In this document: positions 1 to 44,360 of the stretch, one piece after another | How the letters are laid out: every line of letters begins with the position of its first letter | Numbering within the stretch: the stretch's first letter is position 1 | Origin: Candidatus Harrisonbacteria bacterium CG10_big_fil_rev_8_21_14_0_10_44_23 | Lineage (GTDB): Bacteria; Patescibacteriota; Minisyncoccia; UBA6257; 1-14-0-10-44-23 | Direction: 5' to 3' | Assembly (NCBI GenBank): GCA_002773475.1 | Contig: PFBB01000023.1 | Coordinates: forward strand, 1-44,360 | DNA: 44,360 bases | Notes under the pieces: model-generated | What the model saw: only the letters and a program-made list of their open reading frames with translations | Database searches by the model: none | What the model was told of the DNA's origin: nothing | Program-made: the position numbers and the translations under genes

Positions 1-94
1 ACTTCAGCTATCGGGAATAATTCTTTACTAAGAATTTCCCCTGGCACTCGGGCCGTCGCCCTGCGTGATCTAGCTGAAGTGGATTTATTAAATT

Positions 95-138
95 CTTAAA
101 AAATTAAATCCCCTCGGCGAGCTGTGCTCGCGAGGGGA
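95..138 (-). terminator. hairpin plus T-run terminator of the 155-346 ORF
   Basis: CCCCTCGGCGAGC (110-122) pairs with GCTCGCGAGGGG (126-137) with one bulged G. On the minus strand it is followed by TTTAATTTTTTAAG. Confidence 0.5.
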
Positions 139-154
139 GAGTGGATGAGCGCCG

Positions 155-346
155 CTAGGCCGACGCTTTGCTCTGTTCCGGTTGAACCGAGATGCTTGTG
201 ATACCGAACTTCTCCGGATGGGAGAAGACGAGATCTCCGAGGGCGGCATCCTTCGTGGGGCCGGCTCCCCAGACCCTGCCCAGGTTCTCAATGCGCGCGT
301 ACCAGGTTCTGCTAGCCTCTCTTAGCTCGACCTTAGACTTCTTCAT
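155..346 (-). CDS. small hypothetical protein (63 aa) in a G+C-rich islet, with weak HicB/UPF0150-like motif resemblance
   Basis: ORF track. AAGGAG (revcomp of 351-356) lies 4 nt before the ATG and the ORF has its own terminator. The motif WYARIENLGRVWGAGPTKDAALGDL only loosely recalls HicB-type antitoxins. Confidence 0.5.
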   Translation of the reverse strand: MKKSKVELREASRTWYARIENLGRVWGAGPTKDAALGDLVFSHPEKFGITSISVQPEQSKASA

Positions 347-407
347 GCGACTCCTTTCAGGGACTATTTGTACACCTCTGACTAAGATATGTCAATTGGA
401 CGAAAGC

Positions 408-451
408 AATTAATTATATAATAAATTATATAATTTATTATATAATTAATT
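408..451. repeat. perfect 44-bp palindrome made of three ATTATATAAT units at 12-bp spacing
   Basis: Units lie at 413-422, 425-434 and 437-446. The reverse complement of 408-451 equals itself (checked base by base). Confidence 0.9.
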
Positions 452-503
452 TTGGTTAAGGTATTGAAGAAAGGGGGGATTTTTGGTATTTTTGGTGAGC
501 AAT

Positions 504-575
504 GGCCCTATCGTCTAATGGCTAGGACGCATCCCTCTCACGGATGAAATCGGGGTTCGACTCCCCGTAGGGTCA
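504..575 (+). tRNA. tRNA-Glu (anticodon CTC)
   Basis: Cloverleaf folded by hand: acceptor GGCCCTA/TAGGGTC, anticodon stem CATCC/GGATG with loop CTCTCAC, T-arm CGGGG-TTCGACT-CCCCG. It is 72 nt with no encoded CCA. Confidence 0.9.
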
Positions 576-582
576 CATTTTT

Positions 583-611
583 TTGACTAAAGCATGATGG
601 CGTTGTATTGT
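583..611 (+). promoter_or_regulatory. sigma-70-like promoter (TTGACT, 17-nt spacer, TATTGT)
   Basis: -35 at 583-588 and -10 at 606-611, with an exactly 17-nt spacer, just upstream of the 634 mini-ORF. Confidence 0.5.
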
Positions 612-633
612 AGTACACAGAAGGGAGGCTACA

Positions 634-780
634 GTGAATAAGGTGAAAGAAACGAAGGATATGTATTGCTCCATGTGTGGGCAAAGAACAACACACATGA
701 GATTCTTCAAGGCGCTAGTTGGAGGCATTCAAAATAGCCTCTGGTGGGTTTGCAACCAGCGTGAGAAGTACGCTCGATGA
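634..780 (+). CDS. 48-aa Cys-containing micro-protein (VNKVKETKDMYCSMCGQRTTHMRFFKALVGGIQNSLWWVCNQREKYAR)
   Basis: GTG start 5 nt after AGGGAGG (622-628). It contains CxxC plus a later Cys and has its own promoter and downstream hairpin. It is below the ORF-track length cut-off and was translated by hand. Confidence 0.4.
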   Translation: MNKVKETKDMYCSMCGQRTTHMRFFKALVGGIQNSLWWVCNQREKYAR

Positions 781-815
781 CAAGGGCAAACCCTTGCTTC
801 GCTACACAGCAACCG

Positions 816-860
816 CACTGACCGCCATTTCCCTTTCGGGAGATGGCGGTCAGTGAATTT
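816..860 (+). terminator. 13-bp perfect hairpin after the micro-ORF
   Basis: CACTGACCGCCAT (816-828) pairs with ATGGCGGTCAGTG (843-855). Only a weak T-run (AATTTC) follows. Confidence 0.45.
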
Positions 861-944
861 CTATAGTGCCAATGACACATGGGGTAACCAATATCTACAA
901 CTTTTTAATTAGACAGATGCTGAGGCGTCTTCTATAGTAAGGAT

Positions 945-1532
945 ATGAAAATACTTCTTCCAATTTTGGCTATCTTGGTGATTGGCGGTGGGGTCTATGC
1001 CATAACCAATCTCAATAGTCAGCAACACCTCCAGCCCGACCCAGAGGGTGGTTTAAATGTGATTATCAACAATGGTGAGGTTGGCGACAATACCTCTGGT
1101 GGGTTAGAGGACTGTATTTGCACAATGCAATATGCGCCTGTTTGTGGCTCAGATGGAAAAACCTATGGAAATAGTTGTCAGGCGAATTGCGCAAACGTTG
1201 AGATAGTTAGCGAGGGGGAGTGCGAGTCTAGCGGAAACACTCAAGGAGGCACGGATATTGATGTAAATCGAAAAGGAGGAATCGGAAGTATCAGCGGGCA
1301 TGTAACTGGCTACACTGGGTTGGTTAGGGTAAGCGTGGTTGTGCCTCCAGGGGCAAACGAGCCATCAAGGATGTATGATGTTTATACCAACGCTAGCGGA
1401 TACTTTAGCTTTGAAGGCGGATCGGGGACGTATAAGGTGAAAGCTGATCCGGAGCATTTTGATGCCTGTCCAGTTAAGGAGGTGGTGATTGAGGCAGATA
1501 AAGTGGCGAATATAGAAATTTATTGCAACTAG
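945..1532 (+). CDS. secreted/membrane-anchored protein with a Kazal-type protease-inhibitor domain and a CarboxypepD_reg-like beta-sandwich region
   Basis: N-terminal hydrophobic helix. [37 protein letters not shown] matches the Kazal signature (PVCGSDGxTYxNxC). The C-terminal part ISGHVTG...[11 protein letters not shown] is typical of carboxypeptidase-regulatory-like domains. Confidence 0.7.
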
Positions 1533-1591
1533 AAGGGCGCAAACAACCTCGACCATTAACGTATTAGTATTTAGAGTGGTATTTTTTTATT

Positions 1592-2161
1592 GTGCATAAA
1601 GAAGAAAGCAACATACATGATCTTGAGTTGGTAAAGAGAGCGATAGCCGATCCAAATGAATTTGAGAAAGTGGTGGAGAAATATTGGGGTCCGTTGGCTA
1701 GATTTGTGCGCAGAATTTCTTCATCTAGCAACGCCGACATTGAAGATGTCCTTCAGGATAGCTTTGTGAAGGCTTACCTAAACCTCAACAGTTTTGATGA
1801 AAGCTATAAATTGTCTACTTGGCTGTATCAAATTGTTCGAAACAGCACGATAGATGCTTTTAGAAAAAACAAAAGTCATTTTGCGATCTCCCAAATTGAG
1901 GATAAGGAAATCGAAGAATTGTTTGCTTCCTCGTTAGACATGGAGAAGGATAGTGATTTAAAGCGAGACGTGACCAAGTTAAGAGTCCTAATTGCTCAAC
2001 TCTCTACCAAATATCAGGAAGTAATGGTTTTGAAGTTTTTGGAGCATAAGAGCTATGATGAAATTATGGACATTGTAAAAAAACCTAAAGGAACGGTGGC
2101 GGCTTTGATCAATCGTGGTCGAAAGATTTTAAAGAACAGATTCGAGGAAGAAAATATATAA
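1592..2161 (+). CDS. ECF-type sigma-70 family RNA polymerase sigma factor
   Basis: Region 2 (LQDSFVKAYLNLNSFDESYKLSTWLYQIVRNSTIDAFRK) and region 4 HTH (YQEVMVLKFLEHKSYDEIMDIVKKPKGTVAALINRGRKIL). GTG start. Confidence 0.85.
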   Translation: MHKEESNIHDLELVKRAIADPNEFEKVVEKYWGPLARFVRRISSSSNADIEDVLQDSFVKAYLNLNSFDESYKLSTWLYQIVRNSTIDAFRKNKSHFAISQIEDKEIEELFASSLDMEKDSDLKRDVTKLRVLIAQLSTKYQEVMVLKFLEHKSYDEIMDIVKKPKGTVAALINRGRKILKNRFEEENI

Positions 2162-2165
2162 TAAT

Positions 2166-2897
2166 ATGGATCAAGCGAAAAAAGTTTTAGAAAAAATTAA
2201 AAATTTGCACCTGCGACCACAATCGAAGTTGGTGGTTAGATTTAAGCAAGTCGGGTTTTGGGTATTGGGAGGAATTTTAATCTTGTTAGGGGCACTCTTC
2301 TTTTCTATTGCAATGCTGGCGATATTTGATGTTGATCCAAGGGTCTTAACCTCTTGGAACCTAGCCAAGCTGCTACGATTTATGCTTTTGAGCGCGCCCT
2401 ACTTCTGGCTGTTTCTCTTGCTGGTGGTTGGTGCATTTGGGTTTTTGGCGATTCGAAAGACTAAGGGTGGCTACCGCTACCGAGCTTGGGCAATCGTAAC
2501 CGTAGTGGTTCTTTTAATGGCGATCTTTGGGACGGTGGCCCATGCGTTTAAAATCAATTTGGATAGTTTAGAGATTTGGGAGAGGCAAGCACCACCCTTT
2601 TTACAACGATTTGCTCCACCTAGAATGCAAATGTTACATCACCCAGAAGAGGGAGCTTTACCGGGGAGAATATTGGAATTTGACGAAGATGGGTTTGAGC
2701 TGGAATCTGTCGGCGGAAAGATTTGGAAAATAGAGGCGAAGGATAGCTTGACTGAAGGACTGGAAGAAGAGGACGCGGTCATTTTGTTTGGAGACCGACT
2801 CGGAGAGGACGGTTTTGAAGCTGAATTTATTTCTAGGCGACCGTTTGGCCCAAGGGGCGGTGCAAACTTTCACAACGAGGAGCGTAGTAATGATTAA
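2166..2897 (+). CDS. multi-pass membrane protein, positionally a candidate anti-sigma factor
   Basis: It starts 4 nt after the ECF sigma gene and has several hydrophobic helices followed by an acidic C-terminal domain. No motif was recognised. Confidence 0.45.
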   Translation: MDQAKKVLEKIKNLHLRPQSKLVVRFKQVGFWVLGGILILLGALFFSIAMLAIFDVDPRVLTSWNLAKLLRFMLLSAPYFWLFLLLVVGAFGFLAIRKTKGGYRYRAWAIVTVVVLLMAIFGTVAHAFKINLDSLEIWERQAPPFLQRFAPPRMQMLHHPEEGALPGRILEFDEDGFELESVGGKIWKIEAKDSLTEGLEEEDAVILFGDRLGEDGFEAEFISRRPFGPRGGANFHNEERSND

Positions 2898-2951
2898 GGA
2901 CGGATTGAGAAGCTAGCACTCAAAGTCCGAAAAAATAATTAATATTTCACT

Positions 2952-3458
2952 ATGAAAAATAAAGTTTTAGTTATAGGTTTAACCTCCGCTCTCGCATTAG
3001 CTTCCGTGGCTGGCGCCGCTCAAGCTTTTGGAGGACCAGAAGGTTTAAGAGATGAAAGGCCACAAGAGGTAATTCGCTCATTAGCGGATAGATTTGATCT
3101 GGATGAGTCTCAATTGCAAGATTTCTTTGAGCTAATGCGGGAAAAACACCAGGCTCAGATGGAAGAGCGCCAACAGGAACGTTTAGACCAAGCGGTTGAC
3201 GGCGGTTTGATAACCGAAGAGCAGAGGCAATTGCTTGAGGACAGACACGAGGCACAAAAGGTGCAGATGGACGAAATTATGCAGATAGAAGACCCAGAAG
3301 AGCGTCGCGCGGCGATAGAAGCACATCACGACGATATGCGGGCTTGGATGGAAGAAAATGAAATTGATCTAGGCTTGGGAGAGGGACGATTTGGCATGGG
3401 TGCTTCGATGGGTGGGGGAATGCATCGCGCAGAGGGACGAAGAGGATTTGGGCAATAA
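2952..3458 (+). CDS. secreted helical protein with LTXXQ-like motifs (CpxP/Spy-like?) and a Gly/Met-rich tail
   Basis: Signal peptide ending in AQA. LDESQ and ITEEQ motifs lie in Glu/Gln/Arg-rich helices. The tail is GMGASMGGGMH. Confidence 0.5.
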   Translation: MKNKVLVIGLTSALALASVAGAAQAFGGPEGLRDERPQEVIRSLADRFDLDESQLQDFFELMREKHQAQMEERQQERLDQAVDGGLITEEQRQLLEDRHEAQKVQMDEIMQIEDPEERRAAIEAHHDDMRAWMEENEIDLGLGEGRFGMGASMGGGMHRAEGRRGFGQ

Positions 3459-3482
3459 TGAATTAGTTTAGGGTAAAACCTG

Positions 3483-3518
3483 AGACGGGGCGGCTTTAGC
3501 CGCCCCGTCTTGCATTTT
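3483..3518 (+). terminator. rho-independent terminator
   Basis: AGACGGGGCGGC-TTTA-GCCGCCCCGTCT (12-bp perfect stem) followed by TGCATTTT. Confidence 0.8.
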
Positions 3519-3571
3519 ATCTGCGGAGTTGTTATTATTGGGTTCATTCAATTTATTCGAATTATAGAAAT

Positions 3572-3883
3572 ATGGCATTTGCAATTATAGAGACCGGCGG
3601 GAAGCAATATCGAGTTTCTCCTGGCGACAAAATCAAAGTTGAGAAGTTAGACGCCGAAGAAGGAAAGGGCGTGGTTTTTGACAAAGTATTACTGGCGGTT
3701 GACGGTGATAATGTTGAAATTGGCACCCCGATGGTGAGTGGAGTAAAAGTTGAGGGCAAGGTATTAGAGCAAGGAAGAGGGGAGAAAAAGATAGTTTTTA
3801 AATATAAGGCAAAAACTAGACAGCGTACTAAACGAGGGCACAGACAACCCTACACTCAAGTAGAAATAACCGCTATTAAATAG
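3572..3883 (+). CDS. rplU: 50S ribosomal protein L21
   Basis: MAFAIIETGGKQYRVSPGDKIKVEKL... is a typical L21 N-terminus. 103 aa. Confidence 0.9.
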   Translation: MAFAIIETGGKQYRVSPGDKIKVEKLDAEEGKGVVFDKVLLAVDGDNVEIGTPMVSGVKVEGKVLEQGRGEKKIVFKYKAKTRQRTKRGHRQPYTQVEITAIK

Positions 3884-3917
3884 CGGTTATTTCTACTTGG
3901 TGAATTAAGAATTAAGA

Positions 3918-3941
3918 ATCGGAGCTTAGCTCCGATTTTTT
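3918..3941. terminator. bidirectional hairpin between convergent rplU and recR
   Basis: ATCGGAGCT/AGCTCCGAT palindrome followed by TTTTTT on the plus strand. The recR stop codon lies in the loop. Confidence 0.55.
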
Positions 3942-4525
3942 AGTGAATTCTTTAACGTTTCATCGTCGCTAAACTCGATGTCGGCTCCGGTGGGTAGGCC
4001 GCGGCCGAGGCGAGTTATTTTTTTTGCCTTGCCCCTGAGTCTTTGCTCTAGCTTGTCGGCGCTAATTTGGGTGTGGTTGGTTGGGCTAAGAGCAATAATT
4101 ATCTCTTCGGCTTGAGAGTTGGGCAAAGAAGTTAATTGGGTAATTAATTGCCCAATTCTTTTTTCTTGTTCGGGGGTGAGTTCACCGTCTTTTTTAAGAT
4201 CACCCAATACTAAATATCTTCCTGAATAAGCCTGGCTTTGTTCGATGGAGAGAAGATCGGTGATTTTTTCGACAATCGCGATTAAATCAGTTGTGCGTTT
4301 TGGATCAGAGCAAATCCGGCAACGGCTAGATTGATTGGCGTGAGGGAGAAAGCAATCAGAGCAATTTTTTAGATTGCTGATTTCCTGAAGTGAGCCAGCG
4401 AGGTCGTCGATAAAGCTAGATTCTTTTTGGCTGATATAGATAGCAATGCGAATTGCTTGCCGTGGCCCAATACCGGGAAGGTTGGAGAGGCGGGCGGCTA
4501 ATTGTTTGATTGATTCGGGTAACAT
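3926..4525 (-). CDS. recR: recombination protein RecR
   Basis: LSNLPGIGPRQAIRIA helix-hairpin-helix, a C4 zinc finger (CSDC...CRIC) and a Toprim-like C-terminal part. Confidence 0.9.
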   Translation of the reverse strand: MLPESIKQLAARLSNLPGIGPRQAIRIAIYISQKESSFIDDLAGSLQEISNLKNCSDCFLPHANQSSRCRICSDPKRTTDLIAIVEKITDLLSIEQSQAYSGRYLVLGDLKKDGELTPEQEKRIGQLITQLTSLPNSQAEEIIIALSPTNHTQISADKLEQRLRGKAKKITRLGRGLPTGADIEFSDDETLKNSLKNRS

Positions 4526-4647
4526 AGTGAAGATGAATTAAGAATTATGAATCAGGAATAATGAATATTTTGCGAACGAAGAATATAAACTGTGACTTGA
4601 AGCATGCTTCATAATTCTTACTTCGTAATTCCGCTTGTAGCCACAGG

Positions 4648-5991
4648 CTACAAGCTAGGCATTTCGTGATGGGTGTCGATGTTTTTGAAACTGACCGTCT
4701 CTTTGTCCCACTTTAATTTTATTGTACCAAGTGGACCGTTACGGTGTTTGGCGACAATGATTTCGGCGGTGTTTTCTTCTTCCGGATCAATGCTAGCTTT
4801 GTCACGATCTTTTCGATAAATAAACATAACAACGTCAGCATCCTGCTCCAAAGAACCAGAGTCGCGTAAGTCGGATAGCCGAGGAATTTTTACCTCCCGT
4901 TGATCGGAGGATCGGGAGAGCTGGGAAAGGGCAATAATGGGGGTGTTTAGTTCACGAGCGATGGCTTTAAGGCCTCGAGATATTTCGGTAACTTGTTGGA
5001 CAACGTTGTCAGAATTGGTGCGAGGCTGGATAAGTTGAAGATAGTCGATAGCGATAAGGCCTAGACCGTGCTCGGCTTGCAAACGACGAGCCATAGAGCG
5101 CATCTGGAGGATATTAGGACTAGGAGTGTCATCGATGAAGATGGGGGCCTTAGAGAGCGTATCTAGGGCGTTTTGGATGAGGTGAAAGTCTTGGTCATCT
5201 CTTAGCCGACCAGTTCGCAGTTTCCATAGAGGGACGCCAGCTTCGGCGGCAATGAGACGATCAACAACTTGCTCACGACTCATTTCGATTGAAAAAAAGC
5301 CAACCGGCACATTTTGATGAACAGCGGCGTAACGAAGCATATCTAAAACTAAAGAAGTTTTTCCAAGAGATGGGCGAGCACCAACAAGGATTAGGTCAGA
5401 CTTTTGAAATCCGGAGAGGAGGTTGTCGATTCCATTGAAACCACTGGGAACACCACGAGTTTGGCCATCGCCACTGTGAATCTTTTCGATTCTTTCATAG
5501 GCAGTTTTTAGTTCATCTTTCAGGCTGGTGAAATGTTGTGAAACAGATTTTTGAGAAATTGAAAAGATCTTTTGCTCGATGTTGTCGAGAACTTGGTCTA
5601 TGTCGTCAGTGGCATCAAAAGCATTTTCGCTTATCTCGGCGGAGGTCTGAATGAGGTCTCGAAGGATTTTCTTTTCTTTAACAATCTTGGCGTAGTGCTC
5701 AACATTGGTTGCCGAGGGGACGGAATCGATGAGCTTGGTTAAATAACTTGATCCACCAATAGATTTGAGCTTGTCGGATTCCTTTAGCTCAGTAGTGAGA
5801 GTAAGGATGTCGATTGGTTGGCTCTTTTCATAAAGTTTTAATATGGCGCGAAATATCTCGGCGTTGGCGGGTTTATAAAAGTCTTCTCGACTCAAAACAT
5901 CCGCAACGCGAGTGATGGCGTTTTTGTCGATCATTAAAGCTCCAAGTACTGACTCTTCGGCTTCGATGTTTTGAGGAGGGAGTTTAGTCAC
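4648..5991 (-). CDS. dnaB: replicative DNA helicase DnaB
   Basis: PPQNIEAEESVLGALM N-terminus, Walker A GARPSLGKTS and IAIDYLQL. GTG start. Confidence 0.95.
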   Translation of the reverse strand: MTKLPPQNIEAEESVLGALMIDKNAITRVADVLSREDFYKPANAEIFRAILKLYEKSQPIDILTLTTELKESDKLKSIGGSSYLTKLIDSVPSATNVEHYAKIVKEKKILRDLIQTSAEISENAFDATDDIDQVLDNIEQKIFSISQKSVSQHFTSLKDELKTAYERIEKIHSGDGQTRGVPSGFNGIDNLLSGFQKSDLILVGARPSLGKTSLVLDMLRYAAVHQNVPVGFFSIEMSREQVVDRLIAAEAGVPLWKLRTGRLRDDQDFHLIQNALDTLSKAPIFIDDTPSPNILQMRSMARRLQAEHGLGLIAIDYLQLIQPRTNSDNVVQQVTEISRGLKAIARELNTPIIALSQLSRSSDQREVKIPRLSDLRDSGSLEQDADVVMFIYRKDRDKASIDPEEENTAEIIVAKHRNGPLGTIKLKWDKETVSFKNIDTHHEMPSL

Positions 5992-6060
5992 GGGAAAATT
6001 AAATTCTAAATTCTAAATATTTTTTTAAAACTACAATGTTCGAAGATTGCGATTCGGGAT

Positions 6061-6092
6061 TAATTTTAAAAGCGGGCAAGCCATAGCCCGCT
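6061..6092 (-). terminator. terminator of cysS
   Basis: AGCGGGC/GCCCGCT hairpin (6071-6092) followed on the minus strand by TTTAAAATTA. Confidence 0.55.
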
Positions 6093-6120
6093 AATTAATG
6101 CCGAGGGTGACTTGATGGAG

Positions 6121-7524
6121 CTAAAGATTCTCTTGTTTGGGTAGAAGGAGCGATCCTTTTGGCGTGTCTTCTATCAAGTATCCTAACGATTCTATTTTTT
6201 TTCGCAATGTGTCGGCCTGATCAAACTGTTTAGAATCTCTGGATAACTCTCTTTCCTCAAAGAGTTTCTGCACGGATTCGGGGATTTCGGGGAGTAGTTG
6301 GACGATGCCGATAGAGCAGAATAGGTCGATAATGGTGTGGCGGATGGACATGGCGCTAACGTGGTTTAGCTGAGTCCAAACTTTGTTGACTTTATTCATC
6401 AACTCAAAGACAACCGCTAGGGCCTTGGGAGTATTAAAGTCATCTTGCATTGAGTGGTGGAAAGCTTCGATGTAGGGCCGGACATTAAAATCAACTCCTT
6501 TTTTTGAGGTGATGAGTTCGAGCTTTTTGACAAAACCGATTATGGTCAGCAAGTTTTTTTCATTTTCCTTTATTAGCGAGGGGGTGTAGTCAATAGGGGA
6601 ACGATAGTGATGAGAAAAAACTAAAAGGCGGAAAGTATTAGGAGAGTGTTTTTCTAGAAGCTGGGTAATGGTTAAAAAGTTTCCTTCGGATTTTGACATC
6701 TTTTTGCCGCTGAGCTTGAGAAACCCAACGTGCATCCAAATTTTAGCCAACGGATGTTTGCCACTAATAGACTCTTGCTGAGCAATTTCGGCTTCGTGGT
6801 GGGGAAACTTAAGATCTTGGGCACCACCATGGATGTAATAACGGGGGCCAAGGAAAGATTCGGTGATGGCGGTATCTTCGATGTGCCAACCGGGACGTCC
6901 TGCGCCAATGCTGGCGGCAAAGACTGGTTCACCCTCCTTTACTTCGGCGTCGCTCAGCGCCCTGGAGAACTTCCAGAGACAAAAATCGCCACGATTTCTT
7001 TTTTTGTCGCTCTCGTCGATACGGGAGACTCCATCTTCGGCTTGCTCCACTGTGCGCCTAGATAGTTTGCCGTAGTTAGGGAAGGTGGATATATCAAAAT
7101 ACCAACCGTCACCATCAATCTTGTAGGCCTTACCCTTCGAAATAAGTTTTCTTACTTGAACAACTATTTGGGGAATAAAATCGGTGGCTTTGGCATATTG
7201 ATTAACGGAGCAAACTCCGAGTTGATCCATGGTTTGGAGAAACTCGTCTTCGTATTTTTTAGCTAATTGCTCCGGAATGATACCGTTTTCGCGGGCGCGA
7301 TTGATTATCTTATCGTCTAGGTCGGTGATATTTTGCAAATAAAATATTTTGAATTTTCTAGAGCGAAGATAGCGGACCAAAATGTCGAAAGTGACGAAAG
7401 TGCGGGCGTTGCCAATGTGGGGAGTGTCGTAAACCGTTGGTCCACAAACGAACATCTTTATCGATTTAAAGAGGGGCTTTTTAAGCTCTTTCTTTTTTCC
7501 GCTAAGAGTATCGTAAATTTGCAT
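6121..7524 (-). CDS. cysS: cysteine--tRNA ligase
   Basis: HIGH motif (PHIGNARTF), KMSKS motif (KMSKSEGN) and the overall CysRS pattern. Confidence 0.95.
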   Translation of the reverse strand: MQIYDTLSGKKKELKKPLFKSIKMFVCGPTVYDTPHIGNARTFVTFDILVRYLRSRKFKIFYLQNITDLDDKIINRARENGIIPEQLAKKYEDEFLQTMDQLGVCSVNQYAKATDFIPQIVVQVRKLISKGKAYKIDGDGWYFDISTFPNYGKLSRRTVEQAEDGVSRIDESDKKRNRGDFCLWKFSRALSDAEVKEGEPVFAASIGAGRPGWHIEDTAITESFLGPRYYIHGGAQDLKFPHHEAEIAQQESISGKHPLAKIWMHVGFLKLSGKKMSKSEGNFLTITQLLEKHSPNTFRLLVFSHHYRSPIDYTPSLIKENEKNLLTIIGFVKKLELITSKKGVDFNVRPYIEAFHHSMQDDFNTPKALAVVFELMNKVNKVWTQLNHVSAMSIRHTIIDLFCSIGIVQLLPEIPESVQKLFEERELSRDSKQFDQADTLRKKIESLGYLIEDTPKGSLLLPKQENL

Positions 7525-7538
7525 ATGGGCGGTGACGG

Positions 7539-8444
7539 TTAGAATAGTTTTTTCTTTTTAAACAACCAAGCGGCCCAACTAATCAGGGCGATAATCAGGG
7601 CGAAAATAGACCAGAATTTTGAGGGCGTATTGATAATAGCATCAATGTAGGGGACGCCCATAGAGAAAATGAAAAATAGGGGGATAGAGAACAAAAAGGC
7701 AATAATCGTAAAACGTTTGATAACGGCGTTGGTGGCGGCGTTTAGAAGTTGGGCGTTGGTGGCTTCAAGCGACTCAACGATTTCATAATAGTTTTCTAGA
7801 TATTGGATAACACGCAAGTTTTCCCCAGAAAGATTATTTAAATAGACTTCGCTCTTCTTTCCCCAGAAACGAATACCCACTTTTCGAAGGGATTCAAACA
7901 ACTCGGTGTGGGGCCGGACGATTAGTCGATAGTCTAGAACATCTCGTTTAATCCCAGATATTTGAGCTAGCAAGTTTCCCTCTCGTTTAAAAATGTTGTG
8001 AGCGATAAACTCTACCCTCTCTTCAATGTGGCGAAGTTGGCGCAGAGAAAAGTCCATAATTTTTTCAAAAATTTGATGCAACATTATGTAACTATCGCCG
8101 GAAAGTAAGTCTCTCTGCATTTTTGGATCACGAGCTAAATCTTGTAAAAATCCGTCAATTTGCTCGAGAGGCTCATAGCGAGCGGTGATAATCATATCTT
8201 TAGTAATCAAGAAATCTACCTCCGAGCGACGAGAGGTCTTGGTTTGGACATCGTAGACGGGGATGTGGTGAGCAATAAAGATATAGTCGTCGTGTTCTTC
8301 AACGCGAGCGCGTGCCGAAGGGGTCATTAGCTCGTTTAGGATGAGGGGGTGAAACTTGTGGAGCTTTTTAATAGCCGCCAAATCCTGACTGTTGGGCTTG
8401 AAGATATCGATCCATTTAGTTTTTCTTCCTTTTAGTGTTGGCAT
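7539..8444 (-). CDS. CorA-like divalent cation transporter family protein (non-canonical GMN position)
   Basis: CorA-type cytoplasmic N-domain and two C-terminal TM helices. The expected GMN reads SMG (7656-7664). Confidence 0.7.
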   Translation of the reverse strand: MPTLKGRKTKWIDIFKPNSQDLAAIKKLHKFHPLILNELMTPSARARVEEHDDYIFIAHHIPVYDVQTKTSRRSEVDFLITKDMIITARYEPLEQIDGFLQDLARDPKMQRDLLSGDSYIMLHQIFEKIMDFSLRQLRHIEERVEFIAHNIFKREGNLLAQISGIKRDVLDYRLIVRPHTELFESLRKVGIRFWGKKSEVYLNNLSGENLRVIQYLENYYEIVESLEATNAQLLNAATNAVIKRFTIIAFLFSIPLFFIFSMGVPYIDAIINTPSKFWSIFALIIALISWAAWLFKKKKLF

Positions 8445-8515
8445 GGGTATGTGGACAATTGGTTGGGTGTGTCTTCATTATATCGTATAATTAAAGAGAC
8501 TTAATACACAGACAT

Positions 8516-9265
8516 ATGAAACTAACAAAAAAGCTTTTTAAAGCACGTGGGCAGAGAATGGTTGGATTGATTTTATCGGCGGCACTTTTGGTCGTACTTT
8601 TACCAATGATCCAATTGGTTATGGGTTTTACTGGGCCAGCATCTAGCCCACCAGATGGTAATGGAGTACTTAATGAGTTGAGCGGAAATTTAAGCGTATC
8701 AAATGTGCGCATGGTAGATGTGGCGAGTCCAGTAGATGACAATGATGCGGCTAATAAGGCTTACGTTGATGCACAGGTTGGAGGGTCGGGATCCTTGGTA
8801 ACCTTATTTGGAGTTAGCACCAACGCTCCAAGTGCGACTCAGGCTTTCCGATCTGGAGACTCTGCACCACCTTGCTTAAGAGGTTATTACAATGGTGGAG
8901 GTAGTTGTCAGGGAACAATCAGCACTGGCACCGCAGCTGGATCGGGAACAATGGAATGTAGTTCCTTGGGTACAGGATGGACGGAGCTGTATGCCGGATA
9001 TGGGCCGCTTAACCAAATCTTTGCTTGGTATGCTCCCGGAAGCCCAAACGGTTGGCCACCGCTAAATGCGGAGGGTGATTTTGAATCAGAAAATGCCTCA
9101 CCTTCAATGGCGGTTGGCTTAACTGACTCTATTTGCTCAACAGTTTCTTTTGCCTTCGTTAGAGACACTCGATACACGTCAGCTCAGTTTGGAGATACAG
9201 CTAGCTACATTTCTGCTTGCACAGCAAACGGTGACTGCAATACCTGTAGGGTTTGCACAAAATAA
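8516..9265 (+). CDS. secreted/anchored Cys-rich protein with a tail-fibre-like DxNDAANKAYVD motif
   Basis: N-terminal TM/signal segment, the motif VDDNDAANKAYVDAQV, and a C-terminal half with many Cys residues. Confidence 0.5.
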   Translation: MKLTKKLFKARGQRMVGLILSAALLVVLLPMIQLVMGFTGPASSPPDGNGVLNELSGNLSVSNVRMVDVASPVDDNDAANKAYVDAQVGGSGSLVTLFGVSTNAPSATQAFRSGDSAPPCLRGYYNGGGSCQGTISTGTAAGSGTMECSSLGTGWTELYAGYGPLNQIFAWYAPGSPNGWPPLNAEGDFESENASPSMAVGLTDSICSTVSFAFVRDTRYTSAQFGDTASYISACTANGDCNTCRVCTK

Positions 9266-9272
9266 TAATTTC

Positions 9273-9812
9273 GTGAGGCACAAGTATTTTTATTTATTTT
9301 TCGTTATAGCGGTCGGTTTTGGATTCTTTTTGGCACAACACTCTTATTGGAGCGGGCCGGTGTATTCGGCGGGTACGCTGTATACGGTCCGCGGAAACTC
9401 ATTGTCGGGAATAATAGACAACGGAGAAGAAATAATTATTTATTGGGGGTATTACGACAAATATCCGATTGAGCGAGGAGACGTTGTAGCTTATCAACAC
9501 GCAGGGAATAAAGCTCCAATAATAAAAAAAGTATATGCAACTCCCGGAGACGATTTTGCTATTGTTGACGATGATGACGGTCAATATCGATTGTTGATAA
9601 ATGGCGAATTAGCGAGGACTAGTTTGGGTGAGCCGTATCGATTTAACGAAAAGCGAGGAGGGCTATTGGCTCAATATGAAAAGGATTATGGAGGGGTGGT
9701 GCCCGATGGAGCGGTGATAATTTTGGGTAATTTATCTAATGGAACGATGGACAGCTCAATGTTTGGCCTAGCCTCAATGAAAAATATCCTGGGGAAAGCC
9801 GTCACATACTAA
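9273..9812 (+). CDS. S26 family signal peptidase I-like protein
   Basis: TM helix, then RGNSLSG (Ser box), ERGDVVAY, IIKKVYATPGDDF (Lys box) and ILGNLSNGTMDSSMFG (GDN..S.DSR-like box). I prefer the in-frame GTG at 9273, because the ORF-track start at 9150 overlaps the previous gene by 116 nt. Confidence 0.65.
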   Translation: MRHKYFYLFFVIAVGFGFFLAQHSYWSGPVYSAGTLYTVRGNSLSGIIDNGEEIIIYWGYYDKYPIERGDVVAYQHAGNKAPIIKKVYATPGDDFAIVDDDDGQYRLLINGELARTSLGEPYRFNEKRGGLLAQYEKDYGGVVPDGAVIILGNLSNGTMDSSMFGLASMKNILGKAVTY

Positions 9813-9831
9813 GACGAATAAGACAAAGGTA

Positions 9832-9860
9832 TTGAATTTGAAGAGGTTTTTTTGTATAAT
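9832..9860 (+). promoter_or_regulatory. promoter of the grpE-dnaK operon (TTGAAT, 17-nt spacer, TGTATAAT)
   Basis: -35 at 9832-9837 and an extended -10 TGTATAAT ending at 9860. No CIRCE element was seen. Confidence 0.6.
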
Positions 9861-9888
9861 TTAGCCGCTTTTAAGTTTTACTCTATTT

Positions 9889-10359
9889 ATGAAGAAAGAA
9901 AAAAAGAATAAACCCGCAGAGGATTTACTTGGGTCCGTCCGCGCCGAGAAGGATGAATACTTGGCTGGTTGGCAGAGAGCGAAGGCCGATTTAATTAATT
10001 ACCGGAACGAGGAGGCGGAGCGTTTCGACAAAGTCAGAAAATTTGCTCTTGAAGATTTAATAATGGAAATGCTGATTGTTTTAGATAGTTTTGCAATTGC
10101 GATTCAGTCGGCGAAGGAAGAGGCGGATAGACAGGGAATGGAGATGATTAAAAGTCAGTTGGTGGACGTTTTAAGAAGGAGGGGGCTAGAGATAATTGAA
10201 ACAAAGGTTGGAGACGAATTTAACCCAGAGATACACGAGGCGATTGAGGAAGTGGCCGGAGAAGATAGTGATTCGGGAAAGATTATAGAAATCACTTCAG
10301 TGGGTTATAGGCTAAACGGGAAAATAATAAAGGCAACGAAGGTAAAGGTAGGAAAATAA
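9889..10359 (+). CDS. grpE: nucleotide exchange factor GrpE
   Basis: YLAGWQRAKADLINYR and LDSFAIAI motifs. It lies upstream of dnaK. Confidence 0.9.
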   Translation: MKKEKKNKPAEDLLGSVRAEKDEYLAGWQRAKADLINYRNEEAERFDKVRKFALEDLIMEMLIVLDSFAIAIQSAKEEADRQGMEMIKSQLVDVLRRRGLEIIETKVGDEFNPEIHEAIEEVAGEDSDSGKIIEITSVGYRLNGKIIKATKVKVGK

Positions 10360-10392
10360 ATTATATATTTAAAATTAAATTTTTAAATTACT

Positions 10393-12279
10393 ATGGCAAA
10401 AATAATTGGAATTGATCTAGGAACTACAAACTCAGCGGTGGCAATAACCGATACTGGGGAGCCAAGAATTTTGGAAAATACAGAAGGCAATAGGACTACC
10501 CCATCAATTGTGGCGGTTTCAAAAGCGGGGGAGAGAATTGCTGGGCTTTTAGCAAAGCGACAAGCAGTTACTAATCCAGCCAACACAATTTTTTCGGTAA
10601 AAAGATTGATTGGGCGAAAGTTTTCCGATGAAGAGGTGCAAAAAGACAAGAAATGGTTGCCATTTGATGTCCGCGAGGCAAGCAATGGAGGTGTAGAAAT
10701 TAAGATGGGAGAATCTTGGCAAACCCCAGAAGCGATTTCGGCGATGGTTTTGGCAAAGATTAAGACCGATGCTGAATCAAAATTAGGAGAAAAAGTAGAG
10801 GAGGCGGTGATCACAGTACCGGCTTATTTTGATGACAGTCAGAGGCAGGCAACAAAAAATGCAGGAGAGATTGCTGGCTTGAAAGTTCGCCGCATTATCA
10901 ACGAGCCAACGGCTGCCGCTTTGGCGTATGGGTTTAATAAAAAGAAAAATGAAAAAATCGTTGTTTACGATTTTGGAGGGGGGACTTTTGACGTGTCAGT
11001 TTTGGAAGTTGCCGATGATGTGGTTGAAGTAAAAGCGACAGGTGGAGACACTCACTTGGGTGGGGATGACTTTGACCAAAAAATCCAAGACTACTTGGTT
11101 TCAGAATATAAAAAGCAAGAAGGAATTGATATTTCTGGAGACTTTTTAGCGCTACAAAGATTGAAGGAGGGTGCGGAGAGGGCAAAGCACGAACTTTCAA
11201 CTTCGACGGAAACCGAAATTAACTTGCCCTACATTAGCTCAGATGCCTCTGGACCAAAACACTTCTTGATGAAATTGACTCGAGGGAAGTTGGAGGAGCT
11301 GGTTGCTGCTGACATTAAAAAATCAATCGAGATTACCGCTGGGGTTATTAAAGACGCTGGCTTTAAGAAAGAAGACATGGAGGAGATTGTGATGGTGGGA
11401 GGGCAAACTAGGATGCCGGCAATCTTAAATGCAGTAAAAGAATATTTTGGCAAAGAACCACACCGGGGGATTAACCCGGATGAAGTAGTTGCCTTGGGAG
11501 CGGCGGTGCAGGCTGGAATTTTGCAAGGAGATGTTAAGGACGTACTACTCTTAGACGTTATCCCTTTGTCTTTGGGAATTGAGACCTTGGGAGGAGTTTC
11601 GACTAAGTTGATTGAGAAAAATACAACCATACCGACTGAGAAGAGCCAGATTTTCTCTACTGCGGCGGACAATCAAACTCAAGTGGAAATACACATCTTG
11701 CAAGGAGAAAGAGAGATGGCGTCCGATAACAAGACTCTGGGAAGATTTATTTTGGACGGGATTCCGCCCGCCCCAAGAGGCACTCCACAAGTGGAGGTAA
11801 AATTTGATGTAGACGCAAACGGCATCTTGAATGTGTCAGCAAAAGACAAAGCAAGTGGAAAGGAGCAGTCGATTAAAATCGAGGCTTCAACTAGTTTGTC
11901 GAAGGACGAAATTGAGAAATTAAAACAAGATGCACAGGCGCACGCCGAAGAAGACAAAAAACGCCGAGAGCTGGTGGACGTTAAAAACACTGCGGACACT
12001 TTGGTGTATACTGCAGACAAGGCCATTAAGGATGCTGGAGACAAAATTTCCTCTGAAATAAAGTCAGAAGTTGAGTCAGCGATAAAAGATCTCAAAGAGG
12101 TTAAAGAGGGTTCTGATTTAGAGGAGATAAAGAAGAAGAGCGAGGCGCTTTCTGGTGTAATGCAAAAGATTGGGCAAGCAATGAATCAAGCCCAAGAGGC
12201 AAAGCCAGCAGATTCAGCTGAGTCTGACGGCGAGGCAGAAAATAAAGAAGAGCCGAATGCTGAAGAAGGATCTAAATAA
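10393..12279 (+). CDS. dnaK: molecular chaperone DnaK (Hsp70)
   Basis: [30 protein letters not shown]. 628 aa. Confidence 0.97.
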
Positions 12280-13285
12280 TTTGGAAGTATTTCCTGAGTC
12301 GCTATCTAAAAGAGTGAGTTTTAACTATTCTCGAAAATATCTAATACTGTTTGCTGGACTAGGTTTTTTTGCATCCCTGCTGCTGGGCTTCCTGATGCGA
12401 GAATTTTTAGTGTTGCCGACTCTAACAAGTGCTTTTTGGCTTTGTATTGGCGCGGCGATCTTGGCTTTGATCTTAGTCTTCCAAAATCTCTTTGTCTGCT
12501 CTACTCAAACATTTCTATGGGCTTCGGTGGTAGAGGCCTTTGGGTTATCGATTTTCTTGTTTAAGTTCTTTCATCCGTGGACGGTATTTGCGTTAGTGGC
12601 TTTATTGGCCACTGTGTTGTTTGGCCACCGGGAAGCGCACCGTGATTTAAATGATCGAGTGAAGGTTAGAATTCAGGACTTTATTAGGAAGGTATTAATT
12701 TTCTCGACAAGAGCAACGGCAATATTCTTTGCCCTCTTCCTATTGGGGATTTATGTGAGCAACGGGATTTCTCGACCAGCTTTTGATTTCTTTGTTGAGA
12801 TAAATAAGCCAACTCTGGAACCTTTTTTAGGACCAATTGATCTAAACCTACAGGCCAATGATTTCTTTACCGAGGTAGCGAAGGAGCAGATTAATCGACA
12901 ATTTAGTGGCACGGAGCAATTTCAGCATTTAGCTAGCGAGGGAGGATTAGAAGAGGCCTATGTTGGAGCTGGTAGAGAACTTAGAAATCAGGTTGTTGAA
13001 GTGACTAAGCTACCGGTGCGCGCCGATGAGAGCGCTAGTGAATATTTTTATCGCTTGAGTAGCGAAAAATTGCCCAAACCGGGAACCAACAACCAGCTAG
13101 GATTTTTAGGGTTTATGGTGGTGATGGTTTTGGTTGTATATTGGGCTTTAATGTTTTTCTTAACCATTGCAAGGATTTTAATTTTGAGCCCGCTAAGTTG
13201 GCTAATATATAGAATTTTGGCGGCAATGGGAGTAGTCTACATTGAAAGAGTGATGGCAGAAAAGGAAGAGCTGACGATTAAGTAG
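12257..13285 (+). CDS. multi-pass membrane protein of unknown function inserted between dnaK and dnaJ
   Basis: ORF track, with several hydrophobic helices. The start is uncertain: ATG 12257 overlaps the dnaK end, and an in-frame TTG at 12281 follows the dnaK stop. Confidence 0.5.
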
Positions 13286-13299
13286 ACTAAAAAAATATT

Positions 13300-14172
13300 A
13301 TGGCAGATTATTATAAGATTTTAGGGTTGGAAAAAAATGCTTCGGAGGAAGAGATTAAGAAGGCCTATCGAAAGCTAGCTCATCAACACCACCCCGATAA
13401 AGGAGGAGGGGATACAAAGAAGTTTAAAGAGCTAAACGAGGCGTACCAAGTTTTATCCAACAAAGAAAAAAGAAGCCAATACGATAAGTTCGGCCGAGTT
13501 TTTGATGGCCAGCCCGGGCAGAATGGACCCGGGGGATTTAATTTTAACCAAGGATTTAATGGATTTGAGGGATTTGATTTTGGCAATTTTGGAGACATCG
13601 GCGACATTTTAGAGACATTTTTTGGTGGGCGGGGATTTAGAGCTAGAGCCAAAGGCGCCGATCTGCAGGTGGTGGTGCAAGTCAGCTTGGAAGAGGCTTT
13701 TGATGGCACAACTAAGAAAATCCAATACAAAACCTATACTGGTGATGCTGGAGAAGCAAGCATTGAGATACCGGCTGGAGTAGAGCCTGGGCATTTAATC
13801 AAGATTGCAGGTGCGGGAGAGAGGCTTAAAGATAAGCCGTCGGGCGATCTTTATGTGCAAGTCCAAGTATTACCTCATGAAAAATTTGTTCGTAGAGGGG
13901 CAGACCTAATTTATCGAAAGGAGCTGAATTTATTGGATGCGCTCTTGGGCAAGAAGCTAACTATTGAGACAATATCTGGAGAGAAGGTGGAGGTGGAGAT
14001 TCCGATGGGAGCCGATCTGTCCCAGCCACTGAAAATACCCGGGAGGGGAATGCCAAGACTGGGAAGATTTGGCAGAGGGGATTTGTATGTGCGCCTACAG
14101 CCTCGAACTCCGAAAAAGCTTAGCCGAAAAGCCAAAAAAATCTTAAAAGATCTAGAGGGGGAGATAAATTGA
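13300..14172 (+). CDS. dnaJ: DnaJ-family co-chaperone lacking the Cys-rich zinc-finger domain (class B/CbpA-like)
   Basis: J domain with HPD (YYKILGL...[10 protein letters not shown]), a G/F-rich linker and C-terminal substrate-binding domains. No CxxCxGxG repeats. Confidence 0.85.
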
Positions 14173-14303
14173 CCTGCCCTCTAGGGTAGATAGAATGGGT
14201 AAATAAATGCTCCATACGGGTATGGAGCATTTATTTGCAAGCGCTAGAAGTTGGCGGAGTTGTCAAATTTGGGTAAAATCATTATACTGTTGCCATTGCA
14301 GAC

Positions 14304-14354
14304 GCCCCCATAGCTTAGTGGTAAATCCGCCAGCTGGTGGACTTTTAAGCTGAT
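14304..14354 (+). pseudogene. decayed 5' partial copy of tRNA-Lys (positions about 1-47)
   Basis: 14304-14325 is identical to the first 22 nt of the tRNA at 14618. CTTTTAAGC and TGAT are also retained, but the region between them and the 5' arm is replaced by the hairpin TCCGCCAGCTGGTGGA. There is no T-arm or 3' acceptor. Confidence 0.6.
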
Positions 14355-14607
14355 GATCTACGTTTACGTTTTACGCAATCAATCTAGGAGGAAAATCTAT
14401 GTAGGACATACGTCTGATCTAGATAAAAGATTGGCTAGACATAATGGAGATTTACCAAGTAAGGCTACATCGTTTACTGCCAAAAATGACGGATTTTGGA
14501 GACTGATATACAAAGAGGAATATGGTGATAGGCGGTCGGCGAGGCGACGAGAAAAGCAATTAAAATCTGCGCAGGGTAGAAAGTTTATTCATAATCTTTT
14601 ATCCTAG
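14353..14607 (+). CDS. small GIY-YIG nuclease-superfamily protein (84 aa)
   Basis: MIYVYVLRN...KIYVGHTSDLDKRLARHNG shows GIY and YIG-type motifs plus a conserved Arg. The ATG overlaps the end of the tRNA-like fragment and there is no SD. Confidence 0.8.
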   Translation: MIYVYVLRNQSRRKIYVGHTSDLDKRLARHNGDLPSKATSFTAKNDGFWRLIYKEEYGDRRSARRREKQLKSAQGRKFIHNLLS

Positions 14608-14617
14608 AACAGTACAA

Positions 14618-14688
14618 GCCCCCATAGCTTAGTGGTAAAGCAACGGCCTTTTAAGCCGCTGATCATGGTTCGATTCCATGTGGGGGCA
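14618..14688 (+). tRNA. tRNA-Lys (anticodon TTT)
   Basis: Acceptor GCCCCCA/TGGGGGC, anticodon loop CTTTTAA, T-arm CATGG-TTCGATT-CCATG. 71 nt with no encoded CCA. Confidence 0.9.
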
Positions 14689-14736
14689 CAAAATAAATAC
14701 GCGACTGTGGAGTGTTTTTGTTTTGTGCTGCATAAG

Positions 14737-14765
14737 CGAAGCGATTACTCTAGCTTCGATTTTTA
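14737..14765 (+). terminator. hairpin plus T-run after tRNA-Lys
   Basis: CGAAGC-(10 nt)-GCTTCG followed by ATTTTTA. Confidence 0.5.
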
Positions 14766-14801
14766 CCCGTCCGTAGCTTGTAGAGTGAAGGCGGGCCTTG
14801 T

Positions 14802-14810
14802 GGGGGGGGG
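14802..14810. repeat. G9 homopolymer tract in a non-coding G+C-rich stretch
   Basis: Nine consecutive G residues read directly. Line 14761-14820 has 36/60 G+C. Confidence 0.9.
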
Positions 14811-14970
14811 CACTTCGACTCGTTTCACTCGCTCAGTGTAAACGCAGTTCGACAAGCTCAAAGCAAAGTCTAAATTCTAAAATTCAAACTAAAAGCTAAC
14901 AGCTCAAAGCTGAAGTTGGTACCATTGCATTAATTTTTGATTTTTTGTAAGATTTGGAAGTTGTATATAT

Positions 14971-16275
14971 ATGGATAAGACGCAGAGAAAAAGTCTCTCA
15001 CTAATAATCGTCGTTTTGCTGATAAGCATTCTGGGCGGGTTTTTTATTTATCCAGGCAATGGAGTATCAGACAATCTAAGGCCTTGGCATCTTGGACTAG
15101 ACTTAGTTGGAGGAGCGCACCTTGTCTATGAGGTGGATATGTCGGATGTGGACTCCGCTGATCAGGCTTATGTTTTGAGCGGACTTAGAGATGTCGTTGA
15201 AGGAAGAGTAAACGCCTTTGGGGTAAGTGAGCCTCAGGTTTTAACCGCGGAAGCGGGAGATTCAAAGCGTATCATTGTTGAGCTGGCGGGTATTAAAGAT
15301 ATCTCAGCAGCGATTCAAAGGATCGGACAAACCCCAAATTTGGTGTTTGCGGAAGTCTCAGATGAGCTACCGACACAAGAGGCTACGGTAGACGAAAACG
15401 GGAAGGTGGACTTGCAAGCTAGTATTGCAGACGCTCTTCAACAAAAATTTAAAGATACTAAGCTAACTGGAAGATATGTGGAGAGTGCGCAACTTGGGTT
15501 TGATAACATAAGCGGCCAGCCTTTGGTTTATTTGCAATTTAATGATGAGGGAGCGGCCCTTTTTGAAGAGATTACTTCTAGAAATGTTGGAAAGCCGCTA
15601 GCGATTATTTTAGACGATCGATTGGTTAATTCGCCCACTGTCCAACAAACTATCTCGGGCGGACAGGCTCAGGTGACTGGCTTGGGGTCAATCAATGAAG
15701 CACGTACTTTAGTGGAGCAGTTAAACGCCGGTGCGTTACCAGCGCCAATAACTTTAATCAGTCAGCAAACAGTTGGGGCCTCTCTTGGAGCCGATAGCTT
15801 ACAAAGCATCATCTGGGCTGGATTGATTGGAGCTTTGCTAGTTATCTTGTTTATGCTGATTTATTACCGAAAGTTAGGAATCTTCGCTTCGATTGCTTTG
15901 ATAATTTACATAGTTTTACTTTTGGGATTGTTTAAACTATTTTTCACCTTAACCTTAGCCGGAATTGCTGGAATCGTTTTGTCTATTGGAATGGCGATTG
16001 ATGCCAATATTCTTATTTTCGAGAGAACTAAAGAGGAGATTAAGTCTGGGAGCCCTCAATCGGTTGCGATATCGGAAGGATTTAAGCGGGCTTGGCCATC
16101 TATCCGAGACTCTAACATTACAACGATTATTACCTCTTTGGTACTCTACAACCTAACATCAAGCTTTATCAGGGGGTTTGCCCTTTCTCTGCTATTGGGA
16201 GTTTTGGTGAGTATGTTTACCGCGATTACAATTACCCGCAGTTTATTAACCGTATTTTATCGAAAACGAGCATAA
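14971..16275 (+). CDS. secD: protein translocase subunit SecD
   Basis: LGLDLVGGAHLVYEVD, a periplasmic domain and the C-terminal six-TM region. It is adjacent to secF. Confidence 0.9.
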   Translation: MDKTQRKSLSLIIVVLLISILGGFFIYPGNGVSDNLRPWHLGLDLVGGAHLVYEVDMSDVDSADQAYVLSGLRDVVEGRVNAFGVSEPQVLTAEAGDSKRIIVELAGIKDISAAIQRIGQTPNLVFAEVSDELPTQEATVDENGKVDLQASIADALQQKFKDTKLTGRYVESAQLGFDNISGQPLVYLQFNDEGAALFEEITSRNVGKPLAIILDDRLVNSPTVQQTISGGQAQVTGLGSINEARTLVEQLNAGALPAPITLISQQTVGASLGADSLQSIIWAGLIGALLVILFMLIYYRKLGIFASIALIIYIVLLLGLFKLFFTLTLAGIAGIVLSIGMAIDANILIFERTKEEIKSGSPQSVAISEGFKRAWPSIRDSNITTIITSLVLYNLTSSFIRGFALSLLLGVLVSMFTAITITRSLLTVFYRKRA

Positions 16276-16276
16276 T

Positions 16277-17173
16277 ATGATTCCAATTATTAAATACAAG
16301 TTTGTATATCTTGGTATCGCAGCCATCTTAGTCTTAGCTAGCGTTGTTGCCTTGATAACATACGGACTAAACCTGGGTATAGATTTTACCGGAGGAACTT
16401 TGTGGCAAATCCAATTTCCGGAGACGGCCAGCATCGAGTCAGTTCGAGAAGTTTTTCACACTGATCTGGAGTCTCCAGAGGCGGTGGTTATTCGCAACGA
16501 TGTGGACGGGAGCTACAATGTGCATTTGAAGGAAATCAATGAGGAGATGCACCAAGACTTGTCTCAAAAGCTCGACGACAGGCTTGGGCCAATTGAAGAA
16601 AGATCCTTCCAGTCGATTAGCGGTGTGGTTGGAGGCGAGTTGGTAAAAAAAGCTGGTTGGGCAGTTCTTATTAACTTATTTGCTATTGTGCTTTACGTTG
16701 CTTATGCCTTTAGAAAGGTGAGCTATCCGGTAAAGTCTTGGAAATACAGCATCGCTACTTTAGTAGCCCTATTTCACGATGCATTAATTCCACTGGGCAT
16801 TTTTGCTGTTTTGGGAGTATTTGCCGGTGTGGAGATTGATACCAATTTTATTGTTGCGACTCTAATGGTAACTGGATTTTCGGTTCACGATACGATTGTG
16901 GTATTTGACCGAATTAGGGAAAACCTCAGAATCCGATCATCGAGAAAAGAAAGTTTTTCAAAAATTGTTAACGATAGCATTAACGAGACTATGGCTCGCT
17001 CCATTAACACCTCCTTAACCTTGCTGGTGGTTTTGGCGGCTATCTTTGTTCTTGGTGTGCCAACTCTCAACTATTTCATCTTGGTCATTCTTATAGGAAC
17101 GATTTTGGGAACCTACTCCTCAATCTTTGTGGCTAGTCCGCTTCTAACCCTATTGCAATCAAAGAAAAAGTAG
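16277..17173 (+). CDS. secF: protein translocase subunit SecF
   Basis: LGIDFTGGT motif and an RND-like TM bundle. It starts 1 nt after secD. Confidence 0.9.
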   Translation: MIPIIKYKFVYLGIAAILVLASVVALITYGLNLGIDFTGGTLWQIQFPETASIESVREVFHTDLESPEAVVIRNDVDGSYNVHLKEINEEMHQDLSQKLDDRLGPIEERSFQSISGVVGGELVKKAGWAVLINLFAIVLYVAYAFRKVSYPVKSWKYSIATLVALFHDALIPLGIFAVLGVFAGVEIDTNFIVATLMVTGFSVHDTIVVFDRIRENLRIRSSRKESFSKIVNDSINETMARSINTSLTLLVVLAAIFVLGVPTLNYFILVILIGTILGTYSSIFVASPLLTLLQSKKK

Positions 17174-17204
17174 GGAATAGCTTGACTTATTATGGTAAAT
17201 GTGG

Positions 17205-17230
17205 GACTCTGTGGAAACACAGAGTTCTTT
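17205..17230 (+). terminator. secF terminator
   Basis: CTCTGTG-GAAA-CACAGAG hairpin followed by TTCTTT. Confidence 0.6.
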
Positions 17231-17247
17231 GAGCTTGAGGAGATTGC

Positions 17248-17718
17248 ATGCGAGAGTGCGTCCTGGCCGGAGTGGCGATCGTAGTGGTCGTCTTAACACT
17301 TTTCTTGGTTGGGCCCAAGTTTCTGGAAGAAAACAGCTCGACCGAGATCCAGCGGATCCCTGTTCCGCCTGTCGGCAAGATGACCTTCCAGCCCTATGAG
17401 GGGCTGGTAGCGACAATGCCAGCCGGGTCGGAGGGCTACGTTGAAATTTCCGCCCTATACGAGGGCGACGACGGTTTGTATTTGCCCTCCACTACCCTGT
17501 ATTGGCTATCCTCTAGGGTGCCTGTCGAAAAGGAGGCGAGCATCGGGAAGGTATTGCTTCGGTGCGAGGCAGCGGGTTTCAAGCCCCAAGAGCAGAGGAT
17601 GCTCTATTTCGCAGACTGGGAGAGCGTTCCTGCTCTTGTGAAGCAACGGGTGCGGAGCCGCCTCGTCGTCCCTCCCAACATCGACAGTGACGGCTGGGTG
17701 GCGTTACAAGTTCTCTGA
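17248..17718 (+). CDS. hypothetical N-terminally membrane-anchored protein (156 aa) in a G+C-rich islet
   Basis: GAGGAG lies 5 nt before the ATG. The N-terminal helix is VLAGVAIVVVVLTLFLVG. Line 17341-17400 has 36/60 G+C. A hairpin follows the stop. Confidence 0.5.
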   Translation: MRECVLAGVAIVVVVLTLFLVGPKFLEENSSTEIQRIPVPPVGKMTFQPYEGLVATMPAGSEGYVEISALYEGDDGLYLPSTTLYWLSSRVPVEKEASIGKVLLRCEAAGFKPQEQRMLYFADWESVPALVKQRVRSRLVVPPNIDSDGWVALQVL

Positions 17719-17721
17719 GCG

Positions 17722-17748
17722 CTGGGGTGGCCCAACGGGCCGCCCCAG
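17722..17748 (+). terminator. G+C-rich hairpin after the islet ORF
   Basis: CTGGGGTGGCC/GGCCGCCCCAG (11 bp, one G-T pair). The following T-run is weak. Confidence 0.45.
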
Positions 17749-17767
17749 ACAAAATCTACAGATCCCC

Positions 17768-17796
17768 TTGACTTTATCCGGGAAAGTTGATATCTT
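17768..17796 (+). promoter_or_regulatory. sigma-70-like promoter (TTGACT, 17-nt spacer, TATCTT)
   Basis: -35 at 17768-17773 and -10 at 17791-17796, upstream of the 17845 gene. Confidence 0.5.
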
Positions 17797-17844
17797 ATTT
17801 CCATGTCTAAAATATGTCTAATTTGACTAATTTCTTAATAAAAT

Positions 17845-18903
17845 ATGGCAACAAAAACTAAGAGTTTAAAAACTCGACAAATCATAGAAGAGCTTTTCAA
17901 AGGTCTCGACCAAAGGCAGGAAAAAGTTTTGACCAAGCGTTATGGTCTAGATAATGGTGAGGAGCTCACTTTAGCTGAATTAGGAAAAATATTTTCTATC
18001 ACTCGAGAGAGAGTCCGACAGATTGAAGCGGCGGCCCTTAATCACGTAAGGGATCGAGCTACAGAAGGGCACCTTAATGCTTTAACTGAGGCAGTTTTAA
18101 ATACCTTAAAGAAAACCGGAGGGGTAAAGAAGGAGGAGCATCTCTTGGACGAAATCAATGGATTCGCAACTGGAGCTGACCTAGTCTCTGGATTTGCTCA
18201 ACAAGTTAAATTTCTCTTAGAGGTTTCAAAGGCGGTCTTATATCACAGAGAAGACGAGGCTTTTCATTCCCACTGGCACATGAGCGAACAACACCAAGAA
18301 AAGGCCATTAAATTCTTAGAGGACTTGATGAAGTCAATGAAAAGTAAAAAGAACGAGGTCCTCGAAGGGGAGAAGTTTGATGATTTCTTTGACGAAATAA
18401 GAGAATTGCACAAACTTGAAAAGGAAGTGGCTAAACACTACCTAAAGATTTCAAAGAAATTTAGCGAAAACATTTATGGTGATTTCGGTCTAGCGGAGTG
18501 GAAAGAGGTTCGACCAAAGGTGGCTAGAGACTGGATCTATCTGATTCTAAAAAAAGCTGGAAAGCCACTGCACTTTTCTAAGATCGCCGAAGAGATACGA
18601 AAGACAAGAGCAGGAAAGAAAACCAATACCCAGACCATTCACAACGAATTAATTAAAGACAAACGATTTATCTTGGTTGGCCGAGGTATGTATACCTTAA
18701 GAGAACTGGACGATATGCCAGCTGGCACAATCCGCGAGGTGTTGATGCATATCCTTAAAAAGGAAGGATCTTTAAACGCAAAGCAGATAATTGAGAAGGT
18801 GCTAAAGAATCGAATCTTCAAAGAGAACACAATCCTGTTTAATCTTCAAAACAAAAAATACTTTAAGCGTCGAAAGGACGGAAAGTACGAATTAGTTATA
18901 TAA
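17845..18903 (+). CDS. sigma-70 region-4 HTH plus C-terminal HARE-HTH domain protein (no region 2)
   Basis: N-terminus: VLTKRYGLDNGEELTLAELGKIFSITRERVRQIEAAAL (sigma region 4). C-terminus: WIYLILKKAGKPLHFSKIAEEI...IHNELIKDKRFILVGRGMYTLRE (HARE-HTH, as in the RNAP delta subunit). Confidence 0.65.
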   Translation: MATKTKSLKTRQIIEELFKGLDQRQEKVLTKRYGLDNGEELTLAELGKIFSITRERVRQIEAAALNHVRDRATEGHLNALTEAVLNTLKKTGGVKKEEHLLDEINGFATGADLVSGFAQQVKFLLEVSKAVLYHREDEAFHSHWHMSEQHQEKAIKFLEDLMKSMKSKKNEVLEGEKFDDFFDEIRELHKLEKEVAKHYLKISKKFSENIYGDFGLAEWKEVRPKVARDWIYLILKKAGKPLHFSKIAEEIRKTRAGKKTNTQTIHNELIKDKRFILVGRGMYTLRELDDMPAGTIREVLMHILKKEGSLNAKQIIEKVLKNRIFKENTILFNLQNKKYFKRRKDGKYELVI

Positions 18904-18905
18904 AA

Positions 18906-18936
18906 ATAAGCCCCGAGCAAATCGGGGCTTATTTTT
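18906..18936 (+). terminator. strong rho-independent terminator
   Basis: ATAAGCCCCGA-GCAAA-TCGGGGCTTAT followed by TTTT. Confidence 0.8.
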
Positions 18937-18944
18937 GGCTCTTC

Positions 18945-18953
18945 TGATATAAT
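18945..18953 (+). promoter_or_regulatory. extended -10 element TGATATAAT
   Basis: TGnTATAAT match. Its last T lies 7 nt before the ATG at 18961, which implies a leaderless or near-leaderless mRNA. Confidence 0.5.
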
Positions 18954-18960
18954 TAGAACT

Positions 18961-20238
18961 ATGATTACGGAGATTGCGCTACTGCTCTTAAACGCTATCT
19001 GGCCAATAGTTCTTTTGGTTGTTCTTTACAGGAGCTTCATTGTTTATTTATTGGCTTGGCGACAGAGTGAATATGAGGAAAAACAGTCTTGGACTATTTT
19101 AGAATTGCAGATTCCTCGAGAAATTAAACAAAGCGCTAAGGCAATGGACCAAGTGCTGCAGGTTTTACACACCGTCAATGATGATCCAACAGACCTAATT
19201 AAGAAATACTGGATAGGGCAGAAGACTTTGCCAATTTCTTTTGAAATGGTCAGCTTTGGAGGTGAGGTGCATTTTTATGTTCGAATTTTGTCCACCCACA
19301 GACAAGTTGTCGAAACTGCCTTTTTTTCTTTTTATCCGGATGTAGAGGTGCACGAAGTAGAAGACTATATGAAACAATTGCCGGAGACGGTAAAAGAATT
19401 AAGGATGCAAGGGAAGGAGGCGTTTAGTATGGACTTAAAATTAAACCGCGAAGGAGCATATCCGATTAAGTCTTACGTGGATTTTTCTGGAGGAGAAGAA
19501 GAGACTTCTGGCGACCCAATATCGGTATTTTTGGAAGTTTTAGGAAAGCTGAAGGATGGGGAATTTTTGGCAATTCATATTCATGGAGTTCCCTTAGATG
19601 CGAAAAAAAGGAAAAAGAAATATGAATCCTTGGTGAAGGAGCTGAGAAAAGACCCAGAACCGGGGGCAACGACTTTCCCCGGATTTAGAACGGATGAAGA
19701 AAACCGATCACTGTCAGCGTTGGAGCGCAACCTTTCAAAACCAGCATTTAATACAGCGGTGCGGTTTGCCTATGTTGCCCCGAAAGCGATTTTCTCTGGG
19801 GGATTCCCAAGGAGGGGGGTAATAAGCGCTTTCAATCAATATGCGGCGGCAGATCGAAACTCTTTTGCGCTAAACTGGCCAGCTGGTCCGTATGGCGATG
19901 TTTGGCACTGGCCTCACATTTTCCCCGACCTTAGGACTAAGTTGAGGGGGCAAAGGACTTGGTTAAATTTCCGTTTTAGAAATTGCGGCGCAATTGACGA
20001 TCTTCCAGACGTTTTGGGAGCGCACCCAATCAATTCAAATAAAAATTTGCAAGCTATTGAGCTAAGCACCGAAGGACTGGCAACGATATTCCACCCACCA
20101 ACTCAGGCGGTATTAACAGCGCCACATACAAAGAGGGTCGAAAGCAGGAAGGGGGCTGCCCCAGCTGGAGCACCGATATTTGCGGAAGAAAAAGAAATCG
20201 AAGAATTCACTAGGGTTGGCCAAGAAGGGGAAAACTAA
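18961..20238 (+). CDS. TM-anchored protein of unknown family (425 aa), first gene of the four-gene operon
   Basis: ORF track. The N-terminal hydrophobic segment is IALLLLNAIWPIVLLVVLY. No motif I can name. Confidence 0.6.
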   Translation: MITEIALLLLNAIWPIVLLVVLYRSFIVYLLAWRQSEYEEKQSWTILELQIPREIKQSAKAMDQVLQVLHTVNDDPTDLIKKYWIGQKTLPISFEMVSFGGEVHFYVRILSTHRQVVETAFFSFYPDVEVHEVEDYMKQLPETVKELRMQGKEAFSMDLKLNREGAYPIKSYVDFSGGEEETSGDPISVFLEVLGKLKDGEFLAIHIHGVPLDAKKRKKKYESLVKELRKDPEPGATTFPGFRTDEENRSLSALERNLSKPAFNTAVRFAYVAPKAIFSGGFPRRGVISAFNQYAAADRNSFALNWPAGPYGDVWHWPHIFPDLRTKLRGQRTWLNFRFRNCGAIDDLPDVLGAHPINSNKNLQAIELSTEGLATIFHPPTQAVLTAPHTKRVESRKGAAPAGAPIFAEEKEIEEFTRVGQEGEN

Positions 20239-20252
20239 CAAATAAAATTAAA

Positions 20253-20918
20253 ATGGCAGACGATAAGAAAAAAGAAGGAGACGGGCAGTCGCACTTTAGT
20301 GCGTTCTTCTTGATTGCTCTAGCTTTGATTTTATTTTTAATCTACACCTTCCTTCCCAGTGGTGGCGGACAAGCACTTTTAGGCTACCTTCCTGGTGGAC
20401 AAGTTGATGCCGGAGGAGCGGTGGGCTGGTTGGCTCATATTTGGTTTGATTTCTTTTGGCCAATGTTTATCTTCTTTGACGTACTACTGATTATTGGCTT
20501 GGTTCTTGTTTGGATAAAGGCTAGAAAGTATCACAGAGCTCCAAAACTATTTGATACCCCAATGGAGTCCTTGGCTAACGGAAAGAAGTTCTCGGTGGAC
20601 AAGCAAATCAGGAAAATTTGGTTTAAGGTAGTTGAACGAGCGCAAGGAGGGACACAGGAGTCTTGGAAATCAGCTATTTTAGAGGGAGATGCGGTGGTGG
20701 ATTTATTTTTGAAGAAGTATGGATATGAAGGAGATACGATGGCAGACAGATTGAGCCAGATAATCGAGCAGGAAGTTTCCGCGGTGGAGCAAGTTTGGAA
20801 GGCGCACCGGTTAAGAAATGACATTGCTCACACTCCTGGATTTGGGGTGAGCAAAAAAGACACCCAAGATGCCCTAACTGCATATCGAGATTTCCTTCGG
20901 GAGGTTGGAGTGATTTAG
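20253..20918 (+). CDS. 2-TM membrane protein with a soluble C-terminal domain bearing an Rx4H (HEPN-like) motif
   Basis: Two hydrophobic helices (FSAFFLIALALILFLIYTF and FWPMFIFFDVLLIIGLVLVWI). The C-terminal part has KAHRLRNDIAHTPG. It starts 14 nt after the previous gene. Confidence 0.6.
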   Translation: MADDKKKEGDGQSHFSAFFLIALALILFLIYTFLPSGGGQALLGYLPGGQVDAGGAVGWLAHIWFDFFWPMFIFFDVLLIIGLVLVWIKARKYHRAPKLFDTPMESLANGKKFSVDKQIRKIWFKVVERAQGGTQESWKSAILEGDAVVDLFLKKYGYEGDTMADRLSQIIEQEVSAVEQVWKAHRLRNDIAHTPGFGVSKKDTQDALTAYRDFLREVGVI

Positions 20919-20922
20919 TGTT

Positions 20923-22314
20923 ATGACAAACAACGAGCAACCACAAGATGAATTCCGTCTACAAACGGTAAAAACGGCTCCGCCGCCAGCGGAGTTGCCA
21001 ATTCTTGGCCAAGCCGATGAGCGGCAGGTTTCTTTTTTTGGCCGCACCAACTATGCCTCAGCTCTGGATGAAAAGAAGTTTGTTTTTGGGATCAAAAAAA
21101 ATGATCGCCGGTCAAATATGTATATTATCGGTAAGAGCGGGGTGGGGAAAAGTAAGTTGATGGAGCTGATGATTAGGCAGGACATCATGCGAGGAAGCGG
21201 GGTTTGTCTGATGGATCCGCACGGGGAAATGATTGATGATCTTCTGCATTTTATCCCCGAGGATAGGATAAAAGACGTTATAATATTTGATCCTAATGAC
21301 AAGGAAGCACCGATTGCTTTTAATCCGTTTGCGAACGTGCATGAAGATTTTCGATATCAGATGGCGCAGGGATTAATAGAAATAATGCAGGCACAATTTG
21401 GCTCTCAATGGAGCGCTGGCATGGAACACGTTTTCCGTTTTGCAGTTTTAGCGCTAAACCAATATCCAAAAGCAACTGTTCGGGGCTTGGCTGAGATTTT
21501 TAATAATCCTCAATATCGAGAGGAGGTGGCAAAATACAGCAGCGATGAGATGGTGAAAAGATTTTGGCTGAGTGAGTACGCTCACCTTGCCTCTCAATCT
21601 AAAATGCAAAGAGAAGTGATAACTCCCTTGGTTAATAAGCTGAGCCAATTTCTATTTGATCCATTATTAGGGAAGACCTTTTCATCTCCGGAGCACAAGT
21701 TTAGTGTTGAAAAATCGATAGAGGAGAAGAAAATAATTTTGATTAACTTGGCGAGGGGGAAGCTAGGAAAAGAAAACTCTAGCTTTTTAGCAAGTTTATT
21801 GCTTCTCAAGATTAAGCAGGCGGGGATGACAAGAATGCGGCTAGCTGATCGAGAGCGAGAAGATTTTTATTTGTATATTGATGAATTTCATCACTTAGTT
21901 ACGGAAACGTTTGAAAATTTACTCTTTGAGGGGAAGAAATATCATATCCCTCTAACGATTTCCCATCAGTACTTAGGGCAGGTGGTTAGCCATTTTCAAA
22001 ACTCCGTTTTAGCAAATATTGGGACTTTGGTGGTGTTTCGTTTGGGGGGTGATGACGCAACAAAGATTGAATCAGAGTTGGCGCCGATCTTTAAAGCGAA
22101 AAATATTATCAACCTTGGTCGAAGACAATTTTATATTAAAATGCTGATTGACGGAGAGCCCCACGATCCATTTTCTGCTGAGGTTTTAAAGGTGCTTTCT
22201 CCTAGGCATAAGTCATTTAGGAGGGAGATCATCGATGCTGCGAGGGGGCATTATTCAATCAGCCCAGAGTCTCCGGTGATGCAAATAGGGATGAAGGAGG
22301 AAACAGCTAAATAA
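20923..22314 (+). CDS. soluble VirD4/TraD/TrwB-like (FtsK-HerA superfamily) P-loop ATPase, paralog 1
   Basis: Walker A IIGKSGVGKS, Walker B DFYLYIDEFH, and KKYHIPLTISHQYLGQ. There is no N-terminal TM helix. It starts 4 nt after the previous gene. Confidence 0.7.
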   Translation: MTNNEQPQDEFRLQTVKTAPPPAELPILGQADERQVSFFGRTNYASALDEKKFVFGIKKNDRRSNMYIIGKSGVGKSKLMELMIRQDIMRGSGVCLMDPHGEMIDDLLHFIPEDRIKDVIIFDPNDKEAPIAFNPFANVHEDFRYQMAQGLIEIMQAQFGSQWSAGMEHVFRFAVLALNQYPKATVRGLAEIFNNPQYREEVAKYSSDEMVKRFWLSEYAHLASQSKMQREVITPLVNKLSQFLFDPLLGKTFSSPEHKFSVEKSIEEKKIILINLARGKLGKENSSFLASLLLLKIKQAGMTRMRLADREREDFYLYIDEFHHLVTETFENLLFEGKKYHIPLTISHQYLGQVVSHFQNSVLANIGTLVVFRLGGDDATKIESELAPIFKAKNIINLGRRQFYIKMLIDGEPHDPFSAEVLKVLSPRHKSFRREIIDAARGHYSISPESPVMQIGMKEETAK

Positions 22315-22327
22315 ACTAACTGGTATA

Positions 22328-24121
22328 ATGACAGATATGGATCAGCAGCCAATTGAGGGACCAAGAAAGAAAGACGTAGTCTATTTTGCGCGAACTAATT
22401 TTAGAAATGAGAGTCGGCTTTTTGGTATAAAGAGAAAAGATCGTCGCCAGCACATGTATGTAATCGGAAAGACGGGTACTGGTAAATCGGTTTTGTTGCA
22501 AAATTTGATTGCTCAGGATATTCGCAACGGAGAGGGTGTGGCGGTAGTGGATCCGCACGGAGAGTTAGTAGAGACTTTGATGAAAATGATTCCTCGCGAA
22601 CGGGCGAATGACGTTGTCTATTTTAACCCCGCTGACACGGAATATCACATTGGTTTTAATCCATTGGAGGTGAAAGACCCGAAACACAAACACTTAGTTG
22701 CTTCAGGTTTGATGGCCATCTTTACCAAAATCTGGGCAAACGTTTGGTCGGCTAGGATGGAATACATTTTAAGTAATGCAGTTTTGGCGCTTTTAGACAC
22801 GCCAAATGCAACCTTGTTGGGAATTACTCGGATTTTAGTAGACAAGGCATATAGGCAAAAGATTGTTGACACTATTCAAGACCCGGTGGTGCGCTCATTT
22901 TGGATGAATGAGTATGAAGAGTGGCAAGATAAGTTTAGAAACGAAGCCATCGCACCTATCCAAAACAAAGTTGGACAATTCTTATCCACCGCTTTAATTA
23001 GAAACGTAGTTGGTCAGCCAAAAAGTACGATTGATATTTTTGAAATGATGAATAGCAACAAGATATTTTTAGTAAACGTATCGAAGGGAAGAATTGGAGA
23101 AGACAACTCCGCTCTTTTAGGCGCAATGTTGATTACCAAGATCCAATTGGCGGCGATGGAACGGGTTAGAATCCCAGAAGACGAAAGAAAAGACTTTTAT
23201 CTATATGTCGATGAGTTTCAAAACTTTGCTACGGATTCGTTTGCGGGAGTCTTGTCGGAAGCTAGAAAATATAGATTAAATTTAACTATTGCACACCAAT
23301 ATATTGGACAATTGATAACTGATATGTCGACGAAGGTCCGGGACGCAGTGTTTGGAAACACGGGGACGATGATTGTTTTTAGAGTTGGGGCGGCAGATGC
23401 GGAGGCGCTGGAGAGTGAGTTTACTCCTGAGTTTGGAGTTCAAGACATTGTTAATTTACCGAATTACCAAATTTACGTTAAGTTGATGGTGGATGGGATT
23501 AGCCGAAGACCTTTTTCGGCGAGCACGCTTCCTCCGTTTCTCCCACCCAGACTGGCTGTGGGTGAGGAGGAAATTATACAAGGGGCGCGAGAACGTTATG
23601 GAAATCCTCGAGAGGTGGTTGAGGATCAAATCCAGTCTTGGAGCCGAAGCCTACCAGGAACTAACGGAACCACCGTGAGTGCACCGGTAAGAGCAGGGAA
23701 GCCAATGGTTGATTCTGAAGATGGGATAGTTAAGGCGGAATGTTCAGTGCCCGGATGCACGCGAGTGGCAAAACTAAGATTTAAACCAGACCCAAACCGA
23801 CCGGTGTATTGTTCGGTCCACTATGAAATGCTAGACAAAGGGGAGATTGAGCCGGTTAAAATATTGAAACGGCCAGCACCGGATAAGTTAGACCGAGCAA
23901 AGACTGGGTTATCAAATCTTGGCATTGAGTTTGAGCCAAGGGGCGGGGTGCGCCGAGAGGAAGGTAGGAATAAAAATCGTCGTCGAAGTCGGTCGGGGCC
24001 GATTTCCTTAACGAATTTAAATAAGGATGAAAAAACAAAGAGGGAGAAGCCGATCGATCAAGAAAAAATAGAAAAGCTAAAACAGGAGATAAAAAATAGT
24101 ACTGAAAAAAAGGAGGGCTAG
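22328..24121 (+). CDS. soluble VirD4/TraD/TrwB-like P-loop ATPase, paralog 2, with a C-terminal Zn-ribbon-like motif and a basic tail
   Basis: Walker A VIGKTGTGKS, Walker B DFYLYVDEFQ, and RKYRLNLTIAHQYIGQL. It is colinear with paralog 1. The C-terminus has CSVPGC...FKPDPNRPVYCSVH followed by an R/K-rich tail. Confidence 0.7.
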   Translation: MTDMDQQPIEGPRKKDVVYFARTNFRNESRLFGIKRKDRRQHMYVIGKTGTGKSVLLQNLIAQDIRNGEGVAVVDPHGELVETLMKMIPRERANDVVYFNPADTEYHIGFNPLEVKDPKHKHLVASGLMAIFTKIWANVWSARMEYILSNAVLALLDTPNATLLGITRILVDKAYRQKIVDTIQDPVVRSFWMNEYEEWQDKFRNEAIAPIQNKVGQFLSTALIRNVVGQPKSTIDIFEMMNSNKIFLVNVSKGRIGEDNSALLGAMLITKIQLAAMERVRIPEDERKDFYLYVDEFQNFATDSFAGVLSEARKYRLNLTIAHQYIGQLITDMSTKVRDAVFGNTGTMIVFRVGAADAEALESEFTPEFGVQDIVNLPNYQIYVKLMVDGISRRPFSASTLPPFLPPRLAVGEEEIIQGARERYGNPREVVEDQIQSWSRSLPGTNGTTVSAPVRAGKPMVDSEDGIVKAECSVPGCTRVAKLRFKPDPNRPVYCSVHYEMLDKGEIEPVKILKRPAPDKLDRAKTGLSNLGIEFEPRGGVRREEGRNKNRRRSRSGPISLTNLNKDEKTKREKPIDQEKIEKLKQEIKNSTEKKEG

Positions 24122-24134
24122 AAGCCCTCTTTTG
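24112..24134. terminator. bidirectional hairpin shared by the operon and convergent efp
   Basis: GGAGGGC-TAGAA-GCCCTCT followed by TTTT. Both stop codons lie in or near the loop. Confidence 0.6.
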
Positions 24135-24702
24135 ATTTTTCTATTCGGCTTGAGTAAGCGCCGTCTTGAGTGTTGACCTGAATAATGTCTCCGTTGTTTA
24201 CGAATAGGGGAACATTGATAGTGGCTCCGGTTTCTAAGACTGCTTTTTTCGTGCCTCCAGTGGCGGTATCTCCCTTTTCTCCGGGTGGGGTCTCTTTAAC
24301 CACTAATTCTGCTTTAATTGGCCAATTGATGGAGATTATCTTTCCCTCAAACTTTTGGGCCTGAACCTCAGTGTTGGCTTTGATAAAGTTGGCTTGAGCG
24401 CCAGCAATATTTTCAGGTATAGAAAATCGATTGCTGGGGTTGGCTGGATCGCAAAACCAAAATTCCCCGCGATTGTTGTAGAGATATTTGGCGTTTTCAA
24501 CTTCCATATCGGCTTCTTCAAAGCTTTCATTCATGTGGAAGTTTCTTTGAAGCACCTTTCCATTAAGTAGGTTTTTAAAATCAAGCTGCATCACTGGCTT
24601 TCTTTGCTGTTTGCGTAAAAAAGCGGCATTCACAACTTGGTGGGGTTGGCCCTCGTAAATAAAGACGATTCCCGGTTTTAGTTCGTTGTAGCTTAATGAC
24701 AT
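24118..24702 (-). CDS. efp: elongation factor P
   Basis: It aligns without gaps by eye to E. coli EF-P over the N-terminal ~50 residues. GDTATGGTK and VPLFV motifs are present. Confidence 0.9.
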   Translation of the reverse strand: MSLSYNELKPGIVFIYEGQPHQVVNAAFLRKQQRKPVMQLDFKNLLNGKVLQRNFHMNESFEEADMEVENAKYLYNNRGEFWFCDPANPSNRFSIPENIAGAQANFIKANTEVQAQKFEGKIISINWPIKAELVVKETPPGEKGDTATGGTKKAVLETGATINVPLFVNNGDIIQVNTQDGAYSSRIEKSKEGF

Positions 24703-24743
24703 ATTTCAAGAGTTTAAGGGGTTTTGAGAGTTTAGGCAAGGTT

Positions 24744-24766
24744 AGAGCCCGCGCGGGGCGGGCTCT
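24744..24766 (-). terminator. G+C-rich hairpin downstream of the GNAT gene
   Basis: AGAGCCCGC/GCGGGCTCT 9-bp stem with no clear T-run. Confidence 0.4.
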
Positions 24767-24773
24767 GGGCTGG

Positions 24774-25274
24774 TCAATAGACCGTGACCTCGAGGCGAAA
24801 GAAGTTGGTTCCTCCTGCTCGAGAGGACTTGGAGATGCGCTCGAATCCATGCTTCAAGTAGAGGCGGATTGCCTTTTCTCTCTGGTCGTTTGCACTCAAG
24901 AGGATGGGTATAGGCTCGTTTTTCTGCTGAGCCCAATACTGGACCTGCTTGATAAGGGCTTCGACCAACACAGATGCTAGGCCCTGCCCGCGGTAATCTG
25001 GGTGGACAACGACGCTGTGGATTTCGGCTAGATATCCTTCGGGCCGAGGCTGGTAAAACACCAAGCCCATGCCAGCAAGGCGATCCTGGGTGACGTCCTC
25101 AAGGAGGACGAGGCTGCACCAGGGATTGTTGAATATCTCGAGGAGCACCTTCGTGCTTATAATTGGGTGATTATTGGAGAGATGAGGTAAGAGCTGATTG
25201 ATCTCTGAGCTCGTCCATTCGGGTCCCCGGCGAAGCATGATTCGTTCAAGCGACTGTATTTCGATCTTCTCCAA
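24774..25274 (-). CDS. GNAT family N-acetyltransferase
   Basis: Motif A VVVHPDYRGQGLASVLVEAL and the C-terminal YLKHGFE. TTG start 5 nt after AAGGAG. It is G+C-rich relative to its flanks. Confidence 0.8.
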   Translation of the reverse strand: MEKIEIQSLERIMLRRGPEWTSSEINQLLPHLSNNHPIISTKVLLEIFNNPWCSLVLLEDVTQDRLAGMGLVFYQPRPEGYLAEIHSVVVHPDYRGQGLASVLVEALIKQVQYWAQQKNEPIPILLSANDQREKAIRLYLKHGFERISKSSRAGGTNFFRLEVTVY

Positions 25275-25337
25275 AAGTTCTCCTTTCGATTGAGACGCGC
25301 TTTACAGTACTGAATTTTTTGATATTCTGCAAGAGTA

Positions 25338-26027
25338 ATGAAAGCAGTAATATTGGGTGGCGGGAATGGCACTCGTCTTATGCCCTTAACTAAAAATAAG
25401 CCCAAGATGCTGGTGGAGGTCGCTGGGCGGCCCATCCTAGAGCATATTTTAGATTTTATCCCTCAAGAAATCGGGGAGATTGTTGTGGTTGTCAGCCCAA
25501 GGTTTAAACCATTGCTTTTTGAGCGTTTTGGGAAAGAGTTTGGTGGACGGAAAATCCATTATGTAATCCAGCAAAGTCCAACCGGGACAGCGCATGCATT
25601 GTCATTATGTAGAGATGTTTTGGGAGAGGAAAAGTTTCTACTATTGCCGGGAGACGACTTCCAAAGTAAAGCGGCGCTGGAAAAGCTTATAAAAAATGAG
25701 CTCGCGATTCTCTTAGCGACCCACAAGGATCCAAGAAGTTTTGGCGTTGCTCAAGTGGATGAAGAGAACAGGATATTGTTGGGCATAGAGGAGAAGCCGG
25801 AAAAGCCAAAAAGTAACCTAATTTCTACTTCGGTAATGGTGTTAGATTCAAGAATTTTTAAATATGGATCTAAAAAAAGGGAAAATGGAGAACACTACTT
25901 ACCGGACCAGGTCACGGGTTTGGCCAAGGAGTATCCAGTTCGATATGAAATTACGGATTTTTGGAAGCCAGTTTCTTATCCAGAAGATGTGACTGCCTTG
26001 GAGAAAATATTTAAATATGAAAAATAA
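25338..26027 (+). CDS. sugar-phosphate nucleotidyltransferase (NTP_transferase family)
   Basis: MKAVILGGGNGTRLMPLTKNKPKMLVEVAGRPILEH is the GxGTRL signature region. Confidence 0.8.
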   Translation: MKAVILGGGNGTRLMPLTKNKPKMLVEVAGRPILEHILDFIPQEIGEIVVVVSPRFKPLLFERFGKEFGGRKIHYVIQQSPTGTAHALSLCRDVLGEEKFLLLPGDDFQSKAALEKLIKNELAILLATHKDPRSFGVAQVDEENRILLGIEEKPEKPKSNLISTSVMVLDSRIFKYGSKKRENGEHYLPDQVTGLAKEYPVRYEITDFWKPVSYPEDVTALEKIFKYEK

Positions 26028-27054
26028 AACAGTTTTTGTTGGTCTTTCCGGAGGGGTAGACTCTTCGGTTGCCGCCGCTTTGCTTATTGAGAGGGGTTTT
26101 AAGGTTGTGGGGGTGCATTTGAAGTGTTGGAATATTGATGGTTGTGCTGATCAAGATGCCGAAGATGCTAGAAGAGCGGCAGAGATTTTAAAAATTCCTT
26201 TTTATGTTTTTGATTTTGAGAAAGAATACAAAGCTAAGGTGGTGGAATATATGGTGTCGGGCTATAAACGGGGGATTACACCAAACCCTGATGTAATGTG
26301 CAATCACGAGATTAAGTTTGGCCTTTTTTTTAAGAAGGCCATGCAACTTGGGGCTGACTTTGTCGCAACGGGACACTATGCTAGAACCAAAGCGGGAAAA
26401 TTATTTTCGGGCGTGGATAAAAATAAAGACCAGTCTTACTTCCTTTGGATGCTTTCTAAGAAAGAGCTGGATAGAACTATCTTTCCGGTTGGCGAACTAG
26501 AGAAGAGCGAGGTCAGGAAAATCGCCCAAAAATTTAATTTAGAAAATGCAGACAAGAAAGATTCTCAAGGAGTTTGCTTTTTGGGGGAGATTAAGCTGCC
26601 GGAATTTTTAGGAAAATTTATAGAGATGCGCGAGGGAGAGATAATTTCCGAATCGGGAGCGGTGGTTGGAAAGCACAAAGGGGTGGAGCAATTTACTATC
26701 GGACAAAGAAGGGGTTTGGGAGCAAGCGGACTAAAAAAGCCACATTTTGTTGCGGAGAAAAATATTAAGACTGGGAAAGTTTTGATTGTGCCGGAGGGGG
26801 ACGAGCGTTTATATAAAAAAACAATCGAATTAACTGACGTAAATATTTTAGATAATTCCTTAAAATTTCCCCAAAAAGTCAGCGCAAGGATAAGATATCG
26901 ACAAAAATTAGAACGAGCTACCTTGCGAAAAGAAAAGGACCGATTAATTTTAGATTTTGACCAGCCGCAGAAATTTGTTGCTTCGGGCCAATCGGCGGTG
27001 TTTTATGACCTGAAGAGAAAAGAGTTGTTTGGCGGAGGGGTGATAAAGGGATAA
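26017..27054 (+). CDS. mnmA: tRNA 2-thiouridine(34) synthase MnmA
   Basis: PP-loop VGLSGGVDSSVAA, with ATGHYAR and DQSYFL motifs. It overlaps the previous gene by 11 nt. Confidence 0.93.
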   Translation: MKNKTVFVGLSGGVDSSVAAALLIERGFKVVGVHLKCWNIDGCADQDAEDARRAAEILKIPFYVFDFEKEYKAKVVEYMVSGYKRGITPNPDVMCNHEIKFGLFFKKAMQLGADFVATGHYARTKAGKLFSGVDKNKDQSYFLWMLSKKELDRTIFPVGELEKSEVRKIAQKFNLENADKKDSQGVCFLGEIKLPEFLGKFIEMREGEIISESGAVVGKHKGVEQFTIGQRRGLGASGLKKPHFVAEKNIKTGKVLIVPEGDERLYKKTIELTDVNILDNSLKFPQKVSARIRYRQKLERATLRKEKDRLILDFDQPQKFVASGQSAVFYDLKRKELFGGGVIKG

Positions 27055-27063
27055 AATGAAAAC

Positions 27064-28497
27064 ATGTTGGCTCACCAGAAATTTTTCTGGATGATTGCAT
27101 TCTTTTTGCTAGGAGTGTTTCTGGCCAGTTTGTTTTCGGCATTATCTTCAGCTTTTTGGCTAGCTTCCCTAATCGGGGGGCTTTTTGTTTTATTATTACT
27201 TTTATTTAGAGCAAAAGTTTTTGCCTGGATGGCAATTTTTATATTAGTGGGAGCGGGATATTTTCAGCTGGATGAATCTTTTTATCAAAATAGAGGTAAG
27301 CTGCCGGACGAAGGTAGTGCCTTTACGGCGGTGGTAGTGGGGCGGAGGATAAGCGGTAAAAGTCAGAGATTGGACTTAGACCTAGGAAAACCGTACTCGG
27401 GAAAGGTGCGAATATATGCCTCTCTGTATCCAGACTATCGCTACGGCGATAGATTGAGCGTTTACGGCGATTTAATTGCGCCAGAGGGGGATGGGTCTCA
27501 ATATTATCGAAAGGAGCGCATTTTGGCGATATCGGCCTTTCCAGAATTAGAGAAAATTGGAGAGGGAGGGGGGTTCTTTTTAAAGCGTTGGTTGTTGGCT
27601 TTGCGAGATATGGTGGCGGATAGTTTTTGGGAAAATCTTAGCCCAGACGAGGCGGGCTTTATGACGGGGATAACTTTGGGCAAAAGTGCGGAGTTAACTG
27701 ATGAGTTTGAGGAAGACCTACGACTAACTGGGACAACTCATTTGATTGCTTTGTCGGGATACAACATCACAATAATTTCTAAGTATTTCTTCAGCTTCTT
27801 ACTTTTGTTTTTGGCAAGGCGGAGGGCTTTTATTTTTAGCATCTTGGCGATTGGACTATTTGTTTTAATGACAGGAGCAGAAGCGTCGGTGGTTAGAGCG
27901 GGGGTGATGGGTGTGCTGATCTTGGTTGCAAATCAAAGTGGCAGGATCTATTCATTTAAAAATGCCATCGCGTTTACGGCGCTAATTATGACCTTGTTTA
28001 ATCCTCGGATTTTGGTGTTTGATATTGGATTTCAGCTTTCTTTTGCCGCTCTCTTGGGAATCGTGTATCTGCGGCCAGCGATTGAGGGATTTTTTTCAGT
28101 CAATCCGGCTCCGGGGTTTTTAGCGTGGCGGGATAATTTACTTACAACCGTTGCCGCACAGTTGGCGGTCTTACCAATTTTGATTAATACCTTCGGTTTT
28201 GTTTCTTTGGTGTCAGTGCTGACGAATGTTTTAATCTTGACCTTTATTCCAGTCACGATGCTTTTGGGACTTTTAATCTTCATTGCCTCAATCGCTTCCA
28301 AATATGTTTCCTTGGTTTTTGCCCTTTTGGCTAAACCGTTCCTAGTTTATGAGCTGGGAGTAATTAAGGGGTTTGCGAATTTTGCTTTTGGTTTGGAGTT
28401 AGACAACTTGCCGCTGGTTTTTACAGCTTTGTTTTATGGGGCGTTAATTGGATTTATTTTGTACAATAAAAAAAGAGCCCCTAGCCTGTTTGTTTAA
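27064..28497 (+). CDS. comEC: ComEC/Rec2 competence channel, N-terminal and Competence-domain part only
   Basis: Polytopic membrane protein with TGTTHLIALSGYNITI (Competence domain motif). It stops at TAA 28495-28497, before any metallo-beta-lactamase domain. Confidence 0.8.
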   Translation: MLAHQKFFWMIAFFLLGVFLASLFSALSSAFWLASLIGGLFVLLLLLFRAKVFAWMAIFILVGAGYFQLDESFYQNRGKLPDEGSAFTAVVVGRRISGKSQRLDLDLGKPYSGKVRIYASLYPDYRYGDRLSVYGDLIAPEGDGSQYYRKERILAISAFPELEKIGEGGGFFLKRWLLALRDMVADSFWENLSPDEAGFMTGITLGKSAELTDEFEEDLRLTGTTHLIALSGYNITIISKYFFSFLLLFLARRRAFIFSILAIGLFVLMTGAEASVVRAGVMGVLILVANQSGRIYSFKNAIAFTALIMTLFNPRILVFDIGFQLSFAALLGIVYLRPAIEGFFSVNPAPGFLAWRDNLLTTVAAQLAVLPILINTFGFVSLVSVLTNVLILTFIPVTMLLGLLIFIASIASKYVSLVFALLAKPFLVYELGVIKGFANFAFGLELDNLPLVFTALFYGALIGFILYNKKRAPSLFV

Positions 28498-28498
28498 T

Positions 28499-29353
28499 AT
28501 GGAACGAAACTGGAAATTAATTCTATTAATACTTGGCATTCTACTAATTTTGAATGTTTTAGTTTGGATCCAAGCTTTGAGTGACAAGGGGGTGTCTGAA
28601 GCAGTTTATTTTATTGATGTGGGGCAAGGGGATAGCTCTTTAATTGTTTTTGAGAGCGGAGAAAAGGTTTTAATTGATGGCGGCAGGGACGGGAGGGTTT
28701 TATTGGAGGAGTTGGACAAGGTTTTAAATGACTCGGATAGATATATTGATTTAGTGATTTTAAGTCATGGGCACTTTGACCATTATGGCGGTTTGATTGA
28801 GCTGATGAAAAATTATGAGATTGGTGCATTTTTATCTTCAGGAAGAATTGGGGAAGCGGAGGCCTATGGACAACTGCAAACCGAAATAGAGAGAAGAAAA
28901 ATTAAATTCTTAAATTTGGCGGAGGGAGATAGCCTGCAGTTTTCTGGGGCTAATATCGAAGTGTTGTCGCCGTCGGCGAGGGAGATTTTGTCGGAGGACG
29001 TAAACTTAGCCTCGCTAGTTTTGCTTCTCGACCTTCAACCCGGTAACGTAATTTTTACGGGGGATATTGATAAGAATGTGGAAAAAAGATTGATAAAAGA
29101 TTATGAAGTGCTAGATGTTGATGTTTTGAAGGTGGCGCATCAAGGATCAAAGTATTCTAGTGATATAAATTTTTTAGCACAGGTTAGCCCGGCATTGTCG
29201 GTGATTATGGTTGGCCCAAACACCTATGGGCATCCTCACAAAGAGACCTTGGATAACTTAAGTCCGATTAGTGAGGTGGTGAGGACGGATGAGAAGGGGA
29301 CGATGAAACTTGAGGCGCAAAATGGAGAGTTTATGCTCTACAGCGTTAAATAG
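28499..29353 (+). CDS. membrane-anchored MBL-fold hydrolase (ComEC C-terminal domain as a separate ORF)
   Basis: The ATG lies 1 nt after the comEC stop. It has its own TM helix (WKLILLILGILLILNVLVWI), FIDVGQGDS and an HGHFDHYGG (HxHxDH) motif. The ORF-track start at 28448 overlaps comEC. Confidence 0.8.
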   Translation: MERNWKLILLILGILLILNVLVWIQALSDKGVSEAVYFIDVGQGDSSLIVFESGEKVLIDGGRDGRVLLEELDKVLNDSDRYIDLVILSHGHFDHYGGLIELMKNYEIGAFLSSGRIGEAEAYGQLQTEIERRKIKFLNLAEGDSLQFSGANIEVLSPSAREILSEDVNLASLVLLLDLQPGNVIFTGDIDKNVEKRLIKDYEVLDVDVLKVAHQGSKYSSDINFLAQVSPALSVIMVGPNTYGHPHKETLDNLSPISEVVRTDEKGTMKLEAQNGEFMLYSVK

Positions 29354-29359
29354 AGTAGA

Positions 29360-29388
29360 TTGACTTTTTGATAATTTAGTGGTATTCT
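29360..29388 (+). promoter_or_regulatory. sigma-70-like promoter (TTGACT, 17-nt spacer, TATTCT)
   Basis: -35 at 29360-29365 and -10 at 29383-29388, upstream of the 29417 ORF. Confidence 0.5.
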
Positions 29389-29416
29389 GTTTAGAACCTC
29401 AAGAAGGGAGGATCTG

Positions 29417-29728
29417 GTGTGCAAGATTAAGATCGAGGACGTAGCAAGGCAAGCAAGGGTGCTGCTCGACCACGGCGATGCCGTCGAAGACGTTCAGCAG
29501 GCCGTCTTCGATGTCTTGTACGGTGAGTCGGTTTTGGACCGACAGGAAGCTGAGTGGCGGCTGTCGGATTACAACAGTCTGGAAGCCCAGTCTCAGCATC
29601 TCGCTTCGACGCTCGGGTGGAGCAAGGATTGGTTCCAGGCCATTTGGAACCAGGATACCGATCGGCATGCCTGGTTGACCAGGCAGCGGAGGATCAACTT
29701 TCTTTGCTCTGTTCCAGCGGTTCTATGA
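29417..29728 (+). CDS. hypothetical acidic protein (103 aa) in a G+C-rich islet
   Basis: GTG start 5 nt after GGGAGG (29406-29411), with its own promoter and terminator. Line 29461-29520 has 36/60 G+C. Confidence 0.45.
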   Translation: MCKIKIEDVARQARVLLDHGDAVEDVQQAVFDVLYGESVLDRQEAEWRLSDYNSLEAQSQHLASTLGWSKDWFQAIWNQDTDRHAWLTRQRRINFLCSVPAVL

Positions 29729-29736
29729 ACTGCTAG

Positions 29737-29776
29737 CCGCGGCGCCCCAAAGGGGCGCTGCGGTTTTCGCTTTTTA
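29737..29776 (+). terminator. rho-independent terminator of the 29417 ORF
   Basis: CCGCGGCGCCCC-AAA-GGGGCGCTGCGG (12 bp, one G-T pair) followed by TTTTCGCTTTTT. Confidence 0.7.
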
Positions 29777-29780
29777 TATT

Positions 29781-29811
29781 AAAAAGAGCCTCGGGCGAGT
29801 GCCCGAGGCTC
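29781..29811 (-). terminator. minus-strand rho-independent terminator
   Basis: GAGCCTCGGGC-GAGT-GCCCGAGGCTC (11-bp perfect stem) followed on the minus strand by TTTTT. Confidence 0.65.
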
Positions 29812-29930
29812 ACTAGGCCTGGAGACGGCAACTTCCTGGAGGAGGAGATGCGTGGAAAGGAAAGTTTTATGCTATCGAGCAACCGCTCTCCAGTACCTTT
29901 CTTTTAAGATTGCTTTTTATTTCATTAGTC

Positions 29931-29966
29931 AAATTAAAAGGCACCGCGTTACAATATTGCGGTGCC
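29931..29966 (-). terminator. minus-strand terminator of the zinc-ribbon ORF
   Basis: GGCACCGC/GCGGTGCC 8-bp stem followed on the minus strand by TTTTAATTT. Confidence 0.6.
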
Positions 29967-30010
29967 GAGGCGGAGCATTGCTTGAAGTATATCGCAATGC
30001 CGGGTTGTCG

Positions 30011-30262
30011 TTAGTCGAGACGGACCCTTATACCGCAGTTGGGGCAGTAGGTATTTCCGATATCGCGCAGATACCAGTGCGGAACAGTGGGAGACTCGGC
30101 CTGACACTCTTTGAGAGCGTCGGCGTAGCTATCCCCGATTGTACCTTCGAAAGCTTTTGCGTCGAAGCCAGGGTTCTTTGTTCCGCAGTCTGGGCAATAA
30201 GCACAGATATCGGGCAGGGATCCATCCGAACAACAATTGTTTTTGCTCACTTTGAGCTCCAA
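30011..30262 (-). CDS. small zinc-ribbon protein (83 aa)
   Basis: CAYCPDCG and CPNCG pairs plus an N-terminal CC. TTG start per the ORF track. AAGGAG lies about 20 nt upstream, separated from the start by a CCACAC-TG-GTGTGG hairpin, so the start is uncertain. Confidence 0.5.
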   Translation of the reverse strand: MELKVSKNNCCSDGSLPDICAYCPDCGTKNPGFDAKAFEGTIGDSYADALKECQAESPTVPHWYLRDIGNTYCPNCGIRVRLD

Positions 30263-30356
30263 TGTGCCACACCAGTGTGGCGCTCCTTTTATAACACATA
30301 TGATTTCCTAAGCCAAGTGTGGAGATTTTATCGGGCGCGTGATATTATTTTGAGCA

Positions 30357-31742
30357 ATGAGAACTCTAATTAAAGACACGCCCACTAAAGTGGGAGAAAA
30401 AGTTGAGCTTTCTGGCTGGGTCGATTCTCGACGCGACCACGGCAAGCTTATTTTTATTGATCTAAGAGATCGCACCGGAGTTATTCAGGCCGTTATCACT
30501 CCTAAAAGTCCTGCATATGAGACTGCCCAGAAGCTAAGAGATGAGTGGGTGGTTAAGGTTGTGGCGGAGATTAAAGAGCGACCCGAAAATATGCGCAATG
30601 AAGATCTAGCTACTGGATCGGTGGAGGCGGGGATTGAAGAGCTAGAAATATTAAACGAGGCCGAAACTCCAGCGATACCAATTCATTCTGATGGACACGA
30701 AATAGATGAGGAGGTTAGAGCTAAGTATCGCTACATCGATTTAAAGCGAGAGCGGCTGCAGAAGAATATTAAGCTTCGTTCCGAATTCGTTCGTCGGGTG
30801 AGGGAGTTTTTGTTCTCAAAGGAATTTAATGAAATTGAGACCCCAATGTTGACTCAATCAACTGCGGAGGGCTCAAGGGACTTCGTTGTTCCTTCTAGGT
30901 TGCACCCTGGAAAGTTTTTCGCTTTGCCGCAAAGCCCACAGCAGTATAAGCAGCTATTGATGACTGCTGGATTTGAGCGTTATTTCCAACTGGCGCGTTG
31001 TATCCGAGACGAAGACTTGCGAGCCGACAGAGGCTTTGAACACACTCAGGTTGATATCGAAATGAGCTTTGTAGATCGAGAAGAGTTTATGAAGCTTGAT
31101 GAAGAAATGATTACCACCGTTTGTGAGGCAATGGGCTATACGATCAAGGAAAAACCATTCCCTAGGATTAGCTATAAAGAGGCAATGGAAAAATATGGAG
31201 CGGATAAGTTTGATTTGAGGACAGAGGAGGATAAAAAGAATGGAGTTTTGGCTTTTGCTTGGGTGACAGACTTTCCCTTCTTCGAAAAAGACGGAGATGG
31301 TTGGACTTTTTCTCACAATCCATTTTCCGCCGTTATGCCAGATAGCTTAGACGATTTAATGGCCAGCAAAAATATTGAAAATATAATTAGCTCGCAATAC
31401 GATCTAGTTTGCAATGGCTATGAGACCGGAGGTGGAAGCATTCGGGCGCATAAATCAGAGTGGTTGGAGGCGGCGCTGAAGATAATGGGATTTGATGAGG
31501 AAAAGATTAAGAATGAATATGGGCACATGCTAGATGCCTTTAAGGCCGGCACGCCGCCACATGGCGGGATTGCCCACGGAGTGGAAAGAATGATAATGAT
31601 ATTAACCGGAGAGAAATATTTGCGAGAGGTGCAAGCATTTCCACAAACGTCCTCGGGGAAAACCAGCGTGATGGATGCACCGAGAGAGTTGAGCGAAAAA
31701 CAACTAGATGAATTAAAAATTAAAATAGATAAAAAAGATTAA
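30357..31742 (+). CDS. aspS: aspartate--tRNA ligase, bacterial type without the GAD insertion domain
   Basis: OB-fold N-terminus (SGWVDSRRDHGKLIFIDLRD), motif 2 (QSPQQYKQLLM...ARCIRDEDLRADR) and motif 3 (GGIAHGVERM). Only about 10 residues lie between DKFDLR and FAWVTDFPFF. Confidence 0.93.
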   Translation: MRTLIKDTPTKVGEKVELSGWVDSRRDHGKLIFIDLRDRTGVIQAVITPKSPAYETAQKLRDEWVVKVVAEIKERPENMRNEDLATGSVEAGIEELEILNEAETPAIPIHSDGHEIDEEVRAKYRYIDLKRERLQKNIKLRSEFVRRVREFLFSKEFNEIETPMLTQSTAEGSRDFVVPSRLHPGKFFALPQSPQQYKQLLMTAGFERYFQLARCIRDEDLRADRGFEHTQVDIEMSFVDREEFMKLDEEMITTVCEAMGYTIKEKPFPRISYKEAMEKYGADKFDLRTEEDKKNGVLAFAWVTDFPFFEKDGDGWTFSHNPFSAVMPDSLDDLMASKNIENIISSQYDLVCNGYETGGGSIRAHKSEWLEAALKIMGFDEEKIKNEYGHMLDAFKAGTPPHGGIAHGVERMIMILTGEKYLREVQAFPQTSSGKTSVMDAPRELSEKQLDELKIKIDKKD

Positions 31743-31747
31743 TATTT

Positions 31748-32230
31748 ATGAGTAAGCCGAAAATTGAAAGGACTTTAGTTTTAGTAAAACCAGATGGCGT
31801 AGTCAGAGGATTAATTGGAGAAGTTGTTAAGCGTTTTGAGATGGTGGGGTTAAAAATCGTCGGTATGAAGATGATGAAAATTACCCCAGACTTTGCTAAA
31901 CAACACTATTTTGCTCATGTAGAAAAGGATTTTTATCCGGAACTAGAGAAACGAATTATCGCTGGCCCAGTTATCGCTGCAGTTTTAGAAGGTATGAATG
32001 CGGTTGAGGTGGTTCGAAAGATTGTGGGTAGCACAGAATCAAAATCTTCAGTTCCCGGAACTATCCGCGGTGACTTTGCACATGTAGGGCTGGATTATCA
32101 GGGCACCAAAAACATTGTTCATGCTTCTGGAAATCTTGAGGAGGCAGAGAAAGAAGTTGGTCTTTGGTTTTCAGAGAAAGAACTGTTTGAGTACAAAACA
32201 ATGTACGAAAAACATATTGAAGAGGAATAA
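31748..32230 (+). CDS. ndk: nucleoside-diphosphate kinase
   Basis: ERTLVLVKPDGV, TIRGDF and NIVHASG (active-site His). Confidence 0.93.
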   Translation: MSKPKIERTLVLVKPDGVVRGLIGEVVKRFEMVGLKIVGMKMMKITPDFAKQHYFAHVEKDFYPELEKRIIAGPVIAAVLEGMNAVEVVRKIVGSTESKSSVPGTIRGDFAHVGLDYQGTKNIVHASGNLEEAEKEVGLWFSEKELFEYKTMYEKHIEEE

Positions 32231-32237
32231 GAGTGTT

Positions 32238-32261
32238 AAAACAGCCCTTCGGGGCTGTTTT
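32238..32261 (+). terminator. ndk terminator
   Basis: AAAACAGCCC-TTCG-GGGCTGTTTT. Confidence 0.8.
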
Positions 32262-32319
32262 CTTGACAGACCACCGGTTTCGCCCTAGGTTTAGAGGACC
32301 AAGAAAGGAGGGCTGCGGT

Positions 32320-32619
32320 ATGCCCTTTGTAGATATTGTTTCTAGGATTGGTGACATGGACCCTCAGCTTGCCATCGCGCTTTATCGGCAGCCGGATGGC
32401 GATGTGATTCTATCTGTTGGGTTGGCGGGCCGCATGGGAGTGCTGGACTTTGAGCCTGCAGACAACTCACCGATTCTGAGTGGGCGAGAGGGGCTGGAAA
32501 CCAGATCCTCTGTGGAGTTTTGTACTAGTGGAGGAAGGAGCCCTCACACCCATCGCGCGCTCGTTGCTTTGATGGATGCTATCAAAAAGGACAATGAGGA
32601 GAGACCCATCTCTCCGTAA
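32320..32619 (+). CDS. hypothetical protein (99 aa) in a G+C-rich islet
   Basis: ATG 8 nt after AAGGAGG (32305-32311). A consensus TTGACA at 32263-32268 lies right after the ndk terminator. The ORF-track start at 32233 would run through that terminator. Line 32401-32460 has 34/60 G+C. Confidence 0.45.
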   Translation: MPFVDIVSRIGDMDPQLAIALYRQPDGDVILSVGLAGRMGVLDFEPADNSPILSGREGLETRSSVEFCTSGGRSPHTHRALVALMDAIKKDNEERPISP

Positions 32620-32673
32620 CGCTAATGCCCTGGTTGTGTACAACAACTGGGGCATTGGAGTATAATGTAGATA

Positions 32674-32805
32674 AGTCCCGTTCAGAAGATTTTCTACAAA
32701 CATCTTCACCGGGCAGGCTCAAATTGCTTGAGACCGTGGTCTCGATGCTGCGGCCGCCCACCTAGTTTTTACTAGGATTTCTATGAACGGGACTCCCGAA
32801 AGGGA
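32674..32805 (+). ncRNA. candidate structured RNA or multi-hairpin element (unknown class)
   Basis: An 11-bp closing stem AGTCCCGTTCA (32674-84) / TGAACGGGACT (32784-94) encloses hairpins GAAGAT..ATCTTC (32685-707), GAGACC..GGTCTC (32730-43) and CCTAG..CTAGG (32761-76), followed by TCCC-GAAA-GGGA. A TATAAT lies at 32661-66. The strand is assumed. Confidence 0.3.
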
Positions 32806-32815
32806 ATAAACAATA

Positions 32816-32853
32816 CCCTTACTCCATAACTCTATAGAGTTATGGAGTAAGGG
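32816..32853. repeat. 38-bp perfect palindrome upstream of the ArsR-type gene
   Basis: CCCTTACTCCATAACTCTA|TAGAGTTATGGAGTAAGGG. It ends 11 nt before the ATG at 32865. Confidence 0.9.
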
Positions 32854-32864
32854 TAGATAATTTC

Positions 32865-33146
32865 ATGGCAAAAAGTAGAGATCAATATCATCGGATGCAG
32901 AGATTCGTGCGAGGGTTTTCCAATCATCGGCGAATTGAAATTCTGTTGTATTTAAATGAGCACAAAGGGGCGTCGGTGGTTGATGTTGCAGAAGCTTTGG
33001 GCGTTAAGCTAAATACAATTTCTGCACACGTCATACGTTTAGCAAATGCGAATTTGGTATGGAAACATTCCGACGGTGTTGCCGCTAAATGCGAGTTGAG
33101 TAGGGAGGGGGAGAGTGTGGTTAAATTCCTCAAACTTTTTTTGTAG
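32865..33146 (+). CDS. ArsR/SmtB-type winged-HTH transcriptional regulator (93 aa)
   Basis: FSNHRRIEILLYLNEHKGASVVDVAEALGVKLNTISAHVIRLANANLV is a typical ArsR HTH core. Confidence 0.7.
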   Translation: MAKSRDQYHRMQRFVRGFSNHRRIEILLYLNEHKGASVVDVAEALGVKLNTISAHVIRLANANLVWKHSDGVAAKCELSREGESVVKFLKLFL

Positions 33147-33167
33147 TGTCTTTTGTGTTTTAATCTT

Positions 33168-33199
33168 CTACTCCATAACTCTATAGAGTTATGGAGTAG
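33168..33199. repeat. 32-bp perfect palindrome, second copy of the same 30-bp core
   Basis: CTACTCCATAACTCTA|TAGAGTTATGGAGTAG. The core TACTCCATAACTCTATAGAGTTATGGAGTA is identical to 32820-32849. Confidence 0.9.
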
Positions 33200-33269
33200 G
33201 GGGGGTGGAGGTTTTAAGGGATTTGTATTAGATTAGAATAGCGGCTGCGGAAATGCGGCCGTTTAGTTT

Positions 33270-35057
33270 ATGGATAAAATAAGAAACTTTGCTATTTTCG
33301 CGCATATTGATGCAGGGAAGAGCACTTTGGCGGACAGAATGCTAGAAATCACCGGAACAGTTGAGGCGCGCAAAATGCAGGCGCAGATTTTGGATTCCAT
33401 GGACTTAGAAAGAGAACGAGGGATAACCATTAAGATGGCGCCAGTGAGGATGGACTATAAAGGCTATATTTTAAACTTGATTGATACGCCGGGGCACAGT
33501 GATTTTGGTTACGAGGTGAGTCGCGCCCTAGAAGCAGTGGAGGGTGGATTGTTGCTGGTGGATGCCACTCAAGGAATTCAGGCGCAAACTTTGGCCAACT
33601 TTGAAAATGCAAAAAGGGCTGGACTAAAGATTATTGGAGCGGTAAACAAAGTTGATGTGGCCTCACCAGATCAAGTTGATAGCGCGGTTTTAGATTTGGC
33701 GGAACTATTGGACGCTGACCCAGATGAAATAATTAAAACTTCTGGTAAAACTGGCGATGGGATTGAGCTGCTATTGGAAAAATTAATTCAAGAAGTGCCA
33801 GCGCCAGGGGATCGAGATTTTAAAATTTCCGCTAGTCGCGCTTTAATCTTTGATTCTCAGTACGATGAACACCGAGGAGTGATTGCTTTTGTGCGAGTGT
33901 TTTCGGGGAGTTTTAAACTTAATGGAGATTATGTTTTTGTGGCCACTGGCGCAAAGTTTAAGGCAAAGGACACGGGATATTTTAAACCAGACTTCTTTAC
34001 TGCTGAAGAAATAAAGAATGGAGAAATCGGCTACATCGCAACGGGAATTAAGGATCCGGACATGCTTAAAATCGGAGATACGGTCTCAGATGTTCGCGAA
34101 GGCGAAGACCTGCTCTTGCCGGGATATCGGGAGGTGAAACCGGTGGTGTTTGTCAGTTTTTATCCAGAAGATGCGAGCGACTATGATGATTTTGTAAAAG
34201 CGCTGGGAAAGCTGAGACTATCAGACAGTGCTTTGGTGTTTGAACCAGACAAAAGCGAGGTATTAGGGAGAGGATTTAAGGGGGGATTTTTAGGCCGACT
34301 GCATTTTGAAATCACAGCGGAAAGACTTGAGCGGGAATTTGATATTAATACCATCTCCAGCTTTCCTTCGGTGGCATATCGAGTGAGAACTAGAGCGGGG
34401 GGTGATTGGCTAACTATCAACAACCCCAAAGATTTTCCTGATGACTACGTTGCGGTTGAGGAGCCGGTGACAAAGATTGAGATTTTGGTTAAGCCTCAAT
34501 ACTTAGGGGCAATTTTGGGCCTCACCGATCTATATCGATTGAGCGAGATAGAGACTACTAATTTAGGAAGCGAGCGAGTGAAAATTAGCGCCAAACTACC
34601 TTTGGCTGATTTAATTTCTGATTTTGATGACAAGCTTAAATCAGTTTCGGCCGGTTTTGGCTCTTTGAGTTATGAGGTGGTTGGATATCAGGCGGGGGAA
34701 TTGGGAAAGATGGAGATCTTAGTGGCGGAAAATGTAATCCCTGGATTAACTAGAATTTTACCTAAAGAAGACTTGTATTTTGAGGCAAGGCGAACGGTGG
34801 GGAAACTCAAAGATCTTTTGCCGAAGATTCAGTTTAAGCAAGCAATTCAAGCGAAAACAAAAGGCCGGATAATTGCGCGAGAAACGATCGCGGCTCTGAA
34901 GAAAGACGTGACGGGATATTTGTATGGCGGAGACCGAACGCGAAAGATGAAACTTTGGAAGAAGCAGCAAAAAGGAAAGAAGAAGCTTCTGGAGAGGGGG
35001 ACTCAAGGGAATATCCATATTCCGGCGAAGGTTTTTCAAGAACTTTTGAAGAAGTAG
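33270..35057 (+). CDS. lepA: translation elongation factor 4 (LepA)
   Basis: IRNFAIFAHIDAGKSTLADR, DTPGH and NKVD GTPase motifs, plus the LepA C-terminal region. Confidence 0.96.
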   Translation: MDKIRNFAIFAHIDAGKSTLADRMLEITGTVEARKMQAQILDSMDLERERGITIKMAPVRMDYKGYILNLIDTPGHSDFGYEVSRALEAVEGGLLLVDATQGIQAQTLANFENAKRAGLKIIGAVNKVDVASPDQVDSAVLDLAELLDADPDEIIKTSGKTGDGIELLLEKLIQEVPAPGDRDFKISASRALIFDSQYDEHRGVIAFVRVFSGSFKLNGDYVFVATGAKFKAKDTGYFKPDFFTAEEIKNGEIGYIATGIKDPDMLKIGDTVSDVREGEDLLLPGYREVKPVVFVSFYPEDASDYDDFVKALGKLRLSDSALVFEPDKSEVLGRGFKGGFLGRLHFEITAERLEREFDINTISSFPSVAYRVRTRAGGDWLTINNPKDFPDDYVAVEEPVTKIEILVKPQYLGAILGLTDLYRLSEIETTNLGSERVKISAKLPLADLISDFDDKLKSVSAGFGSLSYEVVGYQAGELGKMEILVAENVIPGLTRILPKEDLYFEARRTVGKLKDLLPKIQFKQAIQAKTKGRIIARETIAALKKDVTGYLYGGDRTRKMKLWKKQQKGKKKLLERGTQGNIHIPAKVFQELLKK

Positions 35058-35068
35058 CTCGAAAGGGG

Positions 35069-35096
35069 TTGACTTTTCCTGTAAATCTGCTATACT
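35069..35096 (+). promoter_or_regulatory. near-consensus promoter (TTGACT, 16-nt spacer, TATACT)
   Basis: -35 at 35069-35074 and -10 at 35091-35096, located 12 nt after the lepA stop. Confidence 0.5.
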
Positions 35097-35102
35097 ACCC
35101 AA

Positions 35103-35192
35103 GTAATGAGTTTACGACTTATTCCTCAGCGCTTGCGTTAAGGAATGAGCTCTGACAAATTGTGGCAAAAGATCCCGCTTGCGGGATTTTTT
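35103..35192 (+). ncRNA. candidate ~90-nt sRNA or leader (promoter to terminator)
   Basis: Between the promoter above and the terminator ATCCCGC-TT-GCGGGAT plus TTTTTT (35172-35192). It has an internal 9-bp hairpin CTTATTCCT/AGGAATGAG. It also contains an 11-codon ORF, MSLRLIPQRLR. Confidence 0.35.
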
Positions 35193-35199
35193 GTTTCTT

Positions 35200-35274
35200 G
35201 AGGCAATGTTTAATTTATATTCTCGCGAATGGCAAAGAGCCAGTTTCGTTCGAACATAAATGAAACATTGCCTC
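35200..35274. repeat. long inverted repeat (19-bp stem with one mismatch)
   Basis: GAGGCAATGTTTAATTTAT (35200-18) pairs with ATAAATGAAACATTGCCTC (35256-74). Confidence 0.8.
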
Positions 35275-35434
35275 GTTAAGAAGTGCCGCGGGGTGATTGA
35301 CCGTTTATTTATATCGGCTATGCTATAATTATCTTGCGGTATTGGGTGCTTTGAGGGGCATCGTTTCACGTATACTCATTAAACACAATTTGTCTAGGAG
35401 TCTATACGGCGATGTCCCCCTGAGCATCGAATTT

Positions 35435-36373
35435 ATGTTTGAGAAAGACGTAGACTTAAAAAAGCTAAGTAATTACAAAATCGGCGGAAAAGCCGATTAT
35501 TTTGCTTCTGTTGGTGCAACGGAAGAATTGATTGAGGTGATTAAGGAAGCAAAAGAAAAGAATCTTGATATATTTATCCTCGGTGGAGGAACCAATGTTT
35601 TGATAGGTGATGATGGATTTAGAGGATTGGTGATAAAGCCAAATTTTTTAAGTCTTACTAATGATGGTGACGAATTAAAGGTTGGTGCCGGAGTGACGAT
35701 AAAAGATTTATTAAATTTTTGTATCGACAATTCGCTCTCTGGCTTAGAGTGGGCCGGGGGATTGCCGGGGACTGTCGGCGGGGCCATTTTTGGGAATGCT
35801 GGAGCTTTTGGGGGTGAAATGAAGGACAACGTGGCGAAGGTTGTGAGTGTGAACGTTGACGAGGGAGAACCAAAGGTGCTCGAGAGGAATAATGAGGAGT
35901 GCAAGTTTGGATATCGAGACAGTGTATTTAAAAAATTAGCGCAAACAGGAAAAAGGGAGATCATTACGGAAATAGAATTTGATCTAGAGTTGGGAGAGAA
36001 GCGAGAGATCGAAACGAAGATTCAAGAGAAGATTGATTATCGGCAAGCAAAGCAACCGCTAGAGTATCCGAATATTGGATCCATGTTTAAAAATGTGAAA
36101 TGGGATACTTTACCAGAAGAAGTGCAGGCTAGATTTTTAGAGAAAAAAAAGAATGACCCATTTCCGGTTTTGCCGGTGGCGGTTTTGATTGATGCGGCGG
36201 GATTAAAGGGCTCAAAAGAAGGCGGGGCGCAAGTTAGTGAGAAGCACCCGAATTTTATCGTGAATGTAGATAGTGCCTCTAGTGCGGATGTGAAGGCTTT
36301 GGTTGATAAAGTGCAAAATAAGATAAAGGCAGAATTTGGGGTTGAGCTGGATCGAGAGGTGATATTTTTATAG
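35435..36373 (+). CDS. murB: UDP-N-acetylenolpyruvoylglucosamine reductase
   Basis: KLSNYKIGGKADYF...ILGGGTNVLIGDDGFRGLVI (FAD-binding domain) and GSMFKN. I use the in-frame ATG at 35435, because the ORF-track start at 35297 adds 46 non-homologous residues across a promoter-like region. Confidence 0.88.
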   Translation: MFEKDVDLKKLSNYKIGGKADYFASVGATEELIEVIKEAKEKNLDIFILGGGTNVLIGDDGFRGLVIKPNFLSLTNDGDELKVGAGVTIKDLLNFCIDNSLSGLEWAGGLPGTVGGAIFGNAGAFGGEMKDNVAKVVSVNVDEGEPKVLERNNEECKFGYRDSVFKKLAQTGKREIITEIEFDLELGEKREIETKIQEKIDYRQAKQPLEYPNIGSMFKNVKWDTLPEEVQARFLEKKKNDPFPVLPVAVLIDAAGLKGSKEGGAQVSEKHPNFIVNVDSASSADVKALVDKVQNKIKAEFGVELDREVIFL

Positions 36374-36421
36374 TAAAATAAATTGAGGTGACTGCGGTAG
36401 TCATCGAAAGGAGTGTTTGTC

Positions 36422-36622
36422 GTGAAGGAGCTAAAGGCTCTTTGCCATATGCTTCTTAGCCGAGGTTGTTCACAAGCCTCAGTGCTGCGTTTCTTTTTCA
36501 AGGTCGCGTGGGTGCTAAAGCAGGAAGGTGGATGGGTGAGAGGGGTTATTCAGATCGATGACGAGACGATCCTCATTGACCTACCTAGCAAGAAATCTAT
36601 TAGCAACCCAAACCTGAATTAG
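36422..36622 (+). CDS. hypothetical protein (66 aa) in a G+C-rich islet
   Basis: GTG 8 nt after AAGGAG (36408-36413), followed by a 14-bp perfect hairpin. No motif recognised. Confidence 0.4.
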   Translation: MKELKALCHMLLSRGCSQASVLRFFFKVAWVLKQEGGWVRGVIQIDDETILIDLPSKKSISNPNLN

Positions 36623-36653
36623 GAGAGTCTCGCGCGATGGGAAAGAAGCGATT

Positions 36654-36685
36654 GTGAGCGTGCCAACCCTAGTTGGCACGCTCAC
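36654..36685 (+). terminator. 14-bp perfect hairpin after the islet ORF
   Basis: GTGAGCGTGCCAAC-CCTA-GTTGGCACGCTCAC. The following T-run is weak (GTAAATTTC). Confidence 0.5.
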
Positions 36686-36719
36686 GTAAATTTCAGCTTA
36701 GATAAACGTCAATATATTC

Positions 36720-37040
36720 ATGAAAATAAATATTAAATCTACCAACATGGAGCTAACTGATCCAATTAAAGCCCATGTTGAGGACAAAATTGGATCATTA
36801 AAAAAATATATTAGTCGGTACGACGAGGGGGATTCGGTGATTGTTGACGTTGAGGTGGGAAGACGAAATAAGCACCATAAAAAAGGCGAGGTGTTTCGCG
36901 CCGAGGCAAACCTAGATCTTCCGGGAAAGATGCTCAGAGCAGAGGAGCGAGACTACGATATCTATATTGCGGTAAACAAGGTTCGCGGCAAAATACAAAG
37001 AGAAATCAATAAATATAAGACGGAAAGAGGAGACAAATAA
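36720..37040 (+). CDS. hpf: ribosome hibernation promoting factor / RaiA family
   Basis: MKINIKSTNMELTDPIKAHVEDKIGSLKKY is a typical HPF/YfiA N-terminus. 106 aa, short form. Confidence 0.88.
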   Translation: MKINIKSTNMELTDPIKAHVEDKIGSLKKYISRYDEGDSVIVDVEVGRRNKHHKKGEVFRAEANLDLPGKMLRAEERDYDIYIAVNKVRGKIQREINKYKTERGDK

Positions 37041-37041
37041 A

Positions 37042-37069
37042 TTAATTATATAATTAATTATATAATTAA
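37042..37069. repeat. perfect 28-bp palindrome made of two ATTATATAAT units at 12-bp spacing
   Basis: Units at 37045-37054 and 37057-37066. Same unit and spacing as at 408-451. Confidence 0.9.
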
Positions 37070-37112
37070 ATTTGTATTTGATTGACGAGCTAAATCGGAG
37101 TATTGTTGTTTT

Positions 37113-39569
37113 ATGTTTGGATTGTTTGAATCAAAAGATGCCGAGATAAAACTGAAGCCAAAATTTAAAAAATTAGTAGAAGAGGTTAATTCACTGGAAG
37201 AGCAGATTTTAAAACTCTCAGATGAGGATTTAAAAAAGGAAACTGCTAATTTTCGATCTCAGTTGGCCGATGGTAAGACCCTAGAAGACATTAAAGCTAG
37301 GGCTTTTGCGGTTGTTCGAGAGGCATCAAGGCGAACTCTGGGGCAGAGGCATTATGATGTGCAGTTAGTCGGAGGAGCAATCCTTCACGAGGGGGCAATT
37401 GCGGAAATGAAAACTGGTGAAGGAAAGACCTTGATGGCAACTTTAGCGATTTATTTAAATGCTTTAGAAGGGCGAGGAGTCCACGCCGTTACGGTTAACG
37501 AATATTTAGCAAAGAGAGACACAGCTTGGATGGGCCAAATTTATGACTTTTTAGGAATGACGGTGACTTGTTTGGTCCACGAGGGGGCGGTGAAATATGA
37601 TGCTGACTTTAAACTTACTGCTGAGCAAATAGAGGAGCTAGACAAAAAACGAGACGAGCTTGGAAGCTTTTTGATCCAAGAGGACTTTTTAAGACCGGTT
37701 AGTCGTCGAGAGGCTTATCAATCAGATCTAACTTATGGCACCAATCATGAATTTGGTTTTGATTATTTGCGAGACAATTTGGCGCGATCGCAAGAGCAAC
37801 AAGTGCAGATGCGCTGGAGCGATGAGGGAGAGGCGTTGGGGGCGCGACATTTTGCCATTATCGATGAGGTGGACAGCGTATTAATTGATGAAGCAAGAAC
37901 TCCGCTAATTATCTCTGCGCCGGACAGCAAATCGAGTGATTATTACAAGGAGTTTTCAAAAGTAGTCTCTAGGTTGGAGGCCGGAGAAGATAAAGACTAT
38001 GAGGTGGACGAGAAGCAAAAGGCGGTAAGTATTTCTGAGAAAGGGATCGATAAAGTTGAGAAAGCTTTGGGGATTAACGATTTGTATTCTGCCGACAACT
38101 TGCGATTGACCCACTATCTACAGGAGTGTTTGAAGGCCTATGGATTATTTCACCGAGATCAGGAATATGTAGTAAAAAACGGCGAGGTGGTGATTGTTGA
38201 TCAATTTACCGGGAGGATGATGCCGGGGAGAAGATATTCTGGTGGGTTGCACCAAGCAATAGAAGCTAAGGAGGGGGTGGCGGTAAAGGAGGAGTCGCGC
38301 ACTTATGCAAGCGTTTCAATCCAAAACTATTTCCGGCTTTACACAAAACTTTCGGGGATGACGGGAACAGCCCAGACCTCGGCTGAAGAATTTCATAAAG
38401 TCTATGAGCTGGAGGTAGAAAATGTGCCAACTCACCGGCAATTAGTTAGAGAAGATAGGTCAGATTTGATTTATAAATCACTAGAGGCGAAATATAAAGC
38501 GATTGCGAAAGAGGCGAAGGAGAGGAGCGAAAAAGGACAACCGGTCTTAATCGGAACGGTTTCGATTGATAAAAACGAAGAGCTGGGACGATACTTAAAC
38601 CAAGCTGGGGTTAAGTTTGAAATGCTTAACGCAAAAAATAATGAAAAAGAAGGAACAGTAATCGCTCAGGCTGGGAGGTTTGGGGCAGTTACTGTTGCAA
38701 CCAACATGGCGGGTAGAGGAGTGGACATTATCTTGGGTGGTAATCCAGCCGTGGAGGAGGATGCAAAAAAAGTTAAGGAATTAGGTGGGCTGCACGTTAT
38801 TGGGACTGAGCGACACGAAAGCAGGAGAATTGATAATCAGCTCAGAGGCCGTGCGGGTCGACAGGGAGACCCAGGATCAAGCCAATTTTTCCTTTCAATG
38901 GAAGATGATTTGATGCGGGTATTTGGCGGAGAGAGGATTCGCAACCTAATGCAAAAGTTGCATCTACCAGATGATCAACCCATTCAGGCAAAAATGCTGA
39001 GCCGAGCGATTGAAAGCTCTCAAAGCAAAGTTGAGAGCCATTATTTTGAAGTGCGAAAGCACTTGCTGGAATATGATGACGTGATGAACAAGCAGCGCCT
39101 ATCGATTTATGATAGACGTCAAGAACTATTGAAAGAAAGAGCGCATCCGGAGGTTTTGGCAACTTTGGATACTTTTTGGATGGAACACTTAGAGCAAATG
39201 GATGCTCTAAGGGAGTCGGTCCGCTTGCGAGCTGTGGGACAAAAAGATCCGTTGGTGGAATATCGACGAGAGGGCCACGAAATGTTTCGGGCGCTGACAG
39301 CGGATTTTGATCAGTGGATGGAGGAAAATAAGGAGCGCATTGAGGCGGTGGCAATTAAGGCGGCAAAAGAGCACGGAGCGACCAAATCGATAGAAGAGGA
39401 GGTGGCGCTAAAAATGCAACATCAACACCAAGGAATGAATGCAGGAAAAGAGGTGGCAAGAAATCCAGTGAAAGCAGGAGAGAAGGTGGGACGCAACGAT
39501 CCTTGCCCTTGCGGGGCGAAGAAGTCAGATGGAGCTCCTATTAAGTACAAGCATTGTCATGGAGGGTAG
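37113..39569 (+). CDS. secA: preprotein translocase ATPase SecA
   Basis: MKTGEGKT Walker A, a DEAD-like DEVDSVLIDEARTPLIIS, GRQGDPG, and a C-terminal CPCG...KYKHCHG metal-binding tail. Confidence 0.97.
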   Translation: MFGLFESKDAEIKLKPKFKKLVEEVNSLEEQILKLSDEDLKKETANFRSQLADGKTLEDIKARAFAVVREASRRTLGQRHYDVQLVGGAILHEGAIAEMKTGEGKTLMATLAIYLNALEGRGVHAVTVNEYLAKRDTAWMGQIYDFLGMTVTCLVHEGAVKYDADFKLTAEQIEELDKKRDELGSFLIQEDFLRPVSRREAYQSDLTYGTNHEFGFDYLRDNLARSQEQQVQMRWSDEGEALGARHFAIIDEVDSVLIDEARTPLIISAPDSKSSDYYKEFSKVVSRLEAGEDKDYEVDEKQKAVSISEKGIDKVEKALGINDLYSADNLRLTHYLQECLKAYGLFHRDQEYVVKNGEVVIVDQFTGRMMPGRRYSGGLHQAIEAKEGVAVKEESRTYASVSIQNYFRLYTKLSGMTGTAQTSAEEFHKVYELEVENVPTHRQLVREDRSDLIYKSLEAKYKAIAKEAKERSEKGQPVLIGTVSIDKNEELGRYLNQAGVKFEMLNAKNNEKEGTVIAQAGRFGAVTVATNMAGRGVDIILGGNPAVEEDAKKVKELGGLHVIGTERHESRRIDNQLRGRAGRQGDPGSSQFFLSMEDDLMRVFGGERIRNLMQKLHLPDDQPIQAKMLSRAIESSQSKVESHYFEVRKHLLEYDDVMNKQRLSIYDRRQELLKERAHPEVLATLDTFWMEHLEQMDALRESVRLRAVGQKDPLVEYRREGHEMFRALTADFDQWMEENKERIEAVAIKAAKEHGATKSIEEEVALKMQHQHQGMNAGKEVARNPVKAGEKVGRNDPCPCGAKKSDGAPIKYKHCHGG

Positions 39570-39613
39570 CTTAAAAAATCATAAGCTGAGTGAAGCCCTG
39601 AGCTCGTCGAAGG

Positions 39614-40282
39614 GTGGAAGCGGAAAAAAATACAAAAAGTGTCATGGGAAATAAATTTGAAGATTTTCGAAGTCACGAAGCAGAAAATGAAAAGCGCGAT
39701 CAGGAAGAGCTGTTTCAATCTTATTTTTACGATTTAGCGCTTAGTCCGGAAGATTTTGGGAAGTTAATTTTAGACGTAGGAGGAGGGAGGGGCGGTTTTG
39801 CTAGTTGGGCGAGGGAGCATAATTTAAGCGACGACATATATACGCTTGATCCGGAGCTGAAAACAGACGAGAAAAACAAACTGTTTGCAGGACGGGTGGA
39901 GGAGCTGCCTTTTCAGAATGAGGTGTTTGACTTGGTGGTTTCGCATGCATCAATTCCCCAGCTATTCTCCGGTGGGCGGTACGAAGAATTAGACAAAAAA
40001 CAGTTGGTCGAGAGCGCTGTGAATGAAATGTTGAGAGTTTTGCGAACGGAGGGGGAGATAAGGCTAGCGCCGCTTTCGCGGGGTGAGATACAAAATTGGC
40101 ATCGACCTGTTTGGGAGGTGTTAAGGACTGTTTTGGATAAGCTGCAAGAAGATGGATTGATTACTAGTGAAGAGGAGACGCTTGGGAAAGCCCCAACAAG
40201 ATTTAATAAAAACGGCGAAGCGATAGAGGGATCAGAGGAGGAGAAGATTTTAATAAAGATTAAAAAGATGCATGGAAAGTAG
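39614..40282 (+). CDS. class I SAM-dependent methyltransferase
   Basis: Motif I ILDVGGGRGGFASWA and post-I/II FDLVVSHASI. The start is uncertain (GTG 39614 per the ORF track, or ATG 39644). Confidence 0.7.
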   Translation: MEAEKNTKSVMGNKFEDFRSHEAENEKRDQEELFQSYFYDLALSPEDFGKLILDVGGGRGGFASWAREHNLSDDIYTLDPELKTDEKNKLFAGRVEELPFQNEVFDLVVSHASIPQLFSGGRYEELDKKQLVESAVNEMLRVLRTEGEIRLAPLSRGEIQNWHRPVWEVLRTVLDKLQEDGLITSEEETLGKAPTRFNKNGEAIEGSEEEKILIKIKKMHGK

Positions 40283-40880
40283 TAAAATTTCTATAAAAGA
40301 CATTCTTGCTTTTGTGCAAATGCTCAATGATTTTCGGGAGGTTGAGCGTGTGGTCAAGTTGAAAGGATCTGATAGAGGTGAAAATGATTCAGAGCATAGC
40401 TACGGTTTAGCGATGTTAACTTGGTATTTGATTGAGGGAAATGATCTAAAACTAGATCTAAATAAAGCTGTTCGCTATGCATTGGTGCATGACTTAGTTG
40501 AAGTTTATGCTGGAGACACATTTATTTATGATGCGGACGAGAGCTATATTGACAGTAAGCACGATAGAGAAAAAGAAGCTTTAGAGAAATTAAAGAAAGA
40601 ATTTCCGGAAGCAAGTGGATTATTTACTTGGATTGATGCTTATGAAAAGAGGGCCGACGAAGAAGCAAAATTTGTTTATGCGTTAGATAAGCTCCACCCG
40701 ATCTATAATATATACCTCTCTGGAGGAAGGTCCTGGAAAGAAAAAAGGGTTAGCTGGCAGGATCTTTGGGATCATAAGAGGGACAAAGTTAAGCTATCAC
40801 CTGAAGTTGAGAGGCTTTTTTCTGAGTTGATGGAGCTCCTAAAGGGGGAGGAGGGTGGATTATTTCCTAAAAAAATATGA
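40272..40880 (+). CDS. HD-domain phosphohydrolase (YfbR-like 5'-nucleotidase type)
   Basis: SEHSYGLAM...ALVHDLVEVYAGD (H...HD...D pattern). It overlaps the methyltransferase gene by 11 nt. Confidence 0.75.
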   Translation: MESSKISIKDILAFVQMLNDFREVERVVKLKGSDRGENDSEHSYGLAMLTWYLIEGNDLKLDLNKAVRYALVHDLVEVYAGDTFIYDADESYIDSKHDREKEALEKLKKEFPEASGLFTWIDAYEKRADEEAKFVYALDKLHPIYNIYLSGGRSWKEKRVSWQDLWDHKRDKVKLSPEVERLFSELMELLKGEEGGLFPKKI

Positions 40881-40963
40881 TATTTTTAAATCCAGCCGAG
40901 CTAAGAAGAGCTGGGAATTTTCGTCAATTATGCTAAGCTAGCCTTAACTTAATTTATGTAAAT

Positions 40964-41356
40964 ATGGAAATATTATTTTTGATTGGCAGGATATTGTTCG
41001 GAGGATTTTTCCTTTGGATGGGAATCGGCCATTTTACTAAAAAGGTTGGTTTAATTGCCTATGCTCAATCTAGAGGAGTCAGCTCGACAAGTGCGGCTGT
41101 GCTTTTAAGTGGAGTAATGGTTATCTTGGGTGGTGTGGGCATCATTTTGGGAGTATTTATTGATATTGCGCTTTGGCTAATAATCATATTTTTAGTCTTC
41201 GTTAGCTTTATGATTCATAAATTCTGGGAAATAAACGATCCCAGTCAAAGAATGGTGGAGGCAAACGCCTTTATGAAAAACATCGCTCTTTTAGGAGCAG
41301 CGCTAATGATGCTAATTATCTCTAGTCCTTGGGCGATAAGTTTGGGAAGTTATTAA
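40964..41356 (+). CDS. DoxX-family membrane protein
   Basis: Four hydrophobic helices, with an N-terminus [18 protein letters not shown] typical of DoxX. Confidence 0.6.
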
Positions 41357-41357
41357 T

Positions 41358-41570
41358 ATGAACAGAGAGCCAGTAAAATCTTCAGATTTAAAAGCGATCG
41401 GCTACGACCCAGAAACGAAAATTTTGGAAGTTGAATTTCAGTCGGGGAGCTTGTATCAGTACGTAAATGTTGCCGAAAACGTTTATAGTGAGCTAATGAA
41501 ATCAGACTCGAAAGGGAATTACTTTAATACGCAGATACGAGACGGATATCAAAATACGAAATTAAATTAA
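41358..41570 (+). CDS. KTSC domain-containing protein
   Basis: [48 protein letters not shown] matches the KTSC pattern. Confidence 0.75.
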
Positions 41571-41594
41571 AAAACAGCCAACTGGCTGTTTTTT
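41571..41594. terminator. bidirectional terminator
   Basis: AAAACAGCC-AACT-GGCTGTTTT, with an A-run before and a T-run after. Confidence 0.75.
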
Positions 41595-41597
41595 AAT

Positions 41598-41753
41598 TTA
41601 GAAAATAATCAGGCCAATAATAATAAGAAATATAATAAGGAAGAGAAATCCCCAAAGTGATTTTTTGGAGGATTGATCGTGGTGGATCACCTCCTTGATC
41701 GGTTGATCGGGGGAGGTGCCAGTTTCCTCTTCCATGGGATTCTGATTGTCCAT
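41598..41753 (-). CDS. possible 51-aa tail-anchored membrane micro-protein
   Basis: Hand translation: MDNQNPMEEETGTSPDQPIKEVIHHDQSSKKSLWGFLFLIIFLIIIGLIIF. It ends at the bidirectional terminator. There is no SD and it is below the ORF-track cut-off. Confidence 0.3.
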   Translation of the reverse strand: MDNQNPMEEETGTSPDQPIKEVIHHDQSSKKSLWGFLFLIIFLIIIGLIIF

Positions 41754-41834
41754 GGGTGAAGTGTGATTAGGTTTACTGATTTAGAAGACGTTGAGTTGTG
41801 GAAGCTCTTTCAGAGAATGTAGTACAATCAAGAA

Positions 41835-42038
41835 ATGGAACAAGATATAAAAAATACTTTAGATCAGCAAGCGGTAAAAATTGAGCAAATCTACCGCTCG
41901 GTAGAAAAGACTCGAAAGATGTTTTTGTGGACGCTTATTATTTCTGTGGCGGTGATTGTTTTGCCGCTCTTGGGGATGATAGTATTGCTGCCTAGGTTGT
42001 TTTCCTATTACGGAAGCTTGACCGGTCTAGGGCTATAG
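41835..42038 (+). CDS. small single-TM protein (67 aa)
   Basis: ORF track, with the hydrophobic helix MFLWTLIISVAVIVLPLLGMIVLL. Confidence 0.4.
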   Translation: MEQDIKNTLDQQAVKIEQIYRSVEKTRKMFLWTLIISVAVIVLPLLGMIVLLPRLFSYYGSLTGLGL

Positions 42039-42536
42039 CTATTGATTTATTGGCAGTGCGGTGGAGGTAAGGGAGTGAGTAGCCTGCTGCTGCGGGTTAT
42101 CGCTAATGTAGGAAAATGTTAAGGATAGCTCAACAGTTTTGACTCCATTTGAGCCGGTTTTTTCGGTATAGGTGAAATCATCTACATTAACTCTTTGGCT
42201 GGTAAGAGGGGTAGCACCAGCGTCGGGTGGGTCAATAATAATTGCTCCACTAGTAAGTTCGATCTTAGTATTTCCGCTGGCGTCGTGGACGATAATTCTT
42301 TGGCTGTTGATAGTCATGGAGTCTGAGTCACGGATTTCTTGTTTGATTCGACTCATGACAAAGTTTAATTCACTCAGGACTTGGTTGGAGGCGCTTTGAT
42401 GATTTTGCAGCCGTAAGATAGTTACCAAAACTCCGGAAAAAAGCCCCAGCAAGACAGCGGTGAGCCCAACATAAATCAAGAGCTCAATAAGGCTGAAGCC
42501 GTGATTGGATTTTCGTGATTTTTTATCAATTTGCAC
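42039..42536 (-). CDS. type IV pilin / pseudopilin-like protein with a prepilin N-terminal methylation motif
   Basis: KSNHG|FSLIELLIYVGLTAVLLGLF is a class III signal peptide (G/FxLIE). Confidence 0.8.
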   Translation of the reverse strand: MQIDKKSRKSNHGFSLIELLIYVGLTAVLLGLFSGVLVTILRLQNHQSASNQVLSELNFVMSRIKQEIRDSDSMTINSQRIIVHDASGNTKIELTSGAIIIDPPDAGATPLTSQRVNVDDFTYTEKTGSNGVKTVELSLTFSYISDNPQQQATHSLTSTALPINQ

Positions 42537-42564
42537 CTCCTTATTCTCTCACACCCCGCAAGAC

Positions 42565-42592
42565 TAGACAACGGCTAAAATAATGCTATAAT
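42565..42592 (+). promoter_or_regulatory. rpsB promoter (TAGACA, 16-nt spacer, extended -10 TGCTATAAT)
   Basis: -35-like element at 42565-42570 and TGCTATAAT at 42584-42592. Confidence 0.55.
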
Positions 42593-42638
42593 CCTTCCTA
42601 GCGCGTTAGGCGCGTAAGTTTTTTTATTTGATACAAAT

Positions 42639-43355
42639 ATGCAAGAAGAAAGTACAACAACTGAGACAGTCATAACTGACGAGCAGGTCCAAGAAATGGC
42701 CGATGCTGGTCTTTTGTTTGGAAGGAAGAAATCAAGGACTAACCCAAAGATGAAAAACTACATTGCGGCCAATCGAAATGGTTTTGAGATGATTGATCTC
42801 GCCAAGACCAAAGAAATGCTTGAGAAGGCAGAAGAGTTTTTAAAAACCAGCGCCGCAACCGGAAAACAAATCTTGATCGTGGGCACACACCCAGCATCAA
42901 AAAAGGTGGTGGAGGAAATCGGTAAGGAGTTTTCTTACCCATACGTTTCTCTACGTTGGCTAGGGGGCACTTTAACCAACTTCGACACTATCCAAAAGAG
43001 ACTACGTTACTACATTAAGCTAAAGGCAGACAACGCTGCAGGCCGTTTGCTTAAATATACCAAAAAAGAGCAGATAAAGTTTGTTCAAGAGCTCGAGCGA
43101 TTGGAAAGACTTTTTGGAGGATTGGAAAAAATGGATCAAATGCCAATTGCTTTATTGGTCTTTGGCGCCAATGATCACGAGACAGCAATCCGTGAAGCAA
43201 ATATCGTGAAGGTCCCTGTAGTGGTGGTAGCCACAACCAGCGCTGATCCAGATACAATTGACCATATCGTCCCAGCTAACGACTCAAGTATTTCCAGCGT
43301 GAAGTGGTTGGCGGAAAGATTTAAAAAGGCGATCAAGAGCGGTCTTAAGAAATAA
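42639..43355 (+). CDS. rpsB: 30S ribosomal protein S2
   Basis: GLLFGRKKSRTNPKMKNYI and the overall S2 pattern. It lies upstream of tsf. Confidence 0.92.
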   Translation: MQEESTTTETVITDEQVQEMADAGLLFGRKKSRTNPKMKNYIAANRNGFEMIDLAKTKEMLEKAEEFLKTSAATGKQILIVGTHPASKKVVEEIGKEFSYPYVSLRWLGGTLTNFDTIQKRLRYYIKLKADNAAGRLLKYTKKEQIKFVQELERLERLFGGLEKMDQMPIALLVFGANDHETAIREANIVKVPVVVVATTSADPDTIDHIVPANDSSISSVKWLAERFKKAIKSGLKK

Positions 43356-43367
43356 TTTATTTATTTT

Positions 43368-43808
43368 ATGAGTCAGGACATCCAAAAACTGCGAGAAGAA
43401 ACTGGCGCTGGGGTTATGGATTGCAAGAGAGCCCTAGAAGAAGCTGGTGGAGATATTGAGAAAGCAAAAGAAGTAATTAAAGCACAGGGATTGGCCAAAG
43501 CCGAAAAGAAGGGAGAGCGAAATGCCGGAGCGGGCTATCTTGAAGCGTACATTCACCAAGGCCGAGTAGGCGTTCTTTTAAAAATGAACGCTGAGACCGA
43601 CTTCGTGACGAAAAACGAAAAGTTTCAAGAATTGTCTCGAAATATCGCAATGCACATCGCAGCGATGAATCCAGCAAGCGTTGAGGAGCTTTTGGCTCAG
43701 CCGTACGTCAGAGATGAATCAACAACTATCGAGGAGCAAATTAAGCAAGTGATTGGCACGATCGGAGAAAATATCACCGTTGGTGAATTTACTCGCTACG
43801 AAGCATAA
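43368..43808 (+). CDS. tsf: translation elongation factor Ts (short, 146 aa)
   Basis: N-terminal UBA-like LREETGAGVMDCKRALEEAGGDIEKA and ETDFVTKNEKF. Confidence 0.85.
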   Translation: MSQDIQKLREETGAGVMDCKRALEEAGGDIEKAKEVIKAQGLAKAEKKGERNAGAGYLEAYIHQGRVGVLLKMNAETDFVTKNEKFQELSRNIAMHIAAMNPASVEELLAQPYVRDESTTIEEQIKQVIGTIGENITVGEFTRYEA

Positions 43809-43843
43809 CGGCTTTTAGCCTTAGGGCTGATAGCTTAGCTACT

Positions 43844-44170
43844 ATGGTTTTAACTTTACAAATTGTTCTTGGAGTCAGCGGGCTAACGTTGGTTTATTTA
43901 TTGTGGCAAACAACTCGAAGGGGATCGCAAGAGGTTGCTCCAGACGTTAATTATTTAAGGCTAACCTTGGAGTCGGGGATAGATTGGACAATTGATTTTT
44001 GGAAGGATTTTAAAAAAGGAATGCTGTTCTTCTTTGGAGAGTTTCTGCAACTATTGGTTAGGGGGTTTGATCGAATTGCTGATTTTTTCCAAGCCACCTC
44101 AGAAAAAGTGAAGGAGAGATCAGAGGTGAGCGAGACGCAAGAGGTTGATGAAAACGAAGATTTGAATTAG
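43844..44170 (+). CDS. hypothetical protein with an N-terminal TM helix and an acidic tail
   Basis: ORF track only. Confidence 0.4.
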   Translation: MVLTLQIVLGVSGLTLVYLLWQTTRRGSQEVAPDVNYLRLTLESGIDWTIDFWKDFKKGMLFFFGEFLQLLVRGFDRIADFFQATSEKVKERSEVSETQEVDENEDLN

Positions 44171-44190
44171 AGTTTATAGACAATTTGTTT

Positions 44191-44277
44191 GGGCAGATGG
44201 CGGAGTGGTCAATCGCATCGCGCTGTAGACGCGACGGCTTTATGCCTACGGGGGTTCGAATCCCTCTCTGCCCACCA
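44191..44277 (+). tRNA. tRNA-Tyr (anticodon GTA), class II long variable arm, encoded CCA
   Basis: Acceptor GGGCAGA/TCTGCCC, anticodon stem TCGCG/CGCGA with loop CTGTAGA, T-arm GGGGG-TTCGAAT-CCCTC, and discriminator A followed by CCA. Confidence 0.9.
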
Positions 44278-44290
44278 TGATCTGTACCCC

Positions 44291-44323
44291 AAAAAGTGGA
44301 CACACAAAACATGTCCACTTTTT
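44291..44323 (+). terminator. hairpin terminator after tRNA-Tyr
   Basis: AAAAAGTGGACA-(loop)-TGTCCACTTTTT. Confidence 0.7.
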
Positions 44324-44360
44324 GTTTTCTCCTGTTAGAATTAATCATTAATCCAAGAAT

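Follow-up and report, generated by a model that had tools for sequence, protein, structure and literature searches.

In the window, by which we mean the whole stretch of 44,360 nt analysed here, a gene for a minimal GIY-YIG protein lies between a broken, hairpin-bearing copy of tRNA-Lys and the intact tRNA-Lys(UUU) gene, and we conclude that positions 14260-14688 probably represent a selfish cassette nested in a tRNA gene and belonging to a widespread family. The distribution of similar cassettes in other genomes suggests a widespread selfish DNA element residing beside the tRNA genes of many uncultured bacteria. If this is true, an essential RNA gene can be occupied without a self-splicing intron, namely by leaving one copy broken and plugged with a hairpin and a working copy beside it.

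Layout of the tRNA-Lys locus

The arrangement described in the sequence-only reading, consisting of a partial tRNA copy, a 16-nt hairpin, an 84-aa ORF and an intact tRNA gene 10 nt after the stop codon, was found exactly where that reading had placed it (Table 1). The locus is flanked by a dnaJ-like gene on one side and by secD/secF on the other, and the tRNA-Lys transcription unit is bounded on its left by the terminator-like hairpin of the dnaJ-like gene. The intact gene is the only tRNA-Lys gene with a UUU anticodon found in the assembly.

Table 1. Features of the tRNA-Lys locus and their positions in the window
Feature	Position	Strand	Remarks
dnaJ-like ORF	13300-14172		ends just 5' of the terminator-like hairpin
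Terminator-like hairpin of the dnaJ-like gene	14201..14236	+	perfect 17-nt inverted repeat
Sigma-70-like promoter, TTGTCA-17 nt-TATACT	14260..14288	+	promoter scan, 10/12 matches; putative function
Segment A of the 5' fragment	14304..14325	+	exact copy of tRNA-Lys nt 1-22
Hairpin module	14326..14341	+	TCCGCCAGCTGGTGGA, occupying the place of GCAACGGC (tRNA nt 24-31)
C' segment, anticodon-loop copy (CTTTTAA) and about 10 nt	14342..14358	+	repeat family with tRNA-Lys
84-aa minimal GIY-YIG ORF	14353-14607	+	ATG at 14353; Pfam PF01541
Spacer from GIY-YIG stop codon to tRNA nt 1	14608..14617	+	10 nt
Intact tRNA-Lys(UUU)	14618-14688	+	ARAGORN; Rfam tRNA model 74.1 bits

Segment A comprises the 5' acceptor strand and the D arm as far as GGTAAA; it is identical to 14618-14639, with which it forms a 22-nt repeat family in the repeat scan, and tRNA-Lys(CUU) on contig C7 begins with the same 22 nt. 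The hairpin (TCCGCC-AGCT-GGTGGA) has a 6-bp stem including one G.U pair and a tetraloop, and it forms in the predicted RNA fold. Positions 14342-14350 read CTTTTAAGC and are followed by TGAT; the C' segment ends in the variable-loop region, and the start codon of the GIY-YIG ORF is built from it. The similarity of fragment and tRNA is far beyond chance, with a local alignment score of 49, whereas shuffled sequences averaged 18 and did not exceed 25. A 3' tRNA fragment was also sought downstream of the intact gene (14690-14970), where the best local alignment gave p = 0.28 against shuffles; short tRNA echoes at 14771-14779 and 14796-14806 were not significant and were rejected as a 3' fragment.

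The promoter scan called no promoter-like site between the fragment and the tRNA. The site upstream of the fragment is presumably the resident tRNA-Lys promoter, which now would drive the fragment, the GIY-YIG ORF and the tRNA, and since it is the sole promoter-like site, tRNA-Lys(UUU) probably needs transcription through the fragment and the nuclease gene. The nuclease gene would in this way gain free expression, and loss of the promoter would be costly. By processing the tRNA 5' end, RNase P would part the mRNA from the tRNA, and translation would start without a Shine-Dalgarno (SD) sequence, like that of other genes of this genome. No SD sequence precedes the ORF, as the sequence-only reading had noted, but the argument that it built on this absence is moot because the genome does not use SD sequences (SD motifs 12% upstream of ORFs versus 17% inside ORFs, genome-wide).

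That argument belonged to the proposal that the fragment is a tRNA-like leader cut by RNase P, freeing a leaderless GIY-YIG mRNA, and a start codon at the end of a tRNA-derived fragment with no SD sequence before it would suit such a leader. RNase P, however, needs the T arm and the 3' acceptor strand, and the fragment has neither; the Rfam tRNA model gives it no match at E<=10. Beyond the hairpin no stable leader fold was found, the fold being no more stable than those of shuffled sequences (z = -1.07), and the distance from hairpin to ATG ranges from 11 to about 40 nt in relatives. Together with the genome-wide lack of SD use, these findings make an RNase P-processed leader barely credible. 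Lack of SD use and variable spacing are also the grounds on which we rejected the hairpin as an SD mimic.

The GIY-YIG protein and the hairpin module

The 84-aa ORF matches PF01541 over residues 1-76 (E 7.8e-17), and Y5, Y16, G18, R26, H30, N31 and E67 are invariant in 29 homologs, across which the protein is under strong purifying selection. Y5, Y16, R26 and H30 align with Y6, Y17, R27 and H31 of I-TevI, and we take E67 to be the equivalent of I-TevI E75 from its position in the motif. The AlphaFold2 model (pLDDT 95.4) has a beta-beta-alpha-beta-alpha topology. The best PDB sequence match is 1zg2, the UPF0213 protein BH0048 (E 3e-3), which also ranks first in Foldseek, followed by Slx1 (6seh, 6sei, 7cq3, 4xm5) and At-HIGLE (7wme), with I-TevI (1ln0) and UvrC (1yd6) ranking below these structures. 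The protein is a minimal stand-alone Slx1/UPF0213-type GIY-YIG domain with intact catalytic residues. A DNA-binding domain is absent, as the catalytic domain takes up all 84 residues, and TIGR01453 matches residues 4-40 only, with 24 bits compared to a cut-off of 56; the protein does not have the Seg/I-TevI-type architecture of a catalytic domain followed by a C-terminal DNA-binding domain. Hence the earlier proposal of a homing-endonuclease-like element in the tRNA gene holds in part: the locus does look like a lodged element that has left one working tRNA-Lys, but its protein is not a homing endonuclease of the Seg/I-TevI type.

The upstream tRNA copy had been called decayed, a description that has to be given up, since its 16-mer is a conserved module that keeps one position in the tRNA across more than 100 species. 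The consensus is TCCG[CT]C-RGCY-G[AG]CGGA, with a 6-bp stem and an RGCY tetraloop. At least 119 stretches of the species collection have this hairpin at the identical place in tRNA-Lys, compared to about 1 junction of hairpin and anticodon loop expected by chance (an estimate), and the hosts include many Patescibacteria lineages and MAGs of other phyla; within the order, 7 of 401 genomes carry the same module at the same place. Stem pair 5-12 shows a compensatory switch: 96 copies have C-G, 19 have T-A and 2 have a mismatch. There is no covariation between positions 7 and 10 (A-T 59, A.C 32, G.T 24), and the hairpin is thus a stem with a tetraloop; a strict DNA palindrome or restriction-like site was rejected on these counts. 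Among the 80 stretches listed, an intact tRNA-Lys lies within 800 nt of the hairpin in 70, always on the same strand, and 50 also contain a GIY-YIG homolog (44-66% identity). Fragment ends cluster in the variable region at nt 42-49 (59% of 140 copies).

Such abundance raises the question of whether the GC hairpins are themselves the primary mobile agent, as tiny REP- or MITE-like palindromes that insert in single-stranded parts of tRNA genes, with only those cells surviving that have a tandem duplicate and with the GIY-YIG protein as a trans-acting enzyme (as RAYT for REP) or a passenger. Hairpins of the TCCGCC..GGCGGA type are over-represented in genome G000 (6 versus 0.6 in shuffles), where such hairpins were also seen within uvrC, in frame, and in a terminator-like setting. 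Both in relatives and among the listed stretches hairpins exist without an adjoining GIY-YIG gene, and plugged fragments without any such gene are common; G331 has plugged fragments at both of its tRNA-Lys genes and only distant GIY-YIG paralogs. Further hairpin modules occupy the D and T loops and the connector between acceptor stem and D arm (nt 8-9), and copies free of GIY-YIG genes duplicate from a few to >31 nt upstream of the tRNA, which resembles local tandem duplication. Nevertheless, within any one tRNA type the hairpin keeps its position across phyla, although the position differs between types, and this constancy fits a single founding event better than repeated random insertion. 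GIY-YIG subfamily and hairpin site also co-occur far above chance, and there is no known mechanism for transposition of a 16-nt hairpin. Moreover, an unbiased search of the same tRNA-Lys site returned four insertions, of which three were canonical (the window copy and two in G649) and the fourth, in G433, was a different hairpin. A hairpin moving on its own is, in our judgement, unlikely to be the primary agent.

Related cassettes and the origin of the occupied locus

GIY-YIG genes beside partial tRNA copies, as envisaged in the sequence-only reading, proved to be widespread in relatives. Among the 30 best GIY-YIG homolog loci in 61 relatives, a tRNA gene lies at most 70 nt away in 13, compared to about 0.4 expected from tRNA density (an estimate); it is always on the same strand, and the order is GIY-YIG then tRNA in 11 loci and tRNA then GIY-YIG in 2. 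Cassettes flanked by partial copies of the same tRNA with GC hairpins were found for Lys, Asn, Ala, Met, Ser and Gln, where 5'-complete fragments were always located upstream of the intact tRNA (63 cases) and 3'-complete fragments always downstream (19 cases). One GIY-YIG gene (L008) carries a stop codon, and this cassette copy appears to be decaying. The same protein family also occurs inside a 16S rRNA gene and beside tRNAs with group I introns, and the source genome has a group I intron tRNA elsewhere (C23). A group I intron was rejected for the window locus itself, where 14100-14950 gave no Intron_gpI match at E<=10 and the tRNA is complete, without interruption. On C11, a 40-nt repeat of the tRNA-Ser 5' end adjoins a run of N and was discarded as a scaffold-gap artefact.

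The fragments on the two sides of the tRNA bear on whether the fragment could act as an RNA, with the 5' tRNA part and the hairpin serving as a guide-plus-scaffold RNA that directs the GIY-YIG domain to matching tRNA genes. The window fragment begins at tRNA nt 1, just 3' of the promoter-like site, and is followed by a conserved hairpin that covaries like an RNA or single-strand structure and whose G.U pair in the window can pair on the sense strand only. Yet a single-domain protein of 84 aa is far below the size of any known RNA-guided nuclease, the 3' fragments located downstream of tRNAs carry the same hairpin without a guide-like 5' end, and the hairpin does not keep one position across tRNA types. 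RNA guidance is highly improbable on this evidence.

Distribution likewise weighs on a host function, according to which the GIY-YIG protein takes part in tRNA/RNA metabolism or repair and is deliberately co-expressed, the hairpin fragment being a regulatory leader (an attenuator or a processing/stability signal). The apparent co-transcription of the genes from one predicted promoter and the strong purifying selection on the protein agree with such a role, as do the CUUUUAA that follows the hairpin and resembles a weak terminator, another gene that ends in the same type of hairpin with a T run (C16:17131), and a fusion of a prokaryotic Slx1-like domain to a TrmH-type tRNA methylase, for which a role on RNA was suggested (Dunin-Horkawicz et al., 2006; PMC1564403). 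The intrinsic terminator scan did not call the window hairpin, and in copies with a CTT anticodon the U tract is broken (CUCUUAA), so a terminator function is not conserved. The gene is, however, missing at the same locus in most relatives and absent altogether from 12 of 61 related genomes, its copy number varies from 0 to 7 per genome, and both pseudogenised and gene-less copies exist. Broken tRNA copies on both sides of tRNAs are scars of DNA rearrangement rather than parts of a designed leader, and we regard a host function as very doubtful.

The selfish-cassette reading that we favour instead calls for empty as well as occupied sites, and a comparison of tRNA-Lys loci showed that both states exist. 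The syntenic locus dnaJ..tRNA-Lys(UUU)..secD has neither GIY-YIG gene nor fragment in five relatives (G006, G004, G009, G026 and G015); it contains hairpin-laden fragments without GIY-YIG gene in G001 and G020, and a GIY-YIG gene of a different lineage in G025. This comparison, with G000 and G025 as the occupied genomes, covers family or order distance. Six environmental contigs, obtained by exact look-ups of the GIY-YIG and DnaJ proteins, are 99.9-100% identical to the window over the aligned part; those reaching the site (L041-L043 and L046) are all occupied and identical, giving no empty allele at strain or genus level, and L044 and L045 stop short of the hairpin or at it. The GIY-YIG ORF is identical in three independent environmental contigs. 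Three of the six contigs end inside or beside palindromes (14229, 14325 and 14337), ends which we read as assembly breaks and did not accept as evidence of an empty allele. A metagenome scan with the DnaJ-like protein found no close relatives, the best matches being 42-55% identical.

Most family relatives have an empty locus, and this lineage would thus have acquired the cassette at its resident tRNA-Lys(UUU) locus. Compared with tRNA-Lys of those family relatives whose loci are empty, the working tRNA agrees at 65-67 of 72 positions, and with the tRNA beside the closest GIY-YIG homolog at only 52 of 72; to judge from these matches it is of the local (family) type; with a working tRNA of local type, import of a tRNA by the cassette itself was rejected for the window locus. 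The post-hairpin stretch CTTTTAAGCTGATGATC had been read as a copy of the local tRNA. It does match the local tRNA, but only with a 3-nt gap, and a foreign tRNA-Lys type fits at least equally well: the common type (..GCTGATGGTC) agrees at 16 of 17 positions, ungapped, and the same count holds for the C' segment against foreign-type tRNA-Lys CTTTTAAGCTGATGGTC. The stretch of 17 nt that follows the hairpin is thus possibly of foreign origin. The travelling parts would be the hairpin, the nuclease gene and possibly this short stretch, and the tRNA-derived parts would be local. GIY-YIG proteins of the window's own order scatter across the GIY-YIG tree, which suggests horizontal transfer; the tree, however, has poor resolution (87 columns), and with so few columns and only 3 starred branches the phylogeny was rejected as proof of transfer.

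Possible routes of spread and known systems

Spread between genomes would most likely take place by homologous recombination in the conserved tRNA segments on either side of the hairpin, which are those of D arm and anticodon loop. One crossover left of the hairpin would give the order fragment-cargo-tRNA, and one right of it the order tRNA-cargo-3' fragment; both layouts are seen in relatives. The nuclease might stimulate such recombination if it cut folded tRNA-gene DNA, or the hairpin, in a structure-specific manner, a suggestion we make tentatively and with more doubt than confidence. The occupied allele keeps an intact and presumably cleavable tRNA-Lys, and simple empty-site homing would therefore also cut the element's host copy; as far as the sequence can tell, the intact gene argues against immunity through site disruption. 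A still more speculative idea, and quite unlikely to be right as it stands, is that the Slx1-like nuclease reads DNA shape, the non-template strand of a heavily transcribed tRNA gene folding as a cloverleaf that mimics a four-way (Holliday-like) junction. Cuts at single-stranded connectors and loops would then seed the recombination that installs the hairpin-plus-nuclease cassette. The breakpoints fit such shape reading, with nt 24-31 beside the D/anticodon connector, fragment ends in the variable region, and further hairpins at nt 8-9 and in the D and T loops. If true, the cassettes would represent a previously unrecognised, structure-targeted class of bacterial mobile DNA specialising in tRNA and rRNA genes.

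Among free-standing GIY-YIG homing endonucleases, SegB of phage T4 (PMC2330249) shares with the window locus a nuclease gene that lies outside any intron, among tRNA genes, and a patchy presence among relatives, and its spread is thought to use recombination in flanking homology. Patchy presence at a conserved locus, a trait of free-standing homing endonucleases, is found here at family or order distance. In contrast to the bare 84-aa catalytic domain of Slx1/UPF0213 lineage in the window, SegB has >200 aa with a DNA-binding domain, and its locus has neither the hairpin module nor the broken copy of the target gene that the window locus contains. Cleavage has been demonstrated for SegB, whereas the window protein is a predicted nuclease. 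The mORFs of fungal mitochondria (Allomyces atp6; Glomus atp6, atp9, cox2 and nad3; PMC3630166) likewise are endonuclease ORFs inserted in a host gene, part of which is duplicated so that one functional copy and a displaced fragment stand side by side. In mORFs the end of the functional gene is foreign and the native end displaced, whereas in the window the working tRNA is local and the 17 nt after the hairpin may be foreign. Moreover, the target in the window is an RNA gene, the nuclease is minimal and a conserved hairpin belongs to the unit.

Stand-alone Slx1-like/UPF0213 proteins (YhbQ, BH0048 and EF2693; PMC1564403; PDB 1zg2 and 1ywl) share size, fold and catalytic motif with the window protein and, like it, have no accessory domain. 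For these proteins we found neither a function nor a genomic habit described in the searchable literature, and our literature search found no description of the tRNA-nested layout with hairpin-plugged fragments. Should the selfish-cassette reading be true, it would give a biological setting to the stand-alone UPF0213/Slx1-like GIY-YIG proteins known from the annotation of thousands of bacterial genomes: their gene would belong to a very small selfish cassette in tRNA transcription units and, in relatives, in rRNA genes. As a compact pair, the conserved 16-nt hairpin and the 84-aa nuclease are directly testable at the bench. The cassettes also create tRNA pseudo-fragments, contig breaks and tandem repeats, which confuse the annotation and assembly of ultra-small (CPR) genomes.

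Integrase-type islands and prophages in tRNA genes resemble the window locus in their tRNA target, in the restored intact tRNA and in a partial repeat at the other end. They differ in that the window has no integrase or att-site logic and a unit of about 300 bp, and in that here the 5' part of the tRNA is duplicated, with a hairpin substitution and a repeat extent that differs between loci. An integrase-mediated tRNA element was rejected, as the repeats enclose no ORF other than the 84-aa GIY-YIG gene. Lastly, REP/BIME elements with RAYT, Rickettsia palindromic elements and mitochondrial GC clusters are, like the window hairpins, short GC-rich hairpins dispersed in an AT-rich genome. Mobility is putative for the hairpins described here, which measure 15-16 nt and are tied to tRNA fragments and a GIY-YIG gene, whereas REP-like elements go with an HUH or tyrosine transposase gene. 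Both kinds of hairpin occur as in-frame insertions in genes.

Anatomy of the cassette in the window

The window is contig C28 of an assembly of 528 kb in 35 contigs (94% complete), and carries the only tRNA-Lys(UUU) gene of that assembly; the single tRNA-Lys(CUU) gene, on contig C7, is unoccupied. The elements of the locus, a 5' tRNA-Lys fragment, a hairpin, a mini GIY-YIG nuclease gene (GIY) and an intact tRNA-Lys, hereafter the cassette, are listed in the table. The sequence-only reading had described them correctly, since the scores of the fragment alignment, of the tRNA and of the ORF, which belongs to PF01541 (E 7.8e-17, Pfam), all agree. The upstream fragment at 14304 matched no tRNA model even at E<=10 (Rfam). 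Its derivation from the tRNA, as had been supposed, is supported by its alignment to tRNA-Lys, which scores 49, while shuffled sequences reach no more than 25. The reading had also pointed to the missing SD motif of the GIY ORF; this is true but nothing special to the ORF, because genome-wide there is no enrichment of SD motifs ahead of genes (12% upstream of ORFs vs 17% inside them). Short tRNA echoes (CCGTAGCTT and CCTTGTGGGGG) are found 3' of the intact tRNA at 14771-14779 and 14796-14806; as a decayed 3' fragment they have the right order, but are not significant (p = 0.28).

Features of the tRNA-Lys locus (window coordinates)
Feature	Position	Remark
dnaJ-like gene	13300-14172	left neighbour of cassette region
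Terminator-like hairpin	14201-14236	3' of dnaJ-like gene
Sigma-70-like promoter TTGTCA-17-TATACT	14260-14288	upstream of tRNA fragment
tRNA-Lys nt 1-22, exact copy	14304-14325	
16-mer TCCGCCAGCTGGTGGA	14326-14341	substitutes for 8 nt GCAACGGC
Anticodon loop CTTTTAAGC, then TGATGATC	14342-14358	
84-aa ORF	ATG at 14353, stop 14605-14607	GIY-YIG domain
Spacer, 10 nt		between 84-aa ORF and intact tRNA
Intact tRNA-Lys(UUU)	14618-14688	74 bits, Rfam
secD	14971-16275	right neighbour of cassette region

Comparison of the parts showed that the working tRNA is of local origin. It agrees at 65-67 of 72 positions with the tRNA-Lys of those family relatives whose loci are empty, compared to 52/72 for the tRNA adjoining the closest GIY homolog, and the 22-nt fragment is identical to it. 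In contrast, the 17 nt following the hairpin align gap-free, with 16 of 17 positions identical, to a tRNA-Lys type common elsewhere (..GCTGATGGTC), whereas a 3-nt gap is needed to align them to the local tRNA. This hints at a joint arrival of the hairpin, these 17 nt and the ORF.

Residues Y5, Y16, G18, R26, H30, N31, K37, T42, W49 and E55 are invariant in 29 homologs of the protein, as are R66, E67, L70, K71, G75 and R76, and its catalytic motif is intact. The AlphaFold2 model is confident (pLDDT 95.4), and the nearest solved folds are UPF0213 BH0048, Slx1 nuclease domains and At-HIGLE, a plant Holliday-junction resolvase, with I-TevI and UvrC ranking lower. A DNA-binding domain, a defining feature of Seg/I-TevI-type homing endonucleases, is absent from the 84-aa protein, which therefore falls into the structure-specific Slx1/UPF0213 lineage (PMC1564403) and is not of the Seg/I-TevI type.

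Occupied and empty loci in related genomes

The relatives of the window genome are Patescibacteria (CPR) MAGs, among which a tRNA-Lys(UUU) adjoining secD is a conserved position. Neither the GIY gene nor the fragment was present at this locus in the closest relative G006 (SecD identity 67%) or in the related genomes G004, G009, G026 and G015. Since empty sites exist among relatives, the arrangement is not universally conserved, in keeping with the insertion that the sequence-only reading had proposed. The locus of G001 carries hairpin-laden 5' fragments without GIY, that of G020 hairpin-laden 5' and 3' fragments flanking the tRNA, also without GIY, and that of G025 a different GIY lineage with hairpins between acceptor stem and D arm. 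At strain level, all four environmental contigs reaching the site were occupied; the aligned part of each of the six environmental contigs shows 99.9-100% identity to the window, and a metagenome scan found no close relatives. Foreign-looking high-GC ORFs are inserted between dnaJ and tRNA-Lys in G006 (L048) and G009 (L052), the orientation of tRNA-Lys relative to secD differs across relatives, and this intergenic region seems prone to rearrangement.

Of 61 related genomes, 49 encode homologs of the window protein, as many as seven in a single genome, and a tRNA lies within 70 nt at 13 of the 30 best homolog loci, throughout on the strand of the GIY gene. GIY genes adjoin partial tRNA copies elsewhere, namely at Lys, Asn, Ala, Met, Ser and Gln tRNA loci of related genomes, which share the order of a 5' fragment beginning at tRNA nt 1, a GIY gene and an intact tRNA, frequently with a 3' fragment ending at the tRNA 3' end as the last element. 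GC hairpins are located in the broken tRNA copy. The same 16-mer takes the place of nt 24-31 in tRNA-Lys and of the whole anticodon arm in tRNA-Ala (L007), and sits in the D loop in 3/3 cases of tRNA-Asn; the 3' fragment at locus L004 has it in its T loop as well. In a weak GIY tree (87 columns) some host groups cluster, e.g., Moranbacteria and Sungbacteria, the five members of the window's order are scattered, and there are at least 12 changes of anticodon type.

A second GC palindrome (CCTGCCCGCCGGCAGGCAGG or similar) was seen between acceptor strand and D arm of the 5' fragment at L002, L089 and L131, and several other loci have hairpins ending ..GGCGGACAGGC in the T loop. The mini GIY family also adjoins group I intron-containing tRNAs (L013 and contig C23 of the window's genome), and at L012 (G017:C1) a homolog lies inside a 16S rRNA gene, where the Rfam SSU match spans 1815 nt vs a 1533-position model, implying an insert of about 280 nt.

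The hairpin unit at tRNA-Lys

The hairpin module of the cassette is widespread. Of 401 genomes of the window's order, 7, from six families, contain the pattern TCCGNCAGCTGNNGGACTNTTAA. A slightly looser pattern, for which about one chance match is estimated, was found in at least 119 stretches of a species-representative collection; many CPR lineages are represented, as are MAGs labelled Gammaproteobacteria, Clostridia and Bdellovibrionales. Among the 80 stretches listed, an intact tRNA-Lys lies no more than 800 nt away in 70, in all cases on the same strand, and 50 also contain a GIY homolog 44-66% identical to the window protein.

In 117 hairpin copies, stem pair 5-12 is C-G in 96, T-A in 19 and unpaired in 2, and positions 7-10 form a variable RGCY loop; this exchange and the variable loop indicate that the 6-bp stem and tetraloop are maintained as a structure. 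About 113 of the 117 have the end of the D arm (GGTAGA or GGTAAA) at the left junction, which the pattern did not demand, and the tRNA-derived flanks match the adjacent local tRNA, including the anticodon (CTT or TTT). The fragments break off at varying points: 59% of 140 distinct copies end at nt 42-49, and a second cluster of end points lies in the T loop. All 63 5'-complete fragments lie upstream of the intact tRNA and all 19 3'-complete fragments downstream.

When 300 further genomes of the phylum were searched without bias for inserts of any kind, 12-24 nt long, at the tRNA-Lys site, two genomes were recovered. In one (L276, G649:C19, 1-246), complete hairpin-tRNA-Lys units with the canonical hairpin and both ends intact are arrayed in tandem, and ARAGORN calls them odd tRNAs with a 4-base anticodon. 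The other (L275, G433:C19, about 1500-1540) carries the 15-nt hairpin TCAGGCTTAGCCTGA after GGTAGA and before CTCTTAAGC, thus the tRNA-Lys site can take other hairpins.

Proposed origin and loci elsewhere in the genome

Here we have shown the anatomy of the cassette, its recurrence, the conservation and covariation of its hairpin and its patchy occupancy. The resident tRNA promoter probably transcribes the cassette along with the tRNA, which would allow the ORF to be expressed and link its persistence to the one tRNA-Lys(UUU) gene found. Both observed gene orders could be produced by a single crossover between the resident tRNA and a donor consisting of a tRNA part, the hairpin and a second tRNA part with cargo: to the left of the hairpin it would give fragment-cargo-tRNA, and to the right tRNA-cargo-3' fragment. 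Later unequal crossing-over may have generated the tandem arrays of L075, L137 and L276. The nuclease may stimulate such crossovers through cleavage of the hairpin or of folded tRNA-gene DNA. Classical homing, in which the empty site is cut, is argued against by the fact that the occupied allele still has an intact tRNA. The nearest known systems are SegB, which is located in the T4 tRNA cluster (PMC2330249), mORF elements of fungal mitochondria, in which the end of a host gene is duplicated (PMC3630166), tRNA-targeting integrative islands and REP-like palindromes. None of these has all three traits together, namely a bare nuclease of the Slx1 type, a conserved hairpin that keeps to one cloverleaf position, and a working tRNA that is nested within a broken copy, and no description of the tRNA-nested GIY and hairpin layout was found in the literature searched.

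Elsewhere in the window's genome, an exact 19-nt copy of the tRNA-Arg(GCG) 5' end lies 106 nt upstream of that tRNA on contig C21 (L273, 3087-3267), followed by a CCCC...GGGG hairpin with no ORF between copy and tRNA, and is a GIY-less version of the cassette layout. A 40-nt duplicate of a tRNA-Ser 5' end on C11 (8817-8856) was rejected as a cassette, since it flanks a run of N and is a scaffolding artefact. The second GIY-YIG gene of the genome (1883-2130 of C23, within locus L272, about 1517-2134) is distant, 35% identical to the window protein, and begins 85 nt past the 3' end of an initiator-like tRNA (C1-A72 mismatch, CAU anticodon) that was not called by ARAGORN and appears to contain a group I intron in its anticodon loop (RF00028, 50.5 bits, 1548-1724). 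Hairpins of the type TCCG[CT]C-N2-6-G..GGA number 6 in this genome vs 0.6 in shuffles, one of them being a terminator-like copy (C16:17131). In a uvrC-like gene on the minus strand of C10 (about 2078-2107), the region of the GIY-YIG motif contains two in-frame TCCGCC..GGCGGA hairpins, which add about 10 residues (RRRRIRPGRR) between GVYFF and IYIG.

Follow-up and report, generated by a model that had tools for sequence, protein, structure and literature searches.

A candidate membrane-tethered, split VirD4/VirB4 superfamily ATPase motor encoded at a conserved chromosomal locus of Patescibacteria

Introduction

The coupling proteins (T4CPs) of the VirD4/TrwB/TraD type carry a P-loop nucleotide-binding domain of the FtsK-HerA superfamily behind an N-terminal transmembrane (TM) domain, and they are linked to a relaxase or a T4SS. 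The tail of TraD is acidic and binds the relaxosome. For the related ATPase VirB4, a role in dislocating membrane pilin has been proposed. In the pGO1/pSK41-type Gram-positive T4SS, the domain resembling the VirB4 N-terminal domain is encoded by its own gene, trsD, just 5' of the ATPase gene.

In Patescibacteria, T4CP homologues are found in 2,918 of 3,035 genomes (96%), with 5,713 copies, or about two per genome. Only 148 of these copies lie near virB4, and they were suggested to be 'exapted for other functions' (Quinonero-Coronel et al. 2025, PMC12102498). The same study reports VirB4-type T4SSs in 2,417 of the 3,035 genomes (80%), whereas relaxases are nearly absent (109 in 103 genomes). 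In S. epibionticum, the T4SS genes are essential, whereas epibiotic growth does not require the t4cp homologue (PMC12102498). VirB3 is described there as the small two-TM partner that anchors VirB4 to the membrane.

One-piece proteins with a similar ATPase are encoded on mobile elements. Those of large Bacillus phages comprise about 820-910 aa and include phage G gp156 (825 aa), SPO1 gp27.4 (906 aa), and a phage JL protein (913 aa; PHROG 5156). An 812-aa T4CP is encoded on an Embleya plasmid beside a real transfer apparatus, in a cluster that also encodes PrgI, a VirB4-like ATPase, a replication-relaxation protein, and NlpC/P60. Here, we describe a four-gene locus (g1 to g4) in a window of 44,360 nt, the whole stretch of DNA that was analysed, and compare it with these systems.

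Results

Anatomy of the locus

The four open reading frames were recovered exactly as proposed in the preliminary description; they are co-directional and separated by 14, 4, and 13 nt (Table 1). The flanking hairpins were also borne out by folding. The upstream hairpin reaches -23.7 kcal/mol (z -5.75), and none of 200 shuffled sequences folds as well. The downstream hairpin contains the stop codon of g4 and can form on either strand (-17.3 and -13.9 kcal/mol), thus providing a bidirectional terminator for g4 and the convergent efp.

Table 1. Features of the locus and of its surroundings in the window.
Feature	Position	Strand	Basis or remark
Sigma4/HARE-HTH protein, 352 aa	17845..18903	+	conserved upstream neighbour of g1
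Intrinsic terminator hairpin ending the sigma4/HARE-HTH gene	~18901-18937	+	16-bp stem, then U-run; 18906-18936 in the preliminary description
Extended -10 element TGATATAAT	18945-18953	+	sequence; ends 7 nt before g1 ATG
g1, DUF8128 (PF26449), 425 aa	18961..20238	+	precomputed Pfam on identical protein
g1 N-terminal TM helix, aa 1-34	18961..19062	+	Kyte-Doolittle, 19-residue window, peak 2.58
g1 C-terminal conserved segment ATIFHPPT..LTAPH.KRVESRK..PAG	20080..20178	+	25-homologue alignment
g2, two-TM and HEPN-like protein, 221 aa	20253..20918	+	hydropathy, AF2, Foldseek
g2 HEPN-type R-N-x3-H motif, RNDIAH, aa 188-193	20814..20831	+	ortholog alignment
g3, soluble T4CP-type ATPase without C-terminal tail, 463 aa	20923..22314	+	Pfam
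g3 Walker A	21130-21153	+	GKSGVGKS
g3 Walker B	21862-21885	+	DFYLYIDE
g4, soluble T4CP-type ATPase, 597 aa	22328..24121	+	Pfam
g4 Walker A	22466-22489	+	GKTGTGKS
g4 Walker B	23192-23215	+	DFYLYVDE
g4 zinc-ribbon	23741-23821	+	
g4 basic low-complexity tail	23822-24118	+	
Terminator hairpin common to g4 and efp	24109-24133	both	fold scan
efp, convergent to g4	24118-24702	-	
Split ComEC	27064-29353		
Pseudopilin	42039-42536	-	

The extended -10 element lies where it had been described, and its position predicts a leaderless or near-leaderless start for g1. A -10-like hexamer 6-8 nt before the start codon occurs in 22 of 80 g1 orthologues; the corresponding counts are 4/78 for g2, 4/64 for g3, 5/71 for the sigma4/HARE-HTH gene, and 4/62 for secF. 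The earlier argument that there is no room for an SD is uninformative because only about 8 of the 40 window genes have any SD-like motif.

The window contains core genes only. No T4SS, relaxase, or integrase gene was found in its 44,360 nt, in agreement with the previously claimed absence of T4SS and relaxase genes, nor were mobile-element genes, repeats, or a compositional anomaly. ComEC and a pseudopilin are present in the window, as the preliminary description had stated, and SecA is likewise encoded there. The proximity of ComEC is probably old synteny.

g1 is a DUF8128 protein related to the N-terminal half of one-piece ATPases

The g1 protein had been described as N-terminally anchored and devoid of any nameable motif. 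The anchor was recovered as one TM segment by hydropathy, and the AF2 model (pLDDT 79, pTM 0.78) has aa 2-41 in a helix that leads into a cytoplasmic alpha/beta domain. The protein is, however, a member of Pfam DUF8128, a family with 2,552 representatives at 50% clustering. A Foldseek search of the PDB with the g1 model returned TrwK/VirB4 as all of the top 14 matches (prob 0.97-1.0), with low TM-scores of 0.28-0.35. The predicted fold thus resembles the VirB4 N-terminal domain, although no signal was found against VirB4, TrsD, or TrsE at the sequence level.

The relationship with the phage proteins is seen in both sequence and fold. On the 824 positions of PHROG 5156, g1 aligns at 75-186 and g3 and g4 at 396-805 (E 1e-50 and 1e-57). 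Against phage G gp156, the g1 profile reached 92% in HHalign, the g1 HMM matched residues 50-261 (E 5e-8), and pairwise BLAST gave E 1.7e-5. Foldseek (BFVD) matched the g1 model to gp156 (E 5e-17, TMq 0.51), the phage JL protein (E 5e-15), and a phage Slash protein (E 1e-13), as well as to phage G gp155, a protein of VirB4 type in Pfam (P-loop_TraG, AAA_10). The C-terminal half of the one-piece proteins is 25-35% identical to g4, and g4 aligns with the Embleya T4CP at 34.6% identity (E 1e-69). The Embleya protein shares an N-terminal TM segment with g1, but the DUF8128 HMM found no match in its N-terminal domain, and HHalign gave E 0.011.

When g1 and g4 are concatenated, they are colinear with gp156, SPO1 gp27.4, and the Embleya T4CP, with the junction just 5' of Walker A. 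The conserved C-terminal segment of g1 (A374, T375, H378, P380, V384, T386, P388, H389, and G403 invariant in 25 homologues) is colinear with the ELxxLxH(L/P)P motif common to both architectures. In the one-piece proteins, this segment immediately precedes the ATPase domain as a linker. In the AF2 model of g1, aa 388-414 have a pLDDT below 50. The segment is a candidate docking peptide for g3 and g4. We conclude that g1 is the detached N-terminal membrane-anchor half of such TM-NTD-ATPase proteins. This would provide the ATPases with their membrane anchor in trans and accounts for soluble g3 and g4 proteins without TM anchors of their own.

g2 combines two TM helices with a HEPN-like domain

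The two TM helices of g2 (aa 11-39 and 63-92 by hydropathy) and the RNDIAH sequence in its soluble C-terminal domain were recovered as previously described. This cytoplasmic domain (aa ~115-221) is all-alpha and confidently modelled (AF2 pLDDT >90). Its best Foldseek match was the HEPN protein AF_0298 (prob 0.99, E 0.11), followed by several HepT and Csm6 HEPN domains, and Pfam HEPN_Swt1 was sub-threshold (E 0.0048, 17.6 bits vs a cutoff of 27.5). Both statistics are below significance. The proposed HEPN-type motif is well kept across 79 orthologues (R188 in 74, N189 in 75, H193 in 71) and invariant in 12 database homologues. Compared with HEPN domains of the Swt1-like/DUF4145, HepT, and Csm6 types, with which it shares R-N-x3-H in an all-alpha domain, g2 differs in being membrane-anchored and vertically inherited, without an antitoxin or CRISPR context.

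g3 and g4 are soluble T4CP-type ATPases

The assignment of both ATPases to the VirD4/TrwB type was upheld. Above the gathering score, g3 matched TrwB_AAD_bind (49 bits), DUF87 (37.7 bits), and T4SS-DNA_transf (22.2 bits), and g4 matched TrwB_AAD_bind (59 bits), DUF87, T4SS-DNA_transf, TraG-D_C, and AAA_10; TraG-D_C exceeded the gathering score in g4 only. Hydropathy detected no TM segment in either protein, confirming the reported lack of N-terminal anchors, and the Walker A and B motifs were found at the places given earlier. The possibility of degenerate ATPases, which the preliminary description had considered, is contradicted by the orthologues. In g3, the Walker A G/K residues are kept in 62/62 aligned orthologues (two of 64 rows are gapped), and Walker B retains D320 in 64/64 and E321 in 63/64. 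Judged by their kept Walker motifs, the g3 and g4 orthologues appear catalytically intact.

The two proteins are paralogous, with 39% identity (E 4e-114). Where divergent clades have a single ATPase, it is 58-60% identical to g4 vs 35-36% to g3, which suggests that g4 is the ancestral, most conserved motor and g3 its diverged paralogue. The g4 zinc-ribbon has ligands C472, C477, and C495 kept in 16/16 sequences. It is sub-threshold for zf_Tbcl_2/TIGR04272 in this g4, although annotated in most close homologues, and it is not universal, as the Cys motif occurs in only 6 of 39 divergent g4-type tails.

Conserved synteny and sequence conservation

We surveyed 160 related loci, split into close and divergent Patescibacteria loci. 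Rather than standing alone, as first described, the module sits in a deeply conserved block with the order secD-secF-(sigma4/HARE-HTH)-g1, a synteny kept across the 160 loci. The secD-secF pair lies upstream in 55/61 close loci and also in many divergent ones, and MnmA and ComEC recur downstream. The sigma4/HARE-HTH gene is directly 5' of g1 in 69/73 close and 32/60 divergent loci; in this window, a terminator stands between the two genes. Its product contains Sigma70_r4 (aa ~10-72, Pfam E 3.5e-15) and a HARE-HTH domain (aa ~232-288, Pfam E 7.8e-9), with PDB matches to sigma region 4 only, and may be a regulator or DNA-binding partner.

Co-occurrence of the genes in other genomes was upheld. 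The g1-g2-g3 unit is kept in this clade (77/78 and 64/68 loci), g2 adjoining g1 in 77/78 close loci and g3 following g2 in 61/68, whereas g4 lies within 4 kb of g1 in only 10/55 loci. The four-gene layout of this window is therefore a minority arrangement. The widespread core across the 160 loci comprises DUF8128 and a g4-type ATPase, usually located after secDF and the sigma-region-4/HARE-HTH gene; in divergent Patescibacteria, the module takes this form without g2 in 37/48 loci, and g2 itself is absent from all 48. The g2 protein is a clade-specific accessory co-occurring with g3, and the two genes together are a clade-specific insertion.

Median identity within the same genomes was 65% for g4 and 55% for g3, vs 55% for SecD and 54.5% for EF-P. 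Thus, g4 evolves more slowly than SecD and EF-P, and the module is under strong purifying selection. The g1 protein is conserved over deep divergences, down to about 25% identity.

Discussion

Relation to known systems

The ATPases g3 and g4 are almost certainly among the orphan Patescibacteria T4CP homologues already recorded (PMC12102498), so the earlier statement that the locus matches no known system does not hold for them. It stands for their partners and for the split architecture, of which we found no description in the literature; 'DUF8128' itself gave no papers in a full-text search. The 2025 study does not describe the DUF8128 anchor or the TM-HEPN-like partner, nor does it cover the split/fusion relationship, the distinction between g3 and g4, or the secDF-sigma4/HARE-HTH synteny.

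TrwB of R388 (PDB 1E9R) is the only solved structure matched by the g4 sequence, and g3 and g4 share with T4CPs the FtsK-HerA P-loop domain and a long insertion separating the Walker A and B motifs, comparable to the all-alpha domain. In contrast, they have neither an N-terminal TM domain nor a linked relaxase or T4SS, they score far below the NCBIfam equivalog cutoffs, and their similarity to the canonical Gram-positive T4CP TrsK of pSK41 is at the Walker-motif level only. Unlike TraD, g4 ends in a zinc-ribbon followed by a basic tail. The genes lie on the chromosome, where they are duplicated and inherited vertically. VirB4 resembles g1 in predicted fold, but the ATPase domains of g3 and g4 are VirD4-type (P-loop_TraG below threshold, AAA_10 only marginal in g4), and the VirB6, VirB8, or pilin context of a VirB4 T4SS is absent. 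TrsD offers a parallel as a separate gene 5' of an ATPase, although neither it nor the TrsE N-terminus is similar in sequence to g1, and g1 and g2 might anchor g3 and g4 as VirB3 anchors VirB4. The tandem of gp155 and gp156 in phage G parallels g3 and g4; the one-piece proteins, however, are single polypeptides without a g2-like HEPN partner.

Alternative explanations

A tentative alternative, which we regard as possible but rather doubtful, is that g3 and g4 with their g1 anchor serve the chromosomal T4SS of Patescibacteria (VirB4, TrsD, VirB3/6/8, and pilins, typically close to dnaA) as its genuine coupling proteins, so that the locus would be a dispersed ordinary part of it. It overlaps the explanation preferred below and differs only in an obligatory T4SS partnership. 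The prevalence of VirB4-type T4SSs in the phylum agrees with it, as do the frequent separation of t4cp from virB4 in conjugative systems and the 35% identity of g4 to the T4CP of a conjugation-like actinobacterial cluster; moreover, the S. epibionticum T4SS cluster has no recognisable coupling protein, a gap that a distant one would fill. Yet T4CP homologues are commoner than VirB4 and rarely near it, only the T4SS genes are essential in S. epibionticum, relaxases are scarce, and the module has its own dedicated anchor and synteny with secDF instead of T4SS genes. A dislocase or secretion accessory, extracting or inserting membrane proteins or pilins instead of moving nucleic acid, is unlikely. 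The upstream secD-secF, the VirB4-NTD-like fold predicted for g1, and the SecA and pseudopilin genes of the window would suit it, but secDF may be adjacent simply through old synteny, because MnmA and ComEC are likewise recurrent downstream neighbours. The best scores of the ATPase domains are against DNA-binding T4CP families, and a link with nucleic acids is indicated by the g4 zinc-ribbon and basic tail, by the HARE-HTH neighbour, and by the HEPN-like partner.

Bacterial HEPN domains occur mostly in conflict systems, and the conserved R-N-x3-H motif of g2, together with weak PADLOC matches to the MADS mad8 ATPase (E ~1e-14) and HerA models, could indicate anti-phage or anti-plasmid defence or surveillance by a HEPN RNase effector with HerA/FtsK-type ATPases, as previously suggested. 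We consider this very improbable. PADLOC found no further component of MADS or of a HerA system, most clades have a core module that lacks any HEPN partner, and the module is near-universal, fixed in position, and steadily inherited vertically. Because g4 is more conserved than SecD and EF-P and the context is purely housekeeping, with neither atypical composition nor mobile-element genes, a defence island or mobile element is unlikely. The closest relatives outside Patescibacteria are on plasmids and in Bacillus phages, which might suggest that the locus is what is left of a conjugative element or prophage that once integrated and is now in decay, without a current cellular role. The conservation data effectively refute such decay: catalytic motifs are intact in all aligned orthologues, purifying selection is strong, the module persists over deep divergences, and no integrase, repeat, or compositional anomaly accompanies it.

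Proposed role

We therefore favour, with a probability of roughly 0.55, a chromosomally fixed, housekeeping-grade, membrane-tethered split motor of the VirD4/VirB4 (T4CP) ATPase superfamily. In this model, g1, a single-pass membrane protein with a membrane-docking cytoplasmic domain of VirB4-N-terminal type, would bring the soluble P-loop motors to the membrane, with its invariant C-terminal segment as the probable contact. From the analogy to TrwB/VirD4 and VirB4, we infer that the assembled motors would form ATP-driven membrane rings, with nucleic acid as the most likely polymer to be fed or pulled. The g4 protein would contribute a nucleotide-binding domain of T4CP type whose Walker A and B motifs are intact, and its zinc-ribbon and basic tail would suit nucleic-acid binding. 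The g3 protein would be a catalytically intact paralogue acquired along with g2. The latter would place its HEPN-like domain, with the R-N-x3-H signature of metal-independent RNases, on the cytoplasmic face and may contribute cleavage or binding of RNA in this clade. No channel component is encoded nearby. The non-essentiality of the S. epibionticum t4cp homologue (PMC12102498) fits awkwardly with the very strong conservation.

In the ultra-small Patescibacteria, this locus is chromosomal and as conserved as core housekeeping genes. Its likeliest role would be membrane-tethered nucleic-acid translocation, and the motor may possibly serve the distant chromosomal T4SS of the phylum.

Organization of the locus

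The genes lie in a metagenome-assembled genome of Candidatus Harrisonbacteria (Patescibacteria) and carry the locus tags COU09_02135 to COU09_02150. The preliminary description had proposed four co-directional genes on the plus strand, and these were recovered with gaps of 14, 4, and 13 nt. Hydropathy analysis returned one transmembrane (TM) segment for the first product (g1), two for the second (g2), and none for the third and fourth (g3 and g4), as had been claimed; the last two are indeed paralogues, with 39% identity. Both hairpins proposed to bracket the genes were found. The upstream hairpin terminates the upstream gene (-23.7 kcal/mol, z -5.75), and the downstream one surrounds the g4 stop codon, is bidirectional, and is common to the convergent efp.

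The other genes of the window are housekeeping genes only (RecR, DnaB, CysRS, CorA, GrpE-DnaK-DnaJ, SecD, SecF, EF-P, MnmA, split ComEC, LepA, MurB, and SecA), and the base composition is even across the window. The 44-kb window contains no type IV secretion system (T4SS) or relaxase gene, in line with the earlier reading, and no integrase gene; the annotated comparison loci likewise showed no relaxase or T4SS channel gene. The pseudopilin mentioned in that reading is also present. An Rfam scan of the window returned tRNAs only, with no riboswitch or leader. The coordinates of all features are collected in the table.

Coordinates of the features in the window and in the comparison loci (L-numbers)
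Feature	Position	Strand	Observation
g1	18961-20238	+	DUF8128 protein
g2	20253-20918	+	TM protein, putative HEPN-like domain
g3	20923-22314	+	soluble coupling-protein-type ATPase
g4	22328-24121	+	soluble coupling-protein-type ATPase
Protease inhibitor gene	945-1532	+	Kazal-type serine protease inhibitor and CarboxypepD_reg domains; adjoins the next gene
ECF-type sigma factor	1592-2161
ORF between dnaK and dnaJ	12257-13285	+	about 340 aa, no Pfam match; uncharacterised chaperone-operon member
Bin of maximal GC	17001-18000		GC 0.48, window maximum
secF to sigma4/HARE-HTH gene	17174-17844		GC-rich, open reading frames in several frames
156-aa ORF	17248-17718		no Pfam match; Rfam nothing at gathering threshold
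sigma4/HARE-HTH gene	17845-18903	+	352 aa; sigma-70 region 4 alone plus HARE-HTH, unusual architecture
efp	24118-24702	-	EF-P
ComEC, first ORF	27064-28497	+	Competence/DUF4131 channel part
ComEC, second ORF	28448-29353	+	metallo-beta-lactamase part; overlaps the first
Pseudopilin	42039-42536	-	pseudopilin or type IV pilin-like protein; prepilin motif GFSLIELL
L001 (distant relative)	878-1891		same dnaK-ORF-dnaJ arrangement
L086 (Sulfitobacter mediterraneus plasmid NZ_CP081110)	6986-8173		stand-alone 395-aa g4-like ATPase, adjoins transposases
L087 (phage G)	2196-6338		gp155-gp156
L095 (SPO1)	3747-6467		gp27.4
L136	8481-12604		GT4 glycosyltransferase after DUF8128, also a DUF4012 protein
L151	8397-9602		GT4 glycosyltransferase after DUF8128
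L169 (distant relative)	5429-7878		ComEC split as in the window
L170 (distant relative)	2997-5410		ComEC split as in the window
L175 (divergent)	6806-11879		DUF8128, g4-type ATPase, g3-like ATPase (41% identical), no g2

For transcription, the extended -10 element TGATATAAT is present and ends 7 nt 5' of the g1 ATG. The missing Shine-Dalgarno (SD) motif at g1 had been read as a cue for a leaderless mRNA. The absence itself is correct; however, SD-like motifs are rare genome-wide (about 8 of 40 window genes), so it is uninformative. A -10-like hexamer, usually a perfect TATAAT, ends 6-8 nt before the candidate start in 22 of 80 g1 orthologues and before secD, another first gene, in 15 of 59; the corresponding counts for g2, g3, the sigma4/HARE-HTH gene, and secF are 4/78, 4/64, 5/71, and 4/62. 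These rates support g1 as the likely head of a transcription unit and make a leaderless g1 mRNA plausible. The same hexamer spacing recurs at operon heads (g1 and secD orthologues in L006-L085), which suggests that leaderless mRNAs may be common in this clade.

g3 and g4 are intact coupling-protein-like ATPases

We searched g3 and g4 against Pfam. Both exceeded the cutoffs for TrwB_AAD_bind (49 and 59 bits, respectively; cutoff 20.5), T4SS-DNA_transf (22.2 and 36.2 bits; cutoff 20.1), and DUF87, and g4 alone was above gathering for TraG-D_C (29.9 bits; cutoff 22). AAA_10 was above its cutoff of 27.5 bits in g4 (29.9) and below it in g3 (20.1), and P-loop_TraG was below cutoff in both; the models of VirD4-type coupling proteins (T4CPs) thus outscore the VirB4-type ones. 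The equivalog cutoffs of NCBIfam were missed by far, with best scores of 63.7 bits against 366 for SXT_TraD and 46 against 250 for the VirD4-like CD1115. Among solved structures, sequence comparison related g4 to TrwB alone, in the P-loop region only, and the alignment of g3 and g4 with pSK41 TrsK, the canonical Gram-positive coupling protein, is limited to the Walker motifs.

The Walker A and Walker B (D-E) motifs are kept in all aligned orthologues of both paralogues; therefore neither ATPase is degenerate, in agreement with the earlier reading. Neither contains a hydrophobic segment that could form an N-terminal TM domain on the same polypeptide, and g1 apparently provides the membrane anchor in trans. 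The VirB4-type layout, with the C-terminal ATPase on one polypeptide with its N-domain, was likewise not found, as the protein is split. Coupling proteins act as hexameric rings with DNA-dependent ATPase activity that couple a substrate to a T4SS; by analogy, g3 and g4 may form rings too, and might work with the distant chromosomal T4SS.

The g4 protein ends in a zinc-ribbon of the CxxC-x17-CxxC type, followed by a Lys/Arg-rich tail; of the ligands, three never vary, and H or C occupies the fourth position. The zinc-ribbon is annotated in most close g4 homologues and in 6 of 39 divergent g4-type tails, most of the others being long, charged, and of low complexity. The closest relative found outside Patescibacteria is the stand-alone ATPase of the alphaproteobacterial Sulfitobacter plasmid (39.5% identical to g4), which may reflect horizontal transfer.

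An 812-aa T4CP from an Embleya plasmid matches g4 over its C-terminal half (34.6% identity, E 1e-69) and has an N-terminal TM segment, as g1 does. Its gene is flanked by those of a VirB4-type ATPase and a replication-relaxation protein, and PrgI and NlpC/P60 are encoded close by; match and context together indicate that the g4-type ATPase serves real transfer systems elsewhere as a coupling protein. The DUF8128 HMM did not match the N-terminus of this protein, and HHalign was weak (E 0.011); we claim its relation to g1 through colinearity and a common motif only.

g1 as counterpart of the N-terminal half in one-piece proteins

The preliminary description named no motif in g1, and this part did not stand: g1 belongs to Pfam DUF8128 (PF26449), as given by the precomputed annotation of the identical protein and of nearly all homologues. 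Our local Pfam copy, presumably lacking the PF26449 model, left g1 unmatched. The family comprises 2,552 representatives at 50% clustering, and homologues of about 42% identity share 48 invariant columns.

Several independent results show that g1 is equivalent to the N-terminal half of one-piece proteins with a g3/g4-type C-terminal ATPase. In PHROG 5156 (824 positions), g1 matches positions 75-186, and g3 and g4 match positions 396-805. The g1 profile aligned with residues 29-167 of Bacillus phage G gp156 at an HHalign probability of 92%, the g1 HMM matched residues 50-261 with E 5e-8, and pairwise BLAST gave E 1.7e-5. The AlphaFold model of g1 (pLDDT 79, pTM 0.78) matched the predicted structure of gp156 (E 5e-17, TMq 0.51), a 913-aa homologue from phage JL (E 5e-15), and a phage Slash protein (E 1e-13). 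When the phage and plasmid collections were searched by tblastn with g1, nothing was returned, and the phage link was obtained through HMM, HHalign, and Foldseek comparisons only. Additionally, the concatenate of g1 and g4 is colinear with gp156, SPO1 gp27.4, and the 812-aa plasmid T4CP, the gene break mapping to residues 370 of 825, 412 of 906, and 399 of 812 in that order, which is shortly before Walker A and shortly after the common motif ELxxLxH(L/P)P. Residues 374-406 of g1 are invariant, yet of low confidence in the model; given the colinearity, they therefore correspond to the former interdomain linker, and we infer that they are a candidate docking peptide for the ATPases.

The records of gp155, gp156, and gp27.4 carry either no function or tentative similarity notes only. 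In phage G, two such genes stand in tandem, gp155 for a VirB4-type ATPase and gp156 for one of T4CP type; gp156 is recorded as 'MsbA-like', whereas Pfam gives DUF87 and TraG-D_C instead.

Against the PDB, TrwK/VirB4 from the T4SS of R388 accounted for each of the 14 best matches of the g1 model (probability 0.97-1.0, E 1.6e-5 to 2e-3), with a low TMq of 0.28-0.35, and the matches that followed were unrelated and much weaker. The comparison was also checked transitively: the g1 model matched gp155, which is VirB4-type by Pfam, with P-loop_TraG and AAA_10 in its C-terminal part. At the sequence level, no link of g1 was found to VirB4, to solved structures, to TrsD, or to the TrsE N-terminus. The model comparisons thus lend moderate support to a VirB4-N-domain-like fold for g1. 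A precedent exists in TrsD of the pGO1/pSK41-type systems, a VirB4-NTD-like protein that is encoded separately and is abundant in Patescibacteria beside virB4. Membership of g1 in the TrsD family is not indicated, since g1 is unlike pSK41 TrsD (HHalign probability 0.4%, a weak test with a single template sequence).

g2 carries a putative HEPN-like domain

The g2 protein combines two TM helices with a cytoplasmic all-alpha domain, modelled by AF2 with 12 database homologues at pLDDT >90 for residues 115-221. The motif A-H-(R/K)-x-R-N-x-L-V-H-x-P-G-F is conserved. The HEPN-type motif noted earlier holds as R-x4-6-H, with R188 in 74, N189 in 75, and H193 in 71 of 79 orthologues. The best Foldseek match was the HEPN protein AF_0298 (2hsb; probability 0.99, E 0.11), and HepT toxins and Csm6 HEPN domains recurred among the structural matches, all with E >0.1. 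Pfam HEPN_Swt1 reached 17.6 bits on g2 against a cutoff of 27.5 and matched 2 of 32 orthologues. From motif and model, the HEPN-like assignment is plausible but not proven.

RNA_pol_Rpb5_N was also matched by 2 of 32 orthologues; a profile match of g2 to the Rpb5 N-terminus in the PDB (E 0.007) was judged spurious, as R-N-x3-H is not in common. Holin-X on the TM region (E 7e-5, below cutoff) was assigned to generic TM-hairpin similarity. A fusion of g2 to the longer ATPase or the longer DUF8128 protein of locus L090 was rejected.

Gene order across Patescibacteria

Two sets of loci were compared: 80 reference-genome loci of the window's clade (close set) and 80 metagenomic loci of divergent DUF8128 clades, counted only where the relevant side had enough sequence. 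In the close set, g2 directly follows g1 in 77 of 78 loci, and an ATPase follows g2 in 64 of 68 (61 g3-type and 3 g4-type), with median gaps of 4 nt (g1-g2) and 8 nt (g2-g3). Upstream, secD-secF is present in 55 of 61 close loci, and the sigma-region-4/HARE-HTH gene is immediately adjacent in 69 of 73 close and 32 of 60 divergent loci. The g4 gene lies within 4 kb of g1 in 10 of 55 close loci, and a tight g3-g4 junction like that of the window occurs in 2 of 12. The stand-alone four-gene operon proposed earlier is therefore a real layout here; as a general unit it failed, being a derived minority layout.

None of the 80 divergent loci contains g2. A g4-type ATPase directly follows DUF8128 in 37 of the 48 with room, individual look-ups agree, and this single ATPase is 58-60% identical to g4 versus 35-36% to g3. 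The ancestral module thus consisted of DUF8128 and a g4-type ATPase; g2 and g3 represent a later joint insertion.

The tandem of L175 looks like an independent or intermediate duplication state. In the divergent loci L136 and L151, a glycosyltransferase gene takes the place after DUF8128, which implies that the ATPase is either missing or encoded at another site. The sigma4/HARE-HTH protein is the most constant upstream neighbour of DUF8128; its PDB matches are only to sigma4 of RpoD/SigA, and it may regulate the module or act as its DNA-binding partner.

Alternative readings and conservation

Median identities to the window proteins within the same genomes were 65% for g4, 55% for g3, 55% for SecD, 54.5% for EF-P, 50% for SecF, 41% for g1, 40% for sigma4/HARE-HTH, and 34% for g2. 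Judged by these identities, g4, which holds a fixed chromosomal position and changes more slowly than SecD and EF-P, is unlike a defence gene or a decaying mobile element. A defence device had been offered as an alternative, and PADLOC gave weak single-gene ATPase matches, to mad8 (E ~1e-14) and weakly to HerA. No full system (MADS or HerA-based) was recovered, g1 and g2 had no match, and no other defence component was nearby, so the matches, conservation, and context together oppose this alternative. A replacement of FtsK, which is mentioned in Saccharibacterium TM7x studies, was also rejected: FtsK_SpoIIIE scored 18 bits on g4 against a cutoff of 24, at the P-loop only.

In the window, a split ComEC lies 3 kb downstream of g4. 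Of 8 informative close loci, 4 have ComEC after g4 (5 of 9 including the window); in the divergent loci L169 and L170, ComEC comes directly after DUF8128 and before PilM. In 25 other divergent loci, no ComEC is found downstream of g4, but MnmA, which separates the two genes in the window, recurs 3' of the ATPase in 10 of the 25. We therefore gave this linkage little functional weight; the simplest reading is an old syntenic block.

Function and significance

The most fitting description of the four genes is a coupling-protein-like ATPase module that is split and tethered to the membrane; in Patescibacteria it is nearly universal, and the selection acting on it is of housekeeping grade. By analogy, the ring ATPases would dock on g1 at the membrane and would translocate a polymer, most likely nucleic acid. 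The ATPases are already on record as orphan T4CP homologues: 5,713 VirD4-type homologues were reported in 2,918 of 3,035 Patescibacteria genomes, with VirB4 in 2,417 (Quinonero-Coronel et al. 2025, PMC12102498), and 148 of the 5,713 copies lie near virB4 (PMC12102498). In S. epibionticum, the t4cp homologue is non-essential and the T4SS is essential, and exaptation was suggested (PMC12102498); its T4SS cluster has no recognisable coupling protein (Wang et al. 2023). A full-text literature search found no mention of DUF8128 and no HEPN domain tied to these genes in Patescibacteria. As far as searched, the new elements are DUF8128 as a detached VirB4-N-domain-like anchor, the clade-specific TM-HEPN-like partner that comes with a second ATPase paralogue, the preserved neighbourhood of secDF and sigma4/HARE-HTH, and the kinship to the one-piece proteins found in large Bacillus phages and, probably, on an actinobacterial plasmid.

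A more specific reading, which we hold to be improbable, is that nucleic-acid parasitism has its missing energy-coupling device in this module, a tethered motor importing host RNA or DNA via the chromosomal T4SS or another conduit, with g2 cleaving incoming RNA at the cytoplasmic face in Paceibacteria-type lineages. It bears on the question of nucleotide acquisition, because competence genes are dispensable for growth and another route must exist (PMC11665869), and host RNA uptake by a cultivated Patescibacterium was demonstrated by a mechanism that 'remains unresolved' (bioRxiv 10.64898/2026.06.21.733656). If this import reading were true, a coupling protein would be run in the import direction and a HEPN domain would be used for housekeeping, not defence.

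Patescibacteria represent a large share of bacterial diversity. They are unable to synthesise nucleotides, amino acids, or lipids, and their supply of macromolecular building blocks is a recognised question in the field. Because the module occurs in nearly all of them and its main motor is slower-evolving than SecD or EF-P, it must be important to the cell. DUF8128 as the anchor half provides a concrete, testable architecture with defined interaction and catalytic residues, and a VirB4-like N-domain joined to a VirD4-like motor would be a link between the two ATPase types that is relevant to T4SS evolution. Unannotated proteins of G and SPO1, both large Bacillus phages, are likewise placed in a structural context.

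Follow-up and report, generated by a model that had tools for sequence, protein, structure and literature searches.

Two copies of one perfect palindrome bracket a regulator gene

Why should a small regulator gene lie between two identical copies of a long perfect palindrome? The window, by which we mean the whole 44,360-nt stretch of DNA that was analysed, contains such a gene, with aspS and ndk upstream of it and lepA downstream. The source genome (G000) is of the Patescibacteria type, 94% complete, and assembled to 528 kb in 35 contigs with a G+C content of 44%. The same 30-bp perfect palindrome, TACTCCATAACTCTATAGAGTTATGGAGTA, is found in exact form on either side of the gene, as a first-pass annotation of the sequence had reported, and no further match occurs in the window when up to three mismatches are allowed. 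Against these two copies stands an expectation of zero, with no match in 100 dinucleotide-preserving shuffles. The upstream copy is longer than that annotation had it, 42 bp rather than 38 bp, and leaves 9 nt rather than 11 nt before the ATG, while the downstream copy has the 32-bp extension described and starts 21 nt past the TAG stop (33144-33146). Each arm of the upstream palindrome holds one ACTCC and one ACTCT half-site, spaced 8 bp apart (Table 1).

Long palindromes are not confined to this locus. Genome-wide, 91 perfect palindromes have arms of at least 12 bp, compared with none in shuffled sequence, and a search for an SbcD homologue came back empty (TIGR00619; the control was positive in 13 of 14 genomes). 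One A+T-only family is built from ATTATATAAT units and lies at 408-451 and 37042-37069 of the window, with about eight more members on other contigs. These palindromes are perfect over as much as 46 bp and carry TATAAT on both strands in each unit, and one lies just before a tRNA gene.

Table 1. Positions of the features discussed, in window coordinates unless a contig (C) is named
Feature	Position	Strand	Description
RNA gene promoter	32637-32666	+	TGTACA-18-TATAAT
Structured RNA	32669-32805	+	About 135 nt, single-copy; directly after ndk
Upstream operator (putative)	32814-32855	.	42-bp perfect palindrome, TACCCT...AGGGTA; 30-bp core at 32820-32849
-10-like hexamer pair TAGATAAT	32854-32861	+	Read from the sequence, between palindrome and ATG; failed the consensus scan
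Regulator gene	32865-33146	+	93-aa ArsR/SmtB-fold winged-HTH protein; motif GFSNHRRIEIL, recognition helix NTISAHVIRL
Downstream operator (putative)	33168-33199	.	32-bp perfect palindrome; 30-bp core at 33169-33198
Conserved block TTTGTATTAGATTAGA	33222-33237	+	16 nt, kept in G006; between putative downstream operator and lepA
Short hairpin copies	14201-14236; C3:6384; C6:13662; C6:43758; C18:15349; C18:19434; C23:10467; C28:46300; C30:4507; C30:10882; C32:38062		Dispersed family sharing part of the outer arm of the palindrome

The regulator has the ArsR/SmtB fold and lacks the canonical sensor sites

The description of the bracketed gene as one for a 93-aa winged-HTH protein is borne out by the open reading frame and by Pfam, in which HTH_20 matches at 27.8 bits (cut-off 27) and HTH_5/ArsR falls just short at 21.4 bits (cut-off 22). 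The NCBIfam ArsR/SmtB model NF033788 scores 41.7, under its cut-off of 55, and the SdpR autorepressor gives a weak NCBIfam match. An AF2 model of the protein (pLDDT 94) has the ArsR/SmtB order of elements, a1-a2-a3-aR-b1-b2-a5, and Foldseek matches it to CzrA, SmtB, CadC, HlyU and NolR at TM scores of 0.75-0.85 and a probability of 1.00. Compared with solved structures, the profile of the family finds HlyU best (3jth, 3.6e-9), with HlyU, CadC and CzrA spanning 1e-9 to 1e-5, and it also matches AspA of the Sulfolobus plasmid pNOB8 (PDB 5k5q and others, 4.6e-5).

Judged by the sequence and an alignment of 49 family members, the alpha3 CxC metal site is absent, with no Cys in alpha3 (SVVDVAEAL). 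The alpha5 sensor site (Asp/His-x-His...His-x2-Glu) is likewise absent, and alpha5, GESVVKFLKLFL, has no His/Asp/Glu cluster. The sole Cys of the protein, C76, is located in the wing, and the residues invariant in the family are R13, G17, N20, H21, R23, H55 and K67. Because the canonical sensor sites are absent and the NCBIfam score falls below the cut-off, the regulator is apparently a divergent, sensor-less member of the ArsR/SmtB superfamily. Pfam, NCBIfam and the fold return winged-HTH families only, and the flanked gene encodes no HUH/Y1 (IS200/IS605-like) transposase.

The same unit occupies the same spacer in a second genus

The closest homologue of the regulator, 57-59% identical at the protein level, belongs to a genome from another genus of the same family (G006). 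The locus there has the order aspS-ndk-small RNA-palindrome-gene-palindrome-lepA, as in G000. In G006 the palindromes read CTTGTCCATAACTCTATAGAGTTATGGACAAG and ATCTAGTCCATAACTCTATAGAGTTATGGACTAGAT; the downstream one lies 5 nt past the stop codon. All four palindromes of the two genomes are identical over their inner 24 bp, TCCATAACTCTATAGAGTTATGGA; Ndk of the same two genomes shares 48% identity, and elsewhere the spacers do not align. With up to three mismatches allowed, a 22-bp core of the palindrome occurs three times in G000, twice in G006 and in none of the ten other genomes of the family. None of these ten carries an orthologue of the regulator, the best match among them reaching E 5e-17, compared with 8e-29 for G006.

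In both genera the downstream palindrome lies 70 nt before the lepA start. The conserved block between them is absent from relatives without the cassette and overlaps TAGAAT (33234-33239), a -10-like hexamer, read by eye, of a likely lepA promoter; the palindrome ends about 35 bp upstream of this hexamer.

The order aspS-ndk-RNA...lepA is kept in the family, and the regulator unit lies inside it only in G000 and G006. A comparison of ndk-lepA spacers, which the first-pass annotation had proposed as a check on its suggestion of a small mobile cassette, found neither the unit nor a solo palindrome in G002, which shares its genus with G006, or in G005 and G004. Since the unit is missing from the same spacer in these three genomes, it has been acquired or lost as a whole. 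That it occupies the orthologous site in two genera speaks against recent movement. The earlier suggestion is supported in part, by the absence of the unit from the spacer of a same-genus relative, although no movement of it is visible in this lineage.

Palindromes accompany the regulator family and change with the protein

Homologues of the regulator form 276 clusters (50% identity, E up to 1e-10). The family is patchily distributed, in 32 of 401 genomes of the phylum, and has members in records labelled Omnitrophica, Elusimicrobia and Nanoarchaeota. A long palindrome lies just before the start codon in 52 of the 81 homologues examined and at or after the stop codon in 32, whereas only 4% of background windows (9/209) hold such a palindrome. 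A first set of 66 homologues contributed 44 upstream palindromes and 24 downstream ones, with 21 loci having both; a second set of 15, from an even sample of the phylum (401 genomes), contributed eight, eight and seven. The upstream site ends at a median of 22 nt ahead of the start codon. Homologues at 25-50% identity have different palindromes in the same positions.

These sites share a design, nnATTCYnAnnTTCT-NN-AGAAnnTnRGAATnn, in which each arm contains two direct half-sites 8 bp apart, giving four in total. Most relatives have half-sites arranged as ATTCY-N3-RTTCT-NN-AGAAY-N3-RGAAT, and the G000 site, ACTCC-N3-ACTCT-AT-AGAGT-N3-GGAGT (with ATA as the first spacer), is of the same design with C replacing T. 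Of 68 copies, 36 have a self-complementary central dinucleotide (binomial p = 8e-7). Sites with an asymmetric spacer have both copies in direct orientation, and the centre-to-centre distances between the palindromes of relatives, 325-370 bp, show no helical phasing. Half-site centres lie 7-8, 15 and 23 bp apart. ArsR operators are usually spaced by one turn (about 10 bp), which these spacings fit in no obvious way, a point against reading the palindromes as operators.

Only two of the proteins have inner CTCT half-sites, and both carry S-A-H and HV(I/N)RL, not SEHIRRL. We considered the E-to-A change in the recognition helix as the determinant of the CTCT half-sites, an idea weakened by one relative (L098) that has S-A-H but TTCT; given this relative, the pairing is at most the coincidence of one lineage.

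The downstream palindrome of relatives often overlaps the last codons of the regulator, as in AAC TCT ATT CTA ATG TTC TTG AGA ACA TTA GAA TAG, which encodes NSILMFLRTLE-stop. In three relatives (L059 1880-1919, L062 1495-1532 and L045 2723-2768) the palindrome codes for a conserved C-terminus of the form ...SIL(K/M)FLRTLE plus the stop, and the same 36-46 bp are thus both protein code and a putative operator copy. The genes that follow the downstream copy are unrelated from locus to locus (LepA, CsgG, HI0933-like, PIF1 helicase, ABC transporter and others). Because of this overlap, and because the next gene in relatives is unrelated, the second site appears to belong to the regulator unit rather than to lepA.

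The arrangement recurs within G000. A second ArsR-like paralogue of 91 aa (C1:6399-6674) is bracketed by a palindrome of its own (C1:6343-6711), AACACTTAAACATT-TTTGCC-AATGTTTAAGTGTT on each side, whose asymmetric 6-nt spacer points the same way in both copies; the whole genome contains just these two. By eye, the next gene past this paralogue, on the opposite strand, resembles the C-terminus of a tyrosine recombinase. A 176-aa PaaX_M/Cas2-like regulator (C22:1715-2245), of a protein family unrelated to the ArsR type, has the same operator-gene-operator layout. It is bracketed by its own perfect palindromes (C22:1578-2321), one of 40 bp just past an upstream TATAAT and one of 60 bp that begins 17 nt after the stop.

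Because palindrome and protein co-occur and vary in step, both between genera and throughout the protein family, we consider it probable that the two palindromes are cognate duplex-DNA operators of the ArsR/HlyU-like protein encoded between them, and that they form with it one member of a family-wide module of Patescibacteria. The invariant inner part, the symmetry through the dyad and the phased direct repeats favour a symmetric protein on duplex DNA as the partner of these sites.

Further copies of the palindrome and a family of short hairpins

A search of the 528-kb assembly for more copies, as the first-pass annotation had advised, returned one. This solo copy (C23:10560-10589, or C23:10556-10595 over its longer extent) lies between lysS and serS, 305 nt before serS, and has a single central mismatch, which falls in an inner half-site. 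Two 33-nt direct repeats, TAGCTCTGGCGGGTAAATATGGAGTATT(C/T)ATTT, flank it 103 bp apart (C23:10505-10640; L003 1446-1581), each containing one outer half-site. Past the solo copy lies a member of another small palindrome family, CCGCTATGATGTATCATAGCGG, which also occurs twice on C10. We considered the solo copy as a deletion remnant, left by recombination between flanking operators in the manner of a solo LTR, and rejected this, the similarity of its flanks to those of the cassette being no higher than in shuffles.

At least 11 copies of a short, near-identical hairpin of 32-38 bp, AAATAAAT(G/A)CTCCATAC-SS-GTATGGAG(C/T)ATTTATTT, are dispersed in G000. They share 9-10 nt, TACTCCATA, with the outer arm of the operator. 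They lie 22-37 nt past stop codons, have mirrored A/G changes, and with their A- and T-tracts resemble bidirectional terminators; the G+C-rich stem and T-run of a terminator are both present. None was found in 11 related genomes. A role as DNA uptake sequence was also considered and set aside, TATGGAGTA having only 22 copies in the genome, which is too few. The solo copy and these short hairpins, which lie by unrelated genes, count against the operator reading, and three other accounts take them up.

The regulator could act mainly in trans on housekeeping genes, with the downstream copy as an operator of lepA, the solo copy as an operator of serS or a control on read-through from lysS, and autoregulation as a secondary matter. 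The constant 70-nt distance to lepA in both genera, with a conserved block in between, the third copy in the lysS-serS spacer and the position of the cassette after aspS-ndk all agree with this. Yet G006 has only the two flanking copies, and the solo copy, with its mismatch in an inner half-site, lies 305 nt from serS. The downstream copy does not cover the lepA core promoter, and in relatives it is often placed within the regulator's last codons and followed by unrelated genes. We therefore think such a role unlikely. A common target operon was looked for downstream of the cassette in relatives, and the idea was dropped, the genes there being unrelated. Of the first-pass proposal of an autoregulatory operator paired with a second operator for lepA, the first half is the best supported of the suggestions, through the co-variation of protein and palindrome, and control of lepA finds no support as a general role.

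Alternatively, the unit may be selfish or portable, similar to REP/REPIN-RAYT systems without their transposase: the winged-HTH protein would mark the palindromes, host recombination or template switching would spread or maintain them, and the solo copy and short hairpins would be the unit's offspring. RAYT genes are single-copy genes flanked by palindromes that they supposedly recognise, with short palindromes dispersed after genes (PMC3116915, PMC3337134). The locus is like them in its flanking palindromes, in the related short ones dispersed through the genome and in a largely vertical inheritance. The gain or loss of the cassette within one genus, the direct repeats around the solo copy, the G000-specific short hairpins with their 9 nt of outer arm, the patchy distribution of the family and the direct orientation of asymmetric-spacer copies would also suit such a unit, and the absence of SbcD would allow long palindromes to persist. 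On the other side, the protein is merely a 93-aa winged-HTH domain with no catalytic domain, and the arms carry half-sites of the winged-HTH type. REP/REPIN elements number tens to hundreds, compared with three long copies here, and the short hairpins share only the outer arm. The orthologous site in two genera, together with a protein divergence like that of the housekeeping neighbours, indicates vertical descent; the flanks of the solo copy have no significant similarity to those of the cassette, and the palindrome of the paralogue has no extra copies. On balance we regard a selfish unit as very unlikely. The possibility that the palindrome is a common REP-like element, named in the first-pass annotation as the result that would undo its observation, is not what we found, two of the only three long copies flanking the regulator gene.

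A third account would make the regulator and its palindromes a hairpin-prone, self-homogenising element of gene boundaries in Patescibacteria. Template switching would keep the arms of each copy complementary, and further copies would be seeded at other gene ends, here as the solo site in the lysS-serS spacer and as the G000-specific terminator-like hairpins with the operator's outer arm. Bound at such boundaries, the protein would work as a roadblock or insulator genome-wide, in a genome that has few regulators and lacks SbcCD. We give this account little credence.

A structured RNA gene precedes the regulator

Directly after ndk lies a single-copy gene for a structured RNA, whose promoter is the only good one found upstream of the regulator. 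Its structure comprises a closing stem, a long irregular hairpin whose C(G/U)UG loop is conserved, an invariant ACCCACCUAG and a CCUAGU...ACUAGG hairpin, with compensatory changes across four genera. Searched with a covariance model, 40 of 61 related genomes have a single full-length copy each, among them all 12 genomes of the family, in which it lies after ndk without exception. The RNA is independent of the regulator cassette. It has no match in Rfam, even at E 5. Neither the small SRP RNA nor the 6S RNA of Rfam was shown in G000, and it is therefore possible that this RNA is a divergent housekeeping RNA. Between ndk and the RNA promoter lies a G+C-rich stretch of about 400 nt (32233-32619) with a 128-aa open reading frame; the frame has no Pfam or NCBIfam match, and the stretch has no counterpart in G006, G002 or G005.

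A scan found no consensus promoter between 32700 and the regulator ATG. The -10-like hexamer pair read from the sequence just before the ATG (Table 1) is a possible core promoter, from which the regulator mRNA would be leaderless or nearly so.

In G005 and G006 the RNA gene ends in a terminator of its own, and in G000 the 42-bp palindrome occupies that place. The palindromes could work as hairpins of RNA or single-stranded DNA that stabilise, terminate or process the regulator mRNA, or that substitute for the RNA gene's terminator, with the protein uninvolved or binding the folded form. The predicted RNA stems are very stable, 19 bp and -31.4 kcal/mol upstream and 14 bp and -20.9 kcal/mol downstream, both with 4-nt loops. 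Palindromy also exceeds the conserved core, by 6 and 1 bp in the two G000 copies and by 3 and 5 bp in those of G006. Among bracketed relatives, 16 of 24 copies carry differences from their partner that are mirrored in the opposite arm over at least 3 bp. The short hairpins with the same outer arm resemble terminators as well. However, the plus-strand tails, GATAATTTC and GGGGGGTGG, have no T-run after either long copy, and a terminator scan flagged the upstream copy on the minus strand only, where no gene ends. The inner 24 bp do not co-vary but stay invariant, the arms carry direct repeats phased by 8 bp, and complementarity extends to the dyad, a position that cannot pair in a hairpin loop. 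Sense-strand mismatches in imperfect relatives are of the G-U type in ten cases and of the A-C type in eight, which shows no bias, and the palindrome sequence follows the paralogue. Rfam places the palindromes in no family beyond sub-threshold, generic miRNA-hairpin matches. A working hairpin is thus highly improbable to us, and the earlier suggestion of twin terminators finds no support in the long copies, given the missing plus-strand T-runs, the symmetry through the dyad and the unbiased mismatches. Terminator, RNA-hairpin and common-REP readings are all poorly supported. The perfection of each copy is nevertheless not explained by protein binding, and points to a hairpin or cruciform, or to correction of one arm by the other through template switching.

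A proposed model of negative autoregulation

For the operator reading that we prefer, the mechanism looks like ordinary self-repression. The protein would bind the four half-sites of a palindrome as a dimer or as two dimers. The upstream site separates the start codon from every possible upstream promoter, including the strong promoter of the RNA gene 200 nt away, so that protein bound there would stop its own production, by occluding a promoter or acting as a roadblock. Read-through from the RNA gene, which has no terminator of its own in G000, would meet the same site. The second site most likely tightens repression, through cooperative binding or looping across about 350 bp, and may also stop transcription from running on between the regulator gene and lepA. 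The analysis shows the fold of the protein, and it shows that protein and site occur together, are conserved and vary in concert. Binding, its stoichiometry, the position of the promoter and the role of the second site are what we infer from them. With no consensus promoter between the RNA gene and the ATG, the way in which the site acts on transcription is a guess.

Relation to known regulators and significance

SmtB, CzrA, CadC and ArsR have operators of the 12-2-12 inverted-repeat type, and SmtB is reported to bind one site as two dimers. These autoregulated repressors have the same fold as the regulator, a similar size of about 100 aa and an inverted repeat at their own promoter. Unlike them, the regulator described here has no alpha3 CxC or alpha5 metal site and controls no resistance gene, and its site is a perfect palindrome of 30-42 bp with four phased half-sites and a second identical site at or after the stop. 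The non-metal members HlyU, NolR, SdpR, PagR and YgaV likewise have no metal site; HlyU and the SqrR/BigR types sense through a Cys pair, whereas the regulator has a single Cys (C76). We know of no description of bracketing operators for HlyU, NolR, SdpR, PagR or YgaV.

In the lac system, operator O3 lies at the 3' end of lacI, where it is an auxiliary repressor site that allows looping and roadblock-type autoregulation. There, too, a repressor has a binding site within its own coding sequence or at the end of it, although the lac repressor is of another protein family and its main operator controls other genes, whereas both sites here bracket the regulator alone. AspA of pNOB8 is an ArsR-like winged-HTH protein that binds a palindrome before its own operon and can spread along DNA. 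It is, however, a partition protein with ParA and ParB partners, and none are encoded beside the regulator gene. Our literature search turned up no account of ArsR genes bracketed by palindromes in the CPR. The locus is probably a variant of the autoregulated ArsR-type repressor, from which it differs in the long, perfect palindrome of four half-sites and in the second copy at the end of the gene.

To our knowledge, there is almost no experimental knowledge of transcription control in the uncultured, ultra-small Patescibacteria. The locus provides a regulator-site pair that can be tested directly, a 93-aa protein and a 30-bp duplex. To these it adds a natural specificity variant (CTCT for TTCT half-sites) and, within the one genome, a paralogue whose site differs. 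How long palindromes originate and persist is also a question on which these copies bear, since they are perfect over up to 52 bp in relatives and, at another locus of G000, a genome without SbcD, over 60 bp. The operator-gene-operator design is common to the PaaX-like regulator and may be general in compact genomes with pervasive read-through, where it may insulate or tighten autoregulation.
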